Of a DNA stretch of 64,000 nt, positions 1 through 64,000 are shown piece after piece (within the stretch, counting starts at the first letter, position 1; each line of letters begins with the position of its first letter). This stretch comes from Candidatus Omnitrophota bacterium (GTDB lineage: Bacteria > Omnitrophota > Gorgyraeia > Tantalellales > Tantalellaceae). Location: the NCBI GenBank assembly GCA_034723315.1, contig JAYEOV010000017.1, forward strand, positions 6,612 through 70,611, in the 5' to 3' direction. A program made the position numbers and the translations under genes. The notes beneath the pieces were generated by a model. The model made no database searches. It saw only the letters and a list, made by a program, of their open reading frames with translations, and had not been told where the DNA came from.

Positions 1-1073
1 GGTTTGCGCGCAGTTCCCAAAACGTAATGGTGTTCTCACAAAGAAGGTTCGGCAAAACATCACTTATTAAAGAAGTACTGAAACGGGCAAAAAAAGAGGG
101 AATATTAACTGTATATGTTGATCTATATGCTGCGTTATCAGAAGAGCAGCTGGTAAAGAGCTATTCTGAAGCAGCATCTAATTCGTTATTAAGCAAGACA
201 GAAAAAGCTTTTAAAAACGCGGGGAAATTATTTAAACTGTTGCAGCCGGTACTAACACATGATGATGAAGGCAAGCCTGTTTTTAAGGTTGATATTGACA
301 GGACAAAAACGATTCCTTTGTTTGAAGACGTTATCGACTCAGTAAACCGCACCGTTGAGAAAAAAAGAAAGAAAGCGGTAATAGTATTTGATGAATTTCA
401 ACAAATAGGACAGTTTAAAAACGATAGAGCTGAGAAGGTCTTGAGGACACATATACAAAAGCATCAAAATATTTCCTATTTTTTTATGGGGAGTAAAAAA
501 CATTTGATCATTGATATGTTTAACAATACGAATCGGCCGTTTTACAAATTGGCTGCGCCGTATCCTCTGAAGAAAATTAAAAAAGGGGAATTAGTTGTAT
601 TTATTTCAGAAAAATTCAAAAATAAAAGAAGAAAAATTGATAAAGAGACAGCTTCTTTAATTGTGGATATTTGTGAACAGCATCCATATTATGTGCAGTA
701 TTTATGTTATATTATCTGGGACAATACAAAAACCGGGGGAACCATAAACCGCGAAGAGGTTACAATCGGGATCAAGGTTCTGCTTGAATGGACATCGCCA
801 ACGTATGAGGCAACATGGGGTTTGTTAACAACAAAACAGAAAAAGGTGCTGGAAACTATAGCCAAAATGTCAGAAGAAGAAAGAATGTTTTCAGCAGAGT
901 TGATAAATAGATTTGGATTAGGAACGCCGTCATCCCTTCAACGTTCTCTAAAAAGTTTAATTGATAAAGATCTGATAGATAGAGAAAAAGATAAATATAC
1001 GATTATTGATCTATTTTTTAAGAAGTGGATAAATAATATTTCAGGCAGAAAAAACTATGACGACCAAGCGTAA
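1..1073 (+). CDS. AAA+ ATPase of the archaeal-ATPase/DUF234 type (5' end probably cut by the window edge; ORF track start 27)
   Basis: Degenerate Walker A motif RRFGKTSL near the N-terminus, and a C-terminal winged-helix-like region typical of PF01637+DUF234 proteins. The gene is AT-rich relative to its neighbours. No full-length Walker A loop is present upstream of M27, so the true start likely lies upstream of the window. Confidence 0.55.
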   Translation, partial: FARSSQNVMVFSQRRFGKTSLIKEVLKRAKKEGILTVYVDLYAALSEEQLVKSYSEAASNSLLSKTEKAFKNAGKLFKLLQPVLTHDDEGKPVFKVDIDRTKTIPLFEDVIDSVNRTVEKKRKKAVIVFDEFQQIGQFKNDRAEKVLRTHIQKHQNISYFFMGSKKHLIIDMFNNTNRPFYKLAAPYPLKKIKKGELVVFISEKFKNKRRKIDKETASLIVDICEQHPYYVQYLCYIIWDNTKTGGTINREEVTIGIKVLLEWTSPTYEATWGLLTTKQKKVLETIAKMSEEERMFSAELINRFGLGTPSSLQRSLKSLIDKDLIDREKDKYTIIDLFFKKWINNISGRKNYDDQA

Positions 1074-2619
1074 ACTTATAAGATCAACAGGCATAATAGG
1101 TTTTGCGACTTCCACAAGCCGTGTTCTGGGGTTTATCCGGGATATCCTTATCGCCATGTTCTTCGGGACGGGGATGTTCGCCCAGGCCTTCGTAGTGGCG
1201 TTCCGGCTTCCGAACATGCTCCGCGACCTGGTCGGGGAAGGGGCGACGGACGCCGCGATCGTGCCGGTACTCACCGAATACAGTCATACGCGCACGCAGG
1301 AGGAGTACTGGGAGGCGGCCCGGGTCATATTGAACCTGATGCTGATAGTTCTCGTGGTGCTGTCCGTGACGGGGGTTGTCTTCGCGCCTCTTCTGGTGAG
1401 GGTGATCGCTCCCGGGTTTTTGCGTGATCCCGGGAAATTCGCCACGACCGTGTTCTTGACCCGGATGGTCTTCCCTTATATACTTTTTCTCGGGATGGTG
1501 GCCTACAGCAAGGGTGTCCTCAACTCGTTACACTATTTCACGACACCCGCGTTCGCGCCGGTCGTGCTGAATATCACCATGATATTGTCGCTTCTTGTGC
1601 TTTGCCCCGTCATAGGTATCAAGGGGCTGGTTGTCGGCGTTCTGGCCGGGGGTATCCTTGAGATGCTGATGCAGGTGCCGCCGCTCAGGGCAAAGGGGTT
1701 CAGGATCAAAAAGGGGTTCCGCCTCGCGCACCCGATAGCCAAAAGAATAGGCGGGCTTCTTCTTCCCAGGGCTCTGGGCACCGCGGTCTACCAGATCAGC
1801 GTCCTTATAGATACCGTGCTGGCTTCCCTGGCCTGGATAGTGGGCTCCGGCGGTGTGGCGGCGCTGTATTATTCCAACCGCCTGGTGCAGCTGCCGCTGG
1901 CCGTTTTCGGGATATCTCTCGCGACTGCCGCGTTGCCGAAGATGAGCAGGGAAGCCGCTTCGAATGATATCGACCGTCTTAAGGATACCGTTTCTTTTTC
2001 ATTAAGGACGGTTTTCGCGATAATGATACCCGCGGCGGTAGGGCTTATGATACTGGCCGGGCCGATCATCAGGATACTTTTTCAGAGGGGGGAGTTCACG
2101 CCGTATTCCACCGCGATAACGGCTAGCGCGCTTTTTTTCTACAGTTTCGGTCTTTTCGCTTACGCGGGTATTAAGATACTTGTGAGCACGTATTATTCCA
2201 TGGGCGATACCCGCACGCCCGTGAAGACAGCCGCGGTCTCACTGGTGGTCAACCTGGTGCTTAACCTGATACTCATGTGGCCGCTCAAGATCGGGGGACT
2301 GGCCCTGGCGACCTCAATAGCGGCTACGACGAATTTTATCATACTCTACGTGGTGCTGAAGAGGCGGATAGGGGACTTGGGGACCGCGAGGATAATTTCT
2401 TCGTTCACCCGGATATGCGGGGCGGCCGGGATAATGGGCGTTTTCACCTGCCTGGCCTCCCGGGTGTTTCTGCAGGCGGCGGGGCTTTCGGGTATCAACG
2501 TGTTCGCGAGGCTGGCGGGGATAGTTTTCGCCAGCGGCGCCGTGTATCTGTTATCGGCCTTCGTCGTAAGGGTTGAAGGTGTAAGAAGGTTGTGCGCGCT
2601 GGTTGTGGAAAGAAAATGA
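1057..2619 (+). CDS. murJ: Lipid II flippase MurJ (MviN)
   Basis: 520 aa polytopic membrane protein. The N-terminus GIIGFATSTSRVLGFIRDILIAMFFGTG and AFRLPNMLRDLVGEGATDAAIVPVLTEY are a characteristic MurJ signature. Confidence 0.9.
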   Translation: MTTKRKLIRSTGIIGFATSTSRVLGFIRDILIAMFFGTGMFAQAFVVAFRLPNMLRDLVGEGATDAAIVPVLTEYSHTRTQEEYWEAARVILNLMLIVLVVLSVTGVVFAPLLVRVIAPGFLRDPGKFATTVFLTRMVFPYILFLGMVAYSKGVLNSLHYFTTPAFAPVVLNITMILSLLVLCPVIGIKGLVVGVLAGGILEMLMQVPPLRAKGFRIKKGFRLAHPIAKRIGGLLLPRALGTAVYQISVLIDTVLASLAWIVGSGGVAALYYSNRLVQLPLAVFGISLATAALPKMSREAASNDIDRLKDTVSFSLRTVFAIMIPAAVGLMILAGPIIRILFQRGEFTPYSTAITASALFFYSFGLFAYAGIKILVSTYYSMGDTRTPVKTAAVSLVVNLVLNLILMWPLKIGGLALATSIAATTNFIILYVVLKRRIGDLGTARIISSFTRICGAAGIMGVFTCLASRVFLQAAGLSGINVFARLAGIVFASGAVYLLSAFVVRVEGVRRLCALVVERK

Positions 2620-4049
2620 TGGGTAGTGTTTCTAAGAAGTTATTGTCGAAGGTGAGGAAACTTCCGGATACGCCGGGGGTCTATAAGTTCCTCGATCCGA
2701 AGGGGCGCGTGATCTACGTGGGCAAGGCGAGGCGTCTCCGGCGCCGCGTCGCTTCTTATTTCCGGCCGGGCCGGGCGCGTGACAGCCGCCTGGAGCTTCT
2801 GGTAAGCGAGGTCCGTGACATAGCTTTTATCAGGGCTTCTTCCGAGGCGGAAGCGCTCATATACGAAGCCGGGCTTATAAAGGACCACAAACCCAGGTTC
2901 AATATCGATCTCAAGGACGACAAGTCGTATCCGTTCCTCAAGCTTACGGTGAACGAGAAATATCCACGGCTTTTTCTCACGCGCCGGAGGATCGGGGACG
3001 GAGCCCTTTATTACGGGCCGTATGTCAACGTGAAGCTCCTTAAAGCGGCGTTGTCCTTTATGAAAAAGGTGTTCCAGCTGAGGAGCTGCCGCGTCATGCG
3101 TAAATCCGTCTGTCTTGAGTATCACCTGGGCCAGTGTCTGGGGCCGTGCGAGAAGAAAATAACGGACAGGGAATACGCCGAAACGGTCGATCAGCTCAAG
3201 AAATTCCTTGAAGGGCGGAAGGACGATCTTATACGGTCGCTAGAGAAACAGATGCAGCGGTTTTCCGGGAGGAGGGAATATGAGAAGGCCCTGGCCGTGA
3301 AAAAACGTATTGAGGCCCTTACCGCGGTTCAGCAGCTTCACGACAGGTCGCAGTATCCCGTATACGGGGAGCTTGACGAACTGCAGAACGCGCTGGCCCT
3401 CCCGCGGATGCCGGTGAGGATAGAGTGTTTTGATATTTCAAACATTAGCGGGCAGCAGGCCGTGGGGTCCATGGTAAGGTTCATCGCCGGGAGCCCTCGT
3501 AAATCGGATTACCGGAGATTCCGGATAAAAGGGCGTGAAGGGATAGACGATTACGCCATGATACGCGAAGTCGTCCGCAGGAGGTATTCGCGTCTTATCG
3601 AGGAAGGGAAAGCGCTGCCGGACCTGGTCATGATAGACGGCGGCAAGGGGCATCTTTCCGTGGCAAAGGAGGAGTTCGCGCGGCTGGGGCTGAACGACGT
3701 GCCGGTGGTCAGCATAGCCAAGGAGCATAACCATCTTTACACCGGATCGCGGGAACGGCCCATAAGGCTTTCGCCGGGGTCGCGGCTGCTTCTTCTTGTC
3801 CAGAGGATCAGGGACGAGGCGCATCGTTTCGCCGTGACGTATCACAGGAGGCTGAGGCGCGCCGAGAAGTTCGATACCGGGCTCAGGCGGATAAAAGGTA
3901 TCGGTCCGGCGAGAGAGAGGATGCTCCTGGAGAAGTTCGGGAGCAGGGACAATATACGCCGGGCCTCGGCTGAAAACCTGAAAAAGGCCGGACTGGACGA
4001 ACGCACGGTCCGGACGGTCGTTGAATATTTTTCGGGGACGCCCCACTAG
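2616..4049 (+). CDS. uvrC: Excinuclease ABC subunit C (UvrC), short form
   Basis: GIY-YIG motif GVYKFLDPKGRVIYVGKARRLRRRV, a UVR domain (EYEKALAVKKRIEAL), the UvrC RNase H-like endonuclease region and a C-terminal HhH (RIKGIGPARERMLLEKFG). The start was chosen at the ATGA overlap with the murJ stop; the ORF track start is 2592. Confidence 0.85.
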   Translation: MMGSVSKKLLSKVRKLPDTPGVYKFLDPKGRVIYVGKARRLRRRVASYFRPGRARDSRLELLVSEVRDIAFIRASSEAEALIYEAGLIKDHKPRFNIDLKDDKSYPFLKLTVNEKYPRLFLTRRRIGDGALYYGPYVNVKLLKAALSFMKKVFQLRSCRVMRKSVCLEYHLGQCLGPCEKKITDREYAETVDQLKKFLEGRKDDLIRSLEKQMQRFSGRREYEKALAVKKRIEALTAVQQLHDRSQYPVYGELDELQNALALPRMPVRIECFDISNISGQQAVGSMVRFIAGSPRKSDYRRFRIKGREGIDDYAMIREVVRRRYSRLIEEGKALPDLVMIDGGKGHLSVAKEEFARLGLNDVPVVSIAKEHNHLYTGSRERPIRLSPGSRLLLLVQRIRDEAHRFAVTYHRRLRRAEKFDTGLRRIKGIGPARERMLLEKFGSRDNIRRASAENLKKAGLDERTVRTVVEYFSGTPH

Positions 4050-4146
4050 AAACTAGGGACAGACACTAGTTTCCTATGGAAACTAGTGTCTGTCCCTAGT
4101 TTCTATAGTTTCTAGTCCTCAGGGTGGCACCTAGTGGGGCGTCCCC
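4034..4146. repeat. Nested perfect palindrome: inner 29-bp arms (4046-4074 and 4078-4106, with a 3-nt loop TAT) inside outer 16-bp arms (GGGGACGCCCCACTAG at 4035-4050 and its reverse complement at 4131-4146)
   Basis: Read directly: ctagaaactagggacagacactagtttcc TAT ggaaactagtgtctgtccctagtttctag, flanked by ggggacgcccc and ggggcgtcccc. No T-tract follows it. Confidence 0.8.
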
Positions 4147-4152
4147 ATGGCT

Positions 4153-4171
4153 TTACACGCGGGCGTGAAGT
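4153..4171 (+). promoter_or_regulatory. Candidate sigma70-type promoter for prfB (TTACAC-N16-TATAAT)
   Basis: ttacacgcgggcgtgaagttgatataat lies about 35 nt upstream of the prfB ATG. It is a sequence match only. Confidence 0.4.
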
Positions 4172-4204
4172 TGATATAATGCCTGCTAAGAGGAGGTAAC
4201 GAGC

Positions 4205-5306
4205 ATGATAGACAAGTTAAAAGAATCATTGGAGCTTCTGGATACCAAGTTCGAAGAACTACGGGGGTATCTTTGACCTGGATAGAAGGTCGAAAAGGAT
4301 AAAAGAACTTGAAACCGAGCTCAATGATCCCGAGATATGGAAGAACCAGGAACGGGCGGACAGTCTTTCACGCGAACTGAAGGCGGTCAGGTCTATTGTC
4401 GGTCCGTATATCGAGATAAAAGAGCGGCATGACACGGTTAAGGAACTCGCGGAGATAGTCGAACCCGAAGACGCGGGATCCATAGACAGCCTGCTCGAAG
4501 AGGTTGAGGATGTCAGGAAACAAATAGACAAGCTTGAATTCAAATGCCTCCTGGGGGGAGAAGCCGACAGGTGCGCCGCTATTATAAGTATTAACGCGGG
4601 CGCTGGGGGCACTGAATCGTGCGACTGGGCGTCCATGCTCCACAGGATGTATCACCAGTGGGCCTGGGGGAACAGCTATACCACGGAAAACGTCGATCAG
4701 CTCCCCGGGGAAGAAGCGGGTATTAAGAGCGCGACTTTCATCATAAGGGGAGATTTCGCCTACGGTTATCTCAAGTCGGAGACGGGGGTACATCGTCTCG
4801 TCCGGATATCGCCCTTCGATTCAAACAAAAGACGCCATACCTCTTTCGCTTCGGTTGACGTCATACCCGAAATTGACAAGAACATAGCTGTGGAGATCAA
4901 CGAGAGCGATCTCAGGGTGGACACGTACCGTTCGTCGGGCGCCGGCGGGCAGCATGTGAACGTTACCGATTCAGCGGTAAGGATAACGCATGTGCCGACC
5001 GGGGTAGTGGTGCAGTGCCAGAAAGAGCGTTCACAGCACAAGAACAAAGCGACGGCCATGAAGATACTGAGAGCCCGGCTGTACGAGATGAAGAAGAGAG
5101 AGAACGAAGAAGAGGTGATGCGGGCATACGGGGACAAGAAAAAGATCGAATGGGGCAGCCAGATCCGATCCTACGTGCTTCACCCGTACAAGATGGTGAA
5201 GGATCACAGGACGGAAGAGCAGACCTCGAACGCCGAAAAGGTGCTTAACGGCGATCTTAGTATGTTCCTGGAGGCTTATCTGAAGAAGACAGCCGCGAAG
5301 AAATAA
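4205..5306 (+). CDS. prfB: Peptide chain release factor 2 (RF2), translated with a programmed +1 ribosomal frameshift at codon 24 (CTT TGA C, 4271-4277)
   Basis: Frame 1 reads MIDKLKESLELLDTKFEELRGYL and then hits an in-frame TGA at 4274-4276. The +1 frame continues DLDRRSKRIKELETELNDPEIWKNQ... through the GGQ motif (SSGAGGQHVNVTDSAVRITH) to 5306. The RF2-specific SPF tripeptide is present (RISPFDS). An SD-like AGGGGG lies 3 nt upstream of CTT TGA C, exactly as at the E. coli prfB frameshift site. Confidence 0.92.
4262..4277 (+). promoter_or_regulatory. prfB autoregulatory +1 frameshift site (internal SD-like GGGGG + CTT TGA C)
   Basis: cgggggtatctttgac: the in-frame UGA is followed by C (a weak stop context), with an upstream SD-like element at canonical spacing. 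Confidence 0.85.
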
Positions 5307-5338
5307 GAAGAAAATTGTAACGCATTCGTAGATTACAG

Positions 5339-5410
5339 TTCGCGGCCTGGAGGCCGCTCCTACGGGTTATACAGCAACGCATTCGTAGGAGCGGCCTCCA
5401 GGCCGCGAAC
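5339..5410. repeat. Inverted REP doublet: GTTCGCGGCCTGGAGGCCGCTCCTACG at 5339-5365 and its reverse complement at 5384-5410
   Basis: Read directly. Each REP is also preceded by the short direct repeat AACGCATTCGTAG (5321-5333 and 5378-5390). Confidence 0.85.
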
Positions 5411-5421
5411 AAACAATAACG

Positions 5422-5919
5422 ATGATAAAATTATATCACCAAAACAAGTTGCGTAAAGCCAGAATATACGATTCAAAATATCCGTATTTTATGACAATTT
5501 GCGCATATAACATGCAAGATGTGCTGACAAAGGAATGTGTTCCGGAAATATTTGTTGAGAGCATTAAATGGTTTATCGCGAATTCGGTTATCTTAAATCT
5601 TGGTTTTGTGATCATGCCGAATCATTTGCACTGGGCTTTTGCCATAAGAGGGGATGGCAAGTTGGACAATATTATGCGCGAATTTAAAGGTTATACGGCA
5701 AGGAAGATTAAAAAACTATCAGATATTAAGCAGAAAATTTGGCAGAAGGGATATTATGATCATTCATTAAGAGATATGAAGGATTTCAAGATAAAGTTGG
5801 AATATATGCATAACAACCCGGTTAGAAAAGGTATAGTGGATAAAGCGGAGAATTATTTGTATTCAACGGCAAATGAAAGATATAAGGGATTGATAGATTG
5901 GGAGTATGTAACGGGATGA
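5422..5919 (+). CDS. REP-associated tyrosine transposase (RAYT; IS200/IS605-like Y1 HUH transposase, TnpA_REP)
   Basis: 165 aa with the HUH motif MPNHLHWAF and a C-terminal catalytic Tyr region (YLYSTANERY). The AT-rich ORF is sandwiched between GC-rich REP copies on both sides. Confidence 0.75.
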   Translation: MIKLYHQNKLRKARIYDSKYPYFMTICAYNMQDVLTKECVPEIFVESIKWFIANSVILNLGFVIMPNHLHWAFAIRGDGKLDNIMREFKGYTARKIKKLSDIKQKIWQKGYYDHSLRDMKDFKIKLEYMHNNPVRKGIVDKAENYLYSTANERYKGLIDWEYVTG

Positions 5920-5926
5920 AGGTACA

Positions 5927-6010
5927 GTTCGCGGCCTGGAGGCCGCTCCTACGTGGTGAGACGGGAGGGTTCGCGGCCTGGAGGCCGCTCCTACGGGTGA
6001 GACGGGAGGA
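5927..6010 (+). repeat. Tandem direct doublet of a 42-bp unit (REP GTTCGCGGCCTGGAGGCCGCTCCTACG + GGTGAGACGGGAGG), 5927-5968 and 5969-6010
   Basis: Read directly. The second unit's GGGAGGA also serves as the Shine-Dalgarno for secA (ATG at 6016). Confidence 0.85.
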
Positions 6011-6015
6011 CTAAA

Positions 6016-9000
6016 ATGTTCGGATTTTTGATGAACCTTTTAAAGAGTATGTTCGGGACGCAGAACGAGCGCGAACTCAGAAAACTGGAGCCTGTGGTCC
6101 TGGAGATAAACGCGCTCGAAGAGGAGTTCTCGTCCCTTTCGGATGACCGGATAAGGGAAAGGGCCGGACGTATAAGGGAAGAGATCAGGCGCGCCCGCGG
6201 GGAAATAAAGGCCGAGATAAATGCGATACGCGAACAGGTCGTCGCGTCCACATCGGAACAGGAGAAGAACAAACACAGGAAACGCCTGAAAGAGGCCAAG
6301 AACAGGGTGCTTGACGAAAGGATACCCGAGGTCTTCGCGGCGGTGAGAGAGGCGGCCAGGAGGACCATTGGGCTCAGGCATTTTGACGTCCAGCTCATGG
6401 GGGGGATCGTCCTGCACCAGGGAAAGATCGCGGAGATGGCAACCGGCGAGGGGAAGACGCTCGTGGCGACGCTGCCTGTCTGCCTGAACACGTTTTCCGG
6501 CGAGACTGTTTATATCATCACGGTGAACGACTATCTGGCCAAGAGGGACAGCGGGTGGATGGGGCCGGTCTATGAATTCCTGGGGCTTTCGGTGGGTGTC
6601 ATACAGCATGACATGAGACCCGAGGAAAAGAAGAAAGCTTACGCGTGCGACGTGGTCTACGGCACCAACAACGAGTTCGGGTTCGATTACCTCAGGGACA
6701 ACATGGTGATAGATAAAAGTGATATGGTCCAGGGGCATCCGAGTTTCGCTATTGTCGATGAGGTCGATAGCATCCTTATTGACGAAGCGAGGACGCCGCT
6801 GATAATATCGGGACCGGTGGATGAAACGAACGAGGCGTACAACCAGATGCGGCCGGTCATCCAGGAAGTGGTGAGGGCCCAGAAGAAGACGGTAGCGGAC
6901 TACATCTCACGGTTCCGTGAAACGTTCCGCGACGGGAAGGAAGACGAGGCGGGCCGGATGCTTTACCTCCTGCACAAGGCCGATCCCAGGAACCGCGAGT
7001 TCCTGGATATCATACTTAAGGACACGCGCGCGAAATCGTTGTTCGACAAGGCGCAGTCCCTGCACGACAGCAAGGTGATGGAGAAGGAGCGTCACGAGCT
7101 TCTTGAACAGCTTTTCTATGTCTTCGACGAGAAGTCGAAAGAGGCGACCTTCAGCGCGAAGGGCCAGGCCCTGATGCGGGAGAAGTTCAACCTGGAGTTC
7201 ATGCTCGAGGATATAGAGGCGAAGCTGGCGGAACTGGCCGAGGCCGAGGAGGGCGTTCCGATGGAGGAGAAAGTCGCCAGGGAGACGGAACTCGTGGCTT
7301 CTTATTCGGACCAGCAGAGAAAGGTGGAAAGCGTCAAGCAGCTGCTGAAAGCGTATATACTTTTTGAGAAAGACGTCGATTACGTCATCAAGGATAACAA
7401 GGTAGTCATTGTGGATACCTTCACGGGAAGGATGATGCCGGGACGCCGTTTCTCGGACGGCATACATGAGGCGATCGAGGCCAAGGAACGCGTCGAGGTG
7501 CAGAGAGAGAGCCAGACGCTTGCCACGATCACACTCCAGAACTATTTTCGCATGTTCGACAAGCTAGCCGGCATGACAGGCACCGCGAAGACAGAGGAGG
7601 GTGAGTTCGAGAATATTTATCTTCTGCCGGTCGTTCAGGTTCCGCCGAACCGTCCTCTGAAACGCGAGAGCATGGCGGATCGCATATACAAAACGGAAAA
7701 GGAAAAATTCGACGCCGTTATAGACGAAATAGCGGATCTGCACGAAAAAGGGCGTCCGCAGCTCGTGGGGACCGTCTCTATAGAAAAGTCCGAGCGGCTC
7801 AGCAAGCTGCTTACCACGCGCGGGATAACGCACAACGTCCTGAACGCCAAGCACCACGAAAAAGAAGCGCACATAATCGCGCAGGCGGGCCGCTACGGCG
7901 CGGTGACGATAGCCACGAACATGGCCGGCAGGGGGACCGACATCCTGCTGGGAGGCAATCCCGAGTTTCTCGCCCGGGACGCGGTGAGCAAGCTGGAGAT
8001 GGACGATCCCGGGGAAATAGAAAAGGCTTTAGACAGGTTCCTCGAGGAGTTCAACAGGAAGACCGAGGACGAGAAACAGAGGGTTCTTGAGTTCGGGGGG
8101 TTGCACGTCCTCGGGACAGAAAGACACGAGGCCAGGAGGATAGACAACCAGCTCCGGGGCCGTTCCGGCAGGCAGGGGGATCCCGGTTCGAGCAGGTTCT
8201 ATCTTTCTCTGGAGGATGACCTGATGAGGATATTCGGTTCCGACAGGATAAAAGGGGTCATGGACCGCCTCGGCATGGAGGAAGGCGAGGTCATCGAGAA
8301 CCCGCTGGTCACGCGTGCCGTGAGAACGGCCCAGACCAGGGTGGAGGGCCAGAACTTTGAGATAAGGAAGCATCTTCTCAAGTACGATAACGTGATGAAC
8401 CAGCAGAGAGAGGTCATATATAGGAGACGGCGCGTTATCCTTGAGGAGACGGACCTGAAAAAAGAGTTTTTTGAAAGTCTCACGGTGGGGTTGGAATCGC
8501 TTCTTCAAAACTGGGAAACGGTACCGGAGCCGGCCGACTTTGCCAAACAGGTCATGTACCATTTTGTGATAAACGTCAAACCCGATATGCTTGAGGGCAA
8601 GAGGGCGGAGGAGGTCATTGATCTGGTAATGGGTATCGCCGAGAAAAATTATTCAGCAAGGGAGAAGTTCCTCGGGGAAGAAAGGATGAGGGAGCTTGAG
8701 AAGATGGTCATGCTCTCGGTGATAGATTCCAACTGGAAGGAGTATCTCAGGGAGATCGACGATCTCAGGGAGGGGATCTCCTGGAGGGCGTACGCGCAGA
8801 AAGATCCCTTCATTGAGTTTCAGCATGAGGGCTTCAAGATGTTCACGGAACTGATGGTGAAGATAGACGAGCAGACGGCGGAACGCGTCATGAAGATCTC
8901 CGCGATGGAGGAACAGTACAGAAAAAGCGTTTTCCAGCCCGAAAAAGAGACCCTTGAGCACAGGGGGTATTCCGCCATAGGGACCCCGGCCGCCGGCCAG

Positions 9001-9174
9001 GACGAGATCTACGATAAAAGTCCGGTAAAAGGGCCGGAGGAGATGTTCGTCCCCGAAGCGCCGCCGGAACGGAGACAGGATGCCACTTACCGGAGGAGCA
9101 CGCCCAAAGTCGGGCGAAATGACCCATGCCCGTGCGGCAGCGGGAAAAAGTACAAGAAGTGTTGCGGACGGTAG
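6016..9174 (+). CDS. secA: Preprotein translocase ATPase SecA
   Basis: 1052 aa with the DEAD-like motor ([12 protein letters not shown]; [19 protein letters not shown]), a preprotein cross-linking domain, and a C-terminal zinc-binding tail [14 protein letters not shown]. Confidence 0.95.
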
Positions 9175-9295
9175 GCGGGGAGTAGGCGCTTTGGGTATCT
9201 CGTATCGCGTATTGGGGGGGATCGCTTATCACTTAATGCCGATAACCGATCACTGATAACCGATCACCGGTAACCGCTAACCGAAAACCGATCTA

Positions 9296-10843
9296 ATGTT
9301 GCGTATTTTTAACGTGAAAAAACACTGGAAGAAAATACTGCTTGCCGCTCTGTCCGGTATGCTTTGCTTTCTTGCCTTTCCGCCTTTCGAGTTCGCCCTT
9401 CTCGGGTGGGTATGCGTCATCCCTCTTTTATTCGCGATAAGAGGGAGCGGCCCCAGACGGGCTTTCTGGTACGCGTATCTGTCCGGCCTGGTATTTTTCG
9501 GATGTCTTCTGTCCTGGCTTGTGAACGTGACAGTCCCGGGGACGATCATACTCGTGCTGATCCTTTCGGCCTTTTACGGTCTTTTCGGGCTGGTAACCGG
9601 TATCGCTTTTAAATATTCGATGGACTTTCTGCTCCTGCCTTTTGTATGGGTGGTACTGGAATATATACGCAGTCATATCCTTACGGGTTTCCCCTGGGGG
9701 ATCCTGGGTTATTCACAGTACAGGAACATGAAGCTTATACAGATCGCCGATTTTACCGGGGCTTACGGCGTCTCCTTCGTGCTGACGGTCTTCAACGTCG
9801 CTCTTTTCACTCTGCTGATCAGGTCCAAAAGAAGGGTGCCCTGCATGGTGATCGCCCTGCTTTTCATGCTCATGTCCACCAGTTACGGGATGTACAGGCT
9901 CAACAACCTGAACAGCTGGGGCTATTCGCGCATGAGCGTTGTGCAGGGAAATATCCCACAGCAGATGAAATGGGACTCCCGGTACGCGGAAGAGATAATA
10001 GACGTCTACAGCGGCCTGACCAGGCAGGCGGCCAAGGATTCGCCAGACATGATAATATGGCCCGAGACGGCCTACCCGTACCTTGTCGGGGCGAGCGTTG
10101 ATCCCGCCGAAGAGATCAATTCGCTTGCCGCGGAAACGGGCATCCCGATCCTCGCGGGCATCGTTTCTTCCGGAAGTGCTGGTTACTATAACAGCGCGAT
10201 CCTTTTCACCGGCGGGAAAAAATTAAAAGAAGTATACCGCAAAATTCATCTTGTCCCTTTCGGGGAATACGTGCCGTTTGGCAGGTATTTTGATTTTTTG
10301 CGCGGTCACATAGATAAACCCATAGGCGATTTTGAAAGAGGCGATGAATACACTCTCTTTAAGGTCAAGTCCATGCAGTTCTCGGGGCAGAAAGGTGACG
10401 GTTCCGTTATGCGCCGTATGAACTTTTATAAGTTCGGCGTCCTGATATGCTTTGAGGACATATTCCCTTATCTGGCGAGGACCTTCGTTCGGGAAGGGGC
10501 CGGTTTCCTTGTGAATATCACCAACGACGCCTGGTTCGGGGAAACGGGAGCGCCCGCGCAGCATCTGCAGGCGTCGGTTTTCCGGGCGGTGGAGAACAGG
10601 GTGCCCGTCGTGCGTGCGGCCAATACGGGGATATCATGTTTTGTGGATTTCACGGGCGAGATCGTATCGATTCTGGAAGAGGAAGGGAAAAGTATCTTTG
10701 TCAGAGGCTACGACACAGCCGCCGTGAATATGTGCGCGAGGCGCACTTATTACACGCACTACGGCGATATTTTCGTCTATTTCTGCGGGTTCATCATCGT
10801 GCTCCTGGTAGTAATGGAGGCCTTTCTAGCGCGCAGAAAATAA
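9296..10843 (+). CDS. lnt: Apolipoprotein N-acyltransferase Lnt
   Basis: N-terminal polytopic membrane domain plus a CN-hydrolase domain (WPETAYPY; catalytic Cys in GVLICFED). Its 515 aa length is typical for Lnt. Confidence 0.85.
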   Translation: MLRIFNVKKHWKKILLAALSGMLCFLAFPPFEFALLGWVCVIPLLFAIRGSGPRRAFWYAYLSGLVFFGCLLSWLVNVTVPGTIILVLILSAFYGLFGLVTGIAFKYSMDFLLLPFVWVVLEYIRSHILTGFPWGILGYSQYRNMKLIQIADFTGAYGVSFVLTVFNVALFTLLIRSKRRVPCMVIALLFMLMSTSYGMYRLNNLNSWGYSRMSVVQGNIPQQMKWDSRYAEEIIDVYSGLTRQAAKDSPDMIIWPETAYPYLVGASVDPAEEINSLAAETGIPILAGIVSSGSAGYYNSAILFTGGKKLKEVYRKIHLVPFGEYVPFGRYFDFLRGHIDKPIGDFERGDEYTLFKVKSMQFSGQKGDGSVMRRMNFYKFGVLICFEDIFPYLARTFVREGAGFLVNITNDAWFGETGAPAQHLQASVFRAVENRVPVVRAANTGISCFVDFTGEIVSILEEEGKSIFVRGYDTAAVNMCARRTYYTHYGDIFVYFCGFIIVLLVVMEAFLARRK

Positions 10844-10896
10844 GGGGACAGCGCCCCTATTTCTTCAATAAATAGGGGCGCTGTCCCCTTATTTTG
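10842..10896 (+). terminator. Intrinsic terminator built from two inverted copies of the GGGGACAGCGCCCCTATTT unit (21-bp arms, loop CTTCAAT, then TTATTTT)
   Basis: aaggggacagcgcccctattt cttcaat aaataggggcgctgtcccctt atttt, immediately after the lnt stop. Confidence 0.75.
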
Positions 10897-10965
10897 GATA
10901 CGCTCTTGATAATATATAAAAATTCTCTTGATTTATCACAAAGATTATCCTAAAATATACGTATC

Positions 10966-11577
10966 ATGACCGTGAAAGAGCTTCTGCAAAAGTGTGTTGA
11001 CAGGGACCGGGACGCCTGGGATGAGTTCGTCAGGCGCTACAGGAGCGTTGTGGCCAGAAGCGTCCAATACAAGCTCAAGAACATGAACGCCTCTATGAAG
11101 AGGGGCGAATATCTCGACATCGTCCAGGAGATATTCCTTCTTATATGGGAGAAGGGAAGGCTTTCGAAGGTAAAGAACGCGAATTGTATCAGGGGCTGGC
11201 TCGCGATAGTCTCCATGAACGTGACGTCCAACTACTGCAGGAAACAGATACTGGAGTCCGGGGGCCGTCTGTTCTCACTTGACGGGAATCCCCTTTTAGA
11301 AGAGCAGGGGGCGATAATGAGAGACGTTTTACCCTCCGGGAGACTCGACACCAAAAAGATGCTGGAGTCGGGTGAGCTGAAAAGCGCCATTGACAGGGAG
11401 ATCGCGAAACTGGGCACGAAGCAGCGGCTTGCCCTGAAGTTCAACATATATGACGGGAAGAGCCAGAAGGACATCGCGGAGATAATGAATATCCCCGGAG
11501 GTACCGTCGCGACGCTTATCAAAAGGGCCAAAGAGCGTCTCCGGCACAGGCTGCGGGACATAAGGAAAATTATTTGA
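10966..11577 (+). CDS. ECF-type RNA polymerase sigma factor (sigma-70 regions 2 and 4)
   Basis: 203 aa with region 2 (DAWDEFVRRYRSVVARSV; IFLLIWEK) and a region 4 HTH (KQRLALKFNIYDGKSQKDIAEIMNIPGGTVATLIKRAKERLR). No adjacent anti-sigma gene is visible. Confidence 0.8.
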   Translation: MTVKELLQKCVDRDRDAWDEFVRRYRSVVARSVQYKLKNMNASMKRGEYLDIVQEIFLLIWEKGRLSKVKNANCIRGWLAIVSMNVTSNYCRKQILESGGRLFSLDGNPLLEEQGAIMRDVLPSGRLDTKKMLESGELKSAIDREIAKLGTKQRLALKFNIYDGKSQKDIAEIMNIPGGTVATLIKRAKERLRHRLRDIRKII

Positions 11578-11643
11578 TCTTTTTTGAAAGAAAAAGGCTA
11601 AAAATATTGTCTATAATAGTGTAGGGTAGTGTCAAAAATAATA

Positions 11644-11730
11644 TGAAAGAAAGGGCAAGTATTTCCCCCCTTTGAAAGAAAGGGCAAGTATTTCCCCCTT
11701 TGAAAGAAAGGGCAAGTATTTCCCCCCTTT
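11644..11730 (+). repeat. Three tandem direct repeats of a 28-29 bp unit TGAAAGAAAGGGCAAGTATTTCCCCC(C)T
   Basis: Read directly at about 11644, 11673 and 11702. The last copy merges into the left 28-bp inverted repeat at 11727. Confidence 0.85.
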
Positions 11731-12156
11731 GAAAAAGGGGGTTAGGGGGATTTTCTTTTTAGGATGTTAAAATACAACGTGAATTTAAAACACAAAGCTC
11801 GTCGATTACGCAGGGAAATGACAGATAGTGAGCGAGCGTTATGGACGAGGTTACGGGGAAAACAAATTTTAGATATTCAATTTTATCGGCAGAAGCCCAT
11901 TGGGGGCTATATTGTAGATTTTTATGCATCCCAGGCAAGGATTGTAGTAGAAGTGGATGGGGCACAGCATATGGAAACAGATCAGGAACAAAAAGATGCA
12001 CAACGAGATATATACTTGAAGAACGAGGGATTATATGTATTGCGTTTTAACAATCTACAAGTTTTGCAAGAGCTGGATTCTGTTATGGAAGTGATTTATC
12101 AAGCAGTAAAAGAAAGATTAGAAACTAAAAAATCCCCCTAACCCCCTTTTTCAAAG
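11727..12156. mobile_element. DUF559 endonuclease-like ORF bracketed by perfect 28-bp inverted repeats (CTTTGAAAAAGGGGGTTAGGGGGATTTT at 11727-11754; reverse complement at 12129-12156); candidate small selfish cassette
   Basis: Both arms read directly and are identical. The right arm overlaps the last 4 codons and the stop of the ORF. The interior is AT-rich compared with the flanking genes. Confidence 0.5.
11764..12141 (+). CDS. DUF559 (Vsr/restriction-endonuclease-like fold) domain protein
   Basis: 125 aa. ERALWTRLRGKQILDIQFYRQKPIGGYIVDFYASQARIVVEVDGAQH...VLRFNN matches the DUF559 pattern (ExxLWxxLR...FRRQxPIGxYIxDFxCxxxxLvIELDGxxH...vlRF). Confidence 0.7.
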   Translation: MLKYNVNLKHKARRLRREMTDSERALWTRLRGKQILDIQFYRQKPIGGYIVDFYASQARIVVEVDGAQHMETDQEQKDAQRDIYLKNEGLYVLRFNNLQVLQELDSVMEVIYQAVKERLETKKSP

Positions 12157-12315
12157 GGGGGAGGGGAGTAAGTATAACGCATTCATTTAAATAGAGGGCC
12201 TCTGGGAAACCGTGCAAGCCTAATAGGCTATTAAGAAGGTTCCCTGCCAGGAAAGCGGGAATCCACTGTTGGCGGTTAGCAGTGATACGCGATACGGAAC
12301 ACGCGATACGAAAAA

Positions 12316-14967
12316 ATGGACCTCATAGTCACCCATAAGAACTCGGATTTTGACGCTTTGAGCTCACTTGTAGCCGCAAGCAAGCTTTATCCCAGGGCCA
12401 GGCTGCTGCTTCCCGGGTCCCAGGAAAGGTCTGTGCGCAGTTTTCTCTCGCTTATAAAGGATAAGGTTAAGATAGAGAGCGAGAAGACCTGTCGCATGGA
12501 TGACGTTACTCGCCTTGTGATCGTGGACAACCGCCACAGGTCGCGTATCGGGATCGCGGCAAAACTCCTGGATAAACAAGGCGTCAAAGTGCATGTGTAC
12601 GATCATCATCCCAGGACAAGGTTCGACATAAAAGCCGATAAGGACGTGTTCAAAGAGGTCGGGGCGACCGTTTCCATCCTGCTGGAGATACTGGCAAGGA
12701 AGAGAAAACTGTCTTTGAGCCCTCTGGAAGCCACGTTGATGCTTCTGGGGATATACGAAGAAACGGGATCCCTTTCTTACTCGACGACGACCAGGCTTGA
12801 AGTGGACATGGTCAGCAGTCTCCTGGAGATGGGGGCGAACCTGAACGCCGTCTCATCCTACCTGAACAGAGAACTCACCGGCACGGAACTCTCGACGCTG
12901 ATAGAACTGCTGGAATCGATAGAGATCGCGGACATAAACGGCATAAATGTGGCTTTCGCGCACGTGGACGCGGACCGTCTGGACGGTGAAATGGGGACTG
13001 TTGTCCACAAACTGCAGGAGGTGGAGAATTATCCCGTCCTTTTCGCGATGTTCCGATCCCACGGAAGGATAAAGATCCTTGCGAGGAGCCGTGTCAATAT
13101 CATAGATGTGAACAAGCTTCTCGCGCACTTTAACGGGGCCGGTCATTCCAGCGCGGCAAGCGCCCGAATAGAAGACAGTTCCCTGAGTGAGGTGAAGGAG
13201 GATATCCTGCGCATAATAGGCAGGATGACCGAACCGGAAGTTTATGCCCGGGATATAATGACATTTCCCGTAAAGACGGTCTCACAGGAAGAAAAGGTTG
13301 ACGATGTCCTTGAGAAACTTGACCGTTTCGGGCATAAAGGGGCCCCGGTGCTCAATGAGAACGCTGAACTGACGGGCATGATAACTCTTGGAGACCTGAA
13401 AAAAGCGCTGAAACACGGGATGGGGCACTCCAGGATCAAAGGATACATGTCAACACCTTTAATAACCGTTACTCCCGGAGTTCCGCTGTATGAGCTCAGA
13501 AAGATACTGCTGGAGAAGGATAAGGGGCGCATACCTGTGATCAAGGACAACAATCTGGTCGGGATAGTGACGAGAAATGACGTTTTGAAGAAGATACACG
13601 GCGCGTTTTTCCCGGAGAAACCGGGGGAGGAGATCGCCGTGTCGAACATGTCCGAGGAGATGAGCAAAGTGCTCCCCGGGAAGCTCATGAAGCTGATAAG
13701 GCTTATCGGCGCGGAAGGGGACTCGCGCGGGATGAATGTGTTCCTGGTCGGCGGTTTTGTGCGCGACCTCCTGCTCGGGAAAGAGAATTATGACCTTGAT
13801 ATGGTCGTCGAAGGGAACGCCATAAAGTTCGGAAGGGTCCTTGCCGAAAAGATAGGCGGGTCTCTGGTCGTCCATCGCAAGTTCGGGACGTCCACGCTGG
13901 TAAAGGAGTGGCCGAAATGGCTGGGGCCGTCCCTTCATCCCGACAACAAGTTCAAGATAGACATTGCCACCGCCAGAAAAGAGGTTTACGAAAGACCCGC
14001 GGCCTTGCCCACGGTAGAATTCAGTTCCTTAAGGGACGATGTTTACCGCCGGGATTTCACGATAAACGCCATGGCCGTTAACATCAATAAAAAGAATTTT
14101 GGCCTGTTCCTGGATTTTTTCGGGGGTATGAACGATCTGCGAAGAGGGGTCATAAGGGTGCTGCATGACAAGAGCTTTATTGACGATCCTACCCGGATCT
14201 TCCGGGCGGTGAGGTTCGAGCAGAGGTTCGGTTTTTCGATCGAGACGCATACCGAATACCTGATCACTCACGCGGTAAAACGGGAAATGTTCCGCAGGAC
14301 CGAGAACCAGAGGATAAGGGATGAGTTGATACTGATATTGAAGGAAAAGGATCCCGAAAAGGCCGTTTTCAGGATGAGGGAACTACACGAGCTTCGATTC
14401 ATTCATCCTGAACTGGTGCTGAAAAGGACCATCGGAAAGACCTTCAGCGATATGAGAAGACGCGTCAAATGGTATGAGGCTAAAGCCGCGGGAAAGCGCC
14501 AGCTTGACATCTGGCTCATGAACCTTATGGTCATACTGGACAAGCTCACAGCGGAGCAGACAGAGGAAGTCCTTAGAAAGTTCGTGTTTACCAGAAGCGT
14601 AAGCATAAGGCTGCGGTCTTTCAAGAAAGAGGCGGATAAAGCCATAAAAAAACTTTCTTCCGGGAAAAGGATGATGCCGAGCCGGATCTATAGCCTCCTG
14701 GAGCCGTTTTCGCACGAAGTCACGCTCTGCGCTATGGCTAAGACAAAGTCCGAGGTGGCCAGAAGGCGCATCAGAAGGTTTTTTACCGAATATAACGGAA
14801 CGACACTGCTCGTCAAGGGGGAAGACATCAAAAGGGAAGGTGTAAAACCCGGCCCGAAGTACAAAAAGATACTGCGGCGGATCCTTTACAAAAAACTGGA
14901 CGGGAAACTCCTGTCGAGGAAAGATGAGATCGGGTACATGCGGGAGGTGATCGGTAAGGGGAAATAA
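12316..14967 (+). CDS. Multidomain DHH/DHHA1 phosphoesterase - tandem CBS - poly(A) polymerase/CCA-adding nucleotidyltransferase-family fusion protein
   Basis: 883 aa. N-terminal DHH (VYDHHP) and DHHA1 regions, two CBS domains (DIMTFPVKTV...; YMSTPLITV...), then a PolyA_pol head domain (FLVGGFVRDLLLGKENYDLDMVVEG; RRDFTINAMAV) and a C-terminal tRNA-NT tail. Confidence 0.75.
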   Translation: MDLIVTHKNSDFDALSSLVAASKLYPRARLLLPGSQERSVRSFLSLIKDKVKIESEKTCRMDDVTRLVIVDNRHRSRIGIAAKLLDKQGVKVHVYDHHPRTRFDIKADKDVFKEVGATVSILLEILARKRKLSLSPLEATLMLLGIYEETGSLSYSTTTRLEVDMVSSLLEMGANLNAVSSYLNRELTGTELSTLIELLESIEIADINGINVAFAHVDADRLDGEMGTVVHKLQEVENYPVLFAMFRSHGRIKILARSRVNIIDVNKLLAHFNGAGHSSAASARIEDSSLSEVKEDILRIIGRMTEPEVYARDIMTFPVKTVSQEEKVDDVLEKLDRFGHKGAPVLNENAELTGMITLGDLKKALKHGMGHSRIKGYMSTPLITVTPGVPLYELRKILLEKDKGRIPVIKDNNLVGIVTRNDVLKKIHGAFFPEKPGEEIAVSNMSEEMSKVLPGKLMKLIRLIGAEGDSRGMNVFLVGGFVRDLLLGKENYDLDMVVEGNAIKFGRVLAEKIGGSLVVHRKFGTSTLVKEWPKWLGPSLHPDNKFKIDIATARKEVYERPAALPTVEFSSLRDDVYRRDFTINAMAVNINKKNFGLFLDFFGGMNDLRRGVIRVLHDKSFIDDPTRIFRAVRFEQRFGFSIETHTEYLITHAVKREMFRRTENQRIRDELILILKEKDPEKAVFRMRELHELRFIHPELVLKRTIGKTFSDMRRRVKWYEAKAAGKRQLDIWLMNLMVILDKLTAEQTEEVLRKFVFTRSVSIRLRSFKKEADKAIKKLSSGKRMMPSRIYSLLEPFSHEVTLCAMAKTKSEVARRRIRRFFTEYNGTTLLVKGEDIKREGVKPGPKYKKILRRILYKKLDGKLLSRKDEIGYMREVIGKGK

Positions 14968-14999
14968 TAAGGGTAAAGGAACGAGGTCTGGTCAAAACG

Positions 15000-15281
15000 G
15001 TGAATGTCGGCATATTGACGATAGATATCCATTTAAGAGAAAGCGGATGCCTTAAGGATAAGCGAAGGGTGCTCAGAAGGCTGAAAGACAGGATGCGGAA
15101 CAATTTTAATGTTTCCGTTGCCGAGATCGGTGACGCTGATAAATGGCAGAAGGCGGTGCTTGCGGTAGCCGTGGTTTCCAAAGGAAAAAAACACGTTTCG
15201 GAATGTCTTGACAAAATAATGAACTTTGTCAGGGAAGACAAAAGGATAACAGTGGTAGATTATTCGGCCGAAGTGCTTTAG
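15000..15281 (+). CDS. DUF503 (YlxP-like) protein
   Basis: 93 aa (GTG start). It resembles the small DUF503 proteins encoded next to rbfA in nusA-infB-rbfA operons. It sits immediately upstream of rbfA here. Confidence 0.55.
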   Translation: MNVGILTIDIHLRESGCLKDKRRVLRRLKDRMRNNFNVSVAEIGDADKWQKAVLAVAVVSKGKKHVSECLDKIMNFVREDKRITVVDYSAEVL

Positions 15282-15390
15282 CGGGATCCCGGACAGGGGA
15301 TCTATGCGCGCCGGAGGCTAAGCGGTATACCACGTTAGGGAAGGGGCGGCCGGTGGAGCACTGCGGGCTTGCCTTCAGGTGGGGGGTGAA

Positions 15391-15780
15391 ATGATCAACA
15401 GGATGGACAGGATAGAGAGAGAACTGAAAAAGGAAATATTGCTGATCCTGCAGGAAGAGATCAACGATCCCCGCATCAGGCATGTAACGATAACGCGGGT
15501 GGAAGTGAACAGGGACCTCAGGATGGCAAAGGTGTTTTTCAGGATATCGGATGACGAAAGCATGAAAAAGGAAGTTATCAAAGGGCTGCGAAGCGCCTGC
15601 AGCTTTATCAGGGGCGAGTTGGCTGACAGGATGACGATGAAATTCATACCCGGAATATCTTTCAGGGAAGACAGAGAGGATGAAAAAAAAGAGGCCATAG
15701 ACGGTATTTTCGAAAGGATAGAAAAAGAACTTCAGAGCGGGGATGCGCGCGACACGGAAAGGACTAATGATGAGCAATGA
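15391..15780 (+). CDS. rbfA: Ribosome-binding factor A
   Basis: RIERELKKEILLILQEEINDPRIRHVTITRVEVNRDLRMAKVFF is classic RbfA. The ATG at 15391 has an AGGTGGGGGG SD upstream. Confidence 0.85.
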   Translation: MINRMDRIERELKKEILLILQEEINDPRIRHVTITRVEVNRDLRMAKVFFRISDDESMKKEVIKGLRSACSFIRGELADRMTMKFIPGISFREDREDEKKEAIDGIFERIEKELQSGDARDTERTNDEQ

Positions 15781-16753
15781 TGGTATGGACAAGGTAATTG
15801 AGGCGTTCGGGACAAGGGACAATTTCTTGATAACGGCCCACGTTAATCCCGAGGGCGACTCTATCGGCAGCCAGCTTGCCGTCTATCGCGTGCTGGAAAA
15901 ACTGGGGAAAAAAGCCGTCATGGTTGACCATGACAAAGTGCCGGACAACCTCAAGTTCCTGCCGGGGTCCGAGCTGGTAGCCGGGGAGATACCCGGCGGA
16001 ATTCCGGTAAATACGGCTATTGTTCTTGATTGTCCTGTCGCCGAGCGCGCGGGAAGCGTTTACAAGAACCTTGAAGAAGCCGCCTTTGTTATTAACATAG
16101 ACCATCATGTAAGCAATGAATTCTTCGGGGACATCAACTGGGTCGAACCTGATTCAAGTTCCGTGGGGGAAATGATATTTAACCTTACGCGAGAACTCGG
16201 TATCGGTATGGATAAAGACATGGCGGCGGCGCTATATGCGGCGATAGTAACGGATACGGGCATGTTCAATTACTCAAACACTTCAAAAGAAACACATCTT
16301 GTGGCGGGGGAGTTAATAGGGAACGGTGCGGACCCCGGGAAGATCCACAGAGAGATATATGAAAAAAAATCAGTTCCTGATATCCGGCTGCTGGGCATGG
16401 CGCTGACCACGTTGTGTGTGGAAGCGGACGGCCGGCTGGCGCACATGAGCCTTACCAGACAGATGTACAGGGAGGAAGGGGTCGAACGTGTTTCCACGGA
16501 CGAATTCATTAATTTCCCCCGCTCCATAAAAGGCGTTGAAGTGGCCGTATTCTTCAAGGAGATAGATGACGCCTTGAAAAAGATAAATGTGAGCTTCCGG
16601 TCTTCGGGGACTATAGACGTGAATAAAATAGCGTCTCGTTTCGGAGGAGGCGGGCACCCGCAGGCCGCGGGCTGTCTGTTCGAAGGCAGTCTCGAGGGAG
16701 CGCGGGTTCAGGTGCTCGCGGAGGTAAAGAAGGCGTTGGGATATGGCATTTAA
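15767..16753 (+). CDS. nrnA: DHH-family phosphoesterase NrnA (oligoribonuclease / pAp phosphatase)
   Basis: GDSIGSQLA and the DHH motif (INIDHHVSNEFFGD), with DHHA1 GGGH at the C-terminus. It has the conserved position after rbfA. The start is ambiguous between 15743 and 15767. Confidence 0.8.
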   Translation: MMSNDGMDKVIEAFGTRDNFLITAHVNPEGDSIGSQLAVYRVLEKLGKKAVMVDHDKVPDNLKFLPGSELVAGEIPGGIPVNTAIVLDCPVAERAGSVYKNLEEAAFVINIDHHVSNEFFGDINWVEPDSSSVGEMIFNLTRELGIGMDKDMAAALYAAIVTDTGMFNYSNTSKETHLVAGELIGNGADPGKIHREIYEKKSVPDIRLLGMALTTLCVEADGRLAHMSLTRQMYREEGVERVSTDEFINFPRSIKGVEVAVFFKEIDDALKKINVSFRSSGTIDVNKIASRFGGGGHPQAAGCLFEGSLEGARVQVLAEVKKALGYGI

Positions 16754-17444
16754 AGACAGGGAAGACCCGTTCGTTGGGATACTGGTCGTGAATAAGGAAA
16801 AAGGCATGACCAGCCACGATGTCGTCCAGCTCGTGCGCAGGAGGTTCGTCATAAAAAAGGTCGGGCACGCGGGGACGCTGGATCCGAACGCTACAGGCGT
16901 GCTCGTGCTTCTGCTTGGAAAGGCTACAAAACTCTCCGGCAGGTTCCTGAACGAGGATAAGGAATACATGGCCACGATGAAGCTCGGGGACAGGACGGAC
17001 AGCGGGGATAGTGACGGAAAAATGGTAATCAGCCGAGAGATAAGTTCATCCGAAGATGAGATAAAGGAGGCCGTTTCGGGATTCGTCGGGGAGATAAGCC
17101 AGGTCCCACCGATGGTGTCGGCAAAGAGAGTGAACGGTAAAAGATTATACAAGCTTGCGAGAAAAGGCGTGGAAGTAAAGAGGGAACCTAACAAAATAGT
17201 CATTTCAGGTATTGAAATAACGAACATAGACATGCCTTTCGTGCGGTTCCGGGTAGTTTGCAGTAAAGGCACTTATGTCAGGCAGCTGGCGGATGATATC
17301 GGTGAGAAGCTTGGTTGCGGGGCGCATCTTACGGATCTGCAACGGATCAGGTCCGGCTCGTTTACGTTGAAGGAAGCCGTTTCTTATTCAAGTCTGTTGG
17401 ACATGGACAGGAAAAAGCTGAATGAAAACATTTTACGGTTATAG
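16743..17444 (+). CDS. truB: tRNA pseudouridine(55) synthase TruB
   Basis: KEKGMTSHDVVQLVRR...GHAGTLDPNATGVLVLLLGKATKL (catalytic Asp in the GTLDP motif). Confidence 0.9.
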   Translation: MAFKDREDPFVGILVVNKEKGMTSHDVVQLVRRRFVIKKVGHAGTLDPNATGVLVLLLGKATKLSGRFLNEDKEYMATMKLGDRTDSGDSDGKMVISREISSSEDEIKEAVSGFVGEISQVPPMVSAKRVNGKRLYKLARKGVEVKREPNKIVISGIEITNIDMPFVRFRVVCSKGTYVRQLADDIGEKLGCGAHLTDLQRIRSGSFTLKEAVSYSSLLDMDRKKLNENILRL

Positions 17445-18396
17445 GAACCTGGATAAAAAACTGAGGGATCCGGTCGTTGCCATAGGAATATTTGACGGTA
17501 TTCATCTCGGCCATAAGCGTGTCATAAAAAAGGTCCTGAACGAACGCGGGCAGGGCAGCGATAAGGTGGTGATAACCTTTGACCCGCATCCCCAGACCGT
17601 TTTACGGCCGGACAAAACGTCTCCCCGTATCATGTCGCTTGAACATCGGCTGTTTATTTTTGAGAAGATGGGGATTGACGCGGTGGTGATAATCAGATTT
17701 ACGGATTTTATCGCCGCGATGTCTCCTGAAGATTTCGTCAAGAAGGTCCTCAGGGATGTGGGGGCAAGAAAGGTCTATGTCGGGAGTAATTTTCATTTTG
17801 GAAAAAGAAAGAGCGGAGATGCAAAGACATTGGAGAAAGCGGGTATGGATTGCGGGATAGACGTAAGAACAGTCCATCCCGTAAAAAAAGCAGGCCGGAT
17901 AGTCAGCAGCACATGGCTTCGCCGTCTTATTTCGGCGGGTAAGATCGAAATGGCCGAAGAACTGCTGCGGCGTCCCGTTTCAGTATTTGGCACAATAGTA
18001 GGCGGCGATAAACGTGGCGGGGAGTACGGGTTTCCAACAGCCAACGTTGACCCGCACCAGGAGGTAATACCTCCTCCGGGTGTGTACGCCGTAAAGATAG
18101 ACATAGCCGGGAAACTTTTCGATGGGGTCTTAAACATAGGGTTTAAGCCTACATTTTACGGCAGAAAGTTAAAAAAGAGAAAGGAACCCCATATCGAGGT
18201 CCACATACTGAACTTTGACGGTGACTTATACGGCAGGTATGTGGAAACATTCTTTATCCGCAGGTTGAGACGGGAAAAAAAGTTCAAGAACGCGGAAACC
18301 CTTAAACGGCAGATAGTGAAGGATGTCGGGAAAGCGGAAAAGTTCCTGTCCGGCAATAAGGCATTTCTGAAAATCAAGAGATATAAATACTTGTAA
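17422..18396 (+). CDS. ribF: Bifunctional riboflavin kinase / FMN adenylyltransferase RibF
   Basis: N-terminal FAD synthetase (GIFDGIHLGHKRVI) and C-terminal riboflavin kinase (GFPTANV...; PHIEVHILNFDGDLYG). Confidence 0.9.
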   Translation: MKTFYGYRNLDKKLRDPVVAIGIFDGIHLGHKRVIKKVLNERGQGSDKVVITFDPHPQTVLRPDKTSPRIMSLEHRLFIFEKMGIDAVVIIRFTDFIAAMSPEDFVKKVLRDVGARKVYVGSNFHFGKRKSGDAKTLEKAGMDCGIDVRTVHPVKKAGRIVSSTWLRRLISAGKIEMAEELLRRPVSVFGTIVGGDKRGGEYGFPTANVDPHQEVIPPPGVYAVKIDIAGKLFDGVLNIGFKPTFYGRKLKKRKEPHIEVHILNFDGDLYGRYVETFFIRRLRREKKFKNAETLKRQIVKDVGKAEKFLSGNKAFLKIKRYKYL

Positions 18397-18530
18397 ATTC
18401 AAGCCTTTCATTGTCCGCGCAGACAAGATACATCCCGGTATAGCAAATAATATAATTTACAAATAATATTCCATGTGCTAATATACTATAAAATGTTCTT
18501 AAATTATAAAGCCGAGAGGAGGTGATAGTC

Positions 18531-18800
18531 ATGGCTCTTGTTAAGGAAAAAAAAGAGGATATAATAAACACCTACAAACAACACAATACTGATACAGGTT
18601 CCCCGGAGATCCAGATCGCGCTTTTGAGCGAACGTATAACCACGTTGGCCGAGCATTTCAAAAAACACAAAAAGGATTTTCACTCCAGGAGGGGTCTTTT
18701 AATGCTCGTTAACAAGAGAAGAAAACTGCTAAGCTATCTGAAGAAGTGCGATAACGAGAAGTACAGGGAACTTATCAAAAAGCTGGGACTTAGAAAGTGA
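18531..18800 (+). CDS. rpsO: 30S ribosomal protein S15
   Basis: [84 protein letters not shown] precedes the ATG at 18531. Confidence 0.95.
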
Positions 18801-18857
18801 CCTAAGCCCTCTTCCCCTGGATCAATAACAATAACAAATCAAGAATGGATAAAAAAT

Positions 18858-20963
18858 ATGGAACAAGTTAAAACTAAACTTGGCAATGAGGACCTTATAA
18901 TCGAAACCGGCCAGCTGGCCAGGCAGGCAGACGGCGCAGTGACCGTTACATGCGGCGGGACTATGGTGCTGGTCGCATGCGTATGTTCGCAGCACCCTAA
19001 AGAAGGGTTGAATTTTTTTCCTTTAACGGTCGAGTATCAGGAAAAGACATTCGCGGCGGGCAAGATCCCCGGAGGTTTTTTCAAAAGAGAAGGACGGCCT
19101 ACCGAAAAAGAGATCCTGACAGCAAGGATGATAGACAGGCCGATCAGGCCGCTTTTTCCGGAAGGGATGAAAAACGAGGTCCAGGTCATAGCCACCGTCC
19201 TATCTTCGGACGGAAAGAATGATTCGGATATTCTGGCGCTCATCGGAGCATCCGCGGCGCTCACGATATCAGATATACCTTTTAACGGCCCGATCGGCGG
19301 CATGAGAGTGGGGCTTATAGACGGTCAGTTTGTGGCGAATCCGACTTACGGGGAATTAGAGGAAAGCGAACTGGACCTTGTCGTGGTCGCTAATGAAGAA
19401 AGCGTTGTGATGCTTGAAGCGGGAGCCGAAAAGATAAGCGAAGAAAAGACGATCGAAGCCATAAAGTTCGGATACGAAGCGCTGAAGGCGCTGATCGATA
19501 TACAGAAAGAATTGCGTGAAAAAACGGCAAAACCGAAAAGGGAAGACATAACCTATGTTGAAATAAGGGAAGACCTGTACCAGAGGTTAAAACAGAAGGC
19601 CGGTGGCAAGTTGCTGGAGGTCAACCGGCTTCCGGTGAAACATCAGCGTTTTGAGGAACGTGAACTGTTAAAAGAGAAACTGGTCGGGGAAGAAGACCCG
19701 GAAAGCAGCGAGAACCTGGAGCTGGATGTGAAACTCGCTTTGGAGAAGGTCGAAAAAGAGGTCGTCAGGGATTTCATGCTGAAGGAAAAACAGAGGGTCG
19801 ATGGACGGTCTTTTGACGAGATAAGAACTTTGCTTTCCGAGATAAATGTGCTGCCGAGAACTCACGGGTCGGGACTTTTCACCCGCGGCGAGACTCAGGC
19901 GCTCGCGGTGACCACGCTGGGGACAAGTTCTGACGAACAAAGGATAGAAGGGTTCAAAGGCGAAGGTTACAAGAGCTTCATGCTTCATTATAATTTTCCG
20001 CCGTTCAGCGTTGGCGATGTCAGGCCCATGCGCGGTCCCGGCAGGAGGGAGATCGGGCACGGAGCTCTTGCCGAAAAGGCGTTGAGGCCGCTGATCCCCG
20101 AGAAAGAAAAATTCCCTTATACCGTGAGGGTGGTGTCGGAAATACTGGAGTCCAACGGGTCCAGTTCAATGGCTACGGTCTGCGCTACTTCTCTTTCTCT
20201 CATGGCGAGCGGTGTCCCAATATCCGAAGCGGTCGGCGGGATAGCGATGGGGCTCATAAAGCAAGGCGATGATCATGCAATACTCACTGACATAGCCGGA
20301 GTTGAAGACCATTACGGTGATATGGACTTCAAAGTGGCGGGTACAAAGACCGGGATAACGGCTGTCCAGATGGACCTCAAGATCCATGGCGTCAGTTTTA
20401 AGATCATCGAAGAGGCATTTACAAGGGCGAAAAAGGCTCGGCTGGAGATACTTGAGAATATGGGTAAAACGATAGCGGAGCCGCTTGGGGAGATAGCGCC
20501 GAACGCGCCGCGTATCGTTACCGTGATGGTCGCGGTTGACAAGATCCGGGAAGTCATAGGGCCCGGAGGCAAGATGATCCGTAAGATCATAGCTGAAACG
20601 GGCGCTGACATAAACATAGAGGATGACGGGTCGTGCCAGATCGCCTCGGTGGATAAAGAGTCCCTTGATAAGGCGGTCCAATGGGTAAAAGATATAACCG
20701 CGGAACCGGAAGTGGGAAAGATCTATAACGGGAGTATAACCAAGTTAATGAATTTCGGGGCTTTCTGTGAATTCATGCCGGGGAAGGAAGGCCTGATCCA
20801 CGTTTCCGAGCTTTCGGACGAATACGTGAAAGAAGTCACCGAAGTTGTAAAAGAAGGTCAGGAAGTCAAGGTAAAGCTCATCAAGGTTGATGAGCAGGGC
20901 CGTATTAACCTGAGCATAAAACAGGCGAAAGAGGACACTTCCGGCCAGGATAAGGAGACATAA
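18858..20963 (+). CDS. pnp: Polyribonucleotide nucleotidyltransferase (PNPase)
   Basis: 701 aa with two RNase PH domains plus KH and S1 domains at the C-terminus. It follows rpsO in the conserved order. Confidence 0.95.
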
Positions 20964-21031
20964 CCGCCATCGCGCGTTTCCTTAGAACGCATTTCACAGG
21001 TAAAGCGAACGGTTTTACACTATCAGTATCA

Positions 21032-21481
21032 GTGAAGACGATACACGTTAAAATAAAACGCAAAGAAAGCGCGAAAGACCTTCCGATCCCGACCTACGCT
21101 ACCAGCGGATCCAGTGGAGTGGATCTCTATGCCGACGTTGAAGGCGAGACAGAGATCTCTCCGGGAGAAATAAAGCTGATATCCTGCGGCATTTACATTG
21201 AACTTCCCGATGGATATGAAGCTCAAATAAGGCCCAGGAGCGGTTTGGCTTTGAAACACGGCATTACCTTGGTGAACACTCCCGGGACCATCGACAGTGA
21301 TTACCGCGGCCTGATCAACCTCATAGTCATAAATCTCGGCAAAGAGGATTTTCTCCTCAGGCGCGGACAAAGACTGGCCCAGATGGTTTTTCGCGAGATC
21401 ACACGCGCCGAGTTCCGGGAAACGGAAGAAATCGGCGAGACTGAGAGATCGCACGGCGGGTTTGGGCACACGGGTATTTAG
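21032..21481 (+). CDS. dut: dUTP diphosphatase
   Basis: 149 aa (GTG start). Motifs [49 protein letters not shown] and RIAQMVF. Confidence 0.9.
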
Positions 21482-21485
21482 TGCA

Positions 21486-21544
21486 ACGTTAAGTAAATAA
21501 TGTTGCATTGATAATCATAACCTTATTTGTTTAACAAGACATTA
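21486..21544 (+). repeat. About 60-bp imperfect-palindrome element, copy A (CGTTAAGTAAATAATGTTGCATTGATAATCATAACCTTATTTGTTTAACAAGACATT)
   Basis: Near-identical to the reverse complement of 48989-49048 (about 3 mismatches). Internal hairpin GTTAAGTAAATAA / TTATTTGTTTAAC. Confidence 0.75.
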
Positions 21545-21577
21545 GTTAAGTGTTCACGGTGATGGATTATCCAAGAT

Positions 21578-22348
21578 ATGACATTAACTGAAGCAGTGAT
21601 ATCTGGCGCGGTCCAAGGGGTCACGGAGTTTTTGCCGATTTCCAGTTCAGGACATCTTGTTCTCGTCCACAGCTTTTTCGGTTTTACCGAGCCAAGTATT
21701 TTTTTTGATATATGTCTCCATATCGCGACACTTGCCGCCGTTGTTCTGTATTTCAGCGGTGATATCATCAGGTTAATACGGGAGAGGAATTACAGGTGGC
21801 TGCTTTTTCTCGCTGTCGGGACCGTTCCGGCTGTTCTGGCCGGCCTGTTCTTCGAGAAAAAGATCGCGGAGTTCTTTGTGAACCCGGGGAAAGTGGCGTT
21901 CATGTTGATCCTGACGGGGATCGTGCTTCTTTGCGGCCAGCTTTCATTAATGAAGAGAAAAACGGAAGGCGGGGGTCCGACGTTCATCACTTCGCTCATC
22001 GTGGGCATCGCGCAGGCCTGTTCCCTTTTGCCGGGCATCTCGCGGAGCGGAATGACCGTATCCGCGGGTCTCCTTGGAGGCATGAATGCGGAAGGCGCTT
22101 TCAGGTTCTCTTTTCTGCTTTCAATACCGGTTATCCTGGGAGCTACTCTCTATAAAGTCCTGAGCGAGGATATCGGGGCGGTCCTGTCCGGCAATATTGA
22201 GGTATATGTTACGGGTATGCTGGTGGCGTTTATGACGGGGATCCTGAGCCTGCGGTTGTTGTGGTGGGTCCTGAAAGAGAAACGTTTATTTATTTTCGGC
22301 GCCTATTGTCTTTTAGCGGGATTTGCAGGTATATTTTTATTAAAGTGA
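21578..22348 (+). CDS. uppP: Undecaprenyl-diphosphatase UppP (BacA)
   Basis: AVQGVTEFLPISSSGHLVL and PGISRSGMTVSAGLLGG are signature UppP motifs. Confidence 0.9.
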   Translation: MTLTEAVISGAVQGVTEFLPISSSGHLVLVHSFFGFTEPSIFFDICLHIATLAAVVLYFSGDIIRLIRERNYRWLLFLAVGTVPAVLAGLFFEKKIAEFFVNPGKVAFMLILTGIVLLCGQLSLMKRKTEGGGPTFITSLIVGIAQACSLLPGISRSGMTVSAGLLGGMNAEGAFRFSFLLSIPVILGATLYKVLSEDIGAVLSGNIEVYVTGMLVAFMTGILSLRLLWWVLKEKRLFIFGAYCLLAGFAGIFLLK

Positions 22349-22435
22349 GCAGTCGGGGAGTTTTTTTAATTCCGACTGCTTATCCTGAGGAGCGAAACGA
22401 CGAAGGATCTCAGGATGAATAAGGTATAAGGTACA

Positions 22436-24700
22436 ATGGACCAGGTAAGAAAAAACGAGATATCAGCCGTTGTTCTGTTCGCAGCGAGCCTTTTCCTTTT
22501 CCTGAGCATATTTACTTTCAACGGGCAGGATCTGTCGTTCTATACCAGCGACCCCAATCTTGTTTCGCAGAACGCGACGGGGGTGGTAGGTGCGTATATA
22601 GGCGGCGTCTTGCTTTTTTTCATGGGAAAAGCCGCATATGTGATACCCTTGCTTACCCTGGTATGGGGTATATCACGCCTGGTGCAGATGGAGTCCAGGA
22701 GAGTATCTTTGAAGATCTTCGGGACGATAATCCTTGTTGCCGCGGTAAGCGCGATCCTGAGCATGCTGGTTGATTCCAGCAGAACGATAGCGTTCGCCTG
22801 GGGCGGCGTGATGGGGACGTTGGTCTCCGGTTTTCTTCTCGAGTACCTGGGCAGGGTCGGCGCTATGGTATTCATTATCGCCATGATAGTCCTGTCAGTC
22901 CTGATAGCGACCGAGTTTCTTATCCTGCCCATATTTGTGACGGCGGTCAAGTTCCTCGCGAAAATACCTTCACGTGTCAGGTCAGCCCTGCCGGAAGGAA
23001 GCGCTGTTTCTCCCGGGGGCATAATTCCCGGAAGGGGCCGACTCAGGGCGGCGAGGGAAGAGATCGCCAGAAAACTTGAAACCATGAAAAGGCAGGTGGA
23101 GACGGTTCGCGATAATTCACTCGCGAAAAAAACCGCCGGGAAACAGAAACTCGAACCTGAACAAGCTGTCACAGACGAACCTAAAATAATCGCCCAGCCC
23201 AAACCGCAAAAAGCGGCGGCCATACCGGTCCGGGTCACGGGAGTTTCGGACGGTTCCACCGGCGAAAAGATCGATTATAAACTGCCTCAGCTAAGTCTTT
23301 TGAAAACCCCGTCCAAAACCAACATAAAAGAGCGGGAAGAAGATCTGAAGAGGAAAGCGGCCACTCTCGAGAACACGCTTCTTGAGTTCGGCGTGAAAGC
23401 AAAAGTGGTCAAGATCAATCGCGGACCGGTCATAACCATGTATGAACTGGAACCCGCGATAGGAACAAAGGTAAACAGGATCACTTCCTTAAGCGATAAT
23501 ATTTCTCTCGCTTTGAAGTCCGCTAATATCAGGATCGTTGCTCCTCTTCCGGGCAGAGGGACCATCGGTATAGAGGTCCCGAACGACAAAAGCGAAGTCG
23601 TTCTCTTGCGGGATATCCTGGAGACAATGGAGTACAGCGAAGAGGATTCCGTCTTGAAACTCGCGCTTGGAAAAGATATATCGGGCACCCCCATAATCAC
23701 GGATCTGACAAAGATGCCTCATCTTTTGATAGCCGGCGCTACCGGTTCGGGTAAGACCGTGTGCCTCAACGGTATCATCAGCAGTCTTTTGTTCAGCTCT
23801 TCACCGGATGAGTTGAAATTCCTGATGGTGGACCCGAAAAGAGTGGAGTTGATGATGTTCGAGGGCATACCCCATCTGGTCTCCCCGATAGTGACTAACC
23901 CGAAAAAGGCTGCTGCGGCGTTGAACTGGGTGGTCAACGAAATGGAAAGGCGTTATGAGATATTCGCTGAAAAAGGCGTAAGGAACATCTCCGCGTATAA
24001 GCAGAAAAGGGGCGAGGAAGAAGAGAGCCTGCCGTATATAATCGTTATAGTTGATGAGCTCGCGGACCTGATGATGGTGGCCCAGCAGGACGTGGAAGGG
24101 GCGATAATCAGGATAGCCCAGCTGTCGCGCGCGGCCGGGATCCACATGATACTGGCGACCCAGAGGCCTTCCGTGAATGTCGTTACGGGAGTTGTCAAAG
24201 CCAATTTCCCCGCGAGGATATCGTTCAAGGTCGCTTCAAAAGTGGATTCAAGGACGGTTCTGGACACCAATGGGGCGGAGAAACTTTTGGGAAGAGGCGA
24301 CATGCTGCTGATGGAGCCCGGCGAGACCTCTATTATCCGGGGCCAGTGCAGTCTTGTTGAGGACAGTGAGATCAGGAACATGGTCAAATTCATCAAATCC
24401 CAGGCCGGAGCGCAGTATATCGAAGAGGCAGTGGAAAATCAGGAAAAGAAAACAATGGGCGTGGAGCAGGAAAAAGACGAACTTTATAAGGAAGCAGTTA
24501 AGATAGTCATCCTGACAAAGCAGGCTTCGGTCTCGATGATACAGAGAAAACTCAGGGTGGGGTATACAAGGGCGGCCAGGATGGTGGACATCATGGAAGA
24601 AGAGGGCATCGTCGGGCCTTATAACGGTTCAAAACCCCGCGAGATCCTGGTAGAAGATATCAAAACGATCGAACAGATGGATCAAAATGACAACTCCTAA
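22436..24700 (+). CDS. ftsK: DNA translocase FtsK/SpoIIIE
   Basis: N-terminal membrane segments and a linker, then the motor domain (Walker A GATGSGKTVCLN; VIVDELADLMM) and a C-terminal gamma wHTH domain (ASVSMIQRKLRVGYTRAARMVDIMEEEGIVGP). Confidence 0.92.
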   Translation: MDQVRKNEISAVVLFAASLFLFLSIFTFNGQDLSFYTSDPNLVSQNATGVVGAYIGGVLLFFMGKAAYVIPLLTLVWGISRLVQMESRRVSLKIFGTIILVAAVSAILSMLVDSSRTIAFAWGGVMGTLVSGFLLEYLGRVGAMVFIIAMIVLSVLIATEFLILPIFVTAVKFLAKIPSRVRSALPEGSAVSPGGIIPGRGRLRAAREEIARKLETMKRQVETVRDNSLAKKTAGKQKLEPEQAVTDEPKIIAQPKPQKAAAIPVRVTGVSDGSTGEKIDYKLPQLSLLKTPSKTNIKEREEDLKRKAATLENTLLEFGVKAKVVKINRGPVITMYELEPAIGTKVNRITSLSDNISLALKSANIRIVAPLPGRGTIGIEVPNDKSEVVLLRDILETMEYSEEDSVLKLALGKDISGTPIITDLTKMPHLLIAGATGSGKTVCLNGIISSLLFSSSPDELKFLMVDPKRVELMMFEGIPHLVSPIVTNPKKAAAALNWVVNEMERRYEIFAEKGVRNISAYKQKRGEEEESLPYIIVIVDELADLMMVAQQDVEGAIIRIAQLSRAAGIHMILATQRPSVNVVTGVVKANFPARISFKVASKVDSRTVLDTNGAEKLLGRGDMLLMEPGETSIIRGQCSLVEDSEIRNMVKFIKSQAGAQYIEEAVENQEKKTMGVEQEKDELYKEAVKIVILTKQASVSMIQRKLRVGYTRAARMVDIMEEEGIVGPYNGSKPREILVEDIKTIEQMDQNDNS

Positions 24701-25499
24701 GGATATAGGAAAGATCTTCTCCGAGGAAAGGGAGAAACAAAAACTGAGCCTGGAGAAAGCCGCCGGCCAGAGCCGTATTCATTCCGACGTTATAAGGGAC
24801 ATCGAAAACGGGGTTTTTAACCGCCTGGGCAAACTGTACGTAAAAAGTTTCATGAAAAAATACGCGGAATTCCTCGGCCTGGACACCCAGGATATAATAA
24901 GGCAGTATGAAGACGTTTCTTCCAGGATGCCGGGCCGTGAGTTCAGCCTGCAGGAGGAAAAAGAACAGAAGGATGAGACGATAGCCGCGCTATCGGACGA
25001 AAAGTTACAAAAGGCGTTCGTGGCCGTTCTTTCCGTAGTCCTGGTGGTCCTGATATTCGTTCTTATCGGAATGATGAGATCCAGAATGTCACCTGTCTCT
25101 CCGCAGAAAAGCGTAACGACCGTTAAAGAGAAAAAGCCGGCAGTCAGGGTAAAGGAAGTAACCAGTCCGGATAGAGAGGAGAAGACTTCAAGGCGTGCCG
25201 CCGCCTCCGGCACAAGAAAGGAAGCGCCTCTTACGCTTATCTTGGAAGCCCGAGGAAAAGCCTGGGTGAAGGTCTCTAGAGGCAAGAAAAAGCTTTTCGC
25301 GGGCATACTTAAGAAAGGTGGTTCAAAGACCTGGAGATCGGACGGGACTCTGACAGTCTGGACGGGCAAGGCGGATATGCTGGATTTTACGGTCAACGAA
25401 CGTAAGATCGGGGTAGTCGCTGCCGGAGTGGTGAAGAACATAGTCGTTTCTTCCCGGGGCGTCAAGATCGGCGACGTTTGGGTGGCAAGACTTGAATAA
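24687..25499 (+). CDS. RodZ-like cytoskeleton protein (XRE-type HTH, single TM, C-terminal DUF4115-like domain)
   Basis: N-terminal HTH (KQKLSLEKAAGQSRIHSDVIRDIENG), a TM helix (AFVAVLSVVLVVLIFVLIGMM), a basic linker, and a C-terminal beta-rich domain. Confidence 0.6.
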   Translation: MTTPKDIGKIFSEEREKQKLSLEKAAGQSRIHSDVIRDIENGVFNRLGKLYVKSFMKKYAEFLGLDTQDIIRQYEDVSSRMPGREFSLQEEKEQKDETIAALSDEKLQKAFVAVLSVVLVVLIFVLIGMMRSRMSPVSPQKSVTTVKEKKPAVRVKEVTSPDREEKTSRRAAASGTRKEAPLTLILEARGKAWVKVSRGKKKLFAGILKKGGSKTWRSDGTLTVWTGKADMLDFTVNERKIGVVAAGVVKNIVVSSRGVKIGDVWVARLE

Positions 25500-25648
25500 T
25501 AATAAATTAAGCGCTTCGTGCAACTTTGGAGCTGCATGGCGCGCTTAATTTATGGTAAGGGGGCTTTGCCCCCTTAAAATCCCCCGTTCCATTGAAATTC
25601 CGGTACGATAAACTTAACCCGCCTTCAGCGGGAACTTTATAATATTAT

Positions 25649-25676
25649 AGTAGGGCACCTTTAAAGGTGCCCTACT
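25649..25676. repeat. 28-bp perfect palindrome AGTAGGGCACCTTTAAAGGTGCCCTACT, copy 1
   Basis: Read directly. An identical copy lies at 28776-28803. Confidence 0.85.
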
Positions 25677-25730
25677 TGCTTAATTTAATGTAGTAGAAAA
25701 TTCCTTATTGAGAACACATTAACCAAAGCT

Positions 25731-25827
25731 GTAGGAGCGGCCTCCAGGCCGCGAACCCCCTAGTGTTAATTTTGTTAGCGGCCAGGAGGCCGCTCCTACG
25801 GGATAAGGCCTGGAGGCGGCTCCTACG
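25731..25827. repeat. Cluster of three REP copies (same family as at 5339-6010): full reverse-orientation copy 25731-25756, forward copy with a 1-nt deletion 25778-25800, partial forward copy 25808-25827
   Basis: gtaggagcggcctccaggccgcgaac / gcggccaggaggccgctcctacg / ggcctggaggcggctcctacg, read directly upstream of rimO. Confidence 0.8.
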
Positions 25828-25866
25828 CGATAAGTAAAAAGTCCACCCGAAGGGCGTTAAGTTGCC

Positions 25867-27198
25867 ATGAAAAAAATTTATGTTCTCAGCCTGGGCTGTC
25901 CCCGCAACCTGCTGGATAGCGAAGTTCTTCTGGGCCTTCTTGAAAAGAAGGGGTTTGATATATCCGAAGTTCCGGAAGGGGCGGACATGGCGATCGTTAA
26001 TACATGTGGTTTTATAGAGGACTCGAAGCGGGAGTCGGTCGACATTATCCTTCAGCTCGCTGATATGAAGAAGGACGGAAAGATAAAAAGCCTCGTCGTT
26101 ACCGGATGTTTGTCCCAGAGATACCCTTCGGAACTGATGGATGAGATCAAAGAGATAGACGGAGTGTTCGGGACCTCGGATTTTATCCGCATACCCGGCA
26201 TGATCGATACGCTTCTTTCAGGCAAGAAGATCAGAGAGGTCAACAGAAAACCGGACTTTCTTTACGATCATCTCTATGAAAGAAGCATTCTCACGCCGCC
26301 GCATTACGTCTATGTAAAGATACAGGAAGGATGTTCGAACAGATGTTCTTACTGCGTTATCCCCGGACTGAAAGGCCCGTGCCGCAGCCGCTCGATCGCG
26401 TCCGTTCTCGAAGAAGTCAAGATCCTGAAGGATAAGCATGATATGAAGGAGATCGTTCTGATCGGGCAGGATACGACGTCGTTCGGGATCGACAGGACGG
26501 GCAGGCCGGAACTTGCGGAACTGCTGAAAAGCGTGTCTGCTCTGGTGCCTGACGCGTGGACCAGGCTTTTATACACGCATCCTGCGCGTTTTACCGATGA
26601 CCTGGTAAGCGTTATCGCGGAAACGGACAACATATGCAAGTATATAGATTTGCCGATACAGCACGTTAATGATAGAATATTACAAAAAATGAACCGCCGC
26701 GTTGCGAAAAGGGAGATCGAGGCCCTGCTCGGCCGGCTTCGCGGCAGGATCAAAGATATCACTTTGCGGACTTCGGTTATCGTGGGGTTTCCCGGCGAAA
26801 CCGAAGATGAATTCAAAGAACTTCTTGATTTTCTTGCGAACGTGAAATTCGATCGCCTGGGTGCTTTTCTTTACTCGAGAGAAGAGGGGACTTTGGCGCA
26901 CAACTTCGAAGGCCAGGTCCCGGAAGACGTGAAAAAAGAAAGATTTGATAAAGTGATGAAACTTCAGAGGGAGATCTCTGCGGATAAGAATCTGGCGTTT
27001 CTCGGCAAAAGCCTTAAGACGTTGATAGACGAAGAAGACCCTTCGGATCCTGAACAGTTCGTGGGCAGATCCCAGATGGACGCGCCGGAAGTGGACGGGG
27101 TTATTTACTTAAAGGGCGAGAACCTCAGGGCCGGGCATTTCACGGACGTCCGCGTAACCGGCACTATGGAATACGACCTTATCGGAGAAGCGATATGA
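25867..27198 (+). CDS. rimO: Ribosomal protein S12 methylthiotransferase RimO (MTTase family: MTTase N-domain, radical SAM, TRAM)
   Basis: N-terminus MKKIYVLSLGCPRNLLDSEV, a radical SAM CxxxCxxC (CSNRCSYC) and a C-terminal TRAM domain. 443 aa fits RimO better than MiaB. Confidence 0.75.
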   Translation: MKKIYVLSLGCPRNLLDSEVLLGLLEKKGFDISEVPEGADMAIVNTCGFIEDSKRESVDIILQLADMKKDGKIKSLVVTGCLSQRYPSELMDEIKEIDGVFGTSDFIRIPGMIDTLLSGKKIREVNRKPDFLYDHLYERSILTPPHYVYVKIQEGCSNRCSYCVIPGLKGPCRSRSIASVLEEVKILKDKHDMKEIVLIGQDTTSFGIDRTGRPELAELLKSVSALVPDAWTRLLYTHPARFTDDLVSVIAETDNICKYIDLPIQHVNDRILQKMNRRVAKREIEALLGRLRGRIKDITLRTSVIVGFPGETEDEFKELLDFLANVKFDRLGAFLYSREEGTLAHNFEGQVPEDVKKERFDKVMKLQREISADKNLAFLGKSLKTLIDEEDPSDPEQFVGRSQMDAPEVDGVIYLKGENLRAGHFTDVRVTGTMEYDLIGEAI

Positions 27199-27809
27199 AC
27201 TTACCCAACAAGATAACCTTATTAAGGATAGTGCTTACCTTTGTATTCATGATCCTTCTTTTTTCGAGGTGTCTTCCGGGCAAGATCCTGGCGCTTGCGG
27301 TTTTTCTTATAGCCGCTTTCACCGATTACCTGGACGGTTTCATAGCTAAAAAATATAATATCACGTCCGACTTCGGCAGGATAATGGACCCGGTTGCGGA
27401 CAAGGTGCTTGTCATCGCGGCATTTCTCGCCTTTGTTGAGATGAAACTGGTGCCCGCCTGGATGGTCGTTATAATTATCATGCGCGAAATGCTCATTACG
27501 AGCATCAGGGTAATGGCCTTGAAAAATAATAAGGTTCTTCCCGCGGGGACAGGCGGCAAACACAAGACATTCTCACAGATGCTTTCTATACTTGTGATCC
27601 TGATATTTATAGTCATAAAGGAAACGGGCGTAAGCGTTTTCGGATTCTGGAATACTTCTTTTGAGTACTGGTACCGCCAATTGATCTTTATCCTCATGCT
27701 TGTGACAGTCGTTCTGACCATGATCAGCGGGTTTTCTTATCTGATAGGTAATAAAGAATATTTTTTCAATAACGAAAGGCGTAAAAAAGCCGGGCAGGCC
27801 GGGGAATGA
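27195..27809 (+). CDS. pgsA: CDP-diacylglycerol--glycerol-3-phosphate 3-phosphatidyltransferase
   Basis: CDP-alcohol phosphatidyltransferase motif DYLDGFIAKKYNITSDFGRIMDPVADK with multiple TM helices. Confidence 0.85.
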   Translation: MNLPNKITLLRIVLTFVFMILLFSRCLPGKILALAVFLIAAFTDYLDGFIAKKYNITSDFGRIMDPVADKVLVIAAFLAFVEMKLVPAWMVVIIIMREMLITSIRVMALKNNKVLPAGTGGKHKTFSQMLSILVILIFIVIKETGVSVFGFWNTSFEYWYRQLIFILMLVTVVLTMISGFSYLIGNKEYFFNNERRKKAGQAGE

Positions 27810-28264
27810 AGATATCAGGGAATATGGATTATTTAATAGCTACGGTTTTCGGCCTGGGATATTTTCCGGTCGCTCCGGGGACAGCGGGAAGCGTAGCGGG
27901 GCTGGCCCTTTGTCTGCTTCTTCACAAAAACCCGGTCTTATATATCGGTGTTTTCATAATTCTTTTTGTTGCGGGTCTTATATCGGCAGGCAGGGTTGAG
28001 TCACAGAGTCAAATTAAAGACCCCTCTATAGTTGTTATAGACGAATGCGCCTGTATATTTTCCGTGTTCCTGTTCGTTCCCATTAATCTGCCGATCATCC
28101 TGACCGGGTTTTTTCTTTACCGTTTAATAGACATAATAAAATTGCCTCCCATGAGATCCCTCGAGAAATTGAGGGGAGGATGGGGCATAATGCTGGATGA
28201 CCTGATAAGCGGGATATACACAAATCTGATCCTCCAAATTCTCATCGCCTTGAAACTTTTCTAG
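27806..28264 (+). CDS. pgpA: Phosphatidylglycerophosphatase A
   Basis: VFGLGYFPVAPGTAGSVAGL is the PgpA signature. It is translationally coupled to pgsA. Confidence 0.8.
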   Translation: MKISGNMDYLIATVFGLGYFPVAPGTAGSVAGLALCLLLHKNPVLYIGVFIILFVAGLISAGRVESQSQIKDPSIVVIDECACIFSVFLFVPINLPIILTGFFLYRLIDIIKLPPMRSLEKLRGGWGIMLDDLISGIYTNLILQILIALKLF

Positions 28265-28775
28265 AGGCCATTTCATAAACCCCTTTAAGTGCTGTTTGGA
28301 CCACTCCTACCAGGGGACGTAAAATTTGCTCCAGCGGCAAATTTTACTCTATGATCTCCTCGCAACCCGCCTCCGCCGAATAATTTTATGCTATCGGACT
28401 TCGGCGGGACCAAGCTTGCTCGTCGATCAAAGCCCCTGCACGGAGTAGCCCAAACAGCACTTTTCCTCAGATCTCACAGCCTGACCGCCAAATTCTGCCA
28501 AAGCATATAAGTATATACTCAATATTGCTAATGTTAATCATATAGGTTAAATATTAGTCTAATGACTGCATTTATTCTGTTATATAGCTGAATTTAGAAG
28601 TATATACTCAAAAAAATCTTTCAGAAACCTTGACTTTTATTTTTTCCCCATTAAACTTTAGAAGAGTTATCCAATTGGTACCAATACATACTAAATTAAG
28701 ACAATACATACAAAATTAAACTTCCACGGACTTACGTCCATGGCATTAGCCTGGTGCAAGCTTCGCTTGTCCTAA

Positions 28776-28803
28776 GTAGGGCACCTTTAAAGGTGCCCTA
28801 CTT
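28776..28803. repeat. 28-bp perfect palindrome AGTAGGGCACCTTTAAAGGTGCCCTACT, copy 2
   Basis: Identical to 25649-25676. The two copies bracket rimO-pgsA-pgpA and the 28.3-28.7 kb non-coding stretch. Confidence 0.85.
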
Positions 28804-29016
28804 AGGAACCCGATACACCCACGGGCTTACGCCCGCGGAACTTTAAAGGTGCATTAGAATAACCCTGTAGCTTGTTGGGCTATCTTTTATTCATTGTTTA
28901 GCGAAAAATGTTAATTTATTACATAGAGATCCTGCAATCGTTATTAGTGCAATTTGACGTTTTCAAAAATAGAACCGATTTTAGTGAATTCGATCAAGTT
29001 AATAAAAGGAGTTGAT

Positions 29017-29202
29017 ATGGTTAGTTCAGTAATGACTGTGGATGAATTAGCTGACTATCTTAAAATGAAGATCGTCACTATCTATAAGCATGCCCAGAAG
29101 GGGAAAATACCAGGGTTTAAAGTCGGCTCAAAATGGCGGTTCAAAAAAGAGACGATTGACAGGTGGATAGCAGATAAGGAAAAAATGATGTCTCCAAACT
29201 AA
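29017..29202 (+). CDS. Excisionase-family (MerR-like HTH_17) DNA-binding protein
   Basis: MTVDELADYLKMKIVTIYKHAQKGKIPGFKVGSKWRFKKETIDRWI matches the Xis/HTH_17 pattern (L...E.A.yL.vs..tiyrl...g.iP..kvGr.wrf....l..Wl). It is the first gene of an AT-rich island. Confidence 0.6.
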   Translation: MVSSVMTVDELADYLKMKIVTIYKHAQKGKIPGFKVGSKWRFKKETIDRWIADKEKMMSPN

Positions 29203-29267
29203 ATTTATCCGCCGTGAAAATGAACAAGCTCTTTTGAAATTATTGAACTACAGGGAAGAGGAAGATC

Positions 29268-30818
29268 ATGAAAAAATTTACACTCTTAATTGATGGAAAA
29301 GACCTGGATACAGGGGATTATAGATACTTTCCGAATATTGATAAAATTATAATAGATCCCAAGAAGGCAAGAAGGGCAATATATTCTAAAAAGGAATCAT
29401 CATACAAAGATAAAAAACACGATCATATATATGGGAAATATTGTTTAAGTAAAGATGAAGATAATATAAAAGCCATTGATGCAGCTCAAGAAGCATTTAC
29501 TAAATTTAAGAAGATTTCTCTTCTATCAAAAAGGAAAATGTTTCATGATATGTATGAACTCCTGATAAAGAAAAAGGAAGAATTTATAAAGATCCTTATA
29601 GCTGAAGGTCATCCAAGAAAATTGGCAGAGTGGGAATTTGAAGGGATGCGAATGGGAAGTTCTCATGAAACAATTGATTTTTATTTTTCACAAATACGAA
29701 AAGAAATAGGAAGAAATGGATCTGAAATTGTATATTGGGCAAGGAAACCCGATGGGGTAGTATGTTTAAATCCGCCGAGAAACGCCGCGTCCAGCAACTC
29801 ATATAATGCTATTCTAGCACTTATTACCGGAAACACATTGATAATAAAGCCACCTTTAAAAACCCCGATTTCCACGATTTTCTTGTGGAAAGAAATAATA
29901 TGGGAGGCAATAAAGAAAAACGGTGCTCCCAATGGATCTGTTAATATCGTATTAGGTAATTCTCAGAAGATTTTAGAAACATGGTTAAGCTCTCCTAAGG
30001 TAAATGATATTATCTATTTTGGAAATAGCAGCAAAGGGCTCGGTGTCGGGGATAAAATATTTCTTGCGAGAAAAAAACCCATTTTAGAGCTCTCAGGTAA
30101 TGATCTATTTCTTGTTTGGAAAGATGCTGATATAGAAGGAGCTACTAATTCTCTTTTGGATTGTTTCCTAGGTTCAACTCAAATATGTATGGTTCCGAAA
30201 ATAGCTATTATTCATGAAACAATATACGAAACTTTTCTTGATGTTTTCAAGCGGAAAATTAAATCGTTAACATTTGGATTGCCTTCAGACAATGATACAA
30301 TTTTTAGCCCTGTTGCAAAAATTAAGGAGTTTTATGAATTTTTGAATGATGCCTTAGAAAAAGGAGCAAAACTGCTTTATGGTGGTGAACGTGTTAATTA
30401 TCTTGGATTGATGGATAATAATGGATCATATATTCAACCTACACTGGTGGAGATTGAAGATTCAAGTAATTTCGAAAATATGAAATGTTTTAAAGATGAA
30501 ATATTCTTTCCTCTTTTACCTTTAGTAAAAATCACAGGAAATGATGATGATATTTTTGAGAAGATCGTAAATATAGTTAATAATCATGAGTATGGGTTAA
30601 GGACGTCGTTATGGATCTCTTCTTTTAAATATTTACGCATGTTCGCTAAGAATTTAGACAATACCGGGTTGCTTAGAATAAACACAAGGCACATAGGTTT
30701 TTCTCGTTACCTTTCCACGCATGGTGGCACAAAAAAGAGTGGGGGTCCTTTTGGTGAAATGAATTATTTTTGGCAGAAGACCTCGCATCTGCAAGGCGTG
30801 GCCAGAATGGTGAGATAA
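29268..30818 (+). CDS. Divergent aldehyde dehydrogenase-superfamily protein
   Basis: 516 aa. ELSGNDLFLVWKDADIEGATNSLLDCFLGSTQICMVPKIAIIHE aligns to the ALDH ELGGKSP...GQxCxA catalytic Glu/Cys region. Very AT-rich, with an N-terminal extension of about 60 aa. Confidence 0.6.
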   Translation: MKKFTLLIDGKDLDTGDYRYFPNIDKIIIDPKKARRAIYSKKESSYKDKKHDHIYGKYCLSKDEDNIKAIDAAQEAFTKFKKISLLSKRKMFHDMYELLIKKKEEFIKILIAEGHPRKLAEWEFEGMRMGSSHETIDFYFSQIRKEIGRNGSEIVYWARKPDGVVCLNPPRNAASSNSYNAILALITGNTLIIKPPLKTPISTIFLWKEIIWEAIKKNGAPNGSVNIVLGNSQKILETWLSSPKVNDIIYFGNSSKGLGVGDKIFLARKKPILELSGNDLFLVWKDADIEGATNSLLDCFLGSTQICMVPKIAIIHETIYETFLDVFKRKIKSLTFGLPSDNDTIFSPVAKIKEFYEFLNDALEKGAKLLYGGERVNYLGLMDNNGSYIQPTLVEIEDSSNFENMKCFKDEIFFPLLPLVKITGNDDDIFEKIVNIVNNHEYGLRTSLWISSFKYLRMFAKNLDNTGLLRINTRHIGFSRYLSTHGGTKKSGGPFGEMNYFWQKTSHLQGVARMVR

Positions 30819-30839
30819 TATGTCAAAATATTCAAGGGG

Positions 30840-32138
30840 ATGAAAATAAAAGCGGATTATATTATTGTGGGTTCTGGCGCTGGTGGCGCTAGTGTTGCTC
30901 GAGAGCTGGCAAGAGCTGGGAAAAATGTATTAGTTCTTGAAAAAGGCAAATTTGCAACGAATATTGGTACCCAGGTAGGTGCTTTAAAGTTTTATGACCA
31001 CTTTGCATTAAGATCGAGTATAGAAGGATTTATAGTATATAGTGCGATCATGGGTGGCGGCAGTACAGTTATTTGTTGCGGGAATGGGATGCCTGTATTA
31101 AGTAAAGAGCTTGAGGCTTTCGGCATAGACTTATCTGAAGAATTTAAAGAGACTGAAAACGAGTTGGAGATCCGACCGTTACCGGAAGAACTCATTGGTG
31201 AGGGCTCTCAATTAATAATGAGGACAGGTAATAAAATAGGTCTTGAAATGATACCAATGCCGAAGTTTGTAGACTTCAGCAAGTGTGATTCTTGCGGCAA
31301 ATGTGTGCTTGGATGTATAAGAGGCGCAAAGTGGACAGCAGTAAAATACCTCCAGGAAATGCAGCAACACGGCGGTAGGATCTTATACGGTGTAGATGTG
31401 AAAAAGATAATTGTAAAAAAAGGAAGAGCTGTTAGTTTGATCGCCAAAAAAGGAATGAAGAAGATTATATTAGACGCAAATTACATTGTGTTGGCTGCAG
31501 GCGGCCTGGCAACTCCCGCAATATTGAAAAGAAGTGGATTAAAAGACGCCGGTAATAAATTATTTGTTGATTTTTTTAATGTGACATTTGGAACCTTGAA
31601 GGATGTGAGTGTTAATTTGTATAAAGAACCCACTATGGCTGTAGTAAGTACTAAATATTTGCAAGATAAAGGTTTTTTGGTCTCTCCATTTTTATTCCCA
31701 CCGCTCATTATGCCATGGATAATGCCTTTGTTTAAATTAGGTAAACTATTTAATTACAGGAACTTATTAGGTATTATGACTAAAATAAAGGATGATAATG
31801 AAGGAAAAGTATTATCAAATGGAAGATTTTATAAAAAGCCTACTAAAGAGGATATTATCAGGTTAAATGAGGGAGAAGAAATAGCCACGCAAATATTAAG
31901 AGAAGCTGGCGTAAAGGAAAAAGATATCTTCACTTCAAAATCCTGTGGCGCTCATCCTGGAGGAACAGCCGCAATTGGAGATGTTGTTGATAGTGATCTA
32001 ATGACAGAAATAGCGAATCTATTTGTTTGTGATGCGAGTGTATTACCTGTATCAAGCGGAGCTCCTCCAATTGTAACAATAGTTTCTCTTGGAAAAAGAC
32101 TAGGCAAATATTTATCAAGGGATCAAATGAAAAGATGA
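30840..32138 (+). CDS. Short FAD-dependent oxidoreductase, GMC-family-like
   Basis: N-terminal Rossmann motif YIIVGSGAGGASVARELARAGKNVLVLEKG and a C-terminal GMC_oxred_C-like region (CGAHPGGTAAIGDVVDSDLMTEIANLFVCDASVLPVSSGAPPIVT). Only 432 aa. Confidence 0.6.
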   Translation: MKIKADYIIVGSGAGGASVARELARAGKNVLVLEKGKFATNIGTQVGALKFYDHFALRSSIEGFIVYSAIMGGGSTVICCGNGMPVLSKELEAFGIDLSEEFKETENELEIRPLPEELIGEGSQLIMRTGNKIGLEMIPMPKFVDFSKCDSCGKCVLGCIRGAKWTAVKYLQEMQQHGGRILYGVDVKKIIVKKGRAVSLIAKKGMKKIILDANYIVLAAGGLATPAILKRSGLKDAGNKLFVDFFNVTFGTLKDVSVNLYKEPTMAVVSTKYLQDKGFLVSPFLFPPLIMPWIMPLFKLGKLFNYRNLLGIMTKIKDDNEGKVLSNGRFYKKPTKEDIIRLNEGEEIATQILREAGVKEKDIFTSKSCGAHPGGTAAIGDVVDSDLMTEIANLFVCDASVLPVSSGAPPIVTIVSLGKRLGKYLSRDQMKR

Positions 32139-34273
32139 ATTTATACGGCATTTCAAATATCTTAATTGCAATAACTAGTTCGGGTATCGCGCTATTTGTT
32201 TATGTTAAAGGCTATAGAAGTAAATTATGCAAAATATGGTCAGTTTTTGCTTTATGCGTTGCTATTTATGGATTTGGCGCCTATATGGCAGCTGGGGCAA
32301 AAAATCATGATTCTGCTTTTTTTTGGTGGCAAATTTCGTATGTCGGCGTAATAATGCTGCCTGCTTTATTTCTGCATTTTGTTTATGTTTTTCTTGATAT
32401 CAGGAAAACATTTTTAATAAAAATTGTTTATCTGGTAACACTTGTTATTTTGGCTACGGATATTTTTAATAAGCAACTATTTATTGGCAATGTAAGTTTG
32501 TTATTCAAAAATTCTGAACTATTTCAACCAGCGTGGTGGGTTTATCCTCCAGGCCCTATACATATTTTCTATACACTTTTTTTATATGCGGGGATACTTA
32601 TATATGCTCACATTAAATTAATCAGGGCCTATAAAAGATCTGAAAGATCGAAGCAGAACCAAATCAGATATTTTTTTCTTGCAACTACATTAGGTTTTAT
32701 AGGAGGAGGCACTTCTTTTTTGCCTTGTTCTGGTATAAATATCTATCCTGTTTTTAATATAACAGTACCATTGTATCCTCTAATTATGACTTACGCTATT
32801 ATTCGTCATCAGTTGATGGATATTGAAGTTATAATTAAAAAAACTATTGTCTTTGCATCATTATTTATTATTCTTTTTGGTGTTTTTGTAGGAATAACCC
32901 TTATTACTCAAGAATTGATTGCGGAAGGAAGGATTTTTGGGTTAGCGATAAGCGCTCTTATTATTATTTTTTCGGTTCGTCCGCTTGAGGATTTACTGGT
33001 AAGGGGTACCGACAAATATTTATTCCAGAAGAAATATGATTACAGGCAATTGTTGAGAACTTTTTCTGATGAGGTGCTTACAGTTCTCGATCTTGATATG
33101 CTTGTAAATCTTACGGTTAATAAACTTGTGGAGACAATGAAACTTTTCAACGCGGCTATGTTGCTTCACGATGAAAAAAATGAGGAGTACAGGATCGTGT
33201 CATCAACAGGTTTGGAAGACGTTGAGTTTAAATTAAAGGATGATGAAGAGATAATAGTATATTTGCGGAAAAACAGGCAACATATTCTGTTTGAAAGCGA
33301 GGATGGACAAATATCTTTAAGCGGTAATATTAAGAGGAAGATAAGTGGTTTACGGTCATCCATGGTCATCCCACTGTTTCATCACAAGGATATGGTGGGG
33401 ATATTGTCTCTGGGAAAGAAAAAATCAGACGAAGAGTTCACGCAGGATGATTTTGACATACTTCTGCCGCTTGCCAGAACGCTTTCCATAGCAATAGCCA
33501 ATGCCAGGCTTTTTGAGAAACTTTCTGTAGCCCAGGCACAGGCGGCACAAAGAGAAAAAATGGCCGTTATAGGGACGCTTTCGGCCGGGATCAACCACGA
33601 GATATGTAATCCCCTGGGGATAGCCAGGGGGCAATGCGAGATGTTTCTTTTAAATCTTAAAGAAGGCCTGTATGCGGGTAAGGATCCTGAAGATCTGCTC
33701 GAAAAGGCGAAACTAATAATGCAGAAGGTCATCGATGAGACTGACAGGGCCACGGTCATAACCAGAAAGCTTTCTTCGTTCGCCAAACCCGCGAAAGGAA
33801 AGCTGGAGGGCAACGTCCGGTTGAAAAAGGAAATAGAAGAAGTAGCTTCGCTTGTGGAGCACGATTTGAGGCTGGACAATATACTGATAGTCAGGGAGAT
33901 ACAGCCGGATCTGCCGTATATCGCGGCTGACCGGAAACAGGTACAGGAAATATTTTTCAATATCATAATAAATGCCGCGCAGTCGATCGTCTCCGGCGGA
34001 AAAATAACGATCCGGGCCAAAAGTGACGATAAAAAGGTCTATGTGGAGATAGAAGATACGGGTGTCGGTATCAAAAAGACCAATTTAAACCAGGTATTCA
34101 ATCCCTTTTTTACGACTAAGGACCCGGGAAAAGGTACCGGATTGGGGCTTTTTCTTGTGAAGCAGATCGTTGAAAGGAATAAAGGGCGTATCTCCGTTCA
34201 GAGCGAACAGGGAAAGGGCGCCTGTTTTCGTCTTGTGTTTAAAGCGATCGTTCCTGAAAAGGTAAAGATTTGA
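32135..34273 (+). CDS. Sensor histidine kinase with an N-terminal 7TM-type membrane domain, a GAF domain, HisKA and HATPase_c
   Basis: Seven predicted TM helices in the first ~250 aa, a GAF-like region (MVIPLFHHKDMVGILSLGKKKSDEEFTQDDFDIL), an H-box (AGINHEICNPLG), and N/G boxes (IIINAAQS; DTGVGI; GTGLGL). Confidence 0.8.
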   Translation: MNLYGISNILIAITSSGIALFVYVKGYRSKLCKIWSVFALCVAIYGFGAYMAAGAKNHDSAFFWWQISYVGVIMLPALFLHFVYVFLDIRKTFLIKIVYLVTLVILATDIFNKQLFIGNVSLLFKNSELFQPAWWVYPPGPIHIFYTLFLYAGILIYAHIKLIRAYKRSERSKQNQIRYFFLATTLGFIGGGTSFLPCSGINIYPVFNITVPLYPLIMTYAIIRHQLMDIEVIIKKTIVFASLFIILFGVFVGITLITQELIAEGRIFGLAISALIIIFSVRPLEDLLVRGTDKYLFQKKYDYRQLLRTFSDEVLTVLDLDMLVNLTVNKLVETMKLFNAAMLLHDEKNEEYRIVSSTGLEDVEFKLKDDEEIIVYLRKNRQHILFESEDGQISLSGNIKRKISGLRSSMVIPLFHHKDMVGILSLGKKKSDEEFTQDDFDILLPLARTLSIAIANARLFEKLSVAQAQAAQREKMAVIGTLSAGINHEICNPLGIARGQCEMFLLNLKEGLYAGKDPEDLLEKAKLIMQKVIDETDRATVITRKLSSFAKPAKGKLEGNVRLKKEIEEVASLVEHDLRLDNILIVREIQPDLPYIAADRKQVQEIFFNIIINAAQSIVSGGKITIRAKSDDKKVYVEIEDTGVGIKKTNLNQVFNPFFTTKDPGKGTGLGLFLVKQIVERNKGRISVQSEQGKGACFRLVFKAIVPEKVKI

Positions 34274-34287
34274 AAAGAGGTGGATTA

Positions 34288-34662
34288 ATGAAGAAACCGA
34301 ATATATTATCAATTGACGATGAGCCGAGTTTTACGGTTCTTTTAAAAGAATATTTTGAACCGAGGGGATACGATATAGATATTACGTCGGCCGGTGATAA
34401 GGGGTTAGAGCTGCTGCATGAAAAAAAATATGATGTTGTCCTGCTTGATCTGCGGATGGCAGGGCTTGACGGTGGCGAGGTTATGGCGGAGATCAACCGG
34501 TCAAACGCGGGCACAAAAATAATTTTTATAACGGCTTATAATGATTCAGGAAAGACCAGAGAACGATTGATGGGGGAAGGGGCATATGCGTTTATGGAGA
34601 AGCCGATAACAAGTCTTAAGCGCCTTGAGGAACTGGTTAATAGAGCTGTGAAGGCGGATTAA
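34288..34662 (+). CDS. Single-domain response regulator (CheY-like receiver)
   Basis: NILSIDDEPSF...DVVLLDLRMAGLDGGEV...KIIFITAYNDS (phospho-acceptor Asp in LLDLRM). Confidence 0.8.
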   Translation: MKKPNILSIDDEPSFTVLLKEYFEPRGYDIDITSAGDKGLELLHEKKYDVVLLDLRMAGLDGGEVMAEINRSNAGTKIIFITAYNDSGKTRERLMGEGAYAFMEKPITSLKRLEELVNRAVKAD

Positions 34663-34676
34663 CGGGAGGGGATAGC

Positions 34677-35051
34677 ATGTTAAGGTTGCTTATCGTTGAC
34701 GATGAGGTGGACATATGTGATTTCGTTAAGAGTTTCTTTAAGGATAGAAATTTTGAGGTTTTTACCGCTAATAACGGCAAACAGGCGGTCGACATGGTGA
34801 AATCAGAGAAGCCCGAGATTGTCCTGATGGACATAAGGATGCCTGTCATGGACGGTATGGAGGCTTTGAAGGAGATCCGCAAGCTTGACGGCGCGATTAA
34901 GGTAATAATGATCACCGCGATCGAGGATGAGAAAAAGGCGGAGGAGGCAAAGCACCATGGGGCTATTGAGTATATTACAAAACCGCTGCTGCTTGAACAG
35001 CTGGAAAGAACTGTGTTCACTATCGCGGAACAGATAAAAATGAATTCCTGA
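34677..35051 (+). CDS. Single-domain response regulator (CheY-like receiver)
   Basis: LLIVDDEVDICDF...IVLMDIRMPVMDGMEALKEIRK...KVIMITA. Confidence 0.8.
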   Translation: MLRLLIVDDEVDICDFVKSFFKDRNFEVFTANNGKQAVDMVKSEKPEIVLMDIRMPVMDGMEALKEIRKLDGAIKVIMITAIEDEKKAEEAKHHGAIEYITKPLLLEQLERTVFTIAEQIKMNS

Positions 35052-35095
35052 ATAAGGGATAGTTTCCTTGTATAGAAAAGAAAGCAGAGGAGAAT

Positions 35096-36418
35096 ATGTC
35101 ATACGATGATAACTGGTTGAGATTGCAGGACTGGATCGTTGAAAAGATGAAGAATTGCGACGGCGCTCTGATCCCCACGGGTTCGGGCAGCGTCCAGATG
35201 CGGCAGGAGCCTGAACTGGATTACCAGTATTTTCTGGAAAACGCTTCACGGACAATGATACGATTCAGGAAACCGGAACACCTTATAAGGATGATAGTGC
35301 GGGTGATCGACGAGCAGGTAAAGGTCTCCCACACGGCGATGCTGCTTTATAAAGAAGAGAGAGATTCGTTCATACTTATTGACAGTAAAGGGGGGGAAGG
35401 GGTTAAGCTCCCGATCGGGTTCATACGTATGACATTTGACAATCCGCTTATCCGCCTTTTTAACGAGCGGCATAATTTTAAGATATCGGAAATAGGCGCG
35501 ATTGAGTACAAAGAGCTTCTTGATGTCATCCAGAGGGACGAAGAAGTCAAAAAAAATAAAGACCTCGTCGAACTTATGGAACTGAGCATCAGGCAGATGG
35601 AGCTTTTAAAGGCGAATATATGTATACCGATATATTACAAAAAAGACCTGATGGGAATATTCGTGCTGGGAAAAAAACTTTCGAATATGAAATTCTCCAG
35701 ACAGGAGGTCGGGTTTTTTACGACTCTGGCTAACGATGTGGCAATGGCCATTGCAAATGCCCAGTTGATACAGGACTTGCAGGAAAAGATATTCGAGGTC
35801 CATGAGCTCTACGAAAGAGAACATCAGGTATTCATTCACACTGCTATTTCGCTGGCGGCCGCAATAGACGCCCGGGATCCTTATACCCATGGTCACACTG
35901 AGCGTGTGACAAAATACGCTCTGGCGATCGCCGAAGAGCTGGAAGACATACCCGAGGCGCAGGCTTACAGAAATTTCAGGGAAACGCTGCATATCTCGGC
36001 CCTGCTCCATGATGTCGGGAAGATCGGCGTTCCGGACAGCATACTTAAAAAGAAAGGCCAGTTGACCAGGGAGGAATACGAAATGGTCAAGGAGCATTCA
36101 TTGACCGGCGCGGCTATTCTTTATCCGATCAGGGAACTGGGGGATATCGCGAAGGAAGTGCGGGCTCATCATGAGATGTACGACGGCGGCGGGTATCCGG
36201 ATGGTTTGAAAGGGGAGGAAATACCCTTCATTGCGCGCATCATTTCGGTATCTGATACCTTTGACGCGATAACAAGCGACAGGCCTTACCGTCAGAAAAA
36301 GATGGCTGAAATCGCCGTCCAGATAATCAAGGATAATTCGGGAAGTCAGTTCGATCCTATTGTAGTGAGCGCTTTTCTTCTGGCTTACAGGAAGGGGAAG
36401 CTCGGTAATAATACGTAA
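35096..36418 (+). CDS. GAF-domain HD-GYP phosphohydrolase (putative c-di-GMP phosphodiesterase)
   Basis: HD motif (HTERVTKYALAIAEEL...LHDVGKIGVP) and the GYP motif (HHEMYDGGGYPDGLKGEEIP), preceded by a GAF-like sensor region. Confidence 0.8.
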   Translation: MSYDDNWLRLQDWIVEKMKNCDGALIPTGSGSVQMRQEPELDYQYFLENASRTMIRFRKPEHLIRMIVRVIDEQVKVSHTAMLLYKEERDSFILIDSKGGEGVKLPIGFIRMTFDNPLIRLFNERHNFKISEIGAIEYKELLDVIQRDEEVKKNKDLVELMELSIRQMELLKANICIPIYYKKDLMGIFVLGKKLSNMKFSRQEVGFFTTLANDVAMAIANAQLIQDLQEKIFEVHELYEREHQVFIHTAISLAAAIDARDPYTHGHTERVTKYALAIAEELEDIPEAQAYRNFRETLHISALLHDVGKIGVPDSILKKKGQLTREEYEMVKEHSLTGAAILYPIRELGDIAKEVRAHHEMYDGGGYPDGLKGEEIPFIARIISVSDTFDAITSDRPYRQKKMAEIAVQIIKDNSGSQFDPIVVSAFLLAYRKGKLGNNT

Positions 36419-36451
36419 GGTTGGGTTAACCGGCCCAATTTCGAATGCTCT

Positions 36452-36480
36452 ATTGACAAAAATTAATATTAGTGTAAAAT
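36452..36480 (+). promoter_or_regulatory. Candidate sigma70 promoter TTGACA-N17-TAAAAT for the metE leader
   Basis: ttgacaaaaattaatattagtgtaaaat. It predicts a 5' leader of about 225 nt before the metE ATG. Confidence 0.4.
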
Positions 36481-36663
36481 TTTAGGAAACTAATTTGAAA
36501 CAATATCTTTAACCGGATAGACAAAGGAAGTTTCCGTGAGAATCGGGACGCTGCCCAGCAACGGTGATCTTGATATGAGTTAAAAGTCAAGGAGCCCGGT
36601 CTATTGGCTATTCCGGAAAGTACCTTCTGGGGTAAGGGAAAAGATATTATGATAAGTAGTATG

Positions 36664-36688
36664 CCGACCCCAGGGGGTCGGTTTTTTT
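36664..36688 (+). terminator. Leader-embedded intrinsic terminator / attenuator hairpin (CCGACCCC..GGGGTCGG + T7) about 25 nt upstream of the metE start
   Basis: ccgaccccagggggtcggttttttt, read directly. A terminator sitting between a promoter and the start codon implies riboswitch-type or attenuation control. Confidence 0.55.
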
Positions 36689-36711
36689 ATTTGCGTAAAG
36701 GAGGAGAAAAA

Positions 36712-38913
36712 ATGAAAACATATGCATATGGCTTTCCAAGATTAGGTAAGAAAAGAGAGTTCAAATCAGCTATCGAGGATTACTGGAAAGGGAACATCAG
36801 CGAGGATAAGCTTATATCATGGATGTTCAGGCTGGAAAAGCAAAGACTTTCCGAATATAAAAAATACGTTGATTTATTCCCAAAAGGTGAGTTTACATTT
36901 TACGACAACATGTTTGATATGGCGTTAATGTTCGGCGTGTATAAGGCAAAAGGGTTGAACCGGTATTTTTCTTTTGGCAGAGGCAGGAATGCTCTTGAGA
37001 TGAAAAAGTATTTCAACACGAACTATCATTACCTCGTGCCTGTTATTAAAAAGGGGCAAAAGTTCAGGGTGGCTTGGAACAAACCACTTGTATATCATGA
37101 AAAATCTTCCCAAAAAAGAAAACCGGTTGCCATCATGGGTCCTTATACGTTTCTTAAGCTTAGCAGGGTTGAAGGGAGTTTTGATAAGACTTTCAATGAA
37201 CTTTGCGCGGCGTATAAAAAGTTGTTTGTGCAGTTTGAGAAGGCCGGAATAACTTCCGTGCACATGGAGGATCCCGCTTTTTGTCTCGACGTGACTGCTA
37301 AAGAAATAAAGGCTATTGTAAAGAATTACAAAAAGATGATTTCCCGTGATCTGGAAGTTAATCTCATAACCTATTATGATAGCGTGGATTTTCTTAAAGA
37401 ATTGTATAAGATTCCGTTCGCTGCGATCGGGCTTGATTTTGTATCCGGGGAGAGTAACATTGCCAATCTTGAGAAGACCGGCTTTCCGGAGGGGATGAAC
37501 CTGGTCTGCGGCATCGTTGACGGCCGTAATGTGGGTCGGTCCGATATAATGGCGAAGGTGCGTCTCTTGAAAAGAATAAAAAAAACCGCAAGGATCAATG
37601 ACGACAGAATATATGTCTCTAACAGCGCGCCACTCTTTCACCTGCCCATATCTCTTGATAATGAAACTAATATGAGCGCAAAACATAAAAACATTCTCAG
37701 TTTCGCTAAGGAAAGACTGTATGAACTTGGCCTTATACCCAAAGCTTATAGTGGTGATACGAAGGAAGCGGAATTATGGAGCAAAGCGGTCAAGGAAAGC
37801 CAACCTGTAAAACCGGGAAAGGTCTTCGATACGGTTTCACTTAAAGAAAGCGTTTACTCCCGAAGAAAAAAAGTTCACCAGGAGGAACTCGATCTTCCGT
37901 TCTTTCCCACCACCACGATAGGTAGTTTTCCTCAGGATAGTGAAGTGAGAAAAATGAGGCTGGATTATCGTAAAGGCAGATTATCTAAAACAAAATACAA
38001 GAGCTTCATAGGCGGTAGGATAAAAGATCTTGTGAAAAAAGAGGAAGAAATAGGACTTGATGTCCTTGTGCACGGTGAGTTCGAAAGAACGGACATGGTT
38101 GAATTCTTTGCGCAGAAACTGGATGGTTTTGTAACGACAGAAAGCGGCTGGATCATATCTTACGGAACAAGGGTCTACAGACCACCTATAGTAGTAGATA
38201 AGATCGGCAGGACAAAACCGCTTACAGCAGGGGAGATAACACATGCCGATCATTTAACGCATAAACCTGTTAAGGGTATTTTTACGGGACCGGTAACTAT
38301 ACTTGCCTGGGGTTTTTGTGTGAGGACAGATCCAATATACAAAGTAGCCTTTGAACTTGCGAAAGCGCTGAACGAAGAGGCAAAAGACCTTGTCAAGAAA
38401 GGTATAAAAATAATACAGGTGGATGAACCCGCGATAAAGGAATTTTCCCCTATAAAGAAAAGAATGAAGAAGGCATATTTTGGCTGGGCAATAAGAAGCT
38501 TTAACATGGTGACTAAGCTTCCCGAAAGGGTTCAAATCCATACTCACATGTGTTATTCGGAGTTTGCCGAGATCATTGATTGGATCCTGAAGATGAATTT
38601 CGATGTTATAACAATAGAAACAGCGAGAGAGAAGGGTAAAGTCCTTGAAACTTTTTTCAGAGCTGGATTTAAACGTGACATAGGTCCCGGGTTATGGGAT
38701 ATTCACTCAAAATATCCCGCTGAGGAAAGGACAATAAAAACAATATTAAATAAAAGCATAAAGTTTTTCGGCCCGGAACATATCTGGATGAACCCGGATT
38801 GCGGGCTGAAGACCAGGAATTGGGAAGAAACAGAATTATCGCTTGAACGCATTGTAAAAATAGCGAAACAATACAGAAAAAGGTTACTAAAGGGGTCAAG
38901 TCTTAAAATTTAA
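36712..38913 (+). CDS. metE: Cobalamin-independent methionine synthase MetE; the last 6 codons (SSLKI*) are supplied by the left terminal inverted repeat of the downstream IS element
   Basis: About 734 aa with a two-barrel architecture. The C-terminal catalytic barrel carries the Zn ligands (H...C.E...C; IHTHMCYSE, DCGLKTR). The start is the ATG at 36712 after a GGAGGAG SD. The ORF-track start at 36604 would read through the leader terminator. Confidence 0.85.
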   Translation: MKTYAYGFPRLGKKREFKSAIEDYWKGNISEDKLISWMFRLEKQRLSEYKKYVDLFPKGEFTFYDNMFDMALMFGVYKAKGLNRYFSFGRGRNALEMKKYFNTNYHYLVPVIKKGQKFRVAWNKPLVYHEKSSQKRKPVAIMGPYTFLKLSRVEGSFDKTFNELCAAYKKLFVQFEKAGITSVHMEDPAFCLDVTAKEIKAIVKNYKKMISRDLEVNLITYYDSVDFLKELYKIPFAAIGLDFVSGESNIANLEKTGFPEGMNLVCGIVDGRNVGRSDIMAKVRLLKRIKKTARINDDRIYVSNSAPLFHLPISLDNETNMSAKHKNILSFAKERLYELGLIPKAYSGDTKEAELWSKAVKESQPVKPGKVFDTVSLKESVYSRRKKVHQEELDLPFFPTTTIGSFPQDSEVRKMRLDYRKGRLSKTKYKSFIGGRIKDLVKKEEEIGLDVLVHGEFERTDMVEFFAQKLDGFVTTESGWIISYGTRVYRPPIVVDKIGRTKPLTAGEITHADHLTHKPVKGIFTGPVTILAWGFCVRTDPIYKVAFELAKALNEEAKDLVKKGIKIIQVDEPAIKEFSPIKKRMKKAYFGWAIRSFNMVTKLPERVQIHTHMCYSEFAEIIDWILKMNFDVITIETAREKGKVLETFFRAGFKRDIGPGLWDIHSKYPAEERTIKTILNKSIKFFGPEHIWMNPDCGLKTRNWEETELSLERIVKIAKQYRKRLLKGSSLKI

Positions 38914-39951
38914 CTTTAGCTTGCGTGTTTAAGTATTAAATGGTATGATGTTTGATCATGGCACGACCTTTACGAATTGAATATCCGGGCGCCTGGTATC
39001 ACGTGATGAACCGCGGCAGGCGAAGAGAGCAGATTTTTTTTGATGAAAAAGATCGAGTTCTTTTTGTGGATATATTAGGAGATTGCACTAGACTTTTTAA
39101 TCTGGAAATACACGCCTATTCGTTGATGCCAAACCACTATCATTTATTAGTACGCACGCCTATCGCGAACCTTTCAAGAGCAATGAGACACCTGAACGGG
39201 GTTTATACACAAAAGATCAATTATCGTCATAAGTATGAAGGCAGTCTTTTTAAGGGAAGGTTTAAATCAATAGTCATAGAAGAAGAATCATACTTTCTTG
39301 AACTATTAAGGTATATTCACAGGAATCCATTAAAGGCGAAGATCGTGGAAAAGATCATTGAGCATAAATGGACAAGCCACAGGGCATATATGATAAAAAA
39401 AGAGCGGCCCGAATGGCTGAAAGTAAATACAGCTTTAATAAAATTCAGCCAGCATGAGAATGCGGCAAAAAGGAAACTGGACGCGTTTGTGCGGGAAAAA
39501 GTACCGGTGGAAATAGAACGTATATTAGATGGAATAAAGTGGCCGGCGATACTGGGCGGAAAGCAGTTTCAGGAAAAGATCAAAGAAAAAATAAAGGGAG
39601 AAAAGATCGACATCAGGGAAGTGCCGCAACATAAAGAGATCTGTAGTAGATTAACCGCGAAGGATGTTGCTGAGGTGCTGGTGAGAGAGCAAAAGAAGTG
39701 GGATGAAAATGTTTTCAGCGGACGGAAGAAGAGGATTTATACCGGGAAGAGACGTGCGTTTGTGTACGTGTGCCGGGAATATCTATATGCGGTGAACAGA
39801 GATATATGCGAAGCTCTGGGAGATATTTCTTCTGCCGCCGTATCGATTTTGTATACGCAAGCCGTGGAAAAGGTGAAAAAGAAAGAGGATTTGTACGAAG
39901 AAGTAAAGGGGATCGTTGATTTGCTAAAGTTAAATTTTAAGACTTGACCCC
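38892..39951 (+). mobile_element. IS200/IS605-like element (about 1060 bp) with perfect 29-bp terminal inverted repeats GGGGTCAAGTCTTAAAATTTAACTTTAGC (38892-38920; reverse complement at 39923-39951), carrying one Y1 transposase gene
   Basis: Both TIRs read directly. The left TIR overlaps the metE stop. The right TIR overlaps the transposase stop and, on the other strand, the stop of the XRE-cupin gene. Confidence 0.75.
38958..39947 (+). CDS. IS200/IS605-family (COG1943-like) HUH Y1 transposase with a C-terminal extension
   Basis: HUH motif SLMPNHYHLLV and a catalytic Tyr region YIHRNPLKAKIV. 330 aa and AT-rich. Confidence 0.75.
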   Translation: MARPLRIEYPGAWYHVMNRGRRREQIFFDEKDRVLFVDILGDCTRLFNLEIHAYSLMPNHYHLLVRTPIANLSRAMRHLNGVYTQKINYRHKYEGSLFKGRFKSIVIEEESYFLELLRYIHRNPLKAKIVEKIIEHKWTSHRAYMIKKERPEWLKVNTALIKFSQHENAAKRKLDAFVREKVPVEIERILDGIKWPAILGGKQFQEKIKEKIKGEKIDIREVPQHKEICSRLTAKDVAEVLVREQKKWDENVFSGRKKRIYTGKRRAFVYVCREYLYAVNRDICEALGDISSAAVSILYTQAVEKVKKKEDLYEEVKGIVDLLKLNFKT

Positions 39952-40503
39952 CCTAATTGCAGGCGGTGCGATAATGCATATCGCCTGGGCCTCGATTTTA
40001 GCTTTGTTTTTAAAGGTATGGGGCAGGGAGGCGTCAAAGTACAGGCTGTCGCCGTTTTTTAACGTGTAGGTTTTATCGCCTACAGCAGCTTCGAGGTTCC
40101 CCGAGATCACGTATATGAATTTTTCCACCCCTGTCTTGTTCTGTTCTTTCTGTGTCTGGCCTCCGCCGGAGATCTTCATCATAAGCGGCATGATCTTTTT
40201 ATCAAAAGTTTTCGTGACAAGCAGCTCGTACTTTGCCTTACGCGTGTGGATGAAATGTTCCGTCCGTTTATCCTGTGAGACCACCTCCACGGTCTTGGAT
40301 TTGTCCTCGATCTCGCGGTAAAGTTCCGTGATAGAAGTGTTAAGGGCTTTACAAATGCGGTTGTGGGAATCGAGGGTGCCGGTCATCTTGTCGTTTTCCA
40401 TGCGGCTCAGCGTGGCAAGGGCTACTCCGCTTTTTCCAGAAAGTTCTTCCAGCGTCATTTCACGTTCTTTACGTAACTGGCGGATCCTTTTCCCTATTTT
40501 CAT
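39937..40503 (-). CDS. XRE-family HTH transcriptional regulator with a C-terminal cupin domain
   Basis: N-terminal HTH (IRQLRKEREMTLEELSGKSGVALATLSRMEN) and C-terminal cupin_2 (GNLEAAVGDKTYTLKNGDSLYFDASLPHTFKN). It is the only convincing minus-strand gene in the window. Confidence 0.8.
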   Translation of the reverse strand: MKIGKRIRQLRKEREMTLEELSGKSGVALATLSRMENDKMTGTLDSHNRICKALNTSITELYREIEDKSKTVEVVSQDKRTEHFIHTRKAKYELLVTKTFDKKIMPLMMKISGGGQTQKEQNKTGVEKFIYVISGNLEAAVGDKTYTLKNGDSLYFDASLPHTFKNKAKIEAQAICIIAPPAIRGVKS

Positions 40504-40655
40504 CGGGCCTCCTTTAATTCACTAACTATTAATATAATATATTAAGTTTCACAAATAATCAAACGTAATTTAAATTATTATTAAAGAGTGGCGCGAACAT
40601 GACCGCGTGTCCGTTGTCTTGTCCATTTATATTACGTATGATACAATTATATTCT

Positions 40656-43490
40656 ATGAGCAAAGACCAGATCTTCGTAAAAGGCGCCAGGGAGCATAAT
40701 CTAAAAAATATCGACGTCCGGATACCGCGGAACACGATCTGTGTTATCACCGGTCTTTCCGGATCGGGAAAATCCTCCCTTGCTTTTGACACTATCTATG
40801 CCGAAGGGCAGAGGCGCTATGTCGAATCATTGTCAAGTTACGCCCGGCAATTCATAGAGCAGCTTCAAAAGCCCCATATGGATTACGTGGAAGGCCTTTC
40901 GCCGACGATAAGCATCGAGCAGCGATCAGGCGGCAGGAATCCCCGCTCCACGGTCGGCACACAGACAGAGATATATGATTATCTAAGGGTGCTTTTCGCG
41001 AGGGCAGGTATCCAGTATTGTCCCAGGTGCGGGAAAGTGATATCGGGACAGAGCTCCCAGCAGATAGTAGATCGAATACAGTCCTTACCTGAAGGCACGA
41101 AGTTGATGATACTGTCTCCTTTGATCAAGGGGCGTAAAGGCGAGCATGTCGAGGTGATGAGAGGGGCGAGGAAAGAAGGTCTCGTCAGGCTGAGAGTCGA
41201 CGGGAAGATCGCGGATATCGGTGACAGTATCCCGGCCCTCAACAAGAAAGTAAAGCACACTATCGAGGCTGTTGTTGACAGGCTGGTCATCAACAAGGGG
41301 ATCCGCACGCGTTTATCTGATTCTGTCGAAATAGCCCTTAAACTTGGAGCGGGAGTTATCATCATTTCGCCGGCGGAAGAAAGCCCCTGGAGTTCGAAAA
41401 GATCAAAGAAACCGGGGGAAAAAGGAAATGAGCTCGCGGGAGATATCCTGCTGAGCGAGCATAACGCGTGCATTGAGTGCGGGATAAGTTTTGAAAAACT
41501 TGCTCCGAGGAATTTTTCTTTTAACAGCCCCTACGGCGCATGCCCTTCGTGCAACGGACTCGGAAACAAGCTGGAAATAGACCCCGAACTGCTGGTTCCT
41601 GACAAAACCGAACCTCTTTTAAGGGCTATCATGCCGTGGAAGAGGGGAGGGAAGGGGATCGTGCTTCATTACCGCCGGCAGCTCCGCAGGCTGGCAAGAT
41701 ATTACGGTTTTGATCATGACCAGCCGTTCGAAAAACTTACTTCCGCGCAGAAACAGATAGTTCTTTACGGGGATGATGAATACGGATTTGAAGGGGTTAT
41801 ACCGAACCTCGAAAGACGTTTCAAGTATTCTGAGAGCGACTTTATCAAGGAGATGATAAGCGGTTTCATGTCAGTCCAGCCCTGTCCCGAATGTAAAGGC
41901 CGGCGCCTCCGGGCGGAATCCCTCAGCGTCTTTGTCGGAGGCAAAGACATAGCCGATATGTGCGCGATGTCCATAAATGAGGCTAAGGATTTCTTTTCGC
42001 GGATCAAACTGGATAAAATGCAGAAGAAGATAGCTGAAGAAGTGCTCAAAGAGATCGGCGCGCGCCTGGAATTCATGCTGAATGTCGGACTCGGGTATCT
42101 TACGCTGGACAGAAGAAGCAATACTCTTTCGGGAGGCGAGGATCAGAGGATAAGGCTCGCTACTCAGATAGGCGCCGGGCTGGTAGGTGTTCTCTATGTT
42201 CTGGACGAGCCCAGCATAGGACTTCACCAGAAAGACAACCAGAAGCTTCTGGATACGCTGGTGGCGTTACGGGACCTGGGGAACACTCTCGTTGTGGTGG
42301 AGCACGATGAAGCCACTATAAGAAAAGCTGACCATATTATCGATCTTGGTCCCGGAGCGGGGGAACACGGAGGGGAGATCGTCGCGGAGGGGAGCCTGAA
42401 AGCCATCCTTAAAAGCGAAAGATCGCTTACCGGCAAATATTTGCGCGGGGATCTGAGGATAAAGGTCCCCCGGAAAAGACGCGGATATGACAGAAATAAA
42501 TGTCTTGAAGTCGTGGGCGCGGCGGAACACAACCTGAAAAACATCAACGTGAAGATTCCCCTTGGTGTCTTCAACTGTGTAACAGGTGTTTCGGGGTCGG
42601 GAAAAAGCACGCTCATTGACGAGATCCTGTACCGGGCGCTTGCCAGGAAGCTTTACAGGGCCAAAGTGAAGCCCGGGAAGCATAAACGGATAAACGGCGC
42701 GCGGAATATCGATAAGGTGATCGTCATTGACCAGTCTCCCATAGGCAGGACCCCGAGATCGAATCCCGCCACTTATACGGGCGCTTTTGACCCGGCACGC
42801 AAGCTTTTCAGTTCTCTTCCGGAATCCCGCATAAGGGGGTACAAGCCGGGCAGGTTCAGTTTCAACGTAAAGGGAGGCCGTTGCGAGGCCTGTCAGGGGG
42901 ACGGGGTAAAAAAGATCGAGATGCACTTTTTGCCCGATGTGTACGTCCAGTGCCAGGTCTGTAACGGGAAACGGTTTAACGACCAGACTCTTGAGATCAG
43001 GTATAAGGGTTATAATATTTCCGAGGTCCTCGACATGAGCGTCGAGGAGGCGTTAACAGTGTTTGAGAACATACCCGCCGTAAAAAGCAGGCTTCAGACC
43101 CTGTATGAAGTCGGTCTCGGATACATAAGGCTGGGGCAATCGGCCACGACCCTCTCCGGCGGGGAAGCGCAGAGGGTGAAACTGTCGACCGAACTGTCAA
43201 AGAAAGCGACAGGCAAAACCCTTTATATCCTGGACGAGCCCACTACAGGGCTTCATTTCGCGGATATTCATAAACTTCTGGACGTATTGCACGCGCTCGT
43301 TTCAGCGGGAAATACCGTGCTGGTGATCGAACATAACCTGGATGTAATAAAATCAGCCGATCACATAATAGACCTGGGGCCCGAGGGCGGTGATGCCGGA
43401 GGGAAAATGGTCGCCAGCGGGACTCCCGAGGAAATCGCGGCCGATAAACATTCCTATACAGGGGCATATCTTAAAAAGCTCTTGATGTGA
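40656..43490 (+). CDS. uvrA: Excinuclease ABC subunit A (UvrA)
   Basis: Two ABC ATPase modules ([15 protein letters not shown]; [11 protein letters not shown]), zinc fingers (CPRCGK...; CEACQGDG) and ABC signature motifs LSGGE twice. The start is the ATG at 40656 ([19 protein letters not shown]). Confidence 0.95.
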
Positions 43491-43613
43491 CAGTTTTATT
43501 TTGATAACATAATTCCGGGCCTTATCACATAATCAAGATATAATTGGCCCATAAGCTTTCCTTGACCCCGATTGAATCCGGCAAGCTATTCAACAATAAA
43601 AAGGTACCTATAC

Positions 43614-46076
43614 ATGAGTGGTATGCGTTCGAAAAGTATCATATTTGCGGTGAGCGCGTTTTTTCTGCTTCAGTGCCTCACCTTGAAGGCGGAAGGCAAA
43701 TTCATGCAATCCGAACTTGACTTTGCCAGGAAAGCGGTCAAGGATGGATTTTACGATCTCGCGGAAAGCAAGTTGAATTCACTTCTTGTCCTGAATATCC
43801 CAAGGGATGTGGAAGGAGAAGCGCGGTTGCTGCTGGGCAGGGTCTATTATGAAAAGTCCCGCTCCGCGAAGGCTCTCACGGAATTTAACATTCTGCTCGA
43901 GAGATTCAGGGACGGGCCTCTCGCGGCGGGCGCAACTTACTGGGTGGCAGAGGTTTATTTCAAGGAGGGGAATTACGAGCAGGCCTTGAAATATTACCAA
44001 CTTGTCATAGAGTCTTTTCCCGCCAGCGAATACGTTCCTTATTCTCATTATTCCCAGGCGTGGTGTTATGAGAAGCTTGGTGAGCAAACGGCGGCGGTCG
44101 AGGCTTTTCGCGAAGTAGCCAGGCTGTACCCTGCGGGCGAACTGGCGGTGAAGGCGAAATATAAAATAGCGGGGCTGCTTTACAGGTCTGGTCAGTATAG
44201 CGAGGCGATTGCAGAGTTGAAGGACTTTACCGGCAAGTATCCCGTGAACGAACATATATTCGACGCGTATTACATTTTTGGGGATTGTTATTATAAGCTG
44301 GGGGATTATCCCGAAGCGATCGAGAATTTAAAGAGTTCGCTGCAGGGAAGTTTGGATAAGCCCTGGAGGGCGGTTGCCGAATATAAACTGGCCAAGTCGT
44401 ATATGAGTGAAAAGGAGATGGACGCGGCCTTCGAGTATTTCCAGAAAGCCCTGGAAGACAGCGCCGATCCCGGGATAAAGAGCGCCGCGCTTATGGGAAC
44501 AGCAAGGATACATCTTGAGAGAGGGGAGAGAGATCAAGCGTTAGCGGCGTATAACAAAATAATAAAAGAGATCCCGGAGAATGAATGGACCGATGACGCG
44601 TATTACTGGATGGGTGACGCCCTGTATAAAGGCGGGAGTATGCGGAATACGATCCTGTTGTACCGGGAGGCGCTGGAAAAGTTCCCTGACGGCAGGTATT
44701 CGGCTGAGATGCATTATAATCTCGGATGGGCTTACCTCGGGGCGCGTGAAGAAGATAACGCGTTGAGGGAATTTGATAAAACGGTCGAGTTGTCCGATAG
44801 TGAAGACCTGGTTGTGAGCGCGTTGTGCGGTATCGGGGATATCTTTCAGGGGCGTGGAAAAAATGAGTTGGCCGTTGATATGTACGATAGAGTGCTCATG
44901 GAGTTTCCCCACAGCATTATGGCGGATTACGCTCAGTATGAGGTTGGATCCATCATGGACAAGATGGACAGGGACGATGCGGCCATACTTGCGTTTCGGT
45001 CTCTTGTAGTGAACTTTTCGAAGTCAAGCCTGCTGGACAAGGCGCATTATCAGCTGGGAATGCTTTACGCTCAAAGAGGGGATTACGAGTCGTCGATAAG
45101 ACAGTTTGAACGGGTGATAGAGGATTTTCCCGGCAGCAGCCTCCATGGGGAAGCGACGCTTCAGAAGGCCAATTCATTTTTTAATAACAGGGATTACGGT
45201 AGAGCCGCCAGGATGTACGAGAAGATAATACGCAAATTCGAAGATAAAAACCTGGTGTTGAGGGCGCGCTATTATCTCGGACGCGCTTATTACAAGATGG
45301 GAAAAGAGAACAAGGCGCTTGAGACCTACAAATGGATATTAGCCGAAGGCGGCGCGAACCGTTTCATTCCCGGGATCAAGTTATGGTTCGGCGAATATTA
45401 TTACGAGAAAGGGGATTTTGAAAAAGCGCGGAAATATTTTTCTGAAATAATCGAAGAATTCCCGGAAAGCCCTTTTTCTGACGATGCTTCTTACTGGCTG
45501 GGGTGGACGCTGTATGACAATAACATGGCAAGCCAGAGCCTGGCGCAGTTTGAGAAGATAGTGAAACAGCGTTTGAACAGCAAGTGGACCCCGCAGGCGA
45601 TACTGGCCCTTGGTGATATCTACAAGAAAAGCGGGGAGTACGAAAAGGCCATATCGCAGTATGAGATTCTCATAAGGAAATATCCGGATAGCGAAATTAC
45701 CAACATCGCGAATAACCGGATAGGGGTGATATTAAAGGTCCAGGACAAGCATGCCCTCGCGGTTGAATATTTCAAGATCGCCCTTACGGGCGAGAACTCT
45801 GAAATGAACTCGCAGCTGCAGTTCGATATAGCCGAGTGCTATGAAAAAATGGGCTGGGAAAAAGAGGCAATAGAGGGGTATCTTAAGGTTGAATACAAGT
45901 ATCCCCGCGGGGAATTCTGGGTGACCAGAGCGCGCCTTAAATGCGCGGAACTCCTTGAAAAACGGGGAGAGAAAGAGAGGGCTTATAAACTGTATTATAA
46001 GCTTTCCGAGGGGACAGGGCAGGAAGCGGAATACGCGAAGGAGAAGATAAGGTTTCTGAAGAGATATGCCAGGTGA
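43614..46076 (+). CDS. Large secreted tetratricopeptide-repeat (TPR) protein
   Basis: Signal peptide (MSGMRSKSIIFAVSAFFLLQCLTLKA), then about 20 tandem TPR-like 34-residue repeats (recurrent W-LG-Y, A---Y----FP-S patterns), resembling YbgF/TolA-associated TPR proteins. Confidence 0.75.
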   Translation: MSGMRSKSIIFAVSAFFLLQCLTLKAEGKFMQSELDFARKAVKDGFYDLAESKLNSLLVLNIPRDVEGEARLLLGRVYYEKSRSAKALTEFNILLERFRDGPLAAGATYWVAEVYFKEGNYEQALKYYQLVIESFPASEYVPYSHYSQAWCYEKLGEQTAAVEAFREVARLYPAGELAVKAKYKIAGLLYRSGQYSEAIAELKDFTGKYPVNEHIFDAYYIFGDCYYKLGDYPEAIENLKSSLQGSLDKPWRAVAEYKLAKSYMSEKEMDAAFEYFQKALEDSADPGIKSAALMGTARIHLERGERDQALAAYNKIIKEIPENEWTDDAYYWMGDALYKGGSMRNTILLYREALEKFPDGRYSAEMHYNLGWAYLGAREEDNALREFDKTVELSDSEDLVVSALCGIGDIFQGRGKNELAVDMYDRVLMEFPHSIMADYAQYEVGSIMDKMDRDDAAILAFRSLVVNFSKSSLLDKAHYQLGMLYAQRGDYESSIRQFERVIEDFPGSSLHGEATLQKANSFFNNRDYGRAARMYEKIIRKFEDKNLVLRARYYLGRAYYKMGKENKALETYKWILAEGGANRFIPGIKLWFGEYYYEKGDFEKARKYFSEIIEEFPESPFSDDASYWLGWTLYDNNMASQSLAQFEKIVKQRLNSKWTPQAILALGDIYKKSGEYEKAISQYEILIRKYPDSEITNIANNRIGVILKVQDKHALAVEYFKIALTGENSEMNSQLQFDIAECYEKMGWEKEAIEGYLKVEYKYPRGEFWVTRARLKCAELLEKRGEKERAYKLYYKLSEGTGQEAEYAKEKIRFLKRYAR

Positions 46077-46154
46077 ACCCTGTAAGCCTGACACCTATAA
46101 AATTTTAGCTTCACTTTGTTCACTAAGTGATGAACTCATTAAAGGAGGATAGCA

Positions 46155-46787
46155 ATGTGGGATCTGACAGTTAAAGGCGGGCCATTGATGTTTCTCATAC
46201 TTGTATGTTCGGTCATAGCGTTTGCCGTGATTGTCGAAAGGTTATGGCACCTGAGGCGAGCCAAGATCAATACTGAAGAGTTTGTGGAAGATATCGCTGA
46301 GACATTGAAGAGAAACAAGATCATGGATGCCATAGATAAGTGTAACGCTAAGCCTGGGCCTATAGCGCAGATACTCAAGGCGGGAATATTGAAGCACGAC
46401 CGGCCGAGGGTTGAGATAAAAGAGGCAGTGGAAGATGCCGGCCTGCACGAGGTGCCCCGTCTTGAGAAGAATCTCGGTGTCCTGGCGACTATCGCCCACA
46501 TTTCGCCTCTTCTCGGCCTGCTGGGGACGGTAACGGGCATGGTGAGGTCGTTCCAGGTCATCGAGCAAAAAGCTATCGCGCTCGTTCCCGTGAACCCCGG
46601 GGACCTGGCTGGAGGTATCTGGGAAGCGCTGATAACGACGGTAGCCGGCCTGGCAGTAGCGATACCGACATACGTCGCGTATAACTTTCTTGTGACGAAG
46701 GTCGACGGCTTCGTGCTGGAGATGGAGAAAAGTGCCACGGATCTTATAAACGTCCTCGGGACAAAAAGGGAAGAAGATGAAATTTAA
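46155..46787 (+). CDS. MotA/TolQ/ExbB-family proton channel
   Basis: Three-TM architecture with the conserved GLLGTVTGM and ALITTVAGLAVAIP regions. Confidence 0.85.
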   Translation: MWDLTVKGGPLMFLILVCSVIAFAVIVERLWHLRRAKINTEEFVEDIAETLKRNKIMDAIDKCNAKPGPIAQILKAGILKHDRPRVEIKEAVEDAGLHEVPRLEKNLGVLATIAHISPLLGLLGTVTGMVRSFQVIEQKAIALVPVNPGDLAGGIWEALITTVAGLAVAIPTYVAYNFLVTKVDGFVLEMEKSATDLINVLGTKREEDEI

Positions 46788-47169
46788 GCGGAAAGTTTTT
46801 CTTGAAAAGGGCCGTCTTGATATAGCCCCGCTTATAGACGTGGTGTTTCTTCTGCTGATCTTTTTTATGCTTACGTCGAGTTTTATTTTCCAGCCCGGCA
46901 TAAGAGTGAACCTTCCGAGGGCGGTAACAAGCGAGGTCCTGCACAGGGAACTGCTTATACTGACAGTCACGGAAGGTAACGAAGTTTTTTTGAACGAAAG
47001 GCCCGTAAGCGGTGATGAGCTGGTTTCACGCATTACCATTGCGGCGCGCGATAATCAGCCGCTCCTGATAAGGGCGGATAAAAAAGCCGATATGGGTAAA
47101 GTGATCGAGGTCTGGGATATTTGTCGCCAGGTCGATATAAAGCAGATCAATATCGCTACTACGCAGTGA
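46777..47169 (+). CDS. ExbD/TolR-family biopolymer transport protein
   Basis: DIAPLIDVVFLLLIFFMLTS, a single TM helix plus periplasmic domain. It overlaps the exbB stop. Confidence 0.85.
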   Translation: MKFKRKVFLEKGRLDIAPLIDVVFLLLIFFMLTSSFIFQPGIRVNLPRAVTSEVLHRELLILTVTEGNEVFLNERPVSGDELVSRITIAARDNQPLLIRADKKADMGKVIEVWDICRQVDIKQINIATTQ

Positions 47170-47183
47170 TGGGTGATGGGTTA

Positions 47184-47300
47184 TGCAACCTTGGGGACAT
47201 GCAACCTTGGGGATAAACCTTGGGGACATTCCTGAAGGGGACACACCTCAAGTAGAAAAATGGTAATATTGGGCATAAAAGCTGAAGTTCTGGGGACACG
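47184..47300 (+). repeat. Array of GGGGACA-containing short repeats: (T)GCAACCTTGGGGA(C/T)A x2, AACCTTGGGGACAT, GAAGGGGACACA, TTCTGGGGACACG, and an inverted copy CATGTCCCCAGA at 47333-47345
   Basis: Read directly in the exbD to tonB-like intergenic region. Confidence 0.7.
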
Positions 47301-47315
47301 CTTGTTGTAGACGAC

Positions 47316-48050
47316 ATGAGGGGGCGCCCAAGCATGTCCCCAGAATATACTGATATTATGATAAGTAGGAATTTGAGGATAGCACTTCTTGTATCACTGG
47401 GAGCCCATGTTCTCGCTATGTCCGCGGTTACCATTATCACTCCGGATGATGTCGAAAGGATGCGTCCGTATTCACGCATTGATTTCCTGGGGCCCATTCT
47501 GAGGAAAACGGCTTTCGATATCATGCTGGAGAGCGTGCATCCCGCCGCGAAGACCACTTACAGCTACGCGATTTACGGCCCCCAGAGCGGATATTTGAAA
47601 GTTGTTGCTTCCAAGAGGGAATCGGGGCTGCGCGAGTTTCCCCCGTATCTGGAAAACAACATGGATGCTCTTGTGTTTGATTTTTTAAGGGGTTCAAAGG
47701 TCGTGCCTGATATCTTTCCGGGTTTCAAAGAGGATGGCCTTCCGCTGTCCAAGTGGAATGATGTTTTAACGGAAGAAGAGGGGGAAAGAAAGGTAATTTA
47801 CAGACCCGAACCTCCCTACATAATGAGAGGCCTTTACGGGGATAACATAACTTTCAGGGTCAGAGTAACCGTCCTGATAGGGGCCGACGGGAAGGTCAGG
47901 AAAACCGAACCGTTGACCACCACGGGATATCCCCAGATTGACCTGCTGGTTTCAAAGTACGTAAAGGGCTGGATCTTTGAACCGAAGAAAGGGCCGGCAG
48001 CGGGGGATGAATGGCGTGATGTTGTTGTGGTCCTGACCGCCGGGTATTGA
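47316..48050 (+). CDS. TonB/TolA-like energy-transducer family protein (assignment based on context and C-terminal domain)
   Basis: N-terminal TM anchor (LRIALLVSLGAHVLAMSAVTII), a linker, and a C-terminal beta-rich domain (ITFRVRVTVLIGADGKVRKTEPLTTTGYPQIDLLVSKYVKGWIFEPKK) resembling the TonB C-terminal fold. It follows exbB-exbD. Confidence 0.5.
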   Translation: MRGRPSMSPEYTDIMISRNLRIALLVSLGAHVLAMSAVTIITPDDVERMRPYSRIDFLGPILRKTAFDIMLESVHPAAKTTYSYAIYGPQSGYLKVVASKRESGLREFPPYLENNMDALVFDFLRGSKVVPDIFPGFKEDGLPLSKWNDVLTEEEGERKVIYRPEPPYIMRGLYGDNITFRVRVTVLIGADGKVRKTEPLTTTGYPQIDLLVSKYVKGWIFEPKKGPAAGDEWRDVVVVLTAGY

Positions 48051-48054
48051 TCCG

Positions 48055-48315
48055 ATGATAAAACTTGATATCTCCATGGCGATCTTTCTATACCTGCTGT
48101 TTACGGCGGTGTTGATCCTCATAGTGTGGTCTTTTTTCGATTTCGGCACAAAACTGAGGACTTTCAGTTCGGACGAGAAATATATCTGGCATTGTAACAT
48201 TTGCGCGCTTACGTATATCGACAGCCGGCATGATGAAGTCTCGAGATGTCCGAGATGCGGCAGCTATAACCAGAGACTGACAAAAAAAGATTTTCCGAAA
48301 GGCAGAGAGACATAG
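48055..48315 (+). CDS. Small membrane protein with a C-terminal zinc ribbon (CxxC...CxxC)
   Basis: N-terminal TM helix (IFLYLLFTAVLILIVWSFF) and HCNICALTY...CPRCGSYNQ. Confidence 0.45.
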   Translation: MIKLDISMAIFLYLLFTAVLILIVWSFFDFGTKLRTFSSDEKYIWHCNICALTYIDSRHDEVSRCPRCGSYNQRLTKKDFPKGRET

Positions 48316-48376
48316 AAAAATAAAGAAGAAAAAAGAACGGTCCGGCGACCGAAAACTCGGGAAAGGAGGTGGACAC

Positions 48377-48592
48377 ATGATTACAAGGATAGGGCTTATA
48401 GCGGGAGACATATGGAGTTATCTGGAGGGCCATAAAAAGATGGCCCGGATGGATGATGTTATCAGTGAATTGGAGAAAGACAGGGATCTGGTATTGATGA
48501 GCATAGGATGGCTGGCCAGGGAAGGGCATATCATCCTGGAGGGAGATAGCCCGAACTATACTTTAAAACTGAAAAACTCGGGAGGGAACTAA
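48377..48592 (+). CDS. Small winged-helix protein (DUF2582-like)
   Basis: 71 aa. The pattern IAGDIWSYLEGHKKMARMDDVISELEKDRDLVLMSIGWLAREGHIILE resembles the DUF2582 wHTH family. Confidence 0.45.
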   Translation: MITRIGLIAGDIWSYLEGHKKMARMDDVISELEKDRDLVLMSIGWLAREGHIILEGDSPNYTLKLKNSGGN

Positions 48593-48918
48593 TGGTTGAA
48601 GACATTTCAAAAGAACCCAACGTTCAGGATGAGGAGAGGGTTCAGGCGCTGCCTGTCGTTGAGGGAGAAGAGGGCGAGGAGAGAGTGCCCATAAAGGACC
48701 CCTTGAGGGTGCTGAAATTCCGCACCATAAACAAAAAATTCGGCTGGTGGGCGGCGGTGGTCTTGCTCGAGAGTTACGCGAAAAAACAGATCTGTTTTTA
48801 TTTGTGGCAGAAAAAGGATGAGGGTTGGAAGCGCAAACAGAAGTTCGGAATACATTCAAGGGAAGACTGGCAGATGATGAAAAAATCTGTTGAAGCTTTC
48901 ATCGGCGAGTTGACCTGA
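48592..48918 (+). CDS. Hypothetical protein
   Basis: 108 aa ORF translationally coupled (ATGG overlap) to the preceding gene, with an acidic N-terminus and W-rich core. No recognisable domain. Confidence 0.4.
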   Translation: MVEDISKEPNVQDEERVQALPVVEGEEGEERVPIKDPLRVLKFRTINKKFGWWAAVVLLESYAKKQICFYLWQKKDEGWKRKQKFGIHSREDWQMMKKSVEAFIGELT

Positions 48919-48988
48919 CCCTGATGCTCAGGGAGCGAAAACAAAAAGAAGCCCGGAGCGATACAGGGCAAAAAGTTTTTCAGATTCC

Positions 48989-49048
48989 AATGCCTTGTTA
49001 AACGAATAAGGTTATGATTATCAATGCGACATTATTTACTTAACGCTC
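48989..49048 (-). repeat. About 60-bp imperfect-palindrome element, copy B (inverted relative to copy A at 21486-21544)
   Basis: The reverse complement reads ggagCGTTAAGTAAATAATGTCGCATTGATAATCATAACCTTATTCGTTTAACAAGGCATT, about 95% identical to copy A. Confidence 0.75.
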
Positions 49049-49095
49049 CACTAGATTACATTTTTTCATTTTAAATTCCGCACTTTTAATTAATT

Positions 49096-50025
49096 ATGTT
49101 AAAGAATACTCCTCAGAAGAAAGTGATTGTCGTATACTCGGAGTCCTATTATGTGGATATAGGAGAACACGTGTTCCCGACTTCAAAGTATAGAATAATA
49201 AAAAGGCGCATTGATTCCGACGGATCGTTGGACGGTAAGGTGGAGATCGTCCCGCCTGAACCGATAACCGATAAAGAAGTCCTTGCGGTGCACACGGACG
49301 GGTATATAAACAAACTTAAGTCGGGGACTTTTACGCAGGAAGAATCGGTCACGCTTGAAGTCCCATATTCAAGCGAGATCGTGGAGGCGTCCTTCACTTG
49401 TTGCGGCGGGACATTGACCACCGCCCGCGGCGCGCTTGAAAGGAAAGCGGCGCTTCACCTGGGGGGAGGGTTCCACCATGCCTTCCCCGATCACGGAGAG
49501 GGTTTTTGCGTGTTAAACGATATAGCGGTCAGTATCAGAGCGTTACAGGAGACGGGCAAAGTGAAAAAAGCCCTTGTCATTGATTGCGATCTTCATCAGG
49601 GCAACGGGACCGCTTTTATTTTTCAGGACGATTCGTCCGTATTCACTTTCTCGATGCACCAGGAGAATAACTATCCTTTTCATAAACCCGAAAGCGATAT
49701 TGATATCGGCCTGGAGGATTACACCCGTGACAAGGTGTATCTGCGGCACCTTTACGATAATATCCCCAAGATAATAAATACTTTCAAGCCTGAAATAATC
49801 CTGTATCTTGCCGGCGCGGATCCGTACGAGAAAGATCAGCTGGGCAATCTCGCCGTATCAAAGGACGGGCTGAGGGAAAGGGACAATTATATATGCACCC
49901 AGGCGCGTAATTTCGGAGTGCCGTTAGCTATAACCCTGGCCGGGGGATACGCGGCCAACCGCGAGGATACAGTTGACATACATTTTGCCACTGTGGAAGA
50001 ATGCGTGAGGGTCTTTGCGGGTTAG
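49096..50025 (+). CDS. Histone deacetylase-family (arginase/deacetylase fold) protein, AcuC/AphA-like
   Basis: LHLGGGFHHAFPDHGEGFCVLNDIAV plus IDCDLHQGNGT and YLAGADPYEKD match the class I/II HDAC zinc-site motifs. Confidence 0.8.
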   Translation: MLKNTPQKKVIVVYSESYYVDIGEHVFPTSKYRIIKRRIDSDGSLDGKVEIVPPEPITDKEVLAVHTDGYINKLKSGTFTQEESVTLEVPYSSEIVEASFTCCGGTLTTARGALERKAALHLGGGFHHAFPDHGEGFCVLNDIAVSIRALQETGKVKKALVIDCDLHQGNGTAFIFQDDSSVFTFSMHQENNYPFHKPESDIDIGLEDYTRDKVYLRHLYDNIPKIINTFKPEIILYLAGADPYEKDQLGNLAVSKDGLRERDNYICTQARNFGVPLAITLAGGYAANREDTVDIHFATVEECVRVFAG

Positions 50026-50104
50026 CACGGAGGATTTATGAAATGGCTTCTAGGAACTTTACGTTTAAATGATATATGTTATAATGTTTTCTCTGTTTTA
50101 CGGT

Positions 50105-50180
50105 GGGGCAGTAGCTCAGCTGGGAGAGCATCACGTTCGCAACGTGGGGGTCGTGGGTTCGAATCCCATCTGCTCCACCA
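50105..50180 (+). tRNA. tRNA-Ala (anticodon CGC)
   Basis: Manual fold. Acceptor stem GGGGCAG/CTGCTCC with the G3:U70 alanine identity pair, D arm GCTC-AGCTGGGA-GAGC, anticodon stem TCACG/CGTGG with loop TTCGCAA (anticodon CGC), T arm GTGGG-TTCGAAT-CCCAT, discriminator A, and encoded CCA. Confidence 0.9.
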
Positions 50181-50183
50181 TGA

Positions 50184-50267
50184 AAATAGGGGGACAGCGC
50201 CCCTATTTTTCCCCCTATTATTTTTTCTTTTTTCTCCGAAAAATAGAGGCGCTGTCCCCCCATTTTT
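50184..50267. terminator. Two inverted copies of the GGGGACAGCGCCCCTATTT palindromic unit (50184-50211 and 50239-50267) downstream of tRNA-Ala; the first has a T-run and probably acts as a terminator
   Basis: aaaatagggggacagcgcccctattttt ... aaaaatagaggcgctgtccccccattttt. It is the same unit family as the lnt terminator at 10842-10890. The small ORFs called here on both strands translate the repeat and are not genes. Confidence 0.65.
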
Positions 50268-50321
50268 CCCATTTTCTCCTATTTCCCAAATGAGAGTCCA
50301 TATACCGATCCTGGAGGAGGG

Positions 50322-50840
50322 ATGAAAAAATTTATTTTTATCTTGGTCGTATTTACGGTTTCCTTGAACAGCATAATTAGTCCCGCTTCGGCAAAACCCG
50401 AAACGATCCGCGTCCTGGTTGAAGTCGTGGGCGATCAACAATGGGAAGTTGAGGATTACGTCAAAACCATTTTGAGTTCGCTGGAGGATGTGGAAGTCGT
50501 GGAGGATTATCCAAGTGTGTATATTCACATAATAACCCGCAGGCTTGTAAGTACCAGGGGCAAAAGGCTTGGGTACGTGATAGCGTCGGCAAGCGCGCAG
50601 GTCTGGGAGGTTTTTCTGGAAGGGGGTTATCCTTTCCATTGCAACGATTATCATGGTTTATGGCTTGAGGTAGGGCCGGACCTCCGCGACCTGTCCCTGA
50701 AATGTGTTGCGGCCGTTAACGCGGGCGTCTTTGAAAAGATCCGGGAACTTAACAGGCTGGGAACGGAGCAGGAAATGCCGCTGGATTCCGCCGAGCATAC
50801 CGTTGTTGAGGGGGCTGAAACGGACGTTTTGCCGGAATGA
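50322..50840 (+). CDS. Secreted hypothetical protein
   Basis: Signal peptide MKKFIFILVVFTVSLNSIISPASA. No recognisable domain. Confidence 0.5.
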   Translation: MKKFIFILVVFTVSLNSIISPASAKPETIRVLVEVVGDQQWEVEDYVKTILSSLEDVEVVEDYPSVYIHIITRRLVSTRGKRLGYVIASASAQVWEVFLEGGYPFHCNDYHGLWLEVGPDLRDLSLKCVAAVNAGVFEKIRELNRLGTEQEMPLDSAEHTVVEGAETDVLPE

Positions 50841-50879
50841 GCCCTTATTCAGGACGAGATATGAGATGCTGAAAAAATC

Positions 50880-51074
50880 ATGAGTGAATATATTTGTCCG
50901 CATTGCGGCAAACCGATATACGACGATGAGGCGCTTCTGTGCGTATATTGCGGGGAGAACCTGGAGCGCGGCGTCGGGACCCTCGGTAAGATCAAATATT
51001 CCACGCACTGGATGATCATTGCGGCTGTTGTGGTGCTGGTTTTGATCGCGTTCGTTATACTGGTAAGCAAATAA
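50880..51074 (+). CDS. Small zinc-ribbon protein with a C-terminal TM anchor
   Basis: CPHCGKPIYDDEALLCVYCGE then WMIIAAVVVLVLIAFVILV. Confidence 0.45.
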   Translation: MSEYICPHCGKPIYDDEALLCVYCGENLERGVGTLGKIKYSTHWMIIAAVVVLVLIAFVILVSK

Positions 51075-51096
51075 GGGATAAGGAAGGTGTTCGGAG

Positions 51097-51480
51097 ATGA
51101 AAAAGTGGATCATTAGTATCGTTGTCCTGGTCCTGTTGGGCCTGGGCGCTTTTGCGGGGTATATGTTCTATAGCGAAAAACAGGTCATGAATATGGAAAT
51201 AGGAGATGTGGATCTTTCTCGCGTTCCGGACGGCGAGTATAAGGGGAAGTGCGATTATATGATCTTTACCTGCAGAGCGGAAGTCTCGGTGCGGAACCAT
51301 CGTATAACGGGTATCAAGCTTTTTGAGGACAGGGATAGTAAATGGGTTGAACAGGCAAAAGGAGTTGCCCGGGACGTGCTCCGCGAACAGTCTTTGAAAG
51401 TAGATACGGTAACCGGCGCCACGATCACCAGTAAGGCTTTTCTAAAAGCCATAAGGAATGCTTTGACAAAGACTAAATGA
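51097..51480 (+). CDS. Membrane-anchored FMN-binding domain protein (FMN_bind; NqrC/RnfG-type covalent flavinylation motif)
   Basis: N-terminal TM anchor, then DTVTGATITSKAFLKAIRNAL. The [ST]GAT[ST] threonine motif is the site of ApbE-mediated covalent FMN attachment in NqrC/RnfG-type domains. Confidence 0.7.
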   Translation: MKKWIISIVVLVLLGLGAFAGYMFYSEKQVMNMEIGDVDLSRVPDGEYKGKCDYMIFTCRAEVSVRNHRITGIKLFEDRDSKWVEQAKGVARDVLREQSLKVDTVTGATITSKAFLKAIRNALTKTK

Positions 51481-51487
51481 CCTTTTT

Positions 51488-53017
51488 TTGCTATCTGTTA
51501 TAACGATGGGGATATTGATGTTAAAACGGGTCTTATCAGCAATATTTGTTGTTTTCTTTCTGCTGGCGGGCATCCATGCGGAAGCAAAATATGCCGATCT
51601 TGCGGGATCGTGGTACTCTGATTCGCCTGTCAGGTTGAGGTCAGAGATCGAAGGGTATTTGCGGGATGCCCGGGTGGGCCGGATAGACGGCGAGGTCATA
51701 GGCGCCATAGTCCCGCATGCCGGTTTGAGGTTCTCCGGACCGGTAGCGGGGTACACGTATAAAGCGTTGATGGAAGCGAACCCTGACAAGGTCATTCTTG
51801 TCGGGTTCACCCACAGGAAATATTTTGCCGACAGCATATCCGTTTTTACCGACGAGGATTTTATCACGCCGCTGGGAAAGGCCCCGACAGATATGGGCCT
51901 GACCAAAAAGATCCTTTCTTATCACGAGAACATGAAGGATATTCCGGAAGCCTTCATCGGGGAGAACTCTATCGAGGTCGAGATCCCTTTTATACAGGTG
52001 GCCTTGAAGGATGCGCGTCTCGTATTGATCGCGCTTTGCGATCAGAGCAAGGAGAACTGCAGGATCCTTGCGGACGCGCTTCATGACGTTCTGCGCGACG
52101 AAAAGAACTTTGTGATATTGGCCAGCACGGATATGTCCCATCACCTCCCTTACGATGTAGCGAAGAAGCTGGATACCGGGACCATAGAAACGGTGAAACT
52201 GTTCGATCCGGAATTGTTTTACGAAAAAAGCGCGGAACAGCAGCCCCATGAGCACATGTGCGGTATGGGGGCAGTTTATTCCGTGATGACGGCGTGCAAA
52301 CGGCTCGGGGCTGATCAGGTGGAGATATTGAAATACGCGAATTCAGGTGACACTTCGGGAATGAAAAGCAGGGTTGTAGGATACTTGAGCGCGGTATTCA
52401 TAAAGAGCCGGGGAAAAGCGTCGAGCGGACGCGGGATAGATCAAAATGTCAAGGAGGAACAGCATATGTTTAACCGGACACAGAAGGAAAAGCTCCTGAA
52501 AATGGCCAGGGACACTATACATCATTATCTTGAAACAGGGAAACGTCTCGAGGTGGAAGTCGATGATGAAACGCTCAAGCAGGATATGGGGGCTTTTGTT
52601 ACCCTGCACAAACAGGGACAATTAAGAGGTTGCATAGGGCATATGGCAGCTACAGGCCCCCTGTATCTCACCGTCAGAGATATGGCTATCTCATCGGCAA
52701 CCGAGGACTGGAGATTCCCGCCCGTCAAGCTCGGCGATCTCGATGATATCGATATCGAGATATCGGCATTATCGCCGATGAGGAAGATAGATGATTATAA
52801 TGAAATAGAGATGGGCAAGCACGGGGTAATGGTGCGAATGGGGCGCAGAAGCGGCGTGTATCTGCCGCAGGTAGCCGACGAGACCGGCTGGGACAGGGAG
52901 CAGTTCATGAACAGCCTTTGCGCACACAAGGCCGGCATTCCCGCTGATGCCTGGAAGAAGGGGGAGTGCGAGATATACGTGTTTACCGCCGAGGTCTTCG
53001 GTGAAAAGGAAATTTAA
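51488..53017 (+). CDS. Fusion of a MEMO1-family domain (AmmeMemoRadiSam system protein B-like) and an AMMECR1 domain (protein A-like), preceded by a predicted signal peptide / TM anchor
   Basis: N-terminal hydrophobic segment LKRVLSAIFVVFFLLAGIHA. The MEMO-like region starts AGSWYSD...IVPHAGLRFSGPVAGYTY...DMSHH. The C-terminal AMMECR1 region has GAFVTLHKQGQLRGCIGH...GVYLPQVADETGWDREQFMNSLCAHKAGIP. Confidence 0.75.
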   Translation: MLSVITMGILMLKRVLSAIFVVFFLLAGIHAEAKYADLAGSWYSDSPVRLRSEIEGYLRDARVGRIDGEVIGAIVPHAGLRFSGPVAGYTYKALMEANPDKVILVGFTHRKYFADSISVFTDEDFITPLGKAPTDMGLTKKILSYHENMKDIPEAFIGENSIEVEIPFIQVALKDARLVLIALCDQSKENCRILADALHDVLRDEKNFVILASTDMSHHLPYDVAKKLDTGTIETVKLFDPELFYEKSAEQQPHEHMCGMGAVYSVMTACKRLGADQVEILKYANSGDTSGMKSRVVGYLSAVFIKSRGKASSGRGIDQNVKEEQHMFNRTQKEKLLKMARDTIHHYLETGKRLEVEVDDETLKQDMGAFVTLHKQGQLRGCIGHMAATGPLYLTVRDMAISSATEDWRFPPVKLGDLDDIDIEISALSPMRKIDDYNEIEMGKHGVMVRMGRRSGVYLPQVADETGWDREQFMNSLCAHKAGIPADAWKKGECEIYVFTAEVFGEKEI

Positions 53018-53083
53018 AGAAAATAAGCCGTCCACGGTCCACAGTCAACGGTCGACCATGGGGAACGGGTCCGGAAGGAAGAT

Positions 53084-53821
53084 ATGAGCAGATTCTATGT
53101 TCCGAAAGAGAATGTCGGGGAGAGAGAGATCGTCGTGAACGGGAAAGAAGCCCACCATATACTTGATGTTATGAGGATGCAGGACGGCGATGAAGTCGTT
53201 GTTTTTGACGGCACAGGCAAAGAATATACGGGTTTTATAAAGGATGCCGACAGGAGATCCGGAAAAATGATCATCGAGATCGTTCGCCAGAAGAGGCCCG
53301 CCGCGGAAAGTATTCCAGAGATAACTCTTGCCCAGGCCGTCCCGAAACAAAGCAAGATAGATTACATTATAGAAAAGGCGACGGAACTGGGGGTGTCCCG
53401 CATAGTGCCTTTGATCACGGAGCGCACGATCGTCAGGCCGGACGCCGGCGGCAGCGGCAAAAAGCTCGAAAGATGGCGGAAGATCGCGGTTGAGGCCTCC
53501 AAACAGTGCGGCAGGACAAGCGTCCCTAAGGTCGAAGAGATCACGGATTTCAAGGATATGGTGAAGATGACTGACCGGTACGACTTGGTTCTGCTGGCCT
53601 GCCTTGCTGAAAGATCGATCTCTATCAAGGATTCTTTATCCGGCTTTAAAACGGGCAAGGTTCTGGTATTTATAGGCCCGGAAGGAGACTTTACGCCGGA
53701 AGAGAGGCGGCTGGCGGACAGGGATAACTGCAGGTTCGTGTCTCTTGGCAGGAGGGTTTTAAGAAGCGATACCGCGGGGCTTTTCGTCCTTTCCGTTCTT
53801 AATTACGAGTATTCACTATAA
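53084..53821 (+). CDS. rsmE: 16S rRNA (uracil1498-N3)-methyltransferase RsmE
   Basis: N-terminal PUA-like region (MSRFYVPKENVGE...HHILDVMRM) and a C-terminal SPOUT domain (VFIGPEGDFTPEE). Confidence 0.85.
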   Translation: MSRFYVPKENVGEREIVVNGKEAHHILDVMRMQDGDEVVVFDGTGKEYTGFIKDADRRSGKMIIEIVRQKRPAAESIPEITLAQAVPKQSKIDYIIEKATELGVSRIVPLITERTIVRPDAGGSGKKLERWRKIAVEASKQCGRTSVPKVEEITDFKDMVKMTDRYDLVLLACLAERSISIKDSLSGFKTGKVLVFIGPEGDFTPEERRLADRDNCRFVSLGRRVLRSDTAGLFVLSVLNYEYSL

Positions 53822-53867
53822 AAATTGGTCCGCTGTTCACTGTTGACGGCCCGCTGGCTGTGGACAA

Positions 53868-55190
53868 TTGCCGGTGAACGGTGGTCCATTAACTTTAACT
53901 GTGAAAGAACCAAAATTCGCGATAAAAACCCTGGGTTGCAAGGTCAACCAGTACGAGGAACAGGTCCTTAGGGAGAACCTTCAGCGTTTCGGTTTCAGCG
54001 AGAGCGAGCCCCGGACCGCTGACATTTTTATTGTCAATTCATGCACTGTCACCGGCAAGGCCGACCTGAAAACAAGACGATTGATACGGCAGGTCAAAAG
54101 AGGGAACCCGGAGATAAAGATCTTTGTCACCGGCTGTTACGCCGTCTTTGAAAAGGATATAGAAAGGCTCAGTTACATGCCGGAAGTGTTTAAGGTGATC
54201 CCCGCGAAAGATAAGCTGCGCCTGCCGGTCATGATCAAGGATCTCTTCGGCATAAAGCGCGGGGACATGGGCGTGAGGGAGCAGATATCCCGGTTCAACT
54301 CTCATAGCAGGGCTTTCCTGAAAATACAGGATGGATGCGATCAAAACTGCGCCTATTGTAAGGTAAGCCTTGTCAGGGGCCCTTCAAGGTGCAGGGACGA
54401 ACGGGAAGTCATAGGAGAGGTAACGCGACTTTCAAAAGCGGGGTATAGGGAGATCGTCCTGACCGGTATATGTCTCGGCTCCTGGAAAGGGAGCAAGGGG
54501 CAGAGTATTTCACGTCTTTTAAAGGAGATGGACGGAATGGACGGGATGTTCAGAATACGCCTCAGCTCTATCGAACCGGATTTAATAGATGATCTCCTGA
54601 TCGGAACGATCGCAGGGTCAAGGAGGATCTGCAGGCACCTCCATATCCCTCTTCAGAGCGGGTCTGACCGGGTATTGAAAAGGATGAACAGAAGATATGA
54701 TACGGAACGGTTCAGGGAACTTATCCGGAATATACGAGGACAGATGCCTTTTGCCGGGATCACCATGGATATCATCACGGGTTTCCCGGGCGAGGACGGG
54801 ACGGATTTTTACAGGACCATGATGCTTGTCAAGGAGACAAAACCATCACGGCTTCATGTTTTTAAATACAGCGACAGGGAGGGAACAAGGTCCTTCGATC
54901 TAGAGGGAAAAGTCCACGTTCGAACAGCGAAAGAACGGGCAAAACGTTTGATAGAGGCTGGTAAAGAGCTTCAGGCCGGGTTTTGCCGCAATTTTGCGGG
55001 TAGAAGAGTAGAAGTGCTTGTAGAGAAAAAGAACGGGACCATGCTCGAGGGGTATACAGGCGAGTATGTCAGGGCGAGAATGGAAGGGTATCAAGCATCT
55101 GAAGGTGATCTGATAAGCATAGAAGTGAATGATATTGATGAAGAAACCCCTTGTGTAGTGAACAAAAAGGGGTCAAGTCTTAAAATTTAA
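53868..55190 (+). CDS. mtaB: MtaB-like tRNA methylthiotransferase (MTTase N-domain, radical SAM, TRAM); the last codons (KGSSLKI*) are supplied by a MITE insertion
   Basis: TLGCKVNQYE N-domain, radical SAM CDQNCAYC, and a C-terminal TRAM domain. A GTG at 53901 is an alternative start. The C-terminal tail is identical to the MetE tail. Confidence 0.75.
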   Translation: MPVNGGPLTLTVKEPKFAIKTLGCKVNQYEEQVLRENLQRFGFSESEPRTADIFIVNSCTVTGKADLKTRRLIRQVKRGNPEIKIFVTGCYAVFEKDIERLSYMPEVFKVIPAKDKLRLPVMIKDLFGIKRGDMGVREQISRFNSHSRAFLKIQDGCDQNCAYCKVSLVRGPSRCRDEREVIGEVTRLSKAGYREIVLTGICLGSWKGSKGQSISRLLKEMDGMDGMFRIRLSSIEPDLIDDLLIGTIAGSRRICRHLHIPLQSGSDRVLKRMNRRYDTERFRELIRNIRGQMPFAGITMDIITGFPGEDGTDFYRTMMLVKETKPSRLHVFKYSDREGTRSFDLEGKVHVRTAKERAKRLIEAGKELQAGFCRNFAGRRVEVLVEKKNGTMLEGYTGEYVRARMEGYQASEGDLISIEVNDIDEETPCVVNKKGSSLKI

Positions 55191-55244
55191 CTTAACAAGC
55201 ATATAGGGGTCAAATCGTTAAGTTAAATTTTAAGACTTCACCCC
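55169..55244. mobile_element. 76-bp MITE derived from the IS200/IS605-like element at 38892-39951 (left end GGGGTCAAGTCTTAAAATTTAACTTAAC 55169-55196; inverted right end 55217-55244 with 1 mismatch)
   Basis: Both ends read directly. The 22 terminal bp are identical to the TIR of the full element and there is no internal transposase. Confidence 0.75.
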
Positions 55245-55273
55245 TATATTCCCGCTTATAATATGATATACTT

Positions 55274-55855
55274 TTGATTCTATTAGAAGGGAAAGTCTTG
55301 CCTGAGATATTAAAGAGTTTTAACTGGCTTGATATACTTTTCGTAATCCTTTTGCTAGGAATGATTTATAAAGGATCACGAACGGGTGTCGGTGGTCAGA
55401 TCCTTTCTCTTGTTGGCTGGTTCGTTTTACTTTTTATTTCTATAGGATATTATCGCCTTTTATCTGAAGCGATATTTGGTTTTTTGTTACAAAAATGGGC
55501 AAAACCTGTATCGTTTTTTCTTATTTCAGTTATCATATTCACGGTCATCAAGTTTCTTGAGAGAGTTTTTAATGTAATAAGCGACGGGGAACTCGCGATC
55601 ATAGAGAGAATTGGCGGGGCTCTTGTCGCTTCTTTAAGGGCCTGTTTATTATTCGGTGTCATAGGGATCCTGCTTTTGCTGATTCCCATTGATTACGCGC
55701 GTATTACGGTCACAGAAAAGTCGAGGACGGGGATGTTCTTTGTTGATATTGACGCGCAGATCTACAGCTGGATATCGGATGTCACGGGTGTCCCCGCGAA
55801 AAGAACAAAAGATGAACTTCTGAACGAATTTCTGGCCACTGAAAAAGAGAAGTAA
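55274..55855 (+). CDS. CvpA-family (colicin V production) membrane protein
   Basis: N-terminus FNWLDILFVILLLGMIYKGSRTGVGGQILSLVGWFVLLF matches the CvpA pattern (NwlDiiil...rRGfv.e..sl.gwi.a), with 4 TM helices. The start codon is uncertain. Confidence 0.55.
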   Translation: MILLEGKVLPEILKSFNWLDILFVILLLGMIYKGSRTGVGGQILSLVGWFVLLFISIGYYRLLSEAIFGFLLQKWAKPVSFFLISVIIFTVIKFLERVFNVISDGELAIIERIGGALVASLRACLLFGVIGILLLLIPIDYARITVTEKSRTGMFFVDIDAQIYSWISDVTGVPAKRTKDELLNEFLATEKEK

Positions 55856-55869
55856 AGATAAGGAGAAAC

Positions 55870-56826
55870 ATGAAACTAAGAACGATTTACGAATTGGCTG
55901 TAAAGAAGGCGTTGAGGGAGGATCAGCGGCCGAAAAATGTCATTGAAAAGGGACTTAAAAAAACCGGAAAAGAGTACAGAAAAACGAAAGGCATCGACAG
56001 GATCGCCTTTGACAGGGAGAGCCTCAAGCATCCTTATGCCGATACAAGGATATTATACGGGACCGGGAACGAAGAAGTTAAAACCGTTATGATGGGTATA
56101 GATATCGACGTCGGGGAAATTTTGCTGGCGGACCGGCTGCGCGAAAAAGGGATAAAGATAGACCTGGTGATTTCTCACCATCCTGCGGGAAGGGCTTACG
56201 CGGGGCTTCACAAGGTGATGGATATCCAGCCGAGTTTGTGGGAAAAGTACGGTCTCTCCGAAGAGGTGGCGCAGGGCATAATGAAGGAGCGTATGGAGCA
56301 GGTCATGCGGGGCGTCGCGCCTGCAAACCATACCAGGGCGCAGGATGCGGCCCGGATCCTTGATATACCTTTTATGTGCACGCACACGGCGGCTGACAAC
56401 TGTGTGGCGGCATATCTCCAGAAACAGTTCGATAGAAAAAAACCGAAAAAGATAAGGAACGTGATCAATATCTTAAAAAGTATCCCCGAGTACAAAGAGG
56501 CCGTAAAAAACGGCGCCGGCCCGTTCATTCTCATAGGTAAGGAGGATGAAGCGGCCGGCAGGATATTCGTGGACATGACCGGGGGGACTTCGGGGCCTGA
56601 CAGGATGTTCGCCCGGCTTTCACAGTCGGGGGTCAAGACCATCGTGGGAATGCACTGCAAGGAATCAGCTTTCAAGGTCGCCAAGTCAGAGTTTATCAAT
56701 TACGTTATCGCGGGACATATCTGCAGCGATACGCTCGGCATGAATCTTCTGTTCGACGCGGTAGAAAAAAAGGGCAGGCTGAATTTCATAGAATGTTCGG
56801 GGTTCAAGAGGATCAGGAGGGGATAG
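55870..56826 (+). CDS. Nif3-family dinuclear-metal-centre protein (YqfO/YbgI-like)
   Basis: VMMGIDIDVGEILLADRLREKGIKIDLVISHHPAG parallels the Nif3 motif (...LDV.....EA...GA.LIISHHP). It lies upstream of dnaG-rpoD, as in many Firmicutes-type gene orders. Confidence 0.5.
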   Translation: MKLRTIYELAVKKALREDQRPKNVIEKGLKKTGKEYRKTKGIDRIAFDRESLKHPYADTRILYGTGNEEVKTVMMGIDIDVGEILLADRLREKGIKIDLVISHHPAGRAYAGLHKVMDIQPSLWEKYGLSEEVAQGIMKERMEQVMRGVAPANHTRAQDAARILDIPFMCTHTAADNCVAAYLQKQFDRKKPKKIRNVINILKSIPEYKEAVKNGAGPFILIGKEDEAAGRIFVDMTGGTSGPDRMFARLSQSGVKTIVGMHCKESAFKVAKSEFINYVIAGHICSDTLGMNLLFDAVEKKGRLNFIECSGFKRIRRG

Positions 56827-56833
56827 GGCTTTA

Positions 56834-58606
56834 ATGGGAAGGATACCTCAGGAGACAATAGACCAGATACTGGACAGGCTTGATATCGTGGAAGTCGTTT
56901 CGGACTACATCCAGCTTAAGCGGGTGGGGAAGAACTTCAAAGCGTGCTGCCCTTTCCACAACGAAAAGACGCCTTCCTTTATTGTCAGTCCGGATAAACA
57001 GATCTATCATTGTTTCGGATGCGGCGCGGGGGGCAACGCTATCGGGTTTGTGATGAAACATGAAAATATGGATTTTATCGAGGCGGTAGAAGCCCTGGCC
57101 GCGAAAGCCAGTGTGGAACTTCCGAAGTTCAGGAAGGACGAAAGCCCTGAAGATTCCCTGGGCTCCCGGATCTATGAGATGAACAAGGTCGCGGCGACCT
57201 TTTACCAGAACTTTCTGCGGAGCGACAGGGGCAGGAAAGCTCTTGAGTATCTCAGGAAGCGTGGTGTTAACGCTGAAACGCTGACCGAGTTCAGGATCGG
57301 TTACGTTCCCGATGAGTGGGATCTTTTCCGGAAATATTGCGAGGAGAAGAAAATGCCTGCCGATATTCTCAGGAAAGCCGGGCTTACCATCAAGAGCGAA
57401 AAAGGCAGGGGGGATTACGACAGGTTCAGGAACAGGATAATTTTTCCGATCTTCAACGAAAGAGGGAATATCGTCGCTTTCGGCGGAAGGGTGATGGACC
57501 AGTCTCTGCCAAAGTACATAAATTCGCCGGAAACCCTTGTTTACAATAAAAGCAACGTTCTTTACGGCCTTAATTTCAGCAAGAAGGGGATAAGGGAGGC
57601 GGATTGCGCGGTGATAGTGGAAGGATACATGGACGTGATCATCCCTTACCAGCACGGCGTCAGGAATATCGTAGCTACTTCGGGAACGGCCCTCACCCCG
57701 AGACAGGTCAGGATGCTTAAAAAGTATACCGATACGGCCGTGATGGTGTTTGACGCCGACCAGGCCGGGGAAACCGCCAGCCTGAGAGGCCTGGATATCC
57801 TTGTAGCCGGCGGTATAAATGTGCGTATCGCCACGCTGCCGGAAGGGGAGGACCCGGACAGTTTCGTGAGGAAATACGGCAGGGAAAAACTTGAAGGGAT
57901 ACTTGGTAAAGCTAAAGGCCTGTTCGATTATAAACTGGACCTTCTGGTCGATAAACTGGGCGAACGCGACATAGGCGGCATAGTGGACGAAATGCTTCCG
58001 ACGATATCAAAGGTCGATAACGCCGTTATACAGTCCGATTATCTCAAGAAACTCGCGGAACGTCTCGGCATACACGAGGCGTCGTTAAGGTATGAGATGG
58101 GCAAAGTGAAGCCGGACTATTCCTACCATTACGAAACGGAAGCCGGTGTAGATACTAATTCGCGGAACTACAGGAGCAGCGAGATCCATCTTCTGGGGCT
58201 GGCCATATCCGACTGTAAGATGTTTGACAGGATACGCGGAGACCTCGGGCTGGATAAATTCCGCGACCCCAACGTTAAAAAGGTCATGATGTCAATTCAG
58301 GGCCTGTTCGATAAAGGGGGAAAAGAGATCACCCCGGGAAAATTATTGAGCAGGTTCGAGAATGATGAGCAAGCAAAGTCGGCTATCGTTCAGGCGGTCG
58401 CCAAGGCAGATATCACGGAGGACCATGACAGGGTATTGACGGACTGTGTTTTCTGCGTGCGTAAGGAGAACTGGGAAGATGAATCGAACAGACTCGCTCT
58501 AATGATGAAGAATACCAGAGACGCGGATGAGATAATGGAATTGGCCAGAAAGGTCAAGGATATCAAGATCAAGCTCAATAGTATCCACAACGAGAAGGTA
58601 GCGTAA
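56834..58606 (+). CDS. dnaG: DNA primase DnaG
   Basis: Zinc-binding domain [30 protein letters not shown], then the RNA-polymerase core and a TOPRIM domain (EGYMDVI; [13 protein letters not shown]). Confidence 0.95.
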
Positions 58607-58608
58607 AT

Positions 58609-60225
58609 ATGCCGAGGAAAAAGAAACTCAACAAAACGGCAAAAGAGAAAAAGAAGGAAGTCCACCGGGAAGAAGCGGAGCAGAAGGATGACCACGAGAC
58701 GAGCAGGTCAGCCGTTCTCCGTAAACTTATCAGGGCCGGCAAAGACAAAGGTTACCTCAGTTACGATGAGGTAAACGAGATTCTGCCGGAGGAGGTAGTC
58801 TCTTCCGACGAGATAGAAGAGGTGATAACCGCCCTTCACAGCGCGGACATAAAAGTTGTGGATTCAGAAGAGGAGGTGGAAAGGATCCCGCTGGCTGTAA
58901 AGAGGGATCGGGAGAAGCTGAAGGCGCGTAAATTCGTCCAGATAGACGACCCTGTCAAGATGTACCTGAAACAGATGGGACAGATCCCGCTTTTGAGCCG
59001 CGGCGAAGAACTGGATCTCGCGAAACGTATCAAAAAGAAAGAGAAAGAGTACAAAGAGATAGTCTTCAGGATAAAGATGGGCAGGGAGCTTGCCCTTGAG
59101 TCGATAGAAGAAGCTCTGGACAATGATTATAATCTGGATGATGTTCTCGATGTGGACCCCGGAGCCGATTACAACAAGCTGGAAAAACGGAAAAGGCTCC
59201 TGATAAGACGTCTCCGGCTTTCCAGGAAGCTGGAGACCGTAAAGAAGCTGATGAACAAGCTTAGGGTTGCGGTGACGCTTACCGAAAAGGTAGCCGAAGA
59301 TATCACTCAACCCATGGAGCAAGCGAAGAGCCTCAAGAACAAGGTCGACAGGCTTAAGAAAGAGCGTGGCAAAAAAGAGCTAAAAGCCGCGCAAAACCAG
59401 ATGAGGAAACTGCTAAGCCAGTTGGGCAGGCCCGCTGACCGGATAGTCGATGATACGGACGAGCTCAAGGATATCAGGGCACAGTACATAAAGGCAAAGA
59501 AAGAGCTTGTAGCTGCCAACCTGAGGCTTGTCGTGAGTATCGCCAAAAAGTATACCAACAGGGGCCTTTCATTTTTGGACCTCATACAGGAAGGGAATAT
59601 GGGGCTGATGAAGGCGGTGGATAAGTTCGAGTATGAAAGAGGATATAAATTCAGCACTTACGCGACCTGGTGGATACGCCAGGCTATAACACGTTCGATA
59701 GCGGACCAATCAAGGACTATCCGCATCCCGGTGCACATGACCGAGACGATAAACAAACTGGTAAGGGTTTCAAGGGCTCTTGTGCAGGAAAACGGAAGGG
59801 AACCTACGCCCGAAGAGATATCCTCGGCGATGAAGATCCCCGCAGAAAAGGTAAGAGGCATCATCAAGATCGCGCAGCACCCGATCTCGCTGGAAACACC
59901 CATAGGGGATGAGGGTGACACCAGCTTCGGGGATTTTATTGAGGACAAGGCCGCTATTTCTCCCGCGAATGCCACTGCCTACGCGATGCTTAAAGAACAG
60001 ATGGACGATGTTCTGGAGACGCTCACGGAACGCGAGCGGAAAGTTTTAACACTCAGGTTCGGCATAGGCGATGGATATACGCGGACACTGGAAGAAGTGG
60101 GCAAAATATTCAACGTGACGAGGGAAAGGGTCCGCCAGATAGAGGCGAAGGCCCTGAAAAAGTTAAGACATCCGATAAGGGCCAAGAAACTTAAGAATTT
60201 TCTTGATATTGGTTTCTCGGAATAA
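58609..60225 (+). CDS. rpoD: RNA polymerase primary sigma factor RpoD (sigma-70)
   Basis: Regions 1.2-4 are present: [38 protein letters not shown] (region 2) and [29 protein letters not shown] (region 4.2). It follows dnaG in the conserved order. Confidence 0.95.
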
Positions 60226-60300
60226 AATGAACGTTCCTTTTCCGGACCGGCTGTACGGATCAACAGAAATGTAGATATTATTTTTTAATAAAACATTTAA

Positions 60301-60424
60301 GGATCCATTTCATAACCCCGTTCATTGCGAGGCTGAGCGAAAAAGCCATTAACTTGTTGCTCCAAAAACGCAGTCAATGATTTTTGCAGCCAGCGGAAGT
60401 AGAACAGGGTTATGAAATGGGTTC
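60301..60424. mobile_element. MITE-like element, short variant (about 124 bp), with terminal inverted repeats CCATTTCATAACCCCGTTC ... GAACAGGGTTATGAAATGG
   Basis: Both ends read directly. The internal ends match the long variant at 63274-63451 in inverted orientation (gaggctgagcgaaaaagccattaac; cagtcaatgatttttgcagccagcgg). Confidence 0.7.
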
Positions 60425-60440
60425 TAAGGAAGGAGAGGAG

Positions 60441-60668
60441 ATGCAGGACATAAACGTAGAACTTTTCATCCCGGGGGAACTCAAGGACGAACCGATCATA
60501 TGCCACATAATAAAGAACTTCAATATCACCTTGAAGATCGTTGAAGCGTCTTTTTCGACCGAAAGCGGCTGGGCTTATCTTATCCTGAACGGCGAGAAAA
60601 GTGAAATAGACAGGGTTTTTGACTTCCTCCGCGGCAAAGGGATAAACGTTCAGATCAGAGAGAAATAA
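60441..60668 (+). CDS. Stand-alone NIL-domain-like small protein
   Basis: 75 aa. INVELFIPGELKDEPIICHIIKNFNITLKIVEASFSTESGWAYLILNGEKSEIDRVFDFLRGKGINV resembles NIL (MetN C-terminal-type ferredoxin-like) domains. The ORF-track start at 60384 runs into the MITE, so the ATG at 60441 with an AGGAGAGGAG SD is preferred. Confidence 0.5.
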   Translation: MQDINVELFIPGELKDEPIICHIIKNFNITLKIVEASFSTESGWAYLILNGEKSEIDRVFDFLRGKGINVQIREK

Positions 60669-60749
60669 AGCGCCAGGCGGATCATTTATCGATCCCCGCG
60701 TTTCAGGCCGGATACCGATTTTCCTTTGCTTTTGTTTTTATTTCCAACG

Positions 60750-61496
60750 ATGAAACGCGTAAAATTTTTGCATGATGGCTGCGCATACAACGGTGTTCTT
60801 AACGGCGATGCGGTGTATGCAGACGCGCCGTGTGAAGGAGCCGGACAATTTGATCTTGGCCGGATCACACTTCTTGCCCCTGTGGAACCTTCAAAAATAG
60901 TCCTGGTCGGGCTTAATTACAGGGATCACGCGAGGGAGCTCGGTATGCCGGTCCCGGAAGAGCCCATTATTTTTTTGAAACCTCCTACCGCCGTTATCGG
61001 CCCTTCCCAGGAAATATTTTATCCCGGTTGTTCTTTCAGGGTCGATTATGAAGCGGAACTCGGAGTGGTTATAAAGGACAGAATAAGGGGTATCGGAAAG
61101 GAGGAAGCGGCTGACCATATAGCGGGATATACGTGTTTGAACGATGTCACAGCGAGGGATCTGCAGAAGAAGGACACGCAATGGAGCAGGGCGAAATCTT
61201 TCGATACATTTGCCCCCGTGGGTCCGTGGATAGAGACGGATCTTGATCCGTCCGATCTCAGGATATGTTCATATCTTAACGGGGAATTAAAGCAGGATTC
61301 CAGAACATCCGAGTTCGTTTTCAGCGTCCCGGAGCTGGTAGAGTTCATTTCGGGGATAATGACCTTGCTACCCGGTGATGTAATAGCTACAGGGACTCCG
61401 CCGGGGACCGGGCCGATGAACCCGGGTGACGAAGTGGTTATCGAGATCGAGGGTATCGGCAGGCTGGCTAACCGGGTATGTGCCGGAAAGGTTTGA
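60750..61496 (+). CDS. Fumarylacetoacetate hydrolase (FAH)-family protein
   Basis: KIVLVGLNYRDHARELGMPVPEEPIIFLKPPTAVIGPSQEIFYP...YEAELGVVI...GDVIATGTPPG is the FAH-fold signature. Confidence 0.85.
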   Translation: MKRVKFLHDGCAYNGVLNGDAVYADAPCEGAGQFDLGRITLLAPVEPSKIVLVGLNYRDHARELGMPVPEEPIIFLKPPTAVIGPSQEIFYPGCSFRVDYEAELGVVIKDRIRGIGKEEAADHIAGYTCLNDVTARDLQKKDTQWSRAKSFDTFAPVGPWIETDLDPSDLRICSYLNGELKQDSRTSEFVFSVPELVEFISGIMTLLPGDVIATGTPPGTGPMNPGDEVVIEIEGIGRLANRVCAGKV

Positions 61497-61503
61497 TCCA
61501 TAG

Positions 61504-61956
61504 ATGAGAATTGTGCTGCAGAGAGTCAATGAGGCCTCTGTCGTTGTCGAAGGGACAGAGATATCCGCTATTGAAAGAGGTTTTCTGCTGCTGGTCGGTG
61601 TCGGAAAAGGCGATACCCGGGAAACGGCCGCGGCGATGGCGGCAAAGATAAGTAAACTGAGGGTATTTCAGGACGAGAACGGAAAGATGAACCTCGATCT
61701 GAAACAGGTCCGCGGAGAGGTGTTAAGCGTCCCTCAGTTCACTCTCCTGGGGAACACCGGCAAAGGCAACAGGCCCGGTTTTGACGCCGCCGCCGCTCCT
61801 CAGGAGGCGAAGATATTGTGGAAAAAATTCAACGAAGATATTCGTTCCACGGGTATACCCGTTAAGGAAGGGGAGTTCAGCGCATGTATGGAGGTGAAGC
61901 TCGTCAACGACGGTCCCGTGACTTTTGTGATGGATTCGGAGCAGGTCAGGGCCTGA
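61504..61956 (+). CDS. dtd: D-aminoacyl-tRNA deacylase
   Basis: MRIVLQRVNEASVVVEGTEISAIERGFLLLVGVGKGDT...SVPQFTL...GNRPGF are signature Dtd motifs. Confidence 0.9.
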   Translation: MRIVLQRVNEASVVVEGTEISAIERGFLLLVGVGKGDTRETAAAMAAKISKLRVFQDENGKMNLDLKQVRGEVLSVPQFTLLGNTGKGNRPGFDAAAAPQEAKILWKKFNEDIRSTGIPVKEGEFSACMEVKLVNDGPVTFVMDSEQVRA

Positions 61957-62011
61957 TCCTCGATTTGGTTCTCTCACACTGCGGTGCTCGCGTGTCGATA
62001 AGGAGGGATAA

Positions 62012-62479
62012 ATGAGTTTTGTTACCGGGGAAGGAATAGCGGCTTTTACCGAAAACTTTATATCGAAAAAACACCAGGTTAAGCCATATAGCCTGGAGCT
62101 GACTGTAGCGAAGGTTTTTCTGGTAAGAAAAGGAGGGGATATAGATTTTGGGGGCAGTGAGCAGAAAGAAGCGATCCTTCATGAACTTGCGCCGGTCAGG
62201 AGAAGCTCCGAAGCTAAGTACGGATGGTGGAACATGGCGGCAGGTGAATATGTCGTAAAGTTCAATGAAAAAGCCAGGATACCAGATAATTGTATCGGCA
62301 TTGTCCAGCCGCTTTTGAGGACGTTAAAAGCGGGGGTCATTCACCCCACGCTGTTTTTAACGGGTGGGGAAGAAACGGATATGACGGTTCTGAGCGTCGG
62401 CAGAGGGGGATTTAATATAAAGGAGAACGCGAGGATATCGTCGCTTATGGGTATGATAAATAGGAGGGACCATGGATAA
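62012..62479 (+). CDS. dCTP deaminase / dUTPase-superfamily-like protein (tentative)
   Basis: 155 aa beta-rich. It has weak resemblance to Dcd-type jelly-roll motifs (YSLELTV...; AGEYVVKFNEKARIPDNCIGIV...RTLKAGV). The assignment is weak. Confidence 0.3.
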   Translation: MSFVTGEGIAAFTENFISKKHQVKPYSLELTVAKVFLVRKGGDIDFGGSEQKEAILHELAPVRRSSEAKYGWWNMAAGEYVVKFNEKARIPDNCIGIVQPLLRTLKAGVIHPTLFLTGGEETDMTVLSVGRGGFNIKENARISSLMGMINRRDHG

Positions 62480-62744
62480 AATAATTATTGAGAAACCGGA
62501 TGACAGCAGGCTGGAAGAGCTCGGGGTCAGTTCATGGCCGGTATGGAGAAAAGAGGTCTCGCGTTTTCCATGGAGCTACGACGAACAGGAAACATGTTAT
62601 ATCCTGGAAGGAAGCGCGAAAGTGGAACCGGACCGTGGTGAATCAGTGGAGTTTGGCGCCGGGGATATGGTGATATTCCCGAAAGGGATGAACTGCACCT
62701 GGGAAATAACAGCTCCCATACGGAAACACTATAAAATGGGTTAA
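62472..62744 (+). CDS. Small cupin-domain protein (cupin_3/DUF861-like)
   Basis: ETCYILEGSAKVEPDRGESVEFGAGDMVIFPKGMNCTWEI is a single cupin beta-barrel motif. Confidence 0.6.
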   Translation: MDKIIIEKPDDSRLEELGVSSWPVWRKEVSRFPWSYDEQETCYILEGSAKVEPDRGESVEFGAGDMVIFPKGMNCTWEITAPIRKHYKMG

Positions 62745-62774
62745 ACCCACAGGGCAGAAGACAGAGAGGGTCGT

Positions 62775-63263
62775 ATGAAGACGGAATATTTAAGAAACAC
62801 AGTTTTACTGTTCCTGTTGGCGACATTTATTTTTACCGGCAATGATTCACGTGCGGGTCTTTCGGTAGATAATGAAAGCATGGGCATGGGGATGCCTTTT
62901 GGCGGCGTTTCCGGAGAAGCCGATATTGATCTTTGCCCTCAGGGAGCGCATGTGATATCTTTTTTCCTGTCAGCCTGGCAGAAAGGCGACTACAAGACGA
63001 TGTACGATCTTATTGACAGTAAAAGCAGGGAGGGCTACCCCTTTGACCAGGCCAGGTTCGATTTTCAATTTCTTGAATTCAAGGAATATAAGATCAGTTC
63101 TGTAAGAAAGAGCGGAGAGAATTTCGAATTCATGTTAAGTTATGGAGATTGGAAAAGTGGGAATAAGGAGCTTATAAAATTCCTGATCGACGGCAAGACT
63201 TACAGGATCATCATGCTCACAAAAAATTGCCCGTTCAAGGTTTCCGCGGACAGTTATTTTTAG
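62775..63263 (+). CDS. Secreted hypothetical protein
   Basis: Signal peptide MKTEYLRNTVLLFLLATFIFTGNDSRA. No recognised domain. Confidence 0.45.
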   Translation: MKTEYLRNTVLLFLLATFIFTGNDSRAGLSVDNESMGMGMPFGGVSGEADIDLCPQGAHVISFFLSAWQKGDYKTMYDLIDSKSREGYPFDQARFDFQFLEFKEYKISSVRKSGENFEFMLSYGDWKSGNKELIKFLIDGKTYRIIMLTKNCPFKVSADSYF

Positions 63264-63273
63264 GATCGGTTTA

Positions 63274-63451
63274 GAACCCATTTCATAACTCTGTTCTACT
63301 GCGGCTGGCTGCAAAACCCATTGACCGCGTTTTCGGGGCAAAATGTCCTCAACGTAGCGCATCGGCTACGTTTCCGGGCATTTTGCCCCTCAGGCCTTGT
63401 CAATGGCCTTTTCGCTCAGCCTCGTAACGAACGGTGTTATGAAATGGGTTC
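63274..63451. mobile_element. MITE-like element, long variant (178 bp), with ends GAACCCATTTCATAACTCTGTTC ... GAACGGTGTTATGAAATGGGTTC and an internal about 70-bp palindrome
   Basis: Ends read directly. The internal segment ggggcaaaatg...cgtagc-gcatcg-gctacg...cattttgcccc is self-complementary. The small ORFs called here on both strands are repeat artefacts. Confidence 0.7.
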
Positions 63452-63564
63452 TAAAGATTCACCTTTAATTATTCAACTTAACGGTATAGTATATGTACCT
63501 GGCAGGTTATAAGCGAAACCGGATTACTAGTAGTGCTTGAAATTGTAATATTTGGGAGGGATAT

Positions 63565-64000
63565 ATGGCGGAAATAAAGAGCATAGGAATTATTACCAGC
63601 GGAGGGGATTGCGGTGGTTTGAACGCGGTAGTAAAAGGCGCCGGGGAGATGGCTAACAGCCTGGGGATCAGATGTTTTGTTTTACCAAACGGATACGCCG
63701 GGCTGTATAACCTGGTCGATTTTGATGAACTTATCGAGTTGACGGTCGAACGGCTGGACCGTATCAACGCCAGTCCCGCCGGCTCGGAGGCCGGTCATTC
63801 CCGGGTAAAGATCAAAAAGATAGAAGACGATAAGAAATACGAGCGCATAAAAAAAGGTCTTAAGAAGTTCAAAATAGACGGTCTCGTCATCAGCGGCGGT
63901 GATGATACGGGAAGCGTTATGGTTGACCTTCACAGTAACGGTATTGCCTGTGTGCACGCGCCAAAGACCATGGATCTTGACCTGCAGACCTATTCTGTCG
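63565..64000 (+). CDS. pfkA: 6-phosphofructokinase (ATP- or PPi-dependent), 3' end truncated by the window edge
   Basis: MAEIKSIGIITSGGDCGGLNAVVKG...GLVISGGDDTGSV is the PFK N-terminal signature. A GGGAGGG SD precedes the ATG. Confidence 0.85.
   Translation, partial: MAEIKSIGIITSGGDCGGLNAVVKGAGEMANSLGIRCFVLPNGYAGLYNLVDFDELIELTVERLDRINASPAGSEAGHSRVKIKKIEDDKKYERIKKGLKKFKIDGLVISGGDDTGSVMVDLHSNGIACVHAPKTMDLDLQTYSV

Follow-up and report, generated by a model that had tools for sequence, protein, structure and literature searches.

A RAYT gene and its bracketing REPs in the short prfB-secA spacer of an Omnitrophota genome look like a young colonisation

A GC-rich palindrome repeated on both sides of an AT-rich, transposase-like open reading frame between prfB and secA raises the question of what this ensemble is, and whether it has long been resident in its host. 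Nearly all that is known of RAYT/REP systems comes from Proteobacteria, some work having also been done on Cyanobacteria and Bacteroidetes, and the REPs of such systems typically number tens to hundreds of extragenic copies per genome. The first-pass annotation of the 64-kb stretch of Omnitrophota DNA analysed here (the window) took the locus for a RAYT-REP (REPIN) arrangement, in which a domesticated transposase maintains a genome-wide REP population. Below we separate the parts of this claim that hold from those that do not.

The repeat is 27 nt long (canonical strand CGTAGGAGCGGCCTCCAGGCCGCGAAC) and is made up, in order, of GTAG (the guide tetranucleotide), GA (a 2-nt spacer), a 6-bp GC stem (GCGGCC/GGCCGC) whose 4-nt loop is TCCA, and GAAC (the tail). 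Foot plus stem (GTAG, GA and the 6-bp stem) thus measures 12 nt, and a single REP sequence folds into a hairpin. Four exact copies surround the ORF at 5422-5919, and three further copies at 25730-25827 carry 1, 2 and 6 mismatches, which bears out the earlier count of seven copies with partial ones included. None is expected by chance (100 dinucleotide-preserving shuffles gave 0 matches), and 7/7 are extragenic, lying between co-directional genes. No difference separates the four REPs beside the gene, while the distal ones are diverging. The features of the two sites are as follows.

5319..5331, plus strand: first copy of a 13-nt direct repeat, AACGCATTCGTAG; an orphan REP head followed by unrelated sequence
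5338..5364, minus strand (GTAG-first strand): REP-A, exact 27-mer; left arm of the upstream inverted doublet
5384..5410, plus strand: REP-B, exact 27-mer; right arm of the upstream inverted doublet
5422..5919, plus strand: RAYT (TnpA-REP) gene; 165 aa, GC 34.5%, GC3 0.40
5927..5953, minus strand: REP-C, exact 27-mer; first downstream REP, inverted relative to REP-B
5954..5968, plus strand: tail 1, TGGTGAGACGGGAGG; duplicate of the secA leader and Shine-Dalgarno
5969..5995, minus strand: REP-D, exact 27-mer; second downstream REP, in tandem with REP-C
5996..6009, plus strand: tail 2, GGTGAGACGGGAGG; functional secA Shine-Dalgarno region
25730..25756, plus strand: REP-E, 1 mismatch; intergenic, between a rodZ-like gene and rimO
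25774..25800, minus strand: REP-F, 2 mismatches; inverted relative to REP-E, GTAG heads outward
25801..25827, minus strand: REP-G, decayed, 6 mismatches; head and 5' stem arm kept, 3' arm unpaired

Upstream of the gene, REP-A and REP-B form a perfectly inverted doublet (27 + 19 + 27 nt, 5338-5410), as had been noted from the letters alone, and as single-stranded DNA this doublet has a folding energy of -42.4 kcal/mol (z = -11). The GAAC tail of REP-B lies 11 nt ahead of the RAYT start codon, and no Shine-Dalgarno is evident ahead of the gene. Within the AT-rich gene, a candidate promoter from which secA might be transcribed lies at 5810-5837. A second exact copy of AACGCATTCGTAG, at 5376-5388, is composed of the 8-nt 5' flank of REP-B and its CGTAG head; the pair brackets REP-A, and we considered it as a footprint of insertion after GTAG, which proved indistinguishable from local duplication. 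Downstream, REP-C begins 7 nt past the RAYT stop codon. The gene is thus flanked on both sides by mutually inverted REPs, REP-B (+) upstream and REP-C/REP-D (-) downstream, with REP-A as an extra, and RAYT genes are typically bracketed by inverted GTAG-headed hairpin repeats (Nunvar 2010, PMC2817692; Quentin 2018, PMC6006769). The downstream pair itself is a direct tandem rather than an inverted one: 5927-6009 holds 2.0 copies of a 42-nt unit (REP plus tail TGGTGAGACGGGAGG) with 97% matches. The tandem order is as first described, with tails of 15 nt after REP-C and 14 nt after REP-D instead of 15 nt for both, and the second tail does supply the secA Shine-Dalgarno, GGGAGG, 6 nt ahead of the ATG at 6016. 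The identities of the neighbouring genes prfB, secA and rimO were confirmed, and the three-copy cluster upstream of rimO is real, its start being 25730 and not 25731.

The 165-aa ORF is a RAYT (TnpA-REP). It passes both the RAYT equivalog NF047646 (NCBIfam; 110.5 bits, cut-off 80) and Pfam Y1_Tnp PF01797 (37.4 bits, cut-off 23), the model search that had been proposed as a check. Its top PDB match by sequence is 4ER8 (E = 5e-9), and a Foldseek search of PDB with its AlphaFold2 model (pLDDT 86.9, pTM 0.83) likewise returned 4ER8_A first (E = 1.2e-9, TM 0.71, rmsd 2.3 A), with the ISDra2, IS608 and IS200 transposases behind it at TM 0.51-0.55. Together with the inverted GTAG-headed flanks, the models and the TnpA-REP fold uphold the RAYT-REP arrangement. 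An HLH motif and a C-terminal tyrosine had been pointed out in the ORF: the former is H68-L-H70 (NHLH here, DHLH or DHFH in clade relatives), while the catalytic residue, Tyr128 of the motif YMHNNP (Y128-MHN-N132-P133), sits in a helix about three-quarters along the protein and not at its extreme C-terminus. In an alignment of 18 homologues H70, W107, Y128, N132 and P133 are invariant and H68 nearly so. The nearest homologue, from unidentified or Omnitrophota metagenomic contigs, is 62% identical; the window holds one RAYT copy. The public record MEA3488918.1 annotates this protein merely as "transposase", and it would be better named REP-associated tyrosine transposase.

The pairing of this protein with this type of REP extends well beyond the window. 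The skeleton GT[AG]G-GA-GC-NNNN-loop-NNNN-GC-GA flanks all RAYTs at least 49% identical to ours, stands also beside several at 33-36% identity, and is found together with a RAYT gene at dozens of loci that are unrelated. Across 21 distinct REPs, 99.2% of cells pair, a percentage that our choice of REPs somewhat favours (each had to show both the GT[AG]GGAG head and a GA tail that could be recognised, and GTAGGAG occurring by chance within genes was excluded), although a slid-partner control still clearly separates the true register. Compensatory substitution on both sides was found in 5/6 stem pairs, and the covariation score of the stem was 0.765, against 0.172 for shuffles and at most 0.139 for slid controls; the alignment for the pair counts was N-padded and included both 3-nt and 4-nt loops. 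The exact 22-nt REP core also gave 82 proteobacterial matches; many proteobacterial MAGs contain it in multiple copies, and the RAYTs next to it there bear subclass 2.5 motifs. These matches first suggested a recent REP transfer from Proteobacteria, which we rejected because the REPs of the nearest RAYT homologues, on Omnitrophota-type contigs, differ from the window REP by 1-4 nt, because the REP of one such relative (L088) equals the TCCT loop variant that the window itself has at 25774 (REP-F), and because the proteobacterial RAYTs adjoining the identical core are only ~29% identical to the window RAYT.

Whether the REPs also form REPINs was examined separately. A REPIN, as Bertels & Rainey reportedly defined it in 2011, is made of two inverted REPs with a short spacer that form one long hairpin, the doublet being the copied unit. 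Inverted-doublet geometry is indeed present, at 5338-5410 (27 + 19 + 27 nt) and at 25730-25800 (27 + 17 + 27 nt), and to this extent the REPIN part of the first-pass annotation stands. The two doublets, however, are of opposite polarity, with GTAG heads inward at the first and outward at the second, and their spacers are unrelated (ggttatacagcaacgcatt vs cccctagtgttaatttt). Copying of a doublet as a unit, with its spacer and polarity, is therefore not what these two show, two doublets being weak evidence on the point, and they read better as REP singlets in BIME-like clusters.

Beyond the vicinity of the gene, the only REP cluster within 64 kb is the intergenic one of three copies 20 kb off. 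The REP is nevertheless not confined to this locus, as that cluster and a single exact copy of the 27-mer in another Omnitrophota MAG (L046) attest, both without the gene. A scan of JGI metagenome contigs for the exact 27-mer gave 0 matches, and neither the REP core nor a RAYT relative was found in viral contigs, which thus give no evidence for a phage vector. No Rfam family matched the REP loci (the sole Rfam match in the window is a tRNA-Ala), and a full-text literature search with the string GTAGGAGC returned unrelated primer sequences only.

The age of the arrangement can be judged from the three nearest relatives (SecA 76-79% identical), in which the gene order is murJ-uvrC-prfB-secA-lnt. 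Their prfB-secA gap is 7-26 nt, as against 709 nt in the window. They lack the RAYT gene at the syntenic site, and ~69 kb of their non-redundant syntenic sequence (89 kb fetched; L171 and L172 share one region) contains 0 copies of a REP of the window family. The closest relative's spacer is cgggagcataaaagc, and the window reads cgggaggactaaa just ahead of secA; tail 1 and the secA leader resemble the spacer of L171, which we take as ancestral. Composition sets the gene apart as well, with GC of 34.5% vs 53-57% in its neighbours and GC3 of 0.40 vs 0.70-0.74 in uvrC, prfB and secA. The whole module appears to be a fairly recent insertion between two essential genes, prfB and secA. Because the relatives are without gene and REP, and because the composition is strongly foreign, the RAYT module looks, on these sequence comparisons, like a recent acquisition rather than the product of long vertical domestication. 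Since GC lies below the host's in every member of the window RAYT clade, the low GC may be partly a family property rather than a clock of recent transfer. Y1 elements are capable of precise excision, and the absence in three relatives could in principle reflect such excision instead of gain in the window lineage.

'Domesticated' behaviour of a RAYT, according to what Bertels is said to have proposed in 2017, means a single-copy, vertically inherited gene, a behaviour towards which Groups 2 and 3 tend and not a strict criterion. The window gene is single-copy, yet the relatives' site is empty and the composition foreign. With one off-gene cluster in 64 kb in addition, the picture of a domesticated transposase maintaining a genome-wide REP population is not supported as it was written.

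A module that arrives in this way could also be an autonomous insertion sequence of the IS200/IS605 kind, with the REP hairpins as its ends and the gene plus ends as the transposing unit, rather than a domesticated RAYT that serves dispersed REPs. Such an element would account for a module that went cleanly into a 7-26 nt spacer, has REPs at either edge and brings no further cargo, and for the foreign composition of the gene. Members of the clade moreover occupy differing genomic contexts in different lineages, and their genes consistently exceed the hosts in AT content, as is usual for mobile genes. We nonetheless consider it improbable. The ORF fails the IS200/IS605 equivalog (IS200 model NF033573, 30 bits, cut-off 55) while passing that for RAYTs, and where IS200 transposases have the Y motif Y[IV]ENQ (PMC6006769, Table 1) it has YMHNNP. 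REPs stand without the gene at 25.7 kb and in L046, while only a single gene copy is present in 64 kb. In another lineage of the clade, synteny of the gene holds across genomes with 74% identity in the adjoining gene and indicates vertical inheritance there; and, according to the literature, REPtrons apparently do not move as units (PMC6006769).

That the hairpins instead regulate prfB, secA and rimO for the host (for instance as terminators, as mRNA stabilisers or as translational attenuators), with the transposase-like neighbour incidental, is very improbable. In its favour, every REP copy is intergenic with co-directional genes on either side, one tail holds the secA Shine-Dalgarno and E. 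coli REPs stabilise upstream mRNA (background in PMC3479197, PMC2817692). Against it, no hairpin followed by a T-run is predicted in 5200-6100, for which the terminator explanation was dropped, no Rfam family lies at the REP positions, the relatives express prfB-secA without any hairpin in between, and local regulation does not explain why the GTAG head is invariant or why REP skeleton and RAYT occur together in dozens of unrelated loci. Secondary regulatory effects of the REPs on top of the main explanation are possible.

We conclude with good confidence that the locus is a REPtron, a RAYT gene with its cognate bracketing REPs, present as a module inserted in the short prfB-secA spacer in a young colonisation. 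By analogy with E. coli TnpA-REP, the RAYT would be a monomeric HUH/Y1 single-strand-DNA nuclease-ligase that binds a REP folded into its hairpin on single-stranded DNA, A3/G4 of GTAG would select a CT dinucleotide, and Tyr128 with the HUH-bound metal would cleave and rejoin DNA, thereby copying or moving REPs to other intergenic sites. As comparison with the relatives shows the course of events, the ~690-nt module (REP doublet, gene and REP tandem) entered a prfB-secA spacer originally of ~7-26 nt, in an Omnitrophota lineage whose GC is roughly 50-55%. Its likely source is a RAYT clade centred on Omnitrophota, in a member of lower GC. The REP with 15 nt of secA leader was then duplicated in place, and at least one REP cluster has arisen 20 kb away. 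A stronger version, in which the whole REPtron moved as one unit into the ~15-nt spacer between two essential, tightly packed genes, is doubtful; in the published view, REPtrons do not seem to transpose as whole units (PMC6006769), and RAYTs are domesticated genes passed on vertically. In sum, the system looks like a young REP/RAYT colonisation and not an old domesticated one.

These observations place a clear, intact RAYT/REP example in Omnitrophota, an uncultured phylum; our literature search found no paper mentioning Omnitrophota that also describes REPs or RAYTs. The empty syntenic sites and the foreign base composition document acquisition, and bear on the debate over vertical 'domesticated' versus horizontal RAYTs. 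If the insertion was RAYT-catalysed, the locus and its empty-site relatives would form a natural before-and-after pair, the RAYT would still be able to mobilise itself, and a Pseudomonas-type REP/RAYT system would be spreading among Omnitrophota. For annotation, recognising REPs avoids mistaking them for terminators or assembly artefacts. The window locus is a real but ordinary case of the known bacterial RAYT/REP system, and its features can be set against those of four described systems.

With the IS200/IS605 family (IS608, ISDra2 TnpA), the window RAYT shares the HUH/Y1 catalytic core, subterminal hairpins with a 5' guide tetranucleotide and, by analogy, the single-strand 'peel and paste' chemistry, and the module likewise arrived as a discrete insertion. 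Unlike that family, it has no Y...Q motif, fails the equivalog and gives the weaker fold matches (TM 0.51-0.55), and its hairpins, in contrast to IS200/IS605 ends, occur without the gene too.

The RAYT of E. coli K-12 (TnpA-REP, YafM; PDB 4ER8) has the same HUH/Y1 fold (TM 0.71) and the same length (165 aa). H59 and H61 of its HUH motif and its catalytic Y115 correspond to H68, H70 and Y128 of the window (PMC3479197), its metal ligand N119 to N132, and its GTAG-contact residues W94, Q95, H101 and R104 to W107, Q108, H114 and R117 (PMC3479197, PMC6006769); in both cases REPs headed 5' by GTAG bracket the gene. However, the two proteins are from different phyla and only ~23% identical, and H123 of E. 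coli is a lysine (K136) in the window. The window RAYT has 5 residues past the conserved W and E. coli TnpA-REP ~15, so a counterpart of the E. coli inhibitory tail around E161 is doubtful. The E. coli enzyme belongs to subclass 2.2 (Bertels Group 2), with long, bulged REPs, whereas the window REP is short, with a 6-bp stem and GTAG 2 nt from it.

The REP itself is a canonical GTAG-headed REP of the Pseudomonas/Xanthomonas type. Its skeleton is common to P. putida W619 (TGTAGGAGCGGCCTTGcGTCGCGAA), P. entomophila (GTAGGAGCCAGCTTGCTGGCGAA), X. campestris (GTAGGAGCGCGCTCGCGCGCGA) and the window (GTAGGAGCGGCCTCCAGGCCGCGAAC) (PMC2817692, Table 1). In REPs of subclass 2.5 (Bertels Group 3), 1-2 nt separate GT[AG]G from the stem, and foot plus stem is 10-13 nt long; the values of 2 nt and 12 nt in the window fall within both ranges. 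The window RAYT has the WQ motif, as in subclass 2.5, with E100 replaced by Asp, and shares an N-terminal LRK[GA]R motif with the proteobacterial RAYTs beside the identical REP core. It departs from subclass 2.5 in its Y motif (YMHNNP, closer to the 2.4/2.6 pattern, vs YI[VI]ANP), in its HUH motif (NHLH vs DH[LF]H) and in its length (165 vs about 151 aa) (PMC6006769, Table 1). Descriptions of that subclass place it largely in xanthomonads and pseudomonads, whereas the host here is an Omnitrophota, and REP copy number in the window appears low in comparison with those systems. A REP skeleton of this type, retained despite ~29% protein identity, illustrates a strongly conserved protein-DNA recognition code.

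The horizontally acquired RAYT of Thauera sp. (Nunvar 2010, PMC2817692) offers a parallel for the history of the locus. Although Thauera is rich in REPs and its donor is clear (56% identity to Pseudomonas RAYTs, as against 62% to the nearest homologue, of metagenomic origin, for the window RAYT), both systems are without a counterpart in close relatives, and in both, on our reading of the window, the REP type was imported along with the RAYT gene. In both, too, REPs crowd near the rayt gene, with 4/7 of those in the window at the gene and the rest within 20 kb.

To determine the identity of the ORF at 5422-5919 (165 aa), we compared it with profile models and solved structures. The first-pass annotation had read it as an HUH/Y1 transposase, and the profiles agree: it passes the Pfam Y1_Tnp cut-off, and with 110.5 bits it clears the cut-off of 80 set for the NCBIfam equivalog of REP-associated tyrosine transposases (NF047646), but not that of the IS200/IS605 equivalog (30 bits against 55). 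Among solved structures, the closest in sequence is that of E. coli TnpA-REP (4ER8; E = 5e-9). An alignment with 17 homologues shows no change at H70, K89, W107, Y128, N132 or P133 and almost none at H68; the conserved residues align with the TnpA-REP active site H59-M-H61, Y115 and N119, and W107, Q108, H114 and R117 align with TnpA-REP W94, Q95, H101 and R104, reported as GTAG-guide contacts (PMC3479197; PMC6006769). An AlphaFold2 model (pLDDT 86.9, pTM 0.83) best matches 4ER8 (TM 0.71, rmsd 2.3 A), while IS200/IS605 transposases match it clearly worse (TM 0.51-0.55). We conclude that the ORF is a REP-associated tyrosine transposase (RAYT) by sequence, motifs and fold.

We scanned the window for the 27-nt repeat GTTCGCGGCCTGGAGGCCGCTCCTACG, allowing up to 3 mismatches, and added a looser Hamming scan. 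The first scan gave six sites, four of them exact, and the second a decayed copy, which together account for the seven copies originally claimed. By dinucleotide-preserving shuffles, no match is expected by chance.

REP copies in the window (strand relative to GTTCGCGGCCTGGAGGCCGCTCCTACG)
5338-5364, plus strand, exact copy (REP-A)
5384-5410, minus strand, exact copy (REP-B)
5927-5953, plus strand, exact copy
5969-5995, plus strand, exact copy
25730-25756, minus strand, near copy with 1 mismatch
25774-25800, plus strand, near copy with 2 mismatches
25801-25827, decayed copy with 6 mismatches, from the looser scan

Read on the opposite strand, the repeat is CGTAGGAGCGGCCTCCAGGCCGCGAAC, composed of a GTAG head, GA, a 6-bp stem GCGGCC/GGCCGC, a TCCA loop and a GAAC tail. 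A single REP folds as ssDNA at -7.8 kcal/mol. The upstream pair is a perfect inverted doublet (27 + 19 + 27 nt, -42.4 kcal/mol, z = -11), and the downstream pair is a direct tandem with a 42-nt unit of REP plus tail TGGTGAGACGGGAGG. The secA Shine-Dalgarno (GGGAGG, 6 nt ahead of the ATG at 6016) does come from the second tail, in line with the first-pass annotation, but this tail is 14 nt long rather than 15. The textbook REPIN and the genome-wide REP population of that annotation are not borne out: the two inverted doublets are opposite in polarity with unrelated spacers, the third pair is a direct tandem, and the 64 kb hold a single REP cluster apart from the one at the gene. The arrangement is the layout described for RAYT genes, in which the upstream REP reads toward the gene and the downstream REPs are inverted (PMC2817692). 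The RAYT locus lies between prfB, which is intact with its usual +1 programmed frameshift, and secA; the only REP cluster away from the RAYT gene in the 64-kb window neighbours rimO. A 13-nt direct repeat AACGCATTCGTAG is present at 5319-5331 and 5376-5388, on either side of REP-A and the spacer; its second copy is the 5' flank plus CGTAG head of REP-B, and its first is an orphan head. The repeat may have been left behind when REP-A was added, or it may be a local duplication.

To examine the repeat in other genomes, we fetched RAYT homologues with their flanks. REPs with the skeleton of the window REP, GTAG-GA-GC[NNNN]-tcc(n)-[NNNN]GC-GAAY, flank every RAYT of at least 49% identity to the window RAYT (L083-L091, loci from other genomes), and several RAYTs of 33-36% identity have such flanking REPs too. 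The head GTAGGAG and tail CGA are invariant, and the inner stem varies: GGCC/GGCC, CGCC/GGCG, CAGC/GCTG, CGTC/GACG and GACC/GGTC. Among the stem cells of 21 distinct REPs, 99.2% are paired; five of the six stem pairs have changed on both sides (31 cells), and the covariation score is 0.765, compared with 0.172 when shuffled and at most 0.139 with the partner slid. Thus the hairpin itself is conserved, not merely its sequence. In one of these loci (L088:3106-3603, protein P0008), the RAYT has another residue in place of the first HUH histidine (MPDYLHW), although its gene keeps a conserved synteny and has REPs to either side; the enzyme may be inactivated or variant. The public annotation of P0008 (200 aa) places its start too far 5' and reads across a REP.

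The host is placed firmly in Omnitrophota by SecA, whose best non-self match is 79% identical. In the three nearest relatives with DNA (SecA 76-79% identical), the gene order murJ-uvrC-prfB-secA-lnt is kept and the prfB-secA gap is 15, 7 and 26 nt, versus 709 nt here. In the window, the gap ends just ahead of secA with cgggaggactaaa, which is similar to the spacer cgggagcataaaagc of the closest relative; at the other end, the few bases that follow the prfB stop codon (gaagaa) are similar to a second relative's spacer. Essentially all of ~5314 to 5996 is therefore inserted, a stretch made up of REPs and the RAYT gene only. Because the 42-nt tandem unit includes the secA leader, the REP and its tail were presumably duplicated in place after insertion. 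No REP of this type is present in the relatives' flanks (~69 kb non-redundant; 89 kb in total, with L171 and L172 covering the same region). The locus thus offers an informative comparison of a filled with an empty site, and this comparison argues for recent acquisition of the module. That the RAYT gene and its bracketing REPs inserted themselves as a unit seems unlikely. A clean unit insertion is what an autonomous IS200/IS605-like element would give, but this reading is disfavoured by the profile scores, the Y motif, the existence of REPs without the gene and the single gene copy in the window. Purely regulatory hairpins are disfavoured by the absence of terminator features, by the lack of any hairpin at the relatives' prfB-secA junction and by the tight tie of the REP skeleton to RAYT genes elsewhere.

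The RAYT gene is foreign in composition (GC 0.345, GC3 0.40, versus GC3 0.70-0.74 for uvrC, prfB and secA). RAYTs are also AT-richer than their neighbours in all five relatives examined (L083-L090; GC3 0.23-0.31 versus 0.29-0.58), and therefore part of the bias belongs to the clade, as expected of genes moving between genomes; either repeated transfers out of AT-rich donors or a family property may lie behind it. In another branch of the clade, the context carbamoyltransferase-RAYT-SxtJ-like-DUF5989-LexA-like is conserved across genomes in which the neighbouring gene is 74% and the RAYTs are 63% identical, so vertical inheritance also occurs in the family. Low-GC islands (34-41%, against a background of ~50-55%) lie at 27-1073, 29268-34273, 36604-39947 and 55274-55855, with genes for ATPase_2/AAA plus winged-helix, aldehyde dehydrogenase, GMC oxidoreductase, 7TM histidine kinase, a second Y1 transposase and CvpA-like proteins; the host genome appears to contain much recently acquired AT-rich DNA.

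That second Y1-transposase gene (38952-39947, within 38892-39951; 331 aa) has HUH NHYH, Y motif YIHRNP and a C-terminal extension of ~190 aa. Its Pfam Y1_Tnp score is 49 bits; the NCBIfam RAYT model gives 72 bits, slightly short of the cut-off of 80. Perfect 29-nt terminal inverted repeats GGGGTCAAGTCTTAAAATTTAACTTTAGC flank the gene, and a doublet of them stands without a gene 15 kb away (55169-55244). The gene fits the TIR-flanked 'TIRYT' or subclass 2.1 class, whose TIR consensus is GGGG[AT][CG]A[CG] (PMC6006769), and the window therefore holds two different Y1-transposase/repeat systems. A symmetric 26-nt perfect palindrome GTAGGGCACCTTTAAAGGTGCCCTAC (GTAG...CTAC), with exact copies at 25650-25675 and 28776-28801, is built like the REPs on either side of distant RAYTs in L102 and L110; it is a second GTAG-tagged REP family with its own RAYT outside the window. 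One copy and the REP cluster at 25730 are only ~55 nt apart; repeats thus accumulate in this intergenic region. A third palindromic family, AAATAGGGGCGCTGTCCCCTTATTT, forms back-to-back inverted pairs at 10838-10894 and 50184-50265, directly after the lnt stop codon and directly after tRNA-Ala (50105-50180), and could represent either a terminator-like element or a further mobile hairpin. We also observed a perfect 28-bp palindrome with arms 3 nt apart (4047-4105), directly 3' of the uvrC stop codon and upstream of prfB; a 29-nt tandem repeat of 3.2 copies with 96% matches (11644-11754), which leads into one arm of a perfect 34-nt inverted repeat, the other arm following 374 nt later (12129-12162) in the same intergenic region; and ~130-nt inverted repeats (60297-60427 and 63271-63455, 86-87% complementary) enclosing ~2.8 kb with FAA-hydrolase, D-Tyr-tRNA deacylase and dCTP-deaminase-like genes. 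Finally, a 68-nt AT-rich sequence occurs twice, inverted and 91% complementary, in intergenic DNA (21476-21543 and 48989-49056), one copy lying between dut and uppP; no Rfam family matches it.

The evidence shows an intact HUH/Y1 enzyme of the TnpA-REP type, whose cognate GTAG-headed hairpins lie next to its gene and in one further intergenic region of the window. Modelled on E. coli TnpA-REP (PMC3479197), a monomer would bind the folded REP on ssDNA via the stem 3' base and the GTAG head, A3 and G4 of GTAG would select a CT dinucleotide, Tyr128 would form a 5'-phosphotyrosine intermediate, and strand transfer would copy or move REPs. More tentatively, the RAYT gene is probably poorly translated, since it has no recognisable Shine-Dalgarno and its start is 11 nt from a very stable hairpin. 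Transcription of secA would now have to read across the insertion or begin inside the AT-rich RAYT gene, where a promoter-like site, by consensus match only, lies at 5810-5837.

In substance the original finding is right, and the known RAYT/REP system accounts well for it; our literature search found no published description of such a system in Omnitrophota. In JGI metagenomes the exact 27-mer is absent. One exact copy lies in another Omnitrophota MAG (L046), between genes unrelated to those here, which shows that the REP also exists outside this locus and genome. The same skeleton has been published for Pseudomonas and Xanthomonas, as in P. putida W619 TGTAGGAGCGGCCTTGcGTCGCGAA and P. entomophila GTAGGAGCCAGCTTGCTGGCGAA (PMC2817692, Table 1), which explains why the exact 22-nt core, found in 82 stretches of GTDB genomes, comes nearly always from proteobacterial MAGs, often with many copies per genome. 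Two of these proteobacterial loci adjoin a RAYT with subclass 2.5 (Group 3) motifs (MPDHLHW, WQ, YIVANP/YVVGNP). Their N-terminal LRKGR resembles LRKAR in the window RAYT, yet the proteins are only ~29% identical to it. A GTAG 2 nt from the 6-bp stem, with foot plus stem of 12 nt, fits the subclass 2.5 "short REP" (PMC6006769), whereas the Y motif YMHNNP does not fit this subclass. The overall picture fits the Thauera case of Nunvar et al. (PMC2817692), where a rayt gained by horizontal transfer came with a REP type of its own, and new REPs arose preferentially close to the gene.

Follow-up and report, generated by a model that had tools for sequence, protein, structure and literature searches.

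An inverted pair of BoxC/PIT-type modules around a DUF559 nuclease gene in an Omnitrophota genome: a candidate REPtron-like mobile cassette

Closest described systems

A REPtron comprises a RAYT gene, encoding a Y1 HUH transposase, between inverted REP hairpins, together with dispersed REP or REPIN copies. BoxC, PIT and triplex-motif repeats, on record since the 1990s, occur in their thousands in Proteobacteria and Cyanobacteria and are markers of unstable loci. Their literature is said to go back to Bachellier in the 1990s and to Hoyne and Maher in 2000. To our knowledge, they have been assigned neither a function nor a mobilising enzyme. We likewise know of no assigned role for DUF559, a very large orphan family that includes E. 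coli YcjD and PDB 3HRL. PD-(D/E)XK nucleases cut without strand transfer, and outer TIRs with 8-bp target duplications are typical of DDE transposition.

The TMECO pattern reads CCCTCNCCC-N3-6-GGGNGAGGG-N3-GGGNGAGGG, with TTA (type A) or CCG as second loop (PMC4666352). Holder et al. (2015) 'never found ... transposases or integrases' with triplex motifs (PMC4666352). According to a summary in the same paper, Maher and co-workers observed no phenotype of PIT elements, and the elements tested had neither promoter nor terminator activity (PMC4666352). A literature search of partial coverage yielded no paper tying DUF559 to BoxC, PIT or triplex repeats, and an earlier description elsewhere is possible.

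The DUF559 element of the window

The window, a stretch of 64 kb from an Omnitrophota genome, contains a DUF559 gene between two inverted arms (Table 1). The arms form a perfect inverted repeat (100% complementary, separated by 374 nt). A 32-mer from the arm was found at two sites only in the 64-kb window, both of them arms, and 0 of 100 shuffles contained a match. A generic module detector, applied to the whole window, returned just the two modules flanking DUF559 and no gene-less module. CCCCCCTTTGAAAAAGGGGGTTAGGGGG represents the module sequence with 5-nt G blocks. The right arm codes for the final residues of the protein, K-K-S-P, and the stop codon TAA (12139-12141) is the second 3-nt loop of the module. 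The tandem units occupy 11644-11671, 11673-11700 (one mismatch) and 11701-11728, at distances of 29 and 28 nt, and the 3' part of every unit (CCCCCCTTTGAAAGAAAGGG) is a degenerate version of the arm's hairpin half (C6-TTTGAAAGAAA-GGG; family D2). GC content is 0.36-0.43 across the element vs ~0.50-0.54 in the flanks. A sequence-only reading had described an AT-rich DUF559 ORF bracketed by perfect 28-bp inverted repeats, with the right arm over its end and, before it, three tandem repeats of about 28 bp whose 3' part resembles the arm; all of this was recovered except the arm length, which measures 34 bp.

Table 1. Position and character of the features of the element
Feature	Position	Strand	Remarks
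Outer terminus-like sequence GGTAGTGTCAAAAAT	11625-11639	+	15/15 match to left TIR of the CSMAG_496 element
Three tandem 28/29-nt units TGAAAGAAAGGGCAAGTATTTCCCCCCT	11644-11728	+	Absent elsewhere in window
Left arm, module M'	11721-11754	+	Sequence TCCCCCCTTTGAAAAAGGGGGTTAGGGGGATTTT; C-run CCCCCC / loop TTTGAAAAA / G-run GGGGG / TTA / G-run GGGGG / ATTTT
DUF559 ORF, 125 aa, intact	11764-12141	+	PF04480, Vsr-like / EDxHD-like PD-(D/E)XK nuclease
Right arm, module M	12129-12162	+	Exact reverse complement of left arm
Tail GGGGAGTAAGTATAACGCATTCATTTAAATAGAGGG	12163-12207	+	Conserved with related cassettes; CSMAG counterpart GCATAGTGCATTCTTTAAAAAAGGGGG

The arm, C6-TTTGAAAAA-G5-TTA-G5, combines a C-rich stem, a complementary G-rich stem and a mirror G-rich stem. 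BoxC, PIT and TMECO repeats show the same succession of C-rich stem, loop, G-rich stem, 3-nt loop and G-rich stem, so that each arm can be assigned a BoxC/PIT-type architecture from its sequence, with putative triplex folding. The architecture is that of a triplex motif and not the literal TMECO pattern, because the blocks measure 5-6 nt instead of 9 nt and the first loop has 9 nt unless a TTT/AAA pair is counted. The stems are homopolymeric (5-6 nt, or 8 nt with the TTT/AAA extension), whereas those of TMECO have 9 nt, and the first loop is A/T-rich, unlike TMECO. As DNA hairpins with Watson-Crick pairing, the left arm folded at -7.7 kcal/mol and the right arm, which includes an additional G-run, at -13.0 kcal/mol. 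Membership of the arms in a known RNA family was ruled out by an Rfam scan of 11000-12800, which gave two sub-threshold chance matches only (E 0.6-0.8).

The product of the ORF is an intact Vsr-like PD-(D/E)XK nuclease on which purifying selection acts (dN/dS 0.10-0.23 against relatives). It matched Pfam PF04480 at E=2.6e-37 with 127.5 bits (cut-off 20.6), covering profile positions 3-108 of 109. The match to NCBIfam PRK09767 (YcjD) was under the equivalog cut-off (E=8e-24), and PDB 3HRL was matched in sequence at E=1.1e-17. A protein 93% identical (P0002) was found. Invariant columns are D52, E63, D65, G66, H69, D78 and R81. The AlphaFold model (pLDDT 87) had its best fold match in 3HRL (TM 0.88 on target), followed by 3R3P, AbaSI/PvuRts1I and Vsr; to 3R3P, the catalytic domain of I-Bth0305I, the Foldseek probability was 1.0 and TM 0.73 relative to target. 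A Y1_Tnp (PF01797) match was not obtained in the ORF. Membership in a defence system was rejected, as PADLOC returned weak domain-level matches only (DpdF, mREase, HEase).

The window also holds a textbook REPtron at 5338-5995 (Y1_Tnp 5422-5919), the repeats of which are unlike the arms, and a REP doublet at 25730-25800. The DUF559 element resembles a REPtron in that perfect inverted hairpin repeats, also found gene-less, stand on either side of a small nuclease gene, that doublets are likely the unit, that repeats are many and nuclease genes few as in REP/RAYT, and that it is single-copy in its genome and not a typical IS. It differs in the enzyme, a Vsr-like PD-(D/E)XK nuclease instead of a HUH Y1 transposase, and in the repeat, where an additional G-run follows the hairpin and a GTAG-type cleavage motif is absent.

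The neighbouring genes encode MurJ, UvrC, RF, the Y1 transposase with its own repeats, SecA, Lnt, a sigma factor, DHH-CBS-CCA, an NrnA-like protein, TruB, RibF and PNPase. The order SecA-Lnt-sigma is conserved between the window and the nearest sigma-factor relatives. There, sigma is followed by a zf-HC2 anti-sigma factor, SpoVG, UPF0102 and ComM, all four of which are missing from the window. The element therefore marks a synteny break at which the insertion boundary is undefinable. Among the closest sigma-factor relatives a clean empty site was not found, because their sigma factors are 58% identical and synteny breaks at the element; homing, as suggested by the sequence-only reading, is putative here. 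The refuting scenario of that reading, an ORF conserved in place but free of inverted repeats, was not seen in the related loci compared. Homology to related elements ends with the tail (12163-12207). The feature is best read as an M'-DUF559-M cassette within what remains, ~580 bp (11625-12207), of an element acquired by horizontal transfer.

The module family and its link to DUF559 genes

At least 120 metagenome stretches, with a host GC of 0.32-0.70, contain the exact 30-mer of the window arm, and viral contigs contained 0 copies. Conservation around the occurrences is confined to ~35 nt, and 57 of 83 copies fall outside any open frame of at least 100 aa. Gene-less modules are in excess over gene-linked ones: DUF559 adjoins 4 of the 83 occurrences examined, and 79 are without the gene. 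The arms are two copies of this dispersed module and not private transposon ends, and the earlier view of them as element-specific termini has to be given up in favour of a BoxC/PIT/triplex-motif-type repeat. Selection acts on the protein and on the module; between the window and the L157 cassette, synonymous sites are saturated (dS ~1.6) and the 30-nt module is identical. Further points in common with BoxC, PIT and TMECO repeats are the dispersed and intergenic position, the well-conserved sequence, the frequent closely spaced inverted pairs, and the rearrangement-prone loci, to which the synteny break at the window element corresponds. In the window two modules enclose a nuclease gene, whereas no mobility gene has been associated with the published repeats.

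DUF559 genes and modules are tightly associated across phyla. In a set of 80 DUF559 loci (more than 15 phyla), modules occurred at 2.07/kb within 200 bp of the gene vs 0.139/kb elsewhere, a 15-fold difference. At least one module was detected near the gene in 56 of the 80 loci, on both sides in 26, and by the same detector none in 24. The layout M'..gene..M was found in 20 loci and the reverse layout in 5, and it is kept while the module sequence varies by lineage. A Tepidisphaeraceae locus (L049) carries a perfect 42-bp inverted repeat around DUF559, and TMECO-like modules are present at DUF559 loci of Gallionellales, Patescibacteria and Geobacter types. Module-encoded C-terminal tails (..NPP and stop, or ..PPxPPLxKGG) were found in 61 of the 120 closest homologues. 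Gene-less inverted doublets occur near DUF559 genes at L020 and L049. Tandem units number one to three in related cassettes (L001-L018) and at least five, of 36 nt, in L084. A few gene-less modules have such units too, in every case on the C-run side; with 3 of 76 by a strict test, the array was rejected as a general trait of gene-less modules, being recurrent and not universal. DUF559 is co-oriented with its upstream neighbour in 79% and with its downstream neighbour in 60% of cases, which is not clearly distinct from ordinary gene order and was discarded as a signal.

The arms might instead control the expression of a potentially toxic nuclease, either by pairing in the mRNA (~40-bp duplex), which would hide the start or recruit RNase III, or by shielding the gene against transcription from elsewhere. 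When 11715-12170 is folded as RNA, the arm duplex closes the whole mRNA, with an MFE of -140.6 kcal/mol (z = -8.5 vs shuffles), and a second G-run 7-16 nt upstream of the start codon could serve as Shine-Dalgarno sequence. A 5'/3' mRNA duplex, which the sequence-only reading had offered as an alternative, is thus thermodynamically real by computation, but it leaves the many gene-less copies unexplained. Moreover, the distance from module to start codon varies among loci, a promoter and terminator consensus scan of 11400-12500 gave no terminator-like site at either arm, and PIT elements acted neither as promoter nor as terminator in the published tests (PMC4666352). Expression control is improbable as the explanation of the cassette, and it may coexist with the main explanation.

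Escherichia coli YcjD (DUF559, b1289), encoded between sapF and fabI, is 43% identical to the window protein. A C-rich hairpin spans the stop codon of ycjD and a full BoxC/TMECO follows downstream; a perfect inverted repeat is missing because there is no upstream module. The module is of the TMECO type, CCCTC../GGGAGAGGG-TTA-GGGTGAGGG, unlike the window arm. The stop-codon hairpin and the strain-variable segment, which alternates with the eef island, recall the window element. The segment was present in 3375 of 5426 genomes, the remainder having the 8-kb eef island instead (eef: PMC12817139). TMECO counts amount to 19-30 in the ycjD-bearing phylogroups A/B1/C vs 1-2 in B2, and O157 without ycjD still has 11 copies (PMC4666352 supplement). 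The correlation between ycjD and TMECO count is confounded by phylogeny.

These counts bear on the idea that the modules spread or persist by an unrelated process (replication slippage, another enzyme or structural selection), and that DUF559 is an independent selfish homing-type gene which prefers module doublets as safe intergenic sites and neither makes nor moves modules. The 11 copies kept by O157 would fit, as would the large surplus of gene-less modules, the gene-less M'-spacer-M doublets, which could be targets, and the fold close to a homing endonuclease catalytic domain. Yet in roughly half of the close homologues the module itself contains the stop and the C-terminal codons, modules and gene travel together across phyla and into coding sequence whose orthologues have no resident module, and the 15-fold module enrichment around the gene includes extra tandem and degenerate copies. 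We consider this idea unlikely, with a real share of the probability nonetheless.

Mobility and proposed mechanism

The DUF559 ORF with its inverted arms is well supported as a discrete, horizontally mobile cassette. The Clostridia MAG CSMAG_496 (JAUVLC01) contains multiple cassette copies, part of them pseudogenised. The Omnitrophota copy in the window and those of CSMAG_496 share 82-84% amino acid identity (dS ~0.32) at unrelated loci, and the likeness extends to the non-coding ends. Other cassettes are located between hydF and hydG, uvrB and birA, and hisC-like and aroG-like genes. In the Synechocystis plasmid CP101712, a DUF1156 methylase gene, whose counterparts in Nostoc and Planktothrix are whole, is split by a 501-bp M-DUF559-M' cassette; in this cross-genus comparison the host homology breaks off precisely at the outer edge of each module. 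Together, the sequence comparisons show that the cassette is transferred horizontally and inserted whole. The claim of a mobile cassette holds as far as near-identical copies at unrelated loci in different phyla and one gene-interrupting copy are concerned, and is qualified by the closest multicopy relatives, which duplicate a larger unit. DUF559 relatives amounted to 3 records in the phage collection and 48 in the plasmid collection (mostly megaplasmids); since they are rare there and viral contigs are devoid of the 30-mer, phages and plasmids were discarded as the usual carriers.

The larger unit of CSMAG_496 comprises ~640 bp, with its own outer TIRs of 13-15 bp and 8-bp target duplications, which are perfect in the copies L002 (TTAATAGA) and L016 (AAAACGAG). 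Its ends and duplication presumably resemble those of the IS6/IS26 family. DUF559 and the modules could accordingly be cargo of a DDE-type MITE or IS, the outer TIRs (GGTAGTGTCAAAA...) being moved in trans by a transposase. The CSMAG_496 copies share these TIRs, and the window retains the left one exactly. The same 5-nt frameshift is present in three copies at different loci, and their proliferation thus had no need for an intact DUF559 in cis. Against a passenger role, the duplication was found in only 2 of 4 testable CSMAG_496 copies, most other cassettes (L081, L084, L157, the Synechocystis plasmid, E. coli) are without outer TIRs and keep the module-gene-module core, and the cross-phylum module association is left unexplained. 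In the window the 34-bp arms are internal, no transposase is encoded, and a right TIR partner (up to 3 mismatches) near the element and a target duplication were not found; of the MITE/IS features, TIRs at both ends with target duplication were found in L002 and L016. A passenger role is quite unlikely, a little less so than expression control.

The perfection of the inverted repeat over 34 bp also raises the question of an invertible, phase-variable cassette, in which recombination between the arms would turn the 374-bp segment around, and with it the gene's orientation to sigma-gene read-through. In an independent survey, 'endonuclease domain-containing protein' was enriched 10-fold and DUF559 14-fold among genes overlapped by inverted repeats, the DUF559 figure referring to predicted programmed-inversion targets (PMC9881135); this enrichment also speaks for the REPtron-like reading given below. 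That enrichment is a model prediction from the geometry of inverted repeats and not an observed inversion. The hydF-hydG copy has the identical orientation in three independent samples, and the neighbours within ~10 kb (annotated 27 to 22348) include no recombinase gene. Inversion is most improbable as the explanation.

I-Bth0305I, a Vsr-like / EDxHD homing endonuclease, resembles the window protein in the fold of the catalytic domain, and DUF559 genes show presence/absence patterns and gene-interrupting insertion as well. In contrast, the DUF559 gene lies outside an intron or intein, its product (125 aa in total) has no extra N-terminal DNA-binding domain, and its flanks are repeat modules and not halves of a unique target. 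Pairs of filled and uninterrupted sites are cross-genus only (Synechocystis vs Nostoc and Planktothrix DUF1156), in addition to the replacement polymorphism of E. coli.

The best reading, to which we give an even chance, is a horizontally mobile REPtron-like cassette with DUF559 as the cognate nuclease of the repeat family. Action of DUF559 on the modules, and its mode, are what we infer. The protein would recognise the module, folded or as duplex, and nick or cut there. Repair of the break would copy from another module-bearing template, by which modules spread; with a gene-carrying inverted doublet as template the gene would spread too, the ~35-bp arms providing homology. Spread would have to rely on host repair, because PD-(D/E)XK nucleases cut without strand transfer. 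Functionally, the system would be analogous to a REPtron or to a homing endonuclease within a repeated target, with a different nuclease fold and repeat type.

More tentatively, and at somewhat less than an even chance, DUF559 proteins may be the long-missing cognate nucleases of the BoxC/PIT/triplex repeats in a REPtron-like selfish system of at least 15 phyla, in which a Vsr-fold nuclease recognises the folded, possibly triplex, hairpin-plus-G-run module and causes it to be copied through the repair of breaks. The link between DUF559 and the module provides a candidate enzyme for the repeat and a defined substrate for the enzyme, each of them testable. If true, both the proliferation of the repeats and the genome instability reported near them would be explained, as would the prominence of DUF559 in inversion-candidate screens and the repeated remodelling of the E. 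coli sapF-fabI locus. Besides REP/RAYT there would then be a second system of repeat plus nuclease, working by another mechanism.

The element and its genomic setting

The DUF559 ORF of the window is enclosed by two arms, left (module M') and right (module M), and preceded by three tandem units. The sequence-only reading of this DNA had described a perfect inverted repeat of 28 bp; it is perfect, and its length is 34 bp. The same reading was correct on the three tandem units, on the DUF559 assignment of the enclosed ORF (confirmed by profile match) and on the AT content, which lies above that of the flanks. The resemblance between units and arms also holds, as the 3' halves of the units are degenerate versions of the arm's hairpin half. 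The arm 32-mer has two sites only in the 64-kb window and gave zero matches among shuffles.

Features of the DUF559 element and the REPtron in the window
Feature	Position	Description
REPtron	5338-5995	textbook organization
Y1 (IS200-like) transposase ORF	5422-5919	165 aa; PF01797, E=3e-9
Left outer terminus	11625-11639	exact
Three tandem units	11644-11728	28/29 nt; no other copies in window
Inverted repeat	11721-11754 + 12129-12162	perfect, 34 bp; 374 nt between arms
DUF559 ORF	11764-12141	125 aa, full-length; PF04480 E=2.6e-37; PDB 3HRL E=1e-17
Conserved tail	past right arm, to ~12207	~45 bp
Leader with nested hairpin	12204-12313	GGGAAACC..AGCCTAATAGGCT..GGTTCCC
Direct repeat	12287-12313	13 nt; ACGCGATACGGAA/ACGCGATACGAAA
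Further inverted repeat doublet of REPtron	25730-25800	1-2 mismatches

The arm has the layout C6 - TTTGAAAAA - G5 - TTA - G5 - ATTTT, in which a 3-nt turn separates a C/G hairpin from a second G block. The right arm complements the left one exactly. Its TAA, complementary to the TTA turn, serves as stop codon for the ORF, whose terminal Ser-Pro is specified by the C-runs of this arm, in agreement with the overlap noted earlier. Computed DNA folding yielded a hairpin in each arm; in the right arm, an additional downstream G-run allows pairing of the outer C-run too. In computed RNA folds, both arms enclose the entire message in a ~40 bp duplex (z = -8.5), as the sequence-only reading had proposed as an alternative to mobility. 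Expression control through this predicted 5'/3' duplex is one rival explanation, an invertible switch another. G runs of at least 5 nt number 69 on the + strand and 18 on the - strand of the whole window.

The host, a Candidatus Omnitrophota MAG, was recognized through the 100% identical protein P0001. Upstream of the element lie the genes for SecA, Lnt and a sigma factor of the ECF type, downstream that for a DHH-CBS-polyA-polymerase-head protein. The SecA-Lnt-sigma synteny is shared with a related Omnitrophota contig (L088). In relatives (L087, L088, L089), a zf-HC2 anti-sigma gene stands directly after the sigma gene, then spoVG, UPF0102 and comM. In the corresponding stretch of the window (10966-12316), the sigma factor lacks the anti-sigma gene, and none of these genes was found anywhere in the 64-kb window; thus, the element sits exactly at the synteny break. 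A comparison of the sigma-to-DHH-CBS locus with relatives had been suggested for defining the target site and did not provide it: the genes of the relatives differ after sigma. A nested hairpin lies in the leader of the DHH-CBS-polyA-polymerase gene, where a direct repeat immediately precedes the start codon; 12204-12313 gave no Rfam match.

Mobility of the cassette

The Clostridia MAG CSMAG_496 harbors at least 10 copies aligning with the window element at 82-84% protein identity and a dS of just ~0.32. The alignment takes in the non-coding ends and 1-3 tandem partial-hairpin units. Frameshifts or truncations affect several of the copies, and three (L008, L012, L018) share one 5-nt frameshifting deletion. 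Two copies (L016, L029) have the N-terminal half replaced at the same codon. Further close copies occupy the hydF-hydG interval (86% identity, present in three samples), the uvrB-birA interval (76%) and a cluster of aromatic amino-acid genes (69%). At another locus (L084), at least five tandem 36-nt partial hairpins lie ahead of M', and a second array lies 3' of the gene.

Plasmid CP101712 of Synechocystis sp. B12 carries a DUF1156 methylase gene interrupted by a 501-bp M-DUF559-M' cassette; orthologues in Nostoc and Planktothrix have no interruption. The DUF1156 homology ends at ..DLYPGIE right before the first module and restarts at LTSVAYLWTRT.. right after the second, the cassette standing in place of a 30-41-residue variable linker. 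The split gene (L214, 843-3321) has a further frameshift near 1202-1223 and is therefore a pseudogene. A second DUF559 gene of this strain resides on a different plasmid, CP101716 (hit H57). The interruption and the near copies at unrelated loci bear out the earlier idea of a mobile cassette. That module-gene-module forms a discrete, horizontally transferred insertion unit is firmly supported.

The repeated unit in CSMAG_496 (JAUVLC01, L001-L029) measures ~640 bp and reaches past the arms as far as the outer inverted termini GGTAGTGTCAAAAAT ... ATTTTTGACATTACC; the outer TIRs (GGTAGTGTCAAAA../..TTTTGACATTACC) enclose the cassette copies. Perfect 8-bp direct duplications abut the outer ends in two of the four testable copies (TTAATAGA in L002, AAAACGAG in L016). 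Ends and duplications are the signature of a DDE-type transposition of a ~640-bp MITE-like unit. The ends presumably resemble those of the IS6/IS26 family, which makes 8-bp duplications. A MITE cargo model is a rival of spread by a nuclease cognate to the modules. The conventional transposition shell explains the multiplication in this one genome. The window copy keeps the left outer terminus and the conserved tail, and the right outer terminus is absent from it; it is best regarded as an insertion that has partly decayed around an intact core. Solo right-end-like motifs (AAATAAAACATTTTTGACATTACT) occur in CSMAG_496 10-15 nt ahead of the RBS of unrelated genes.

BoxC/PIT-type modules and DUF559 genes

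In E. coli K-12, ycjD is the single DUF559 gene, and a C-rich hairpin spans its stop codon. The sequence CCCCTCGCCCCTCTGGGGAGAGGGTTAGGGTGAGGGG, ~170 bp downstream, was identified from the literature as a BoxC / PIT / 'TMECO' element (PMC4666352). TMECO follows the pattern CCCTCNCCC-N3-6-GGGNGAGGG-N3-GGGNGAGGG, with TTA (type A) or CCG (type B) as second loop, and forms a triplex in vitro. E. coli K-12 contains 23 copies, five as inverted pairs; 3610 copies were counted in 262 proteobacterial genomes, with plentiful relatives in cyanobacteria. The elements are linked to locally rearranged loci and have no known function, and no transposase or integrase has ever been seen nearby, according to the authors (PMC4666352). 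The window arm shares the three-block architecture and the TTA turn, but its blocks are shorter and homopolymeric and therefore conform to the TMECO architecture, not to the literal pattern. The assignment of the window arms to BoxC/PIT-type modules is firmly supported.

Of 5426 complete E. coli genomes, 3375 carry the ycjD-BoxC segment; in the remaining ones, the 8-kb eefRABCD island occupies its sapF-fabI site. Loss of eef, with ycjD found instead, has been inferred at least two times independently (Pugh et al., PMC12817139). The synteny break in the window echoes this replacement as well as the published instability around TMECO sites. Published counts give 19-30 TMECO copies in ycjD-bearing phylogroups versus 1-2 in B2, which fits DUF559 as the cognate nuclease, with phylogeny as a confounder. 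In K-12 (L091, NC_000913 1351040-1351830), a 39-nt duplicate of the ycjD 3' end (90% identical) lies between stop codon and TMECO, with a partial module behind it; directly upstream of the ycjD start is the perfect 17-bp palindrome TCACCTCATTCTGACAA.

A one-genome-per-species scan provided 80 loci with relatives of the window DUF559 (36-84% identity). The hosts include Clostridia, Gamma- and Betaproteobacteria, Desulfobacterota, Aminicenantes, Chloroflexota, Planctomycetota, Bacteroidota/Ignavibacteria, Patescibacteria, Zixibacteria, Synergistota, Deinococcota and others. An unbiased search for the best gene-spanning inverted repeat identified long arms in the window's layout at most loci. Arm sequences are lineage-specific, e.g. 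the perfect 42-bp repeat CCCTCCCCTGGTACTCCGGGGGAGGGTTGGGGTGGGGG of L049. A sequence-independent detector (C-stem, loop, complementary G-stem, 2-5 nt, mirror G-stem) recovered just the two modules flanking DUF559 in the whole window. Across the 80 loci, module density was 2.07/kb within 200 bp of the DUF559 gene versus 0.139/kb elsewhere; one or more modules were detected at 56 loci, and 26 loci have them on either side of the gene. Hairpins outside and the extra G/C block beside the gene, as in the window, were observed at 20 loci, the opposite layout at five.

Among the 120 closest proteins from a 5.8-billion-protein collection, about half carry module-encoded C-terminal tails (..NPP*, ..IPPxPPLxKGG), and several of the proteins have module-encoded N-terminal extensions (..FEKGGLGGI..); hence, the termini of the gene form part of the modules. 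In an independent survey, 'DUF559 domain-containing protein' (odds ratio 14) and 'endonuclease domain-containing protein' (odds ratio 10) both rank among the genes with the strongest enrichment for CDS-overlapping inverted repeats, and neither receives comment there (PMC9881135). A specific and ancient tie between DUF559 genes and BoxC/PIT-type modules is firmly supported. One predicted 216-aa protein (P0003, ENA contig of 736 bp) has two tandem DUF559 domains with a module-encoded linker (..IPPGPPLKKGERGG..), an arrangement suggestive of readthrough across head-to-tail cassettes as a single ORF.

The window protein retains all family-invariant residues (D52, E63, D65, H69, D78, R81), and dN/dS between hosts is 0.10-0.23. 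The AlphaFold model (pLDDT 87) is nearest to 3HRL, with the catalytic domain of homing endonuclease I-Bth0305I as second closest. The window and L157 have an identical 30-nt module, although their synonymous sites are saturated. Constraint on the module exceeds even that on the protein; selection on both gene and module is firmly supported.

Modules without the gene and a proposed mode of spread

The exact arm 30-mer CCCCTTTGAAAAAGGGGGNTAGGGGGATTT occurs in at least 120 stretches of metagenome contigs, with no match in 2.9 million viral contigs. A DUF559 gene adjoins four of 83 examined occurrences, two of them in the window's exact layout (L136, L157). The others are solitary or M/M' doublets separated by 45-80 bp. 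Sequence conservation around the copies is limited to ~35 nt, the GC content of the host contigs ranges from 32 to 70%, and most copies lie outside long open frames. Inverted doublets without the gene were detected 1-2 kb from DUF559 genes (L020, L049). Many repeats and few nuclease genes are likewise characteristic of REP/RAYT. A landing-pad model is a further rival explanation. A separate MITE-like element in six metagenome contigs (L092, L097, L133, L140, L148, L151) has a central M-M' doublet and its own TIRs of ~25 bp (..ATGAAGGTTAAATAATTAATCGGG.. / ..CCCGATTAATTATTTAACCTTCAT).

The window itself contains a REPtron, whose Y1 gene is flanked by four perfect copies of a 27-nt palindromic repeat (GTTCGCGGCCTGGAGGCCGCTCCTACG) with CGTAG, one upstream copy being inverted. 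Its geometry closely parallels that of the DUF559 cassette, whereas enzyme fold and repeat type differ. The most economical reading is that DUF559 acts as cognate nuclease of BoxC/PIT-type repeats. In a REPtron-like or homing-like manner, it would introduce breaks at modules, and repair by copying would follow. A PD-(D/E)XK nuclease alone is not known to integrate DNA. A link of DUF559 to BoxC, PIT or triplex repeats was not found in the searchable papers. The DUF559 cassette is rated as a repeat-plus-nuclease selfish cassette; the copy in the window is an ordinary member that has partly decayed.

Follow-up and report, generated by a model that had tools for sequence, protein, structure and literature searches.

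A probable TIRtron in an Omnitrophota genome with terminal repeats that also end neighbouring host genes

Introduction

What kind of genetic unit places an HUH/Y1 transposase gene between perfect terminal inverted repeats, and how do those repeats come to supply the ends of host genes on both sides? We addressed this question for one locus in a 64-kb stretch (hereafter the window) of a Candidatus Omnitrophota contig 96,957 nt long. The original prediction had filed the gene with the IS200/IS605 family (IS608, ISDra2), whose members have non-inverted subterminal hairpins, no terminal inverted repeats (TIRs) and often tnpB, and it had regarded the TIRs as anomalous for such an enzyme. TIRs are, in fact, the defining published feature of another class, the TIR-associated tyrosine transposases (TIRYTs) and their elements, the TIRtrons (Di Nocera, De Gregorio & Rocco 2013, PMC3733652), for which the flanking repeats start with GGGGWSAS (PMC3733652; PMC6006769). 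In some members only, further repeats are dispersed in the genome, singly, as dimers or in groups (PMC3733652). TnpA_REP subclass 2.1 (Quentin et al. 2018), equated with TIRYT in PMC6006769, is extended C-terminally by sequence related to Bac_DnaA_C, HTH_23 or HTH_28, and REP-like sequences were reported not found near its genes (PMC6006769).

Results

The two arms of the inverted repeat (Table 1) are 100% complementary over 29 nt and stand 1002 nt apart, bracketing the transposase gene in a unit of 1060 bp. Shuffled sequence gave a match in 0 of 100 shuffles. The perfect inverted repeat is not due to chance, and in this respect the original prediction stands. The first 23 nt of the left arm form the core common to all repeat copies. 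The start of the repeat, GGGGTCAA, fits GGGGWSAS at 7 of 8 positions, the eighth being A instead of C or G. An exact scan of GTDB species genomes with the 23-nt core returned 0 matches. The 64-kb window contains one transposase gene copy and one repeat doublet; a further motif match at 48921 (− strand) has no extended similarity and was set aside as chance.

Table 1. Coordinates of features at the locus and at the repeat doublet (window positions)
Feature	Position	Strand	Remarks
metE	36712..38913	+	conserved part ends ...AKQYRKR; non-conserved tail ends in repeat-coded GSSLKI-stop
Left terminal inverted repeat	38892..38920	+	GGGGTCAAGTCTTAAAATTTAACTTTAGC; 29 nt
Possible extended -10 element	38940..38948	+	TGgTATGAT; read by eye; 9 nt upstream of ATG
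TIRYT gene (predicted)	38958..39947	+	329 aa from the ATG common to homologues
Right terminal inverted repeat	39923..39951	-	reverse complement of left arm
XRE-cupin regulator gene	39937..40503	-	orthologous part ends at residue 183 (window base 39955)
mtaB	53868..55190	+	stop and last six codons supplied by doublet
Doublet left arm	55169..55197	+	codes last six codons and stop (55188-55190) of MtaB, ...KKGSSLKI-stop
Partial copy of terminal tag	55207..55218	+	GGGGTCAAATCG; in doublet loop
Doublet right arm	55218..55244	-	one mismatch in 23-nt core (GGGGTGAAG...)

The repeat holds stop codons in 5 of its 6 frames, and both arms carry gene ends, as originally described. The left arm codes the last six codons and stop of MetE (G-S-S-L-K-I-stop; TAA at 38911–38913), and inside the right arm lie the transposase stop (TGA at 39945–39947, + strand) and the last four codons and stop of the XRE-cupin gene (G-V-K-S-stop; stop at 39937–39939, − strand), the two genes overlapping by 11 nt. 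Folded singly, the 29-nt repeat gave −1.5 (z +0.26) and −0.1 kcal/mol on its two strands, which is no better than shuffles, and a hairpin in the window's single repeat was dropped from consideration. This repeat is not palindromic, lacks a GTAG tag and contains no DnaA-box-like sequence, the last in agreement with PMC6006769.

Orthologues of the two host proteins lack these tails. None of the 53 MetE orthologues examined ends in GSSLKI. In most XRE-cupin orthologues the chain closes with ...PPAL at residue 183. This end is present in 73 of the 120 listed homologues (a set that includes the window protein), and GVKS is the end of the window protein only, which has lost its native stop codon and continues past residue 183 with R and the repeat-coded residues. 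Since further copies of the repeat lie in the window and in other contigs, and since the orthologues of both proteins are without these tails, the repeat is assigned to the element and not to the host genes. A unique repeat together with a native ...KGSSLKI end of MetE, which the original prediction had named as the signs of a gene-derived repeat, is thus the opposite of what we found.

The second occurrence in the window, at 55169–55244, is a 76-nt inverted doublet of the 38892–38920 repeat, which we classify as a putative REPIN/MITE-like miniature element. As single-stranded DNA it is predicted to fold into a hairpin of ~29 bp (−24.0 and −25.4 kcal/mol for its two strands; z −11.4 and −12.1).

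For the transposase, starts other than the ATG of Table 1 give 331 aa (TTG at 38952) or 313 aa (NCBI annotation, from Met17); the NCBI start is 16 codons too late. The HUH/Y1 domain covers residues ~12–140, with H60-Y61-H62 and, in RYIHRNP, Y119. All four residues are invariant across 24 family sequences, and the protein matches Pfam Y1_Tnp (6.7e-13), which bears out the earlier view that an HUH/Y1 enzyme is encoded here. A helical linker and a DnaA-domain-IV-like helix-turn-helix (residues ~250–327) follow. The best-scoring NCBIfam model is NF047646 (REP_Tyr_transpos), at 72.2 bits and thus below its equivalog cutoff of 80, whereas the IS200 model NF033573, whose cutoff is 55, reaches 25.6 bits. 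By sequence, the catalytic domain is matched best by PDB 4ER8, E. coli TnpA_REP (E 1.6e-4 by family profile), which is also the best Foldseek match of the AlphaFold model (pLDDT 85.9; E 8.6e-7, TM 0.75). Foldseek matches the ISDra2 and IS608 transposases as well, at E 2e-5 to 1e-3, and IS200/IS605 chains in the PDB reach only E ~0.4–0.6 by profile. These scores, the best structure and the absence of tnpB (the 1060-bp unit has no second ORF) led us to abandon the IS200/IS605 filing.

The family profile matches the domain-IV region of five DnaA structures (E 0.002–0.014), and the alignment to 3PVP (E 0.0018) spans family-profile residues 250–327. Bac_DnaA_C (PF08299) is matched by 19 of the 24 family members, the window protein alone giving no match within E 0.1. 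Conservation does not extend to D-H-T-T-V, the residues with which DnaA reads the DnaA box. Upstream of the gene, the ATG has no Shine-Dalgarno sequence before it and the candidate -10 element is close to it, suggesting a leaderless or near-leaderless mRNA. A consensus promoter and terminator scan of 38700–40200 found nothing relevant and did not call TGgTATGAT. Rfam at gathering score found nothing in the element, a tRNA being the sole match in the window.

The 23-nt core also occurs in two metagenome contigs, L001 and L002. Seven repeat copies lie in unrelated flanks, with conservation ending at GGG(G), and the seven junctions that were read show no target duplication. In L002 the homologous element equals the window copy in length, at exactly 1060 nt, and has identical repeat cores; its gene shares 73.8% nucleotide identity with the window gene (53.6% at third codon positions), and its genomic context is unlike that of the window copy.

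Our family survey covered 65 full-length copies of homologues in several phyla. Repeats of the GGGGTCAAGTCT type are inverted on both sides in 41 of them and present on the left only in 16, and because this architecture is found in 57 of the 65 copies, the terminal repeats appear to be ancestral to the family and no accident of this copy. The transposase stop usually falls within the right repeat, the motif's outer end lying exactly 3 nt beyond the stop in 23 of 43 cases. The left-arm consensus of the relatives (n=57) is GGGGTCAAGTCT, and these outer 12 nt are kept from Omnitrophota to Desulfobacterota, Nitrospirota and Gammaproteobacteria. As the eighth base is A in 77% of these left arms, the published GGGGWSAS motif looks too narrow, and the window element would be no outlier. 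A REP-like hairpin, GTCAAG-loop-CTTGAC, lies within the repeat in 52% of relatives. Three other genomes have two element copies that are 97–99.6% identical, with identity ending within 2–28 nt of the repeats, and repeat-bounded miniature elements of 61–243 nt occur in four other loci. Relatives were found in 25 of 72,556 plasmid records, where only the N-terminal part is matched (query coverage ≤58% among the matches listed); this near-absence fits a mostly vertical, RAYT-like lifestyle and not an active insertion sequence. Tandem partial copies of element ends were seen in L019, L054 and L079, and duplications of host sequence flank other TIRtrons in L032 (237 nt) and L061 (268 nt).

The history of the site is less simple than the single clean insertion that was first proposed. 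When the outer flanks are joined by hand, neither host gene gains a stop codon, and relatives have different genes at this position, so that the locus is, in comparison with them, classed as a synteny breakpoint. The closest MetE orthologues (65–69% identity) stand in different neighbourhoods, XRE-cupin relatives (78–81% identical) have other genes downstream, and close relatives carry a response-regulator/histidine-kinase pair between the XRE-cupin and HD-domain genes. No empty site at the nucleotide level was found among the MetE and XRE-cupin relatives, nor any excision product of the window element. A conserved association of metE with a TIRYT gene was ruled out, the two nearest metE loci having no TIRYT neighbour. 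The initial impression of an AT-rich element in a GC-rich core genome also had to be corrected: the window as a whole has 47.9% GC, and the element, at 40.8%, falls at the 10th percentile among 1060-nt windows, while the adjoining metE is likewise at 40.8%.

Discussion

Its gene and repeats make the element a TIRtron, in which the gene for a RAYT-like tyrosine transposase stands between inverted repeats of its own, and so a further example of a kind already described. With the published TIRtrons it shares a RAYT-like HUH/Y1 protein that exceeds RAYTs in length and has an invariant HUH motif and catalytic tyrosine, inverted repeats with a GGGG start (not REP palindromes) flanking the gene, a repeat that overlaps the gene's 3' end, and a repeat copy elsewhere, here the inverted doublet. 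It differs in that Omnitrophota lie outside the 2013 survey (PMC3733652), in the eighth base of the repeat, and in that both repeats also end neighbouring host genes. The predicted assignment to TnpA_REP subclass 2.1 is made by domain architecture and repeat motif and not by tree placement: a Y1 core with a C-terminal extension like Bac_DnaA_C or HTH, and no classical REPs nearby. The REP-like hairpins in the repeats of about half of the relatives nevertheless contrast with the lack of REP-like sequences in PMC6006769.

The RAYT/REP/REPIN systems (4ER8; Pseudomonas REPINs) resemble the element in their catalytic domain, in the inverted short-repeat copies that flank the gene and in inverted doublets elsewhere that form long hairpins. 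The GTAG tag and the palindromic single repeat are, however, missing here; the protein has twice the length and carries a further, predicted DNA-binding domain; NF047646 stays below its equivalog cutoff; and some genomes in the element's family have duplicated gene copies. With IS200/IS605 the element shares the HUH/Y1 fold and catalytic residues, and presumably the single-strand "peel and paste" chemistry, no target duplication being seen at the junctions read.

We consider it probable that the 1060-bp unit is a TIRtron whose TIRYT (TnpA_REP subclass 2.1) enzyme acts on DNA bounded by the family's repeats. By analogy with TnpA_REP and IS608/ISDra2, from which we infer all catalytic and recognition steps, the protein would recognise the terminal repeat and nick single-stranded DNA at, or a few nucleotides from, the GGGG end, with His60 and His62 holding a metal ion and Tyr119 forming the covalent link. 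Any segment between two inverted repeats could then be copied or moved, whether the whole gene unit or a miniature doublet such as 55169–55244. Because the repeat has stops in most frames, copies that abut or replace variable host 3' ends would be tolerated, and in the window such copies terminate metE, the XRE-cupin gene and mtaB. The window repeat, unlike about half of the family's repeats, has no significant hairpin, so for this copy recognition as a single-strand hairpin is no more than a possibility.

The practical value of this reading is correct labelling: Omnitrophota MAGs annotate such genes only as "transposase", and the repeats lengthen three host proteins by 5–6 residues that can pass for real C-terminal variation. 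To the published account our family survey adds modest detail, namely the 12-nt outer conservation, the stop in the right repeat and a hairpin "TIR" in about half of relatives. To our knowledge, no biochemical test of a TIRYT enzyme has been made, and the 1060-bp unit with its nearby 76-nt natural mini-substrate would be a convenient test system.

Other explanations have to be weighed against the TIRtron. The one with an appreciable, though small, chance of being right is a domesticated, immobile RAYT-like gene, single-copy and vertically inherited, with the repeats and doublet serving as REP-like host elements that would stabilise mRNA or act in termination at the 3' ends of genes. The single copy in 64 kb, the fact that three of the window's four outward-facing repeat ends overlap gene 3' ends, the doublet's hairpin directly after mtaB, the scarcity of relatives on plasmids and the general housekeeping-like behaviour of RAYT groups (PMC5581495) all agree with it. 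Against this, three other genomes have near-identical second copies whose identity is limited to the stretch from repeat to repeat, the homologue in L002 has other surroundings, the window copy stands at a synteny breakpoint instead of a conserved position, and the consensus scan gave no intrinsic-terminator signature.

A canonical IS200/IS605 insertion sequence that acquired terminal inverted repeats is very unlikely: the Y1_Tnp domain and the Foldseek matches to ISDra2 and IS608 would suit it, yet the model scores favour a REP transposase, a 329-aa protein with a DnaA-like domain compares with ~125–150 residues for TnpA in the solved structures matched, tnpB is absent, and the repeat architecture is common to most homologue copies. 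We give practically no credence to a repeat that arose by chance or from native MetE C-terminal coding sequence mirrored downstream. Only its overlap with coding sequence speaks for that origin, which the shuffles, the recurrence of the core after mtaB and in both metagenome contigs, and the ends of the MetE and XRE-cupin orthologues have already refuted.

Within the TIRtron reading, the neighbourhood itself could have been shaped in another way. The metE cassette (B12 riboswitch and metE) and the TIRtron, equal in GC, stand where close relatives have the response-regulator/histidine-kinase pair. That the HUH enzyme carried adjacent host DNA by one-ended, IS91/Helitron-like transposition, or that repeat-mediated recombination rearranged the region, seems improbable to us; if capture did occur, the flank duplications in L032 and L061 and the tandem partial ends in L019, L054 and L079 would be footprints of a replicative mechanism.

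Domain identity of the transposase

The original prediction placed the element's transposase in the IS200/IS605 family. A Pfam Y1_Tnp match covers residues 12-122 (E 6.7e-13), and the top NCBIfam model is the REP-associated tyrosine transposase, which at 72.2 bits remains below its cutoff of 80. The HUH motif (H60-Y61-H62) and Y119 (in RYIHRNP) are invariant across 24 aligned homologues. We used these homologues as a profile, which matches E. coli TnpA_REP (4ER8) over residues 11-142 (E 1.6e-4) and five DnaA structures via the domain-IV region (E 0.002-0.014); the best of these, 3PVP, aligns to profile residues 250-327. Bac_DnaA_C (Pfam) is matched individually by 19 of the 24 members. The AlphaFold model (pLDDT 85.9) has 4ER8 as its top Foldseek match (E 8.6e-7, target TM 0.75). 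An IS200/IS605 assignment was therefore not borne out: the IS200 model (NCBIfam) scores 25.6 bits versus a cutoff of 55, IS200/IS605 transposases reach E ~0.4-0.6 at best against the profile, and ISDra2 and IS608 rank behind 4ER8 in the Foldseek comparison. An identical protein in a Candidatus Omnitrophota MAG is annotated as "transposase" only. The NCBI version of the protein (313 aa) begins at Met17, leaving off the region 38958-39005, and lacks the conserved N-terminus MARPLRIEYPGAWYHV common to full-length homologues.

Di Nocera et al. 2013 (PMC3733652) introduced the name "TIRtron" for RAYT-like genes with flanking inverted repeats and "TIRYT" for the encoded protein. The repeats have GGGGWSAS in common at their ends, they overlap gene ends, and the repeat families occur as singles, dimers and groups (PMC3733652). 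Of 26 TIRYTs, 20 were assigned to TnpA_REP subclass 2.1, which is marked by Bac_DnaA_C/HTH C-terminal extensions, and a TIRYT-associated repeat bears no resemblance to the DnaA box (Quentin et al. 2018, PMC6006769). The window element agrees with this system on all tested points but the eighth motif base. Since the protein is a TIRYT and such repeats are published (PMC3733652), the apparent contradiction between inverted repeats and IS200/IS605 biology disappears; the element is of a published kind in a new host phylum.

Repeat arms and host gene ends

The predicted 29-nt inverted repeat is fully complementary, and none of 100 shuffles gave a match in a search allowing three mismatches. As proposed, the left arm provides the end of MetE and the right arm the stops of both the transposase and XRE-cupin genes. 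The picture of an AT-rich element in a GC-rich core genome fails: its GC content is 40.8%, versus 47.9% for the window, and the adjoining metE is likewise at 40.8%. Stop codons are present in five of the six frames of the repeat, so copies fused to gene 3' ends can survive. The convergent TIRYT and XRE-cupin genes overlap within the right repeat, and no terminator-like site was found between them.

Coordinates of features in the window and in compared metagenome loci
Feature	Position	Strand	Remark
Left arm	38892-38920	+	29 nt
Right arm	39923-39951	-	29 nt
Enclosed ORF	38958-39947	+	only ORF between arms; 329 aa from ATG common to full-length homologues
MetE stop TAA	38911-38913	+	inside left arm
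Transposase stop TGA	39945-39947	+	inside right arm
XRE-cupin stop	39937-39939	-	inside right arm
TIRYT/XRE-cupin overlap	39937-39947		11 nt
Repeat core copies	55169; 55244	+; -	copy at 55244 has one mismatch
AdoCbl (B12) riboswitch	36500-36647	+	upstream of metE
Terminator-like hairpin	~36663-36690		GCCGACCCCAGGGGGTCGG + T run; metE starts at 36712
Synteny breakpoint	34270-40503		versus L083 and L085
L032 direct repeats	3704-3943; 4992-5230		abut TIRtron repeats directly; contain host ORF 3' end
L061 direct repeats	93-359; 1553-1819
L065 miniature elements	12511-15278		betaproteobacterial MAG
L019 tandem partial termini	~9690-9715
L054 tandem partial termini	~9915-9951
L079 tandem partial termini	~89-134; 2384-2429; 3460-3510

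Had MetE orthologues natively ended in GSSLKI, the repeat could have been gene-derived. None of the 53 orthologues examined does; they end in ...YRKK plus 0-12 variable residues. The 23-nt core GGGGTCAAGTCTTAAAATTTAAC recurs twice more in the window as an inverted doublet immediately 3' of mtaB, where it encodes an MtaB tail (...KKGSSLKI*) the same as that of MetE. Our metagenome scan found the core on two more contigs: in L001, a single copy terminates a yidD-like ORF as ...RVKS*, and in L002 a homologous gene (75% aa identity) lies between the same repeats in another genomic context. In seven aligned copies, conservation begins at GGG(G), outside which the flanking sequences are unrelated. 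Among 120 listed XRE-cupin homologues (window protein included), 87 have 183 aa and 73 end in ...PPAL, versus ...PPAI-RGVKS in the window; a 78%-identical relative closes its gene with CTT TAA, at which point the window reads ATT AGG and continues into the repeat. The repeat is thus element-derived, as anticipated. Folded as single-stranded DNA, this doublet gives a hairpin of ~29 bp, with energies of -24.0 and -25.4 kcal/mol and z values of -11.4 and -12.1 for its two strands.

Conservation of the architecture in relatives

We collected 80 loci with relatives from Omnitrophota, Desulfobacterota, Nitrospirota, Planctomycetota, Gammaproteobacteria and other phyla. Most have inverted repeats beginning (A)AGGGGTCAAGTCT; at the eighth position of the GGGGWSAS motif, 77% of the left arms collected have A. 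Among the 65 full-length copies with enough flank, the motif is inverted on both sides in 41, on the left only in 16, on the right only in 2 and on neither side in 6. The repeat architecture characterises the family as a whole; the motif is present 205 times in 1.02 Mb of loci versus 18 in a shuffle. The left motif typically begins 44-59 nt upstream of the start codon; the right one has its outer end exactly 3 nt beyond the stop in 23 of 43 cases, since TGA sits in AGACTTGACCCC. A host ORF terminates within the repeat at 11 of 56 left ends and at 5 of 56 right ends. The window and L002 elements are both exactly 1060 nt, and their repeat cores are identical although identity between the genes is 73.8%, falling to 53.6% at third codon positions; the core is thus under selection. 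In left arms (n=73), the tag pairs with downstream sequence in a perfect stem of at least 5 bp in 52% (controls 6%), typically GTCAAG-loop-CTTGAC; this pairing was not seen in the window's own repeat.

Mobility and proposed mechanism

Duplicated units and miniature derivatives in relatives are evidence that units of this kind move. Three genomes carry two copies each (L019, 99.6% identical; L054, 97.2%; L079, 98.8%), with identity ending within 2-28 nt of the repeats, and L054, L057, L065 and L069 contain repeat-bounded miniature elements (61-243 nt). The four in L065 (197-243 nt) lie in series downstream of a TIRtron. Plasmid data speak against frequent horizontal spread: a relative is present in only 25 of 72,556 records, matching the N-terminal part of the query only (coverage up to 58% among the matches listed). 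In L032 and L061, the TIRtron is flanked on both sides by directly repeated host DNA (237 and 268 nt, respectively, ~96% identical) that resembles an unusually long target duplication. Just beyond the repeats in L019, L054 and L079, parts of the element termini recur as short tandem copies (in L079, for instance, GACCCTTTTAAGCGCCCC three times), which may have been left by successive rounds of nicking and rejoining; the loop of the window doublet holds a similar incomplete tag, GGGGTCAAATCG.

If the enzyme works as TnpA_REP and IS608/ISDra2 do, Tyr119 would nick single-stranded DNA beside the GGGG end, with a metal ion bound by His60 and His62, and doublets would fold into hairpins on the lagging-strand template. 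Recognition of the terminal 12-mer might be aided by the DnaA-like domain, whose DnaA-box-reading residues are not conserved.

History of the locus

The element does lie between metE and the XRE-cupin gene, but not by simple insertion. Relatives (XRE-cupin 78-81% identical) have the order uvrA, XRE-cupin, response regulator, 7TM histidine kinase, HD-domain gene and two response regulators. This order is retained in the window for uvrA, XRE-cupin, the HD gene and the two regulators (orthologues at 83%, 78%, 80% and 65-68% aa identity, respectively), with metE and the TIRtron in place of the regulator-kinase pair; this makes the locus a rearrangement junction, most likely produced by deletion or recombination at repeat copies. 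The nearest metE genes have other neighbourhoods, with no TIRYT nearby. The riboswitch candidate at metE scores 40.8 bits (E 2.4e-6), below the Rfam gathering score of 50, and is missed by a gathering-threshold scan; the terminator-like hairpin follows it.
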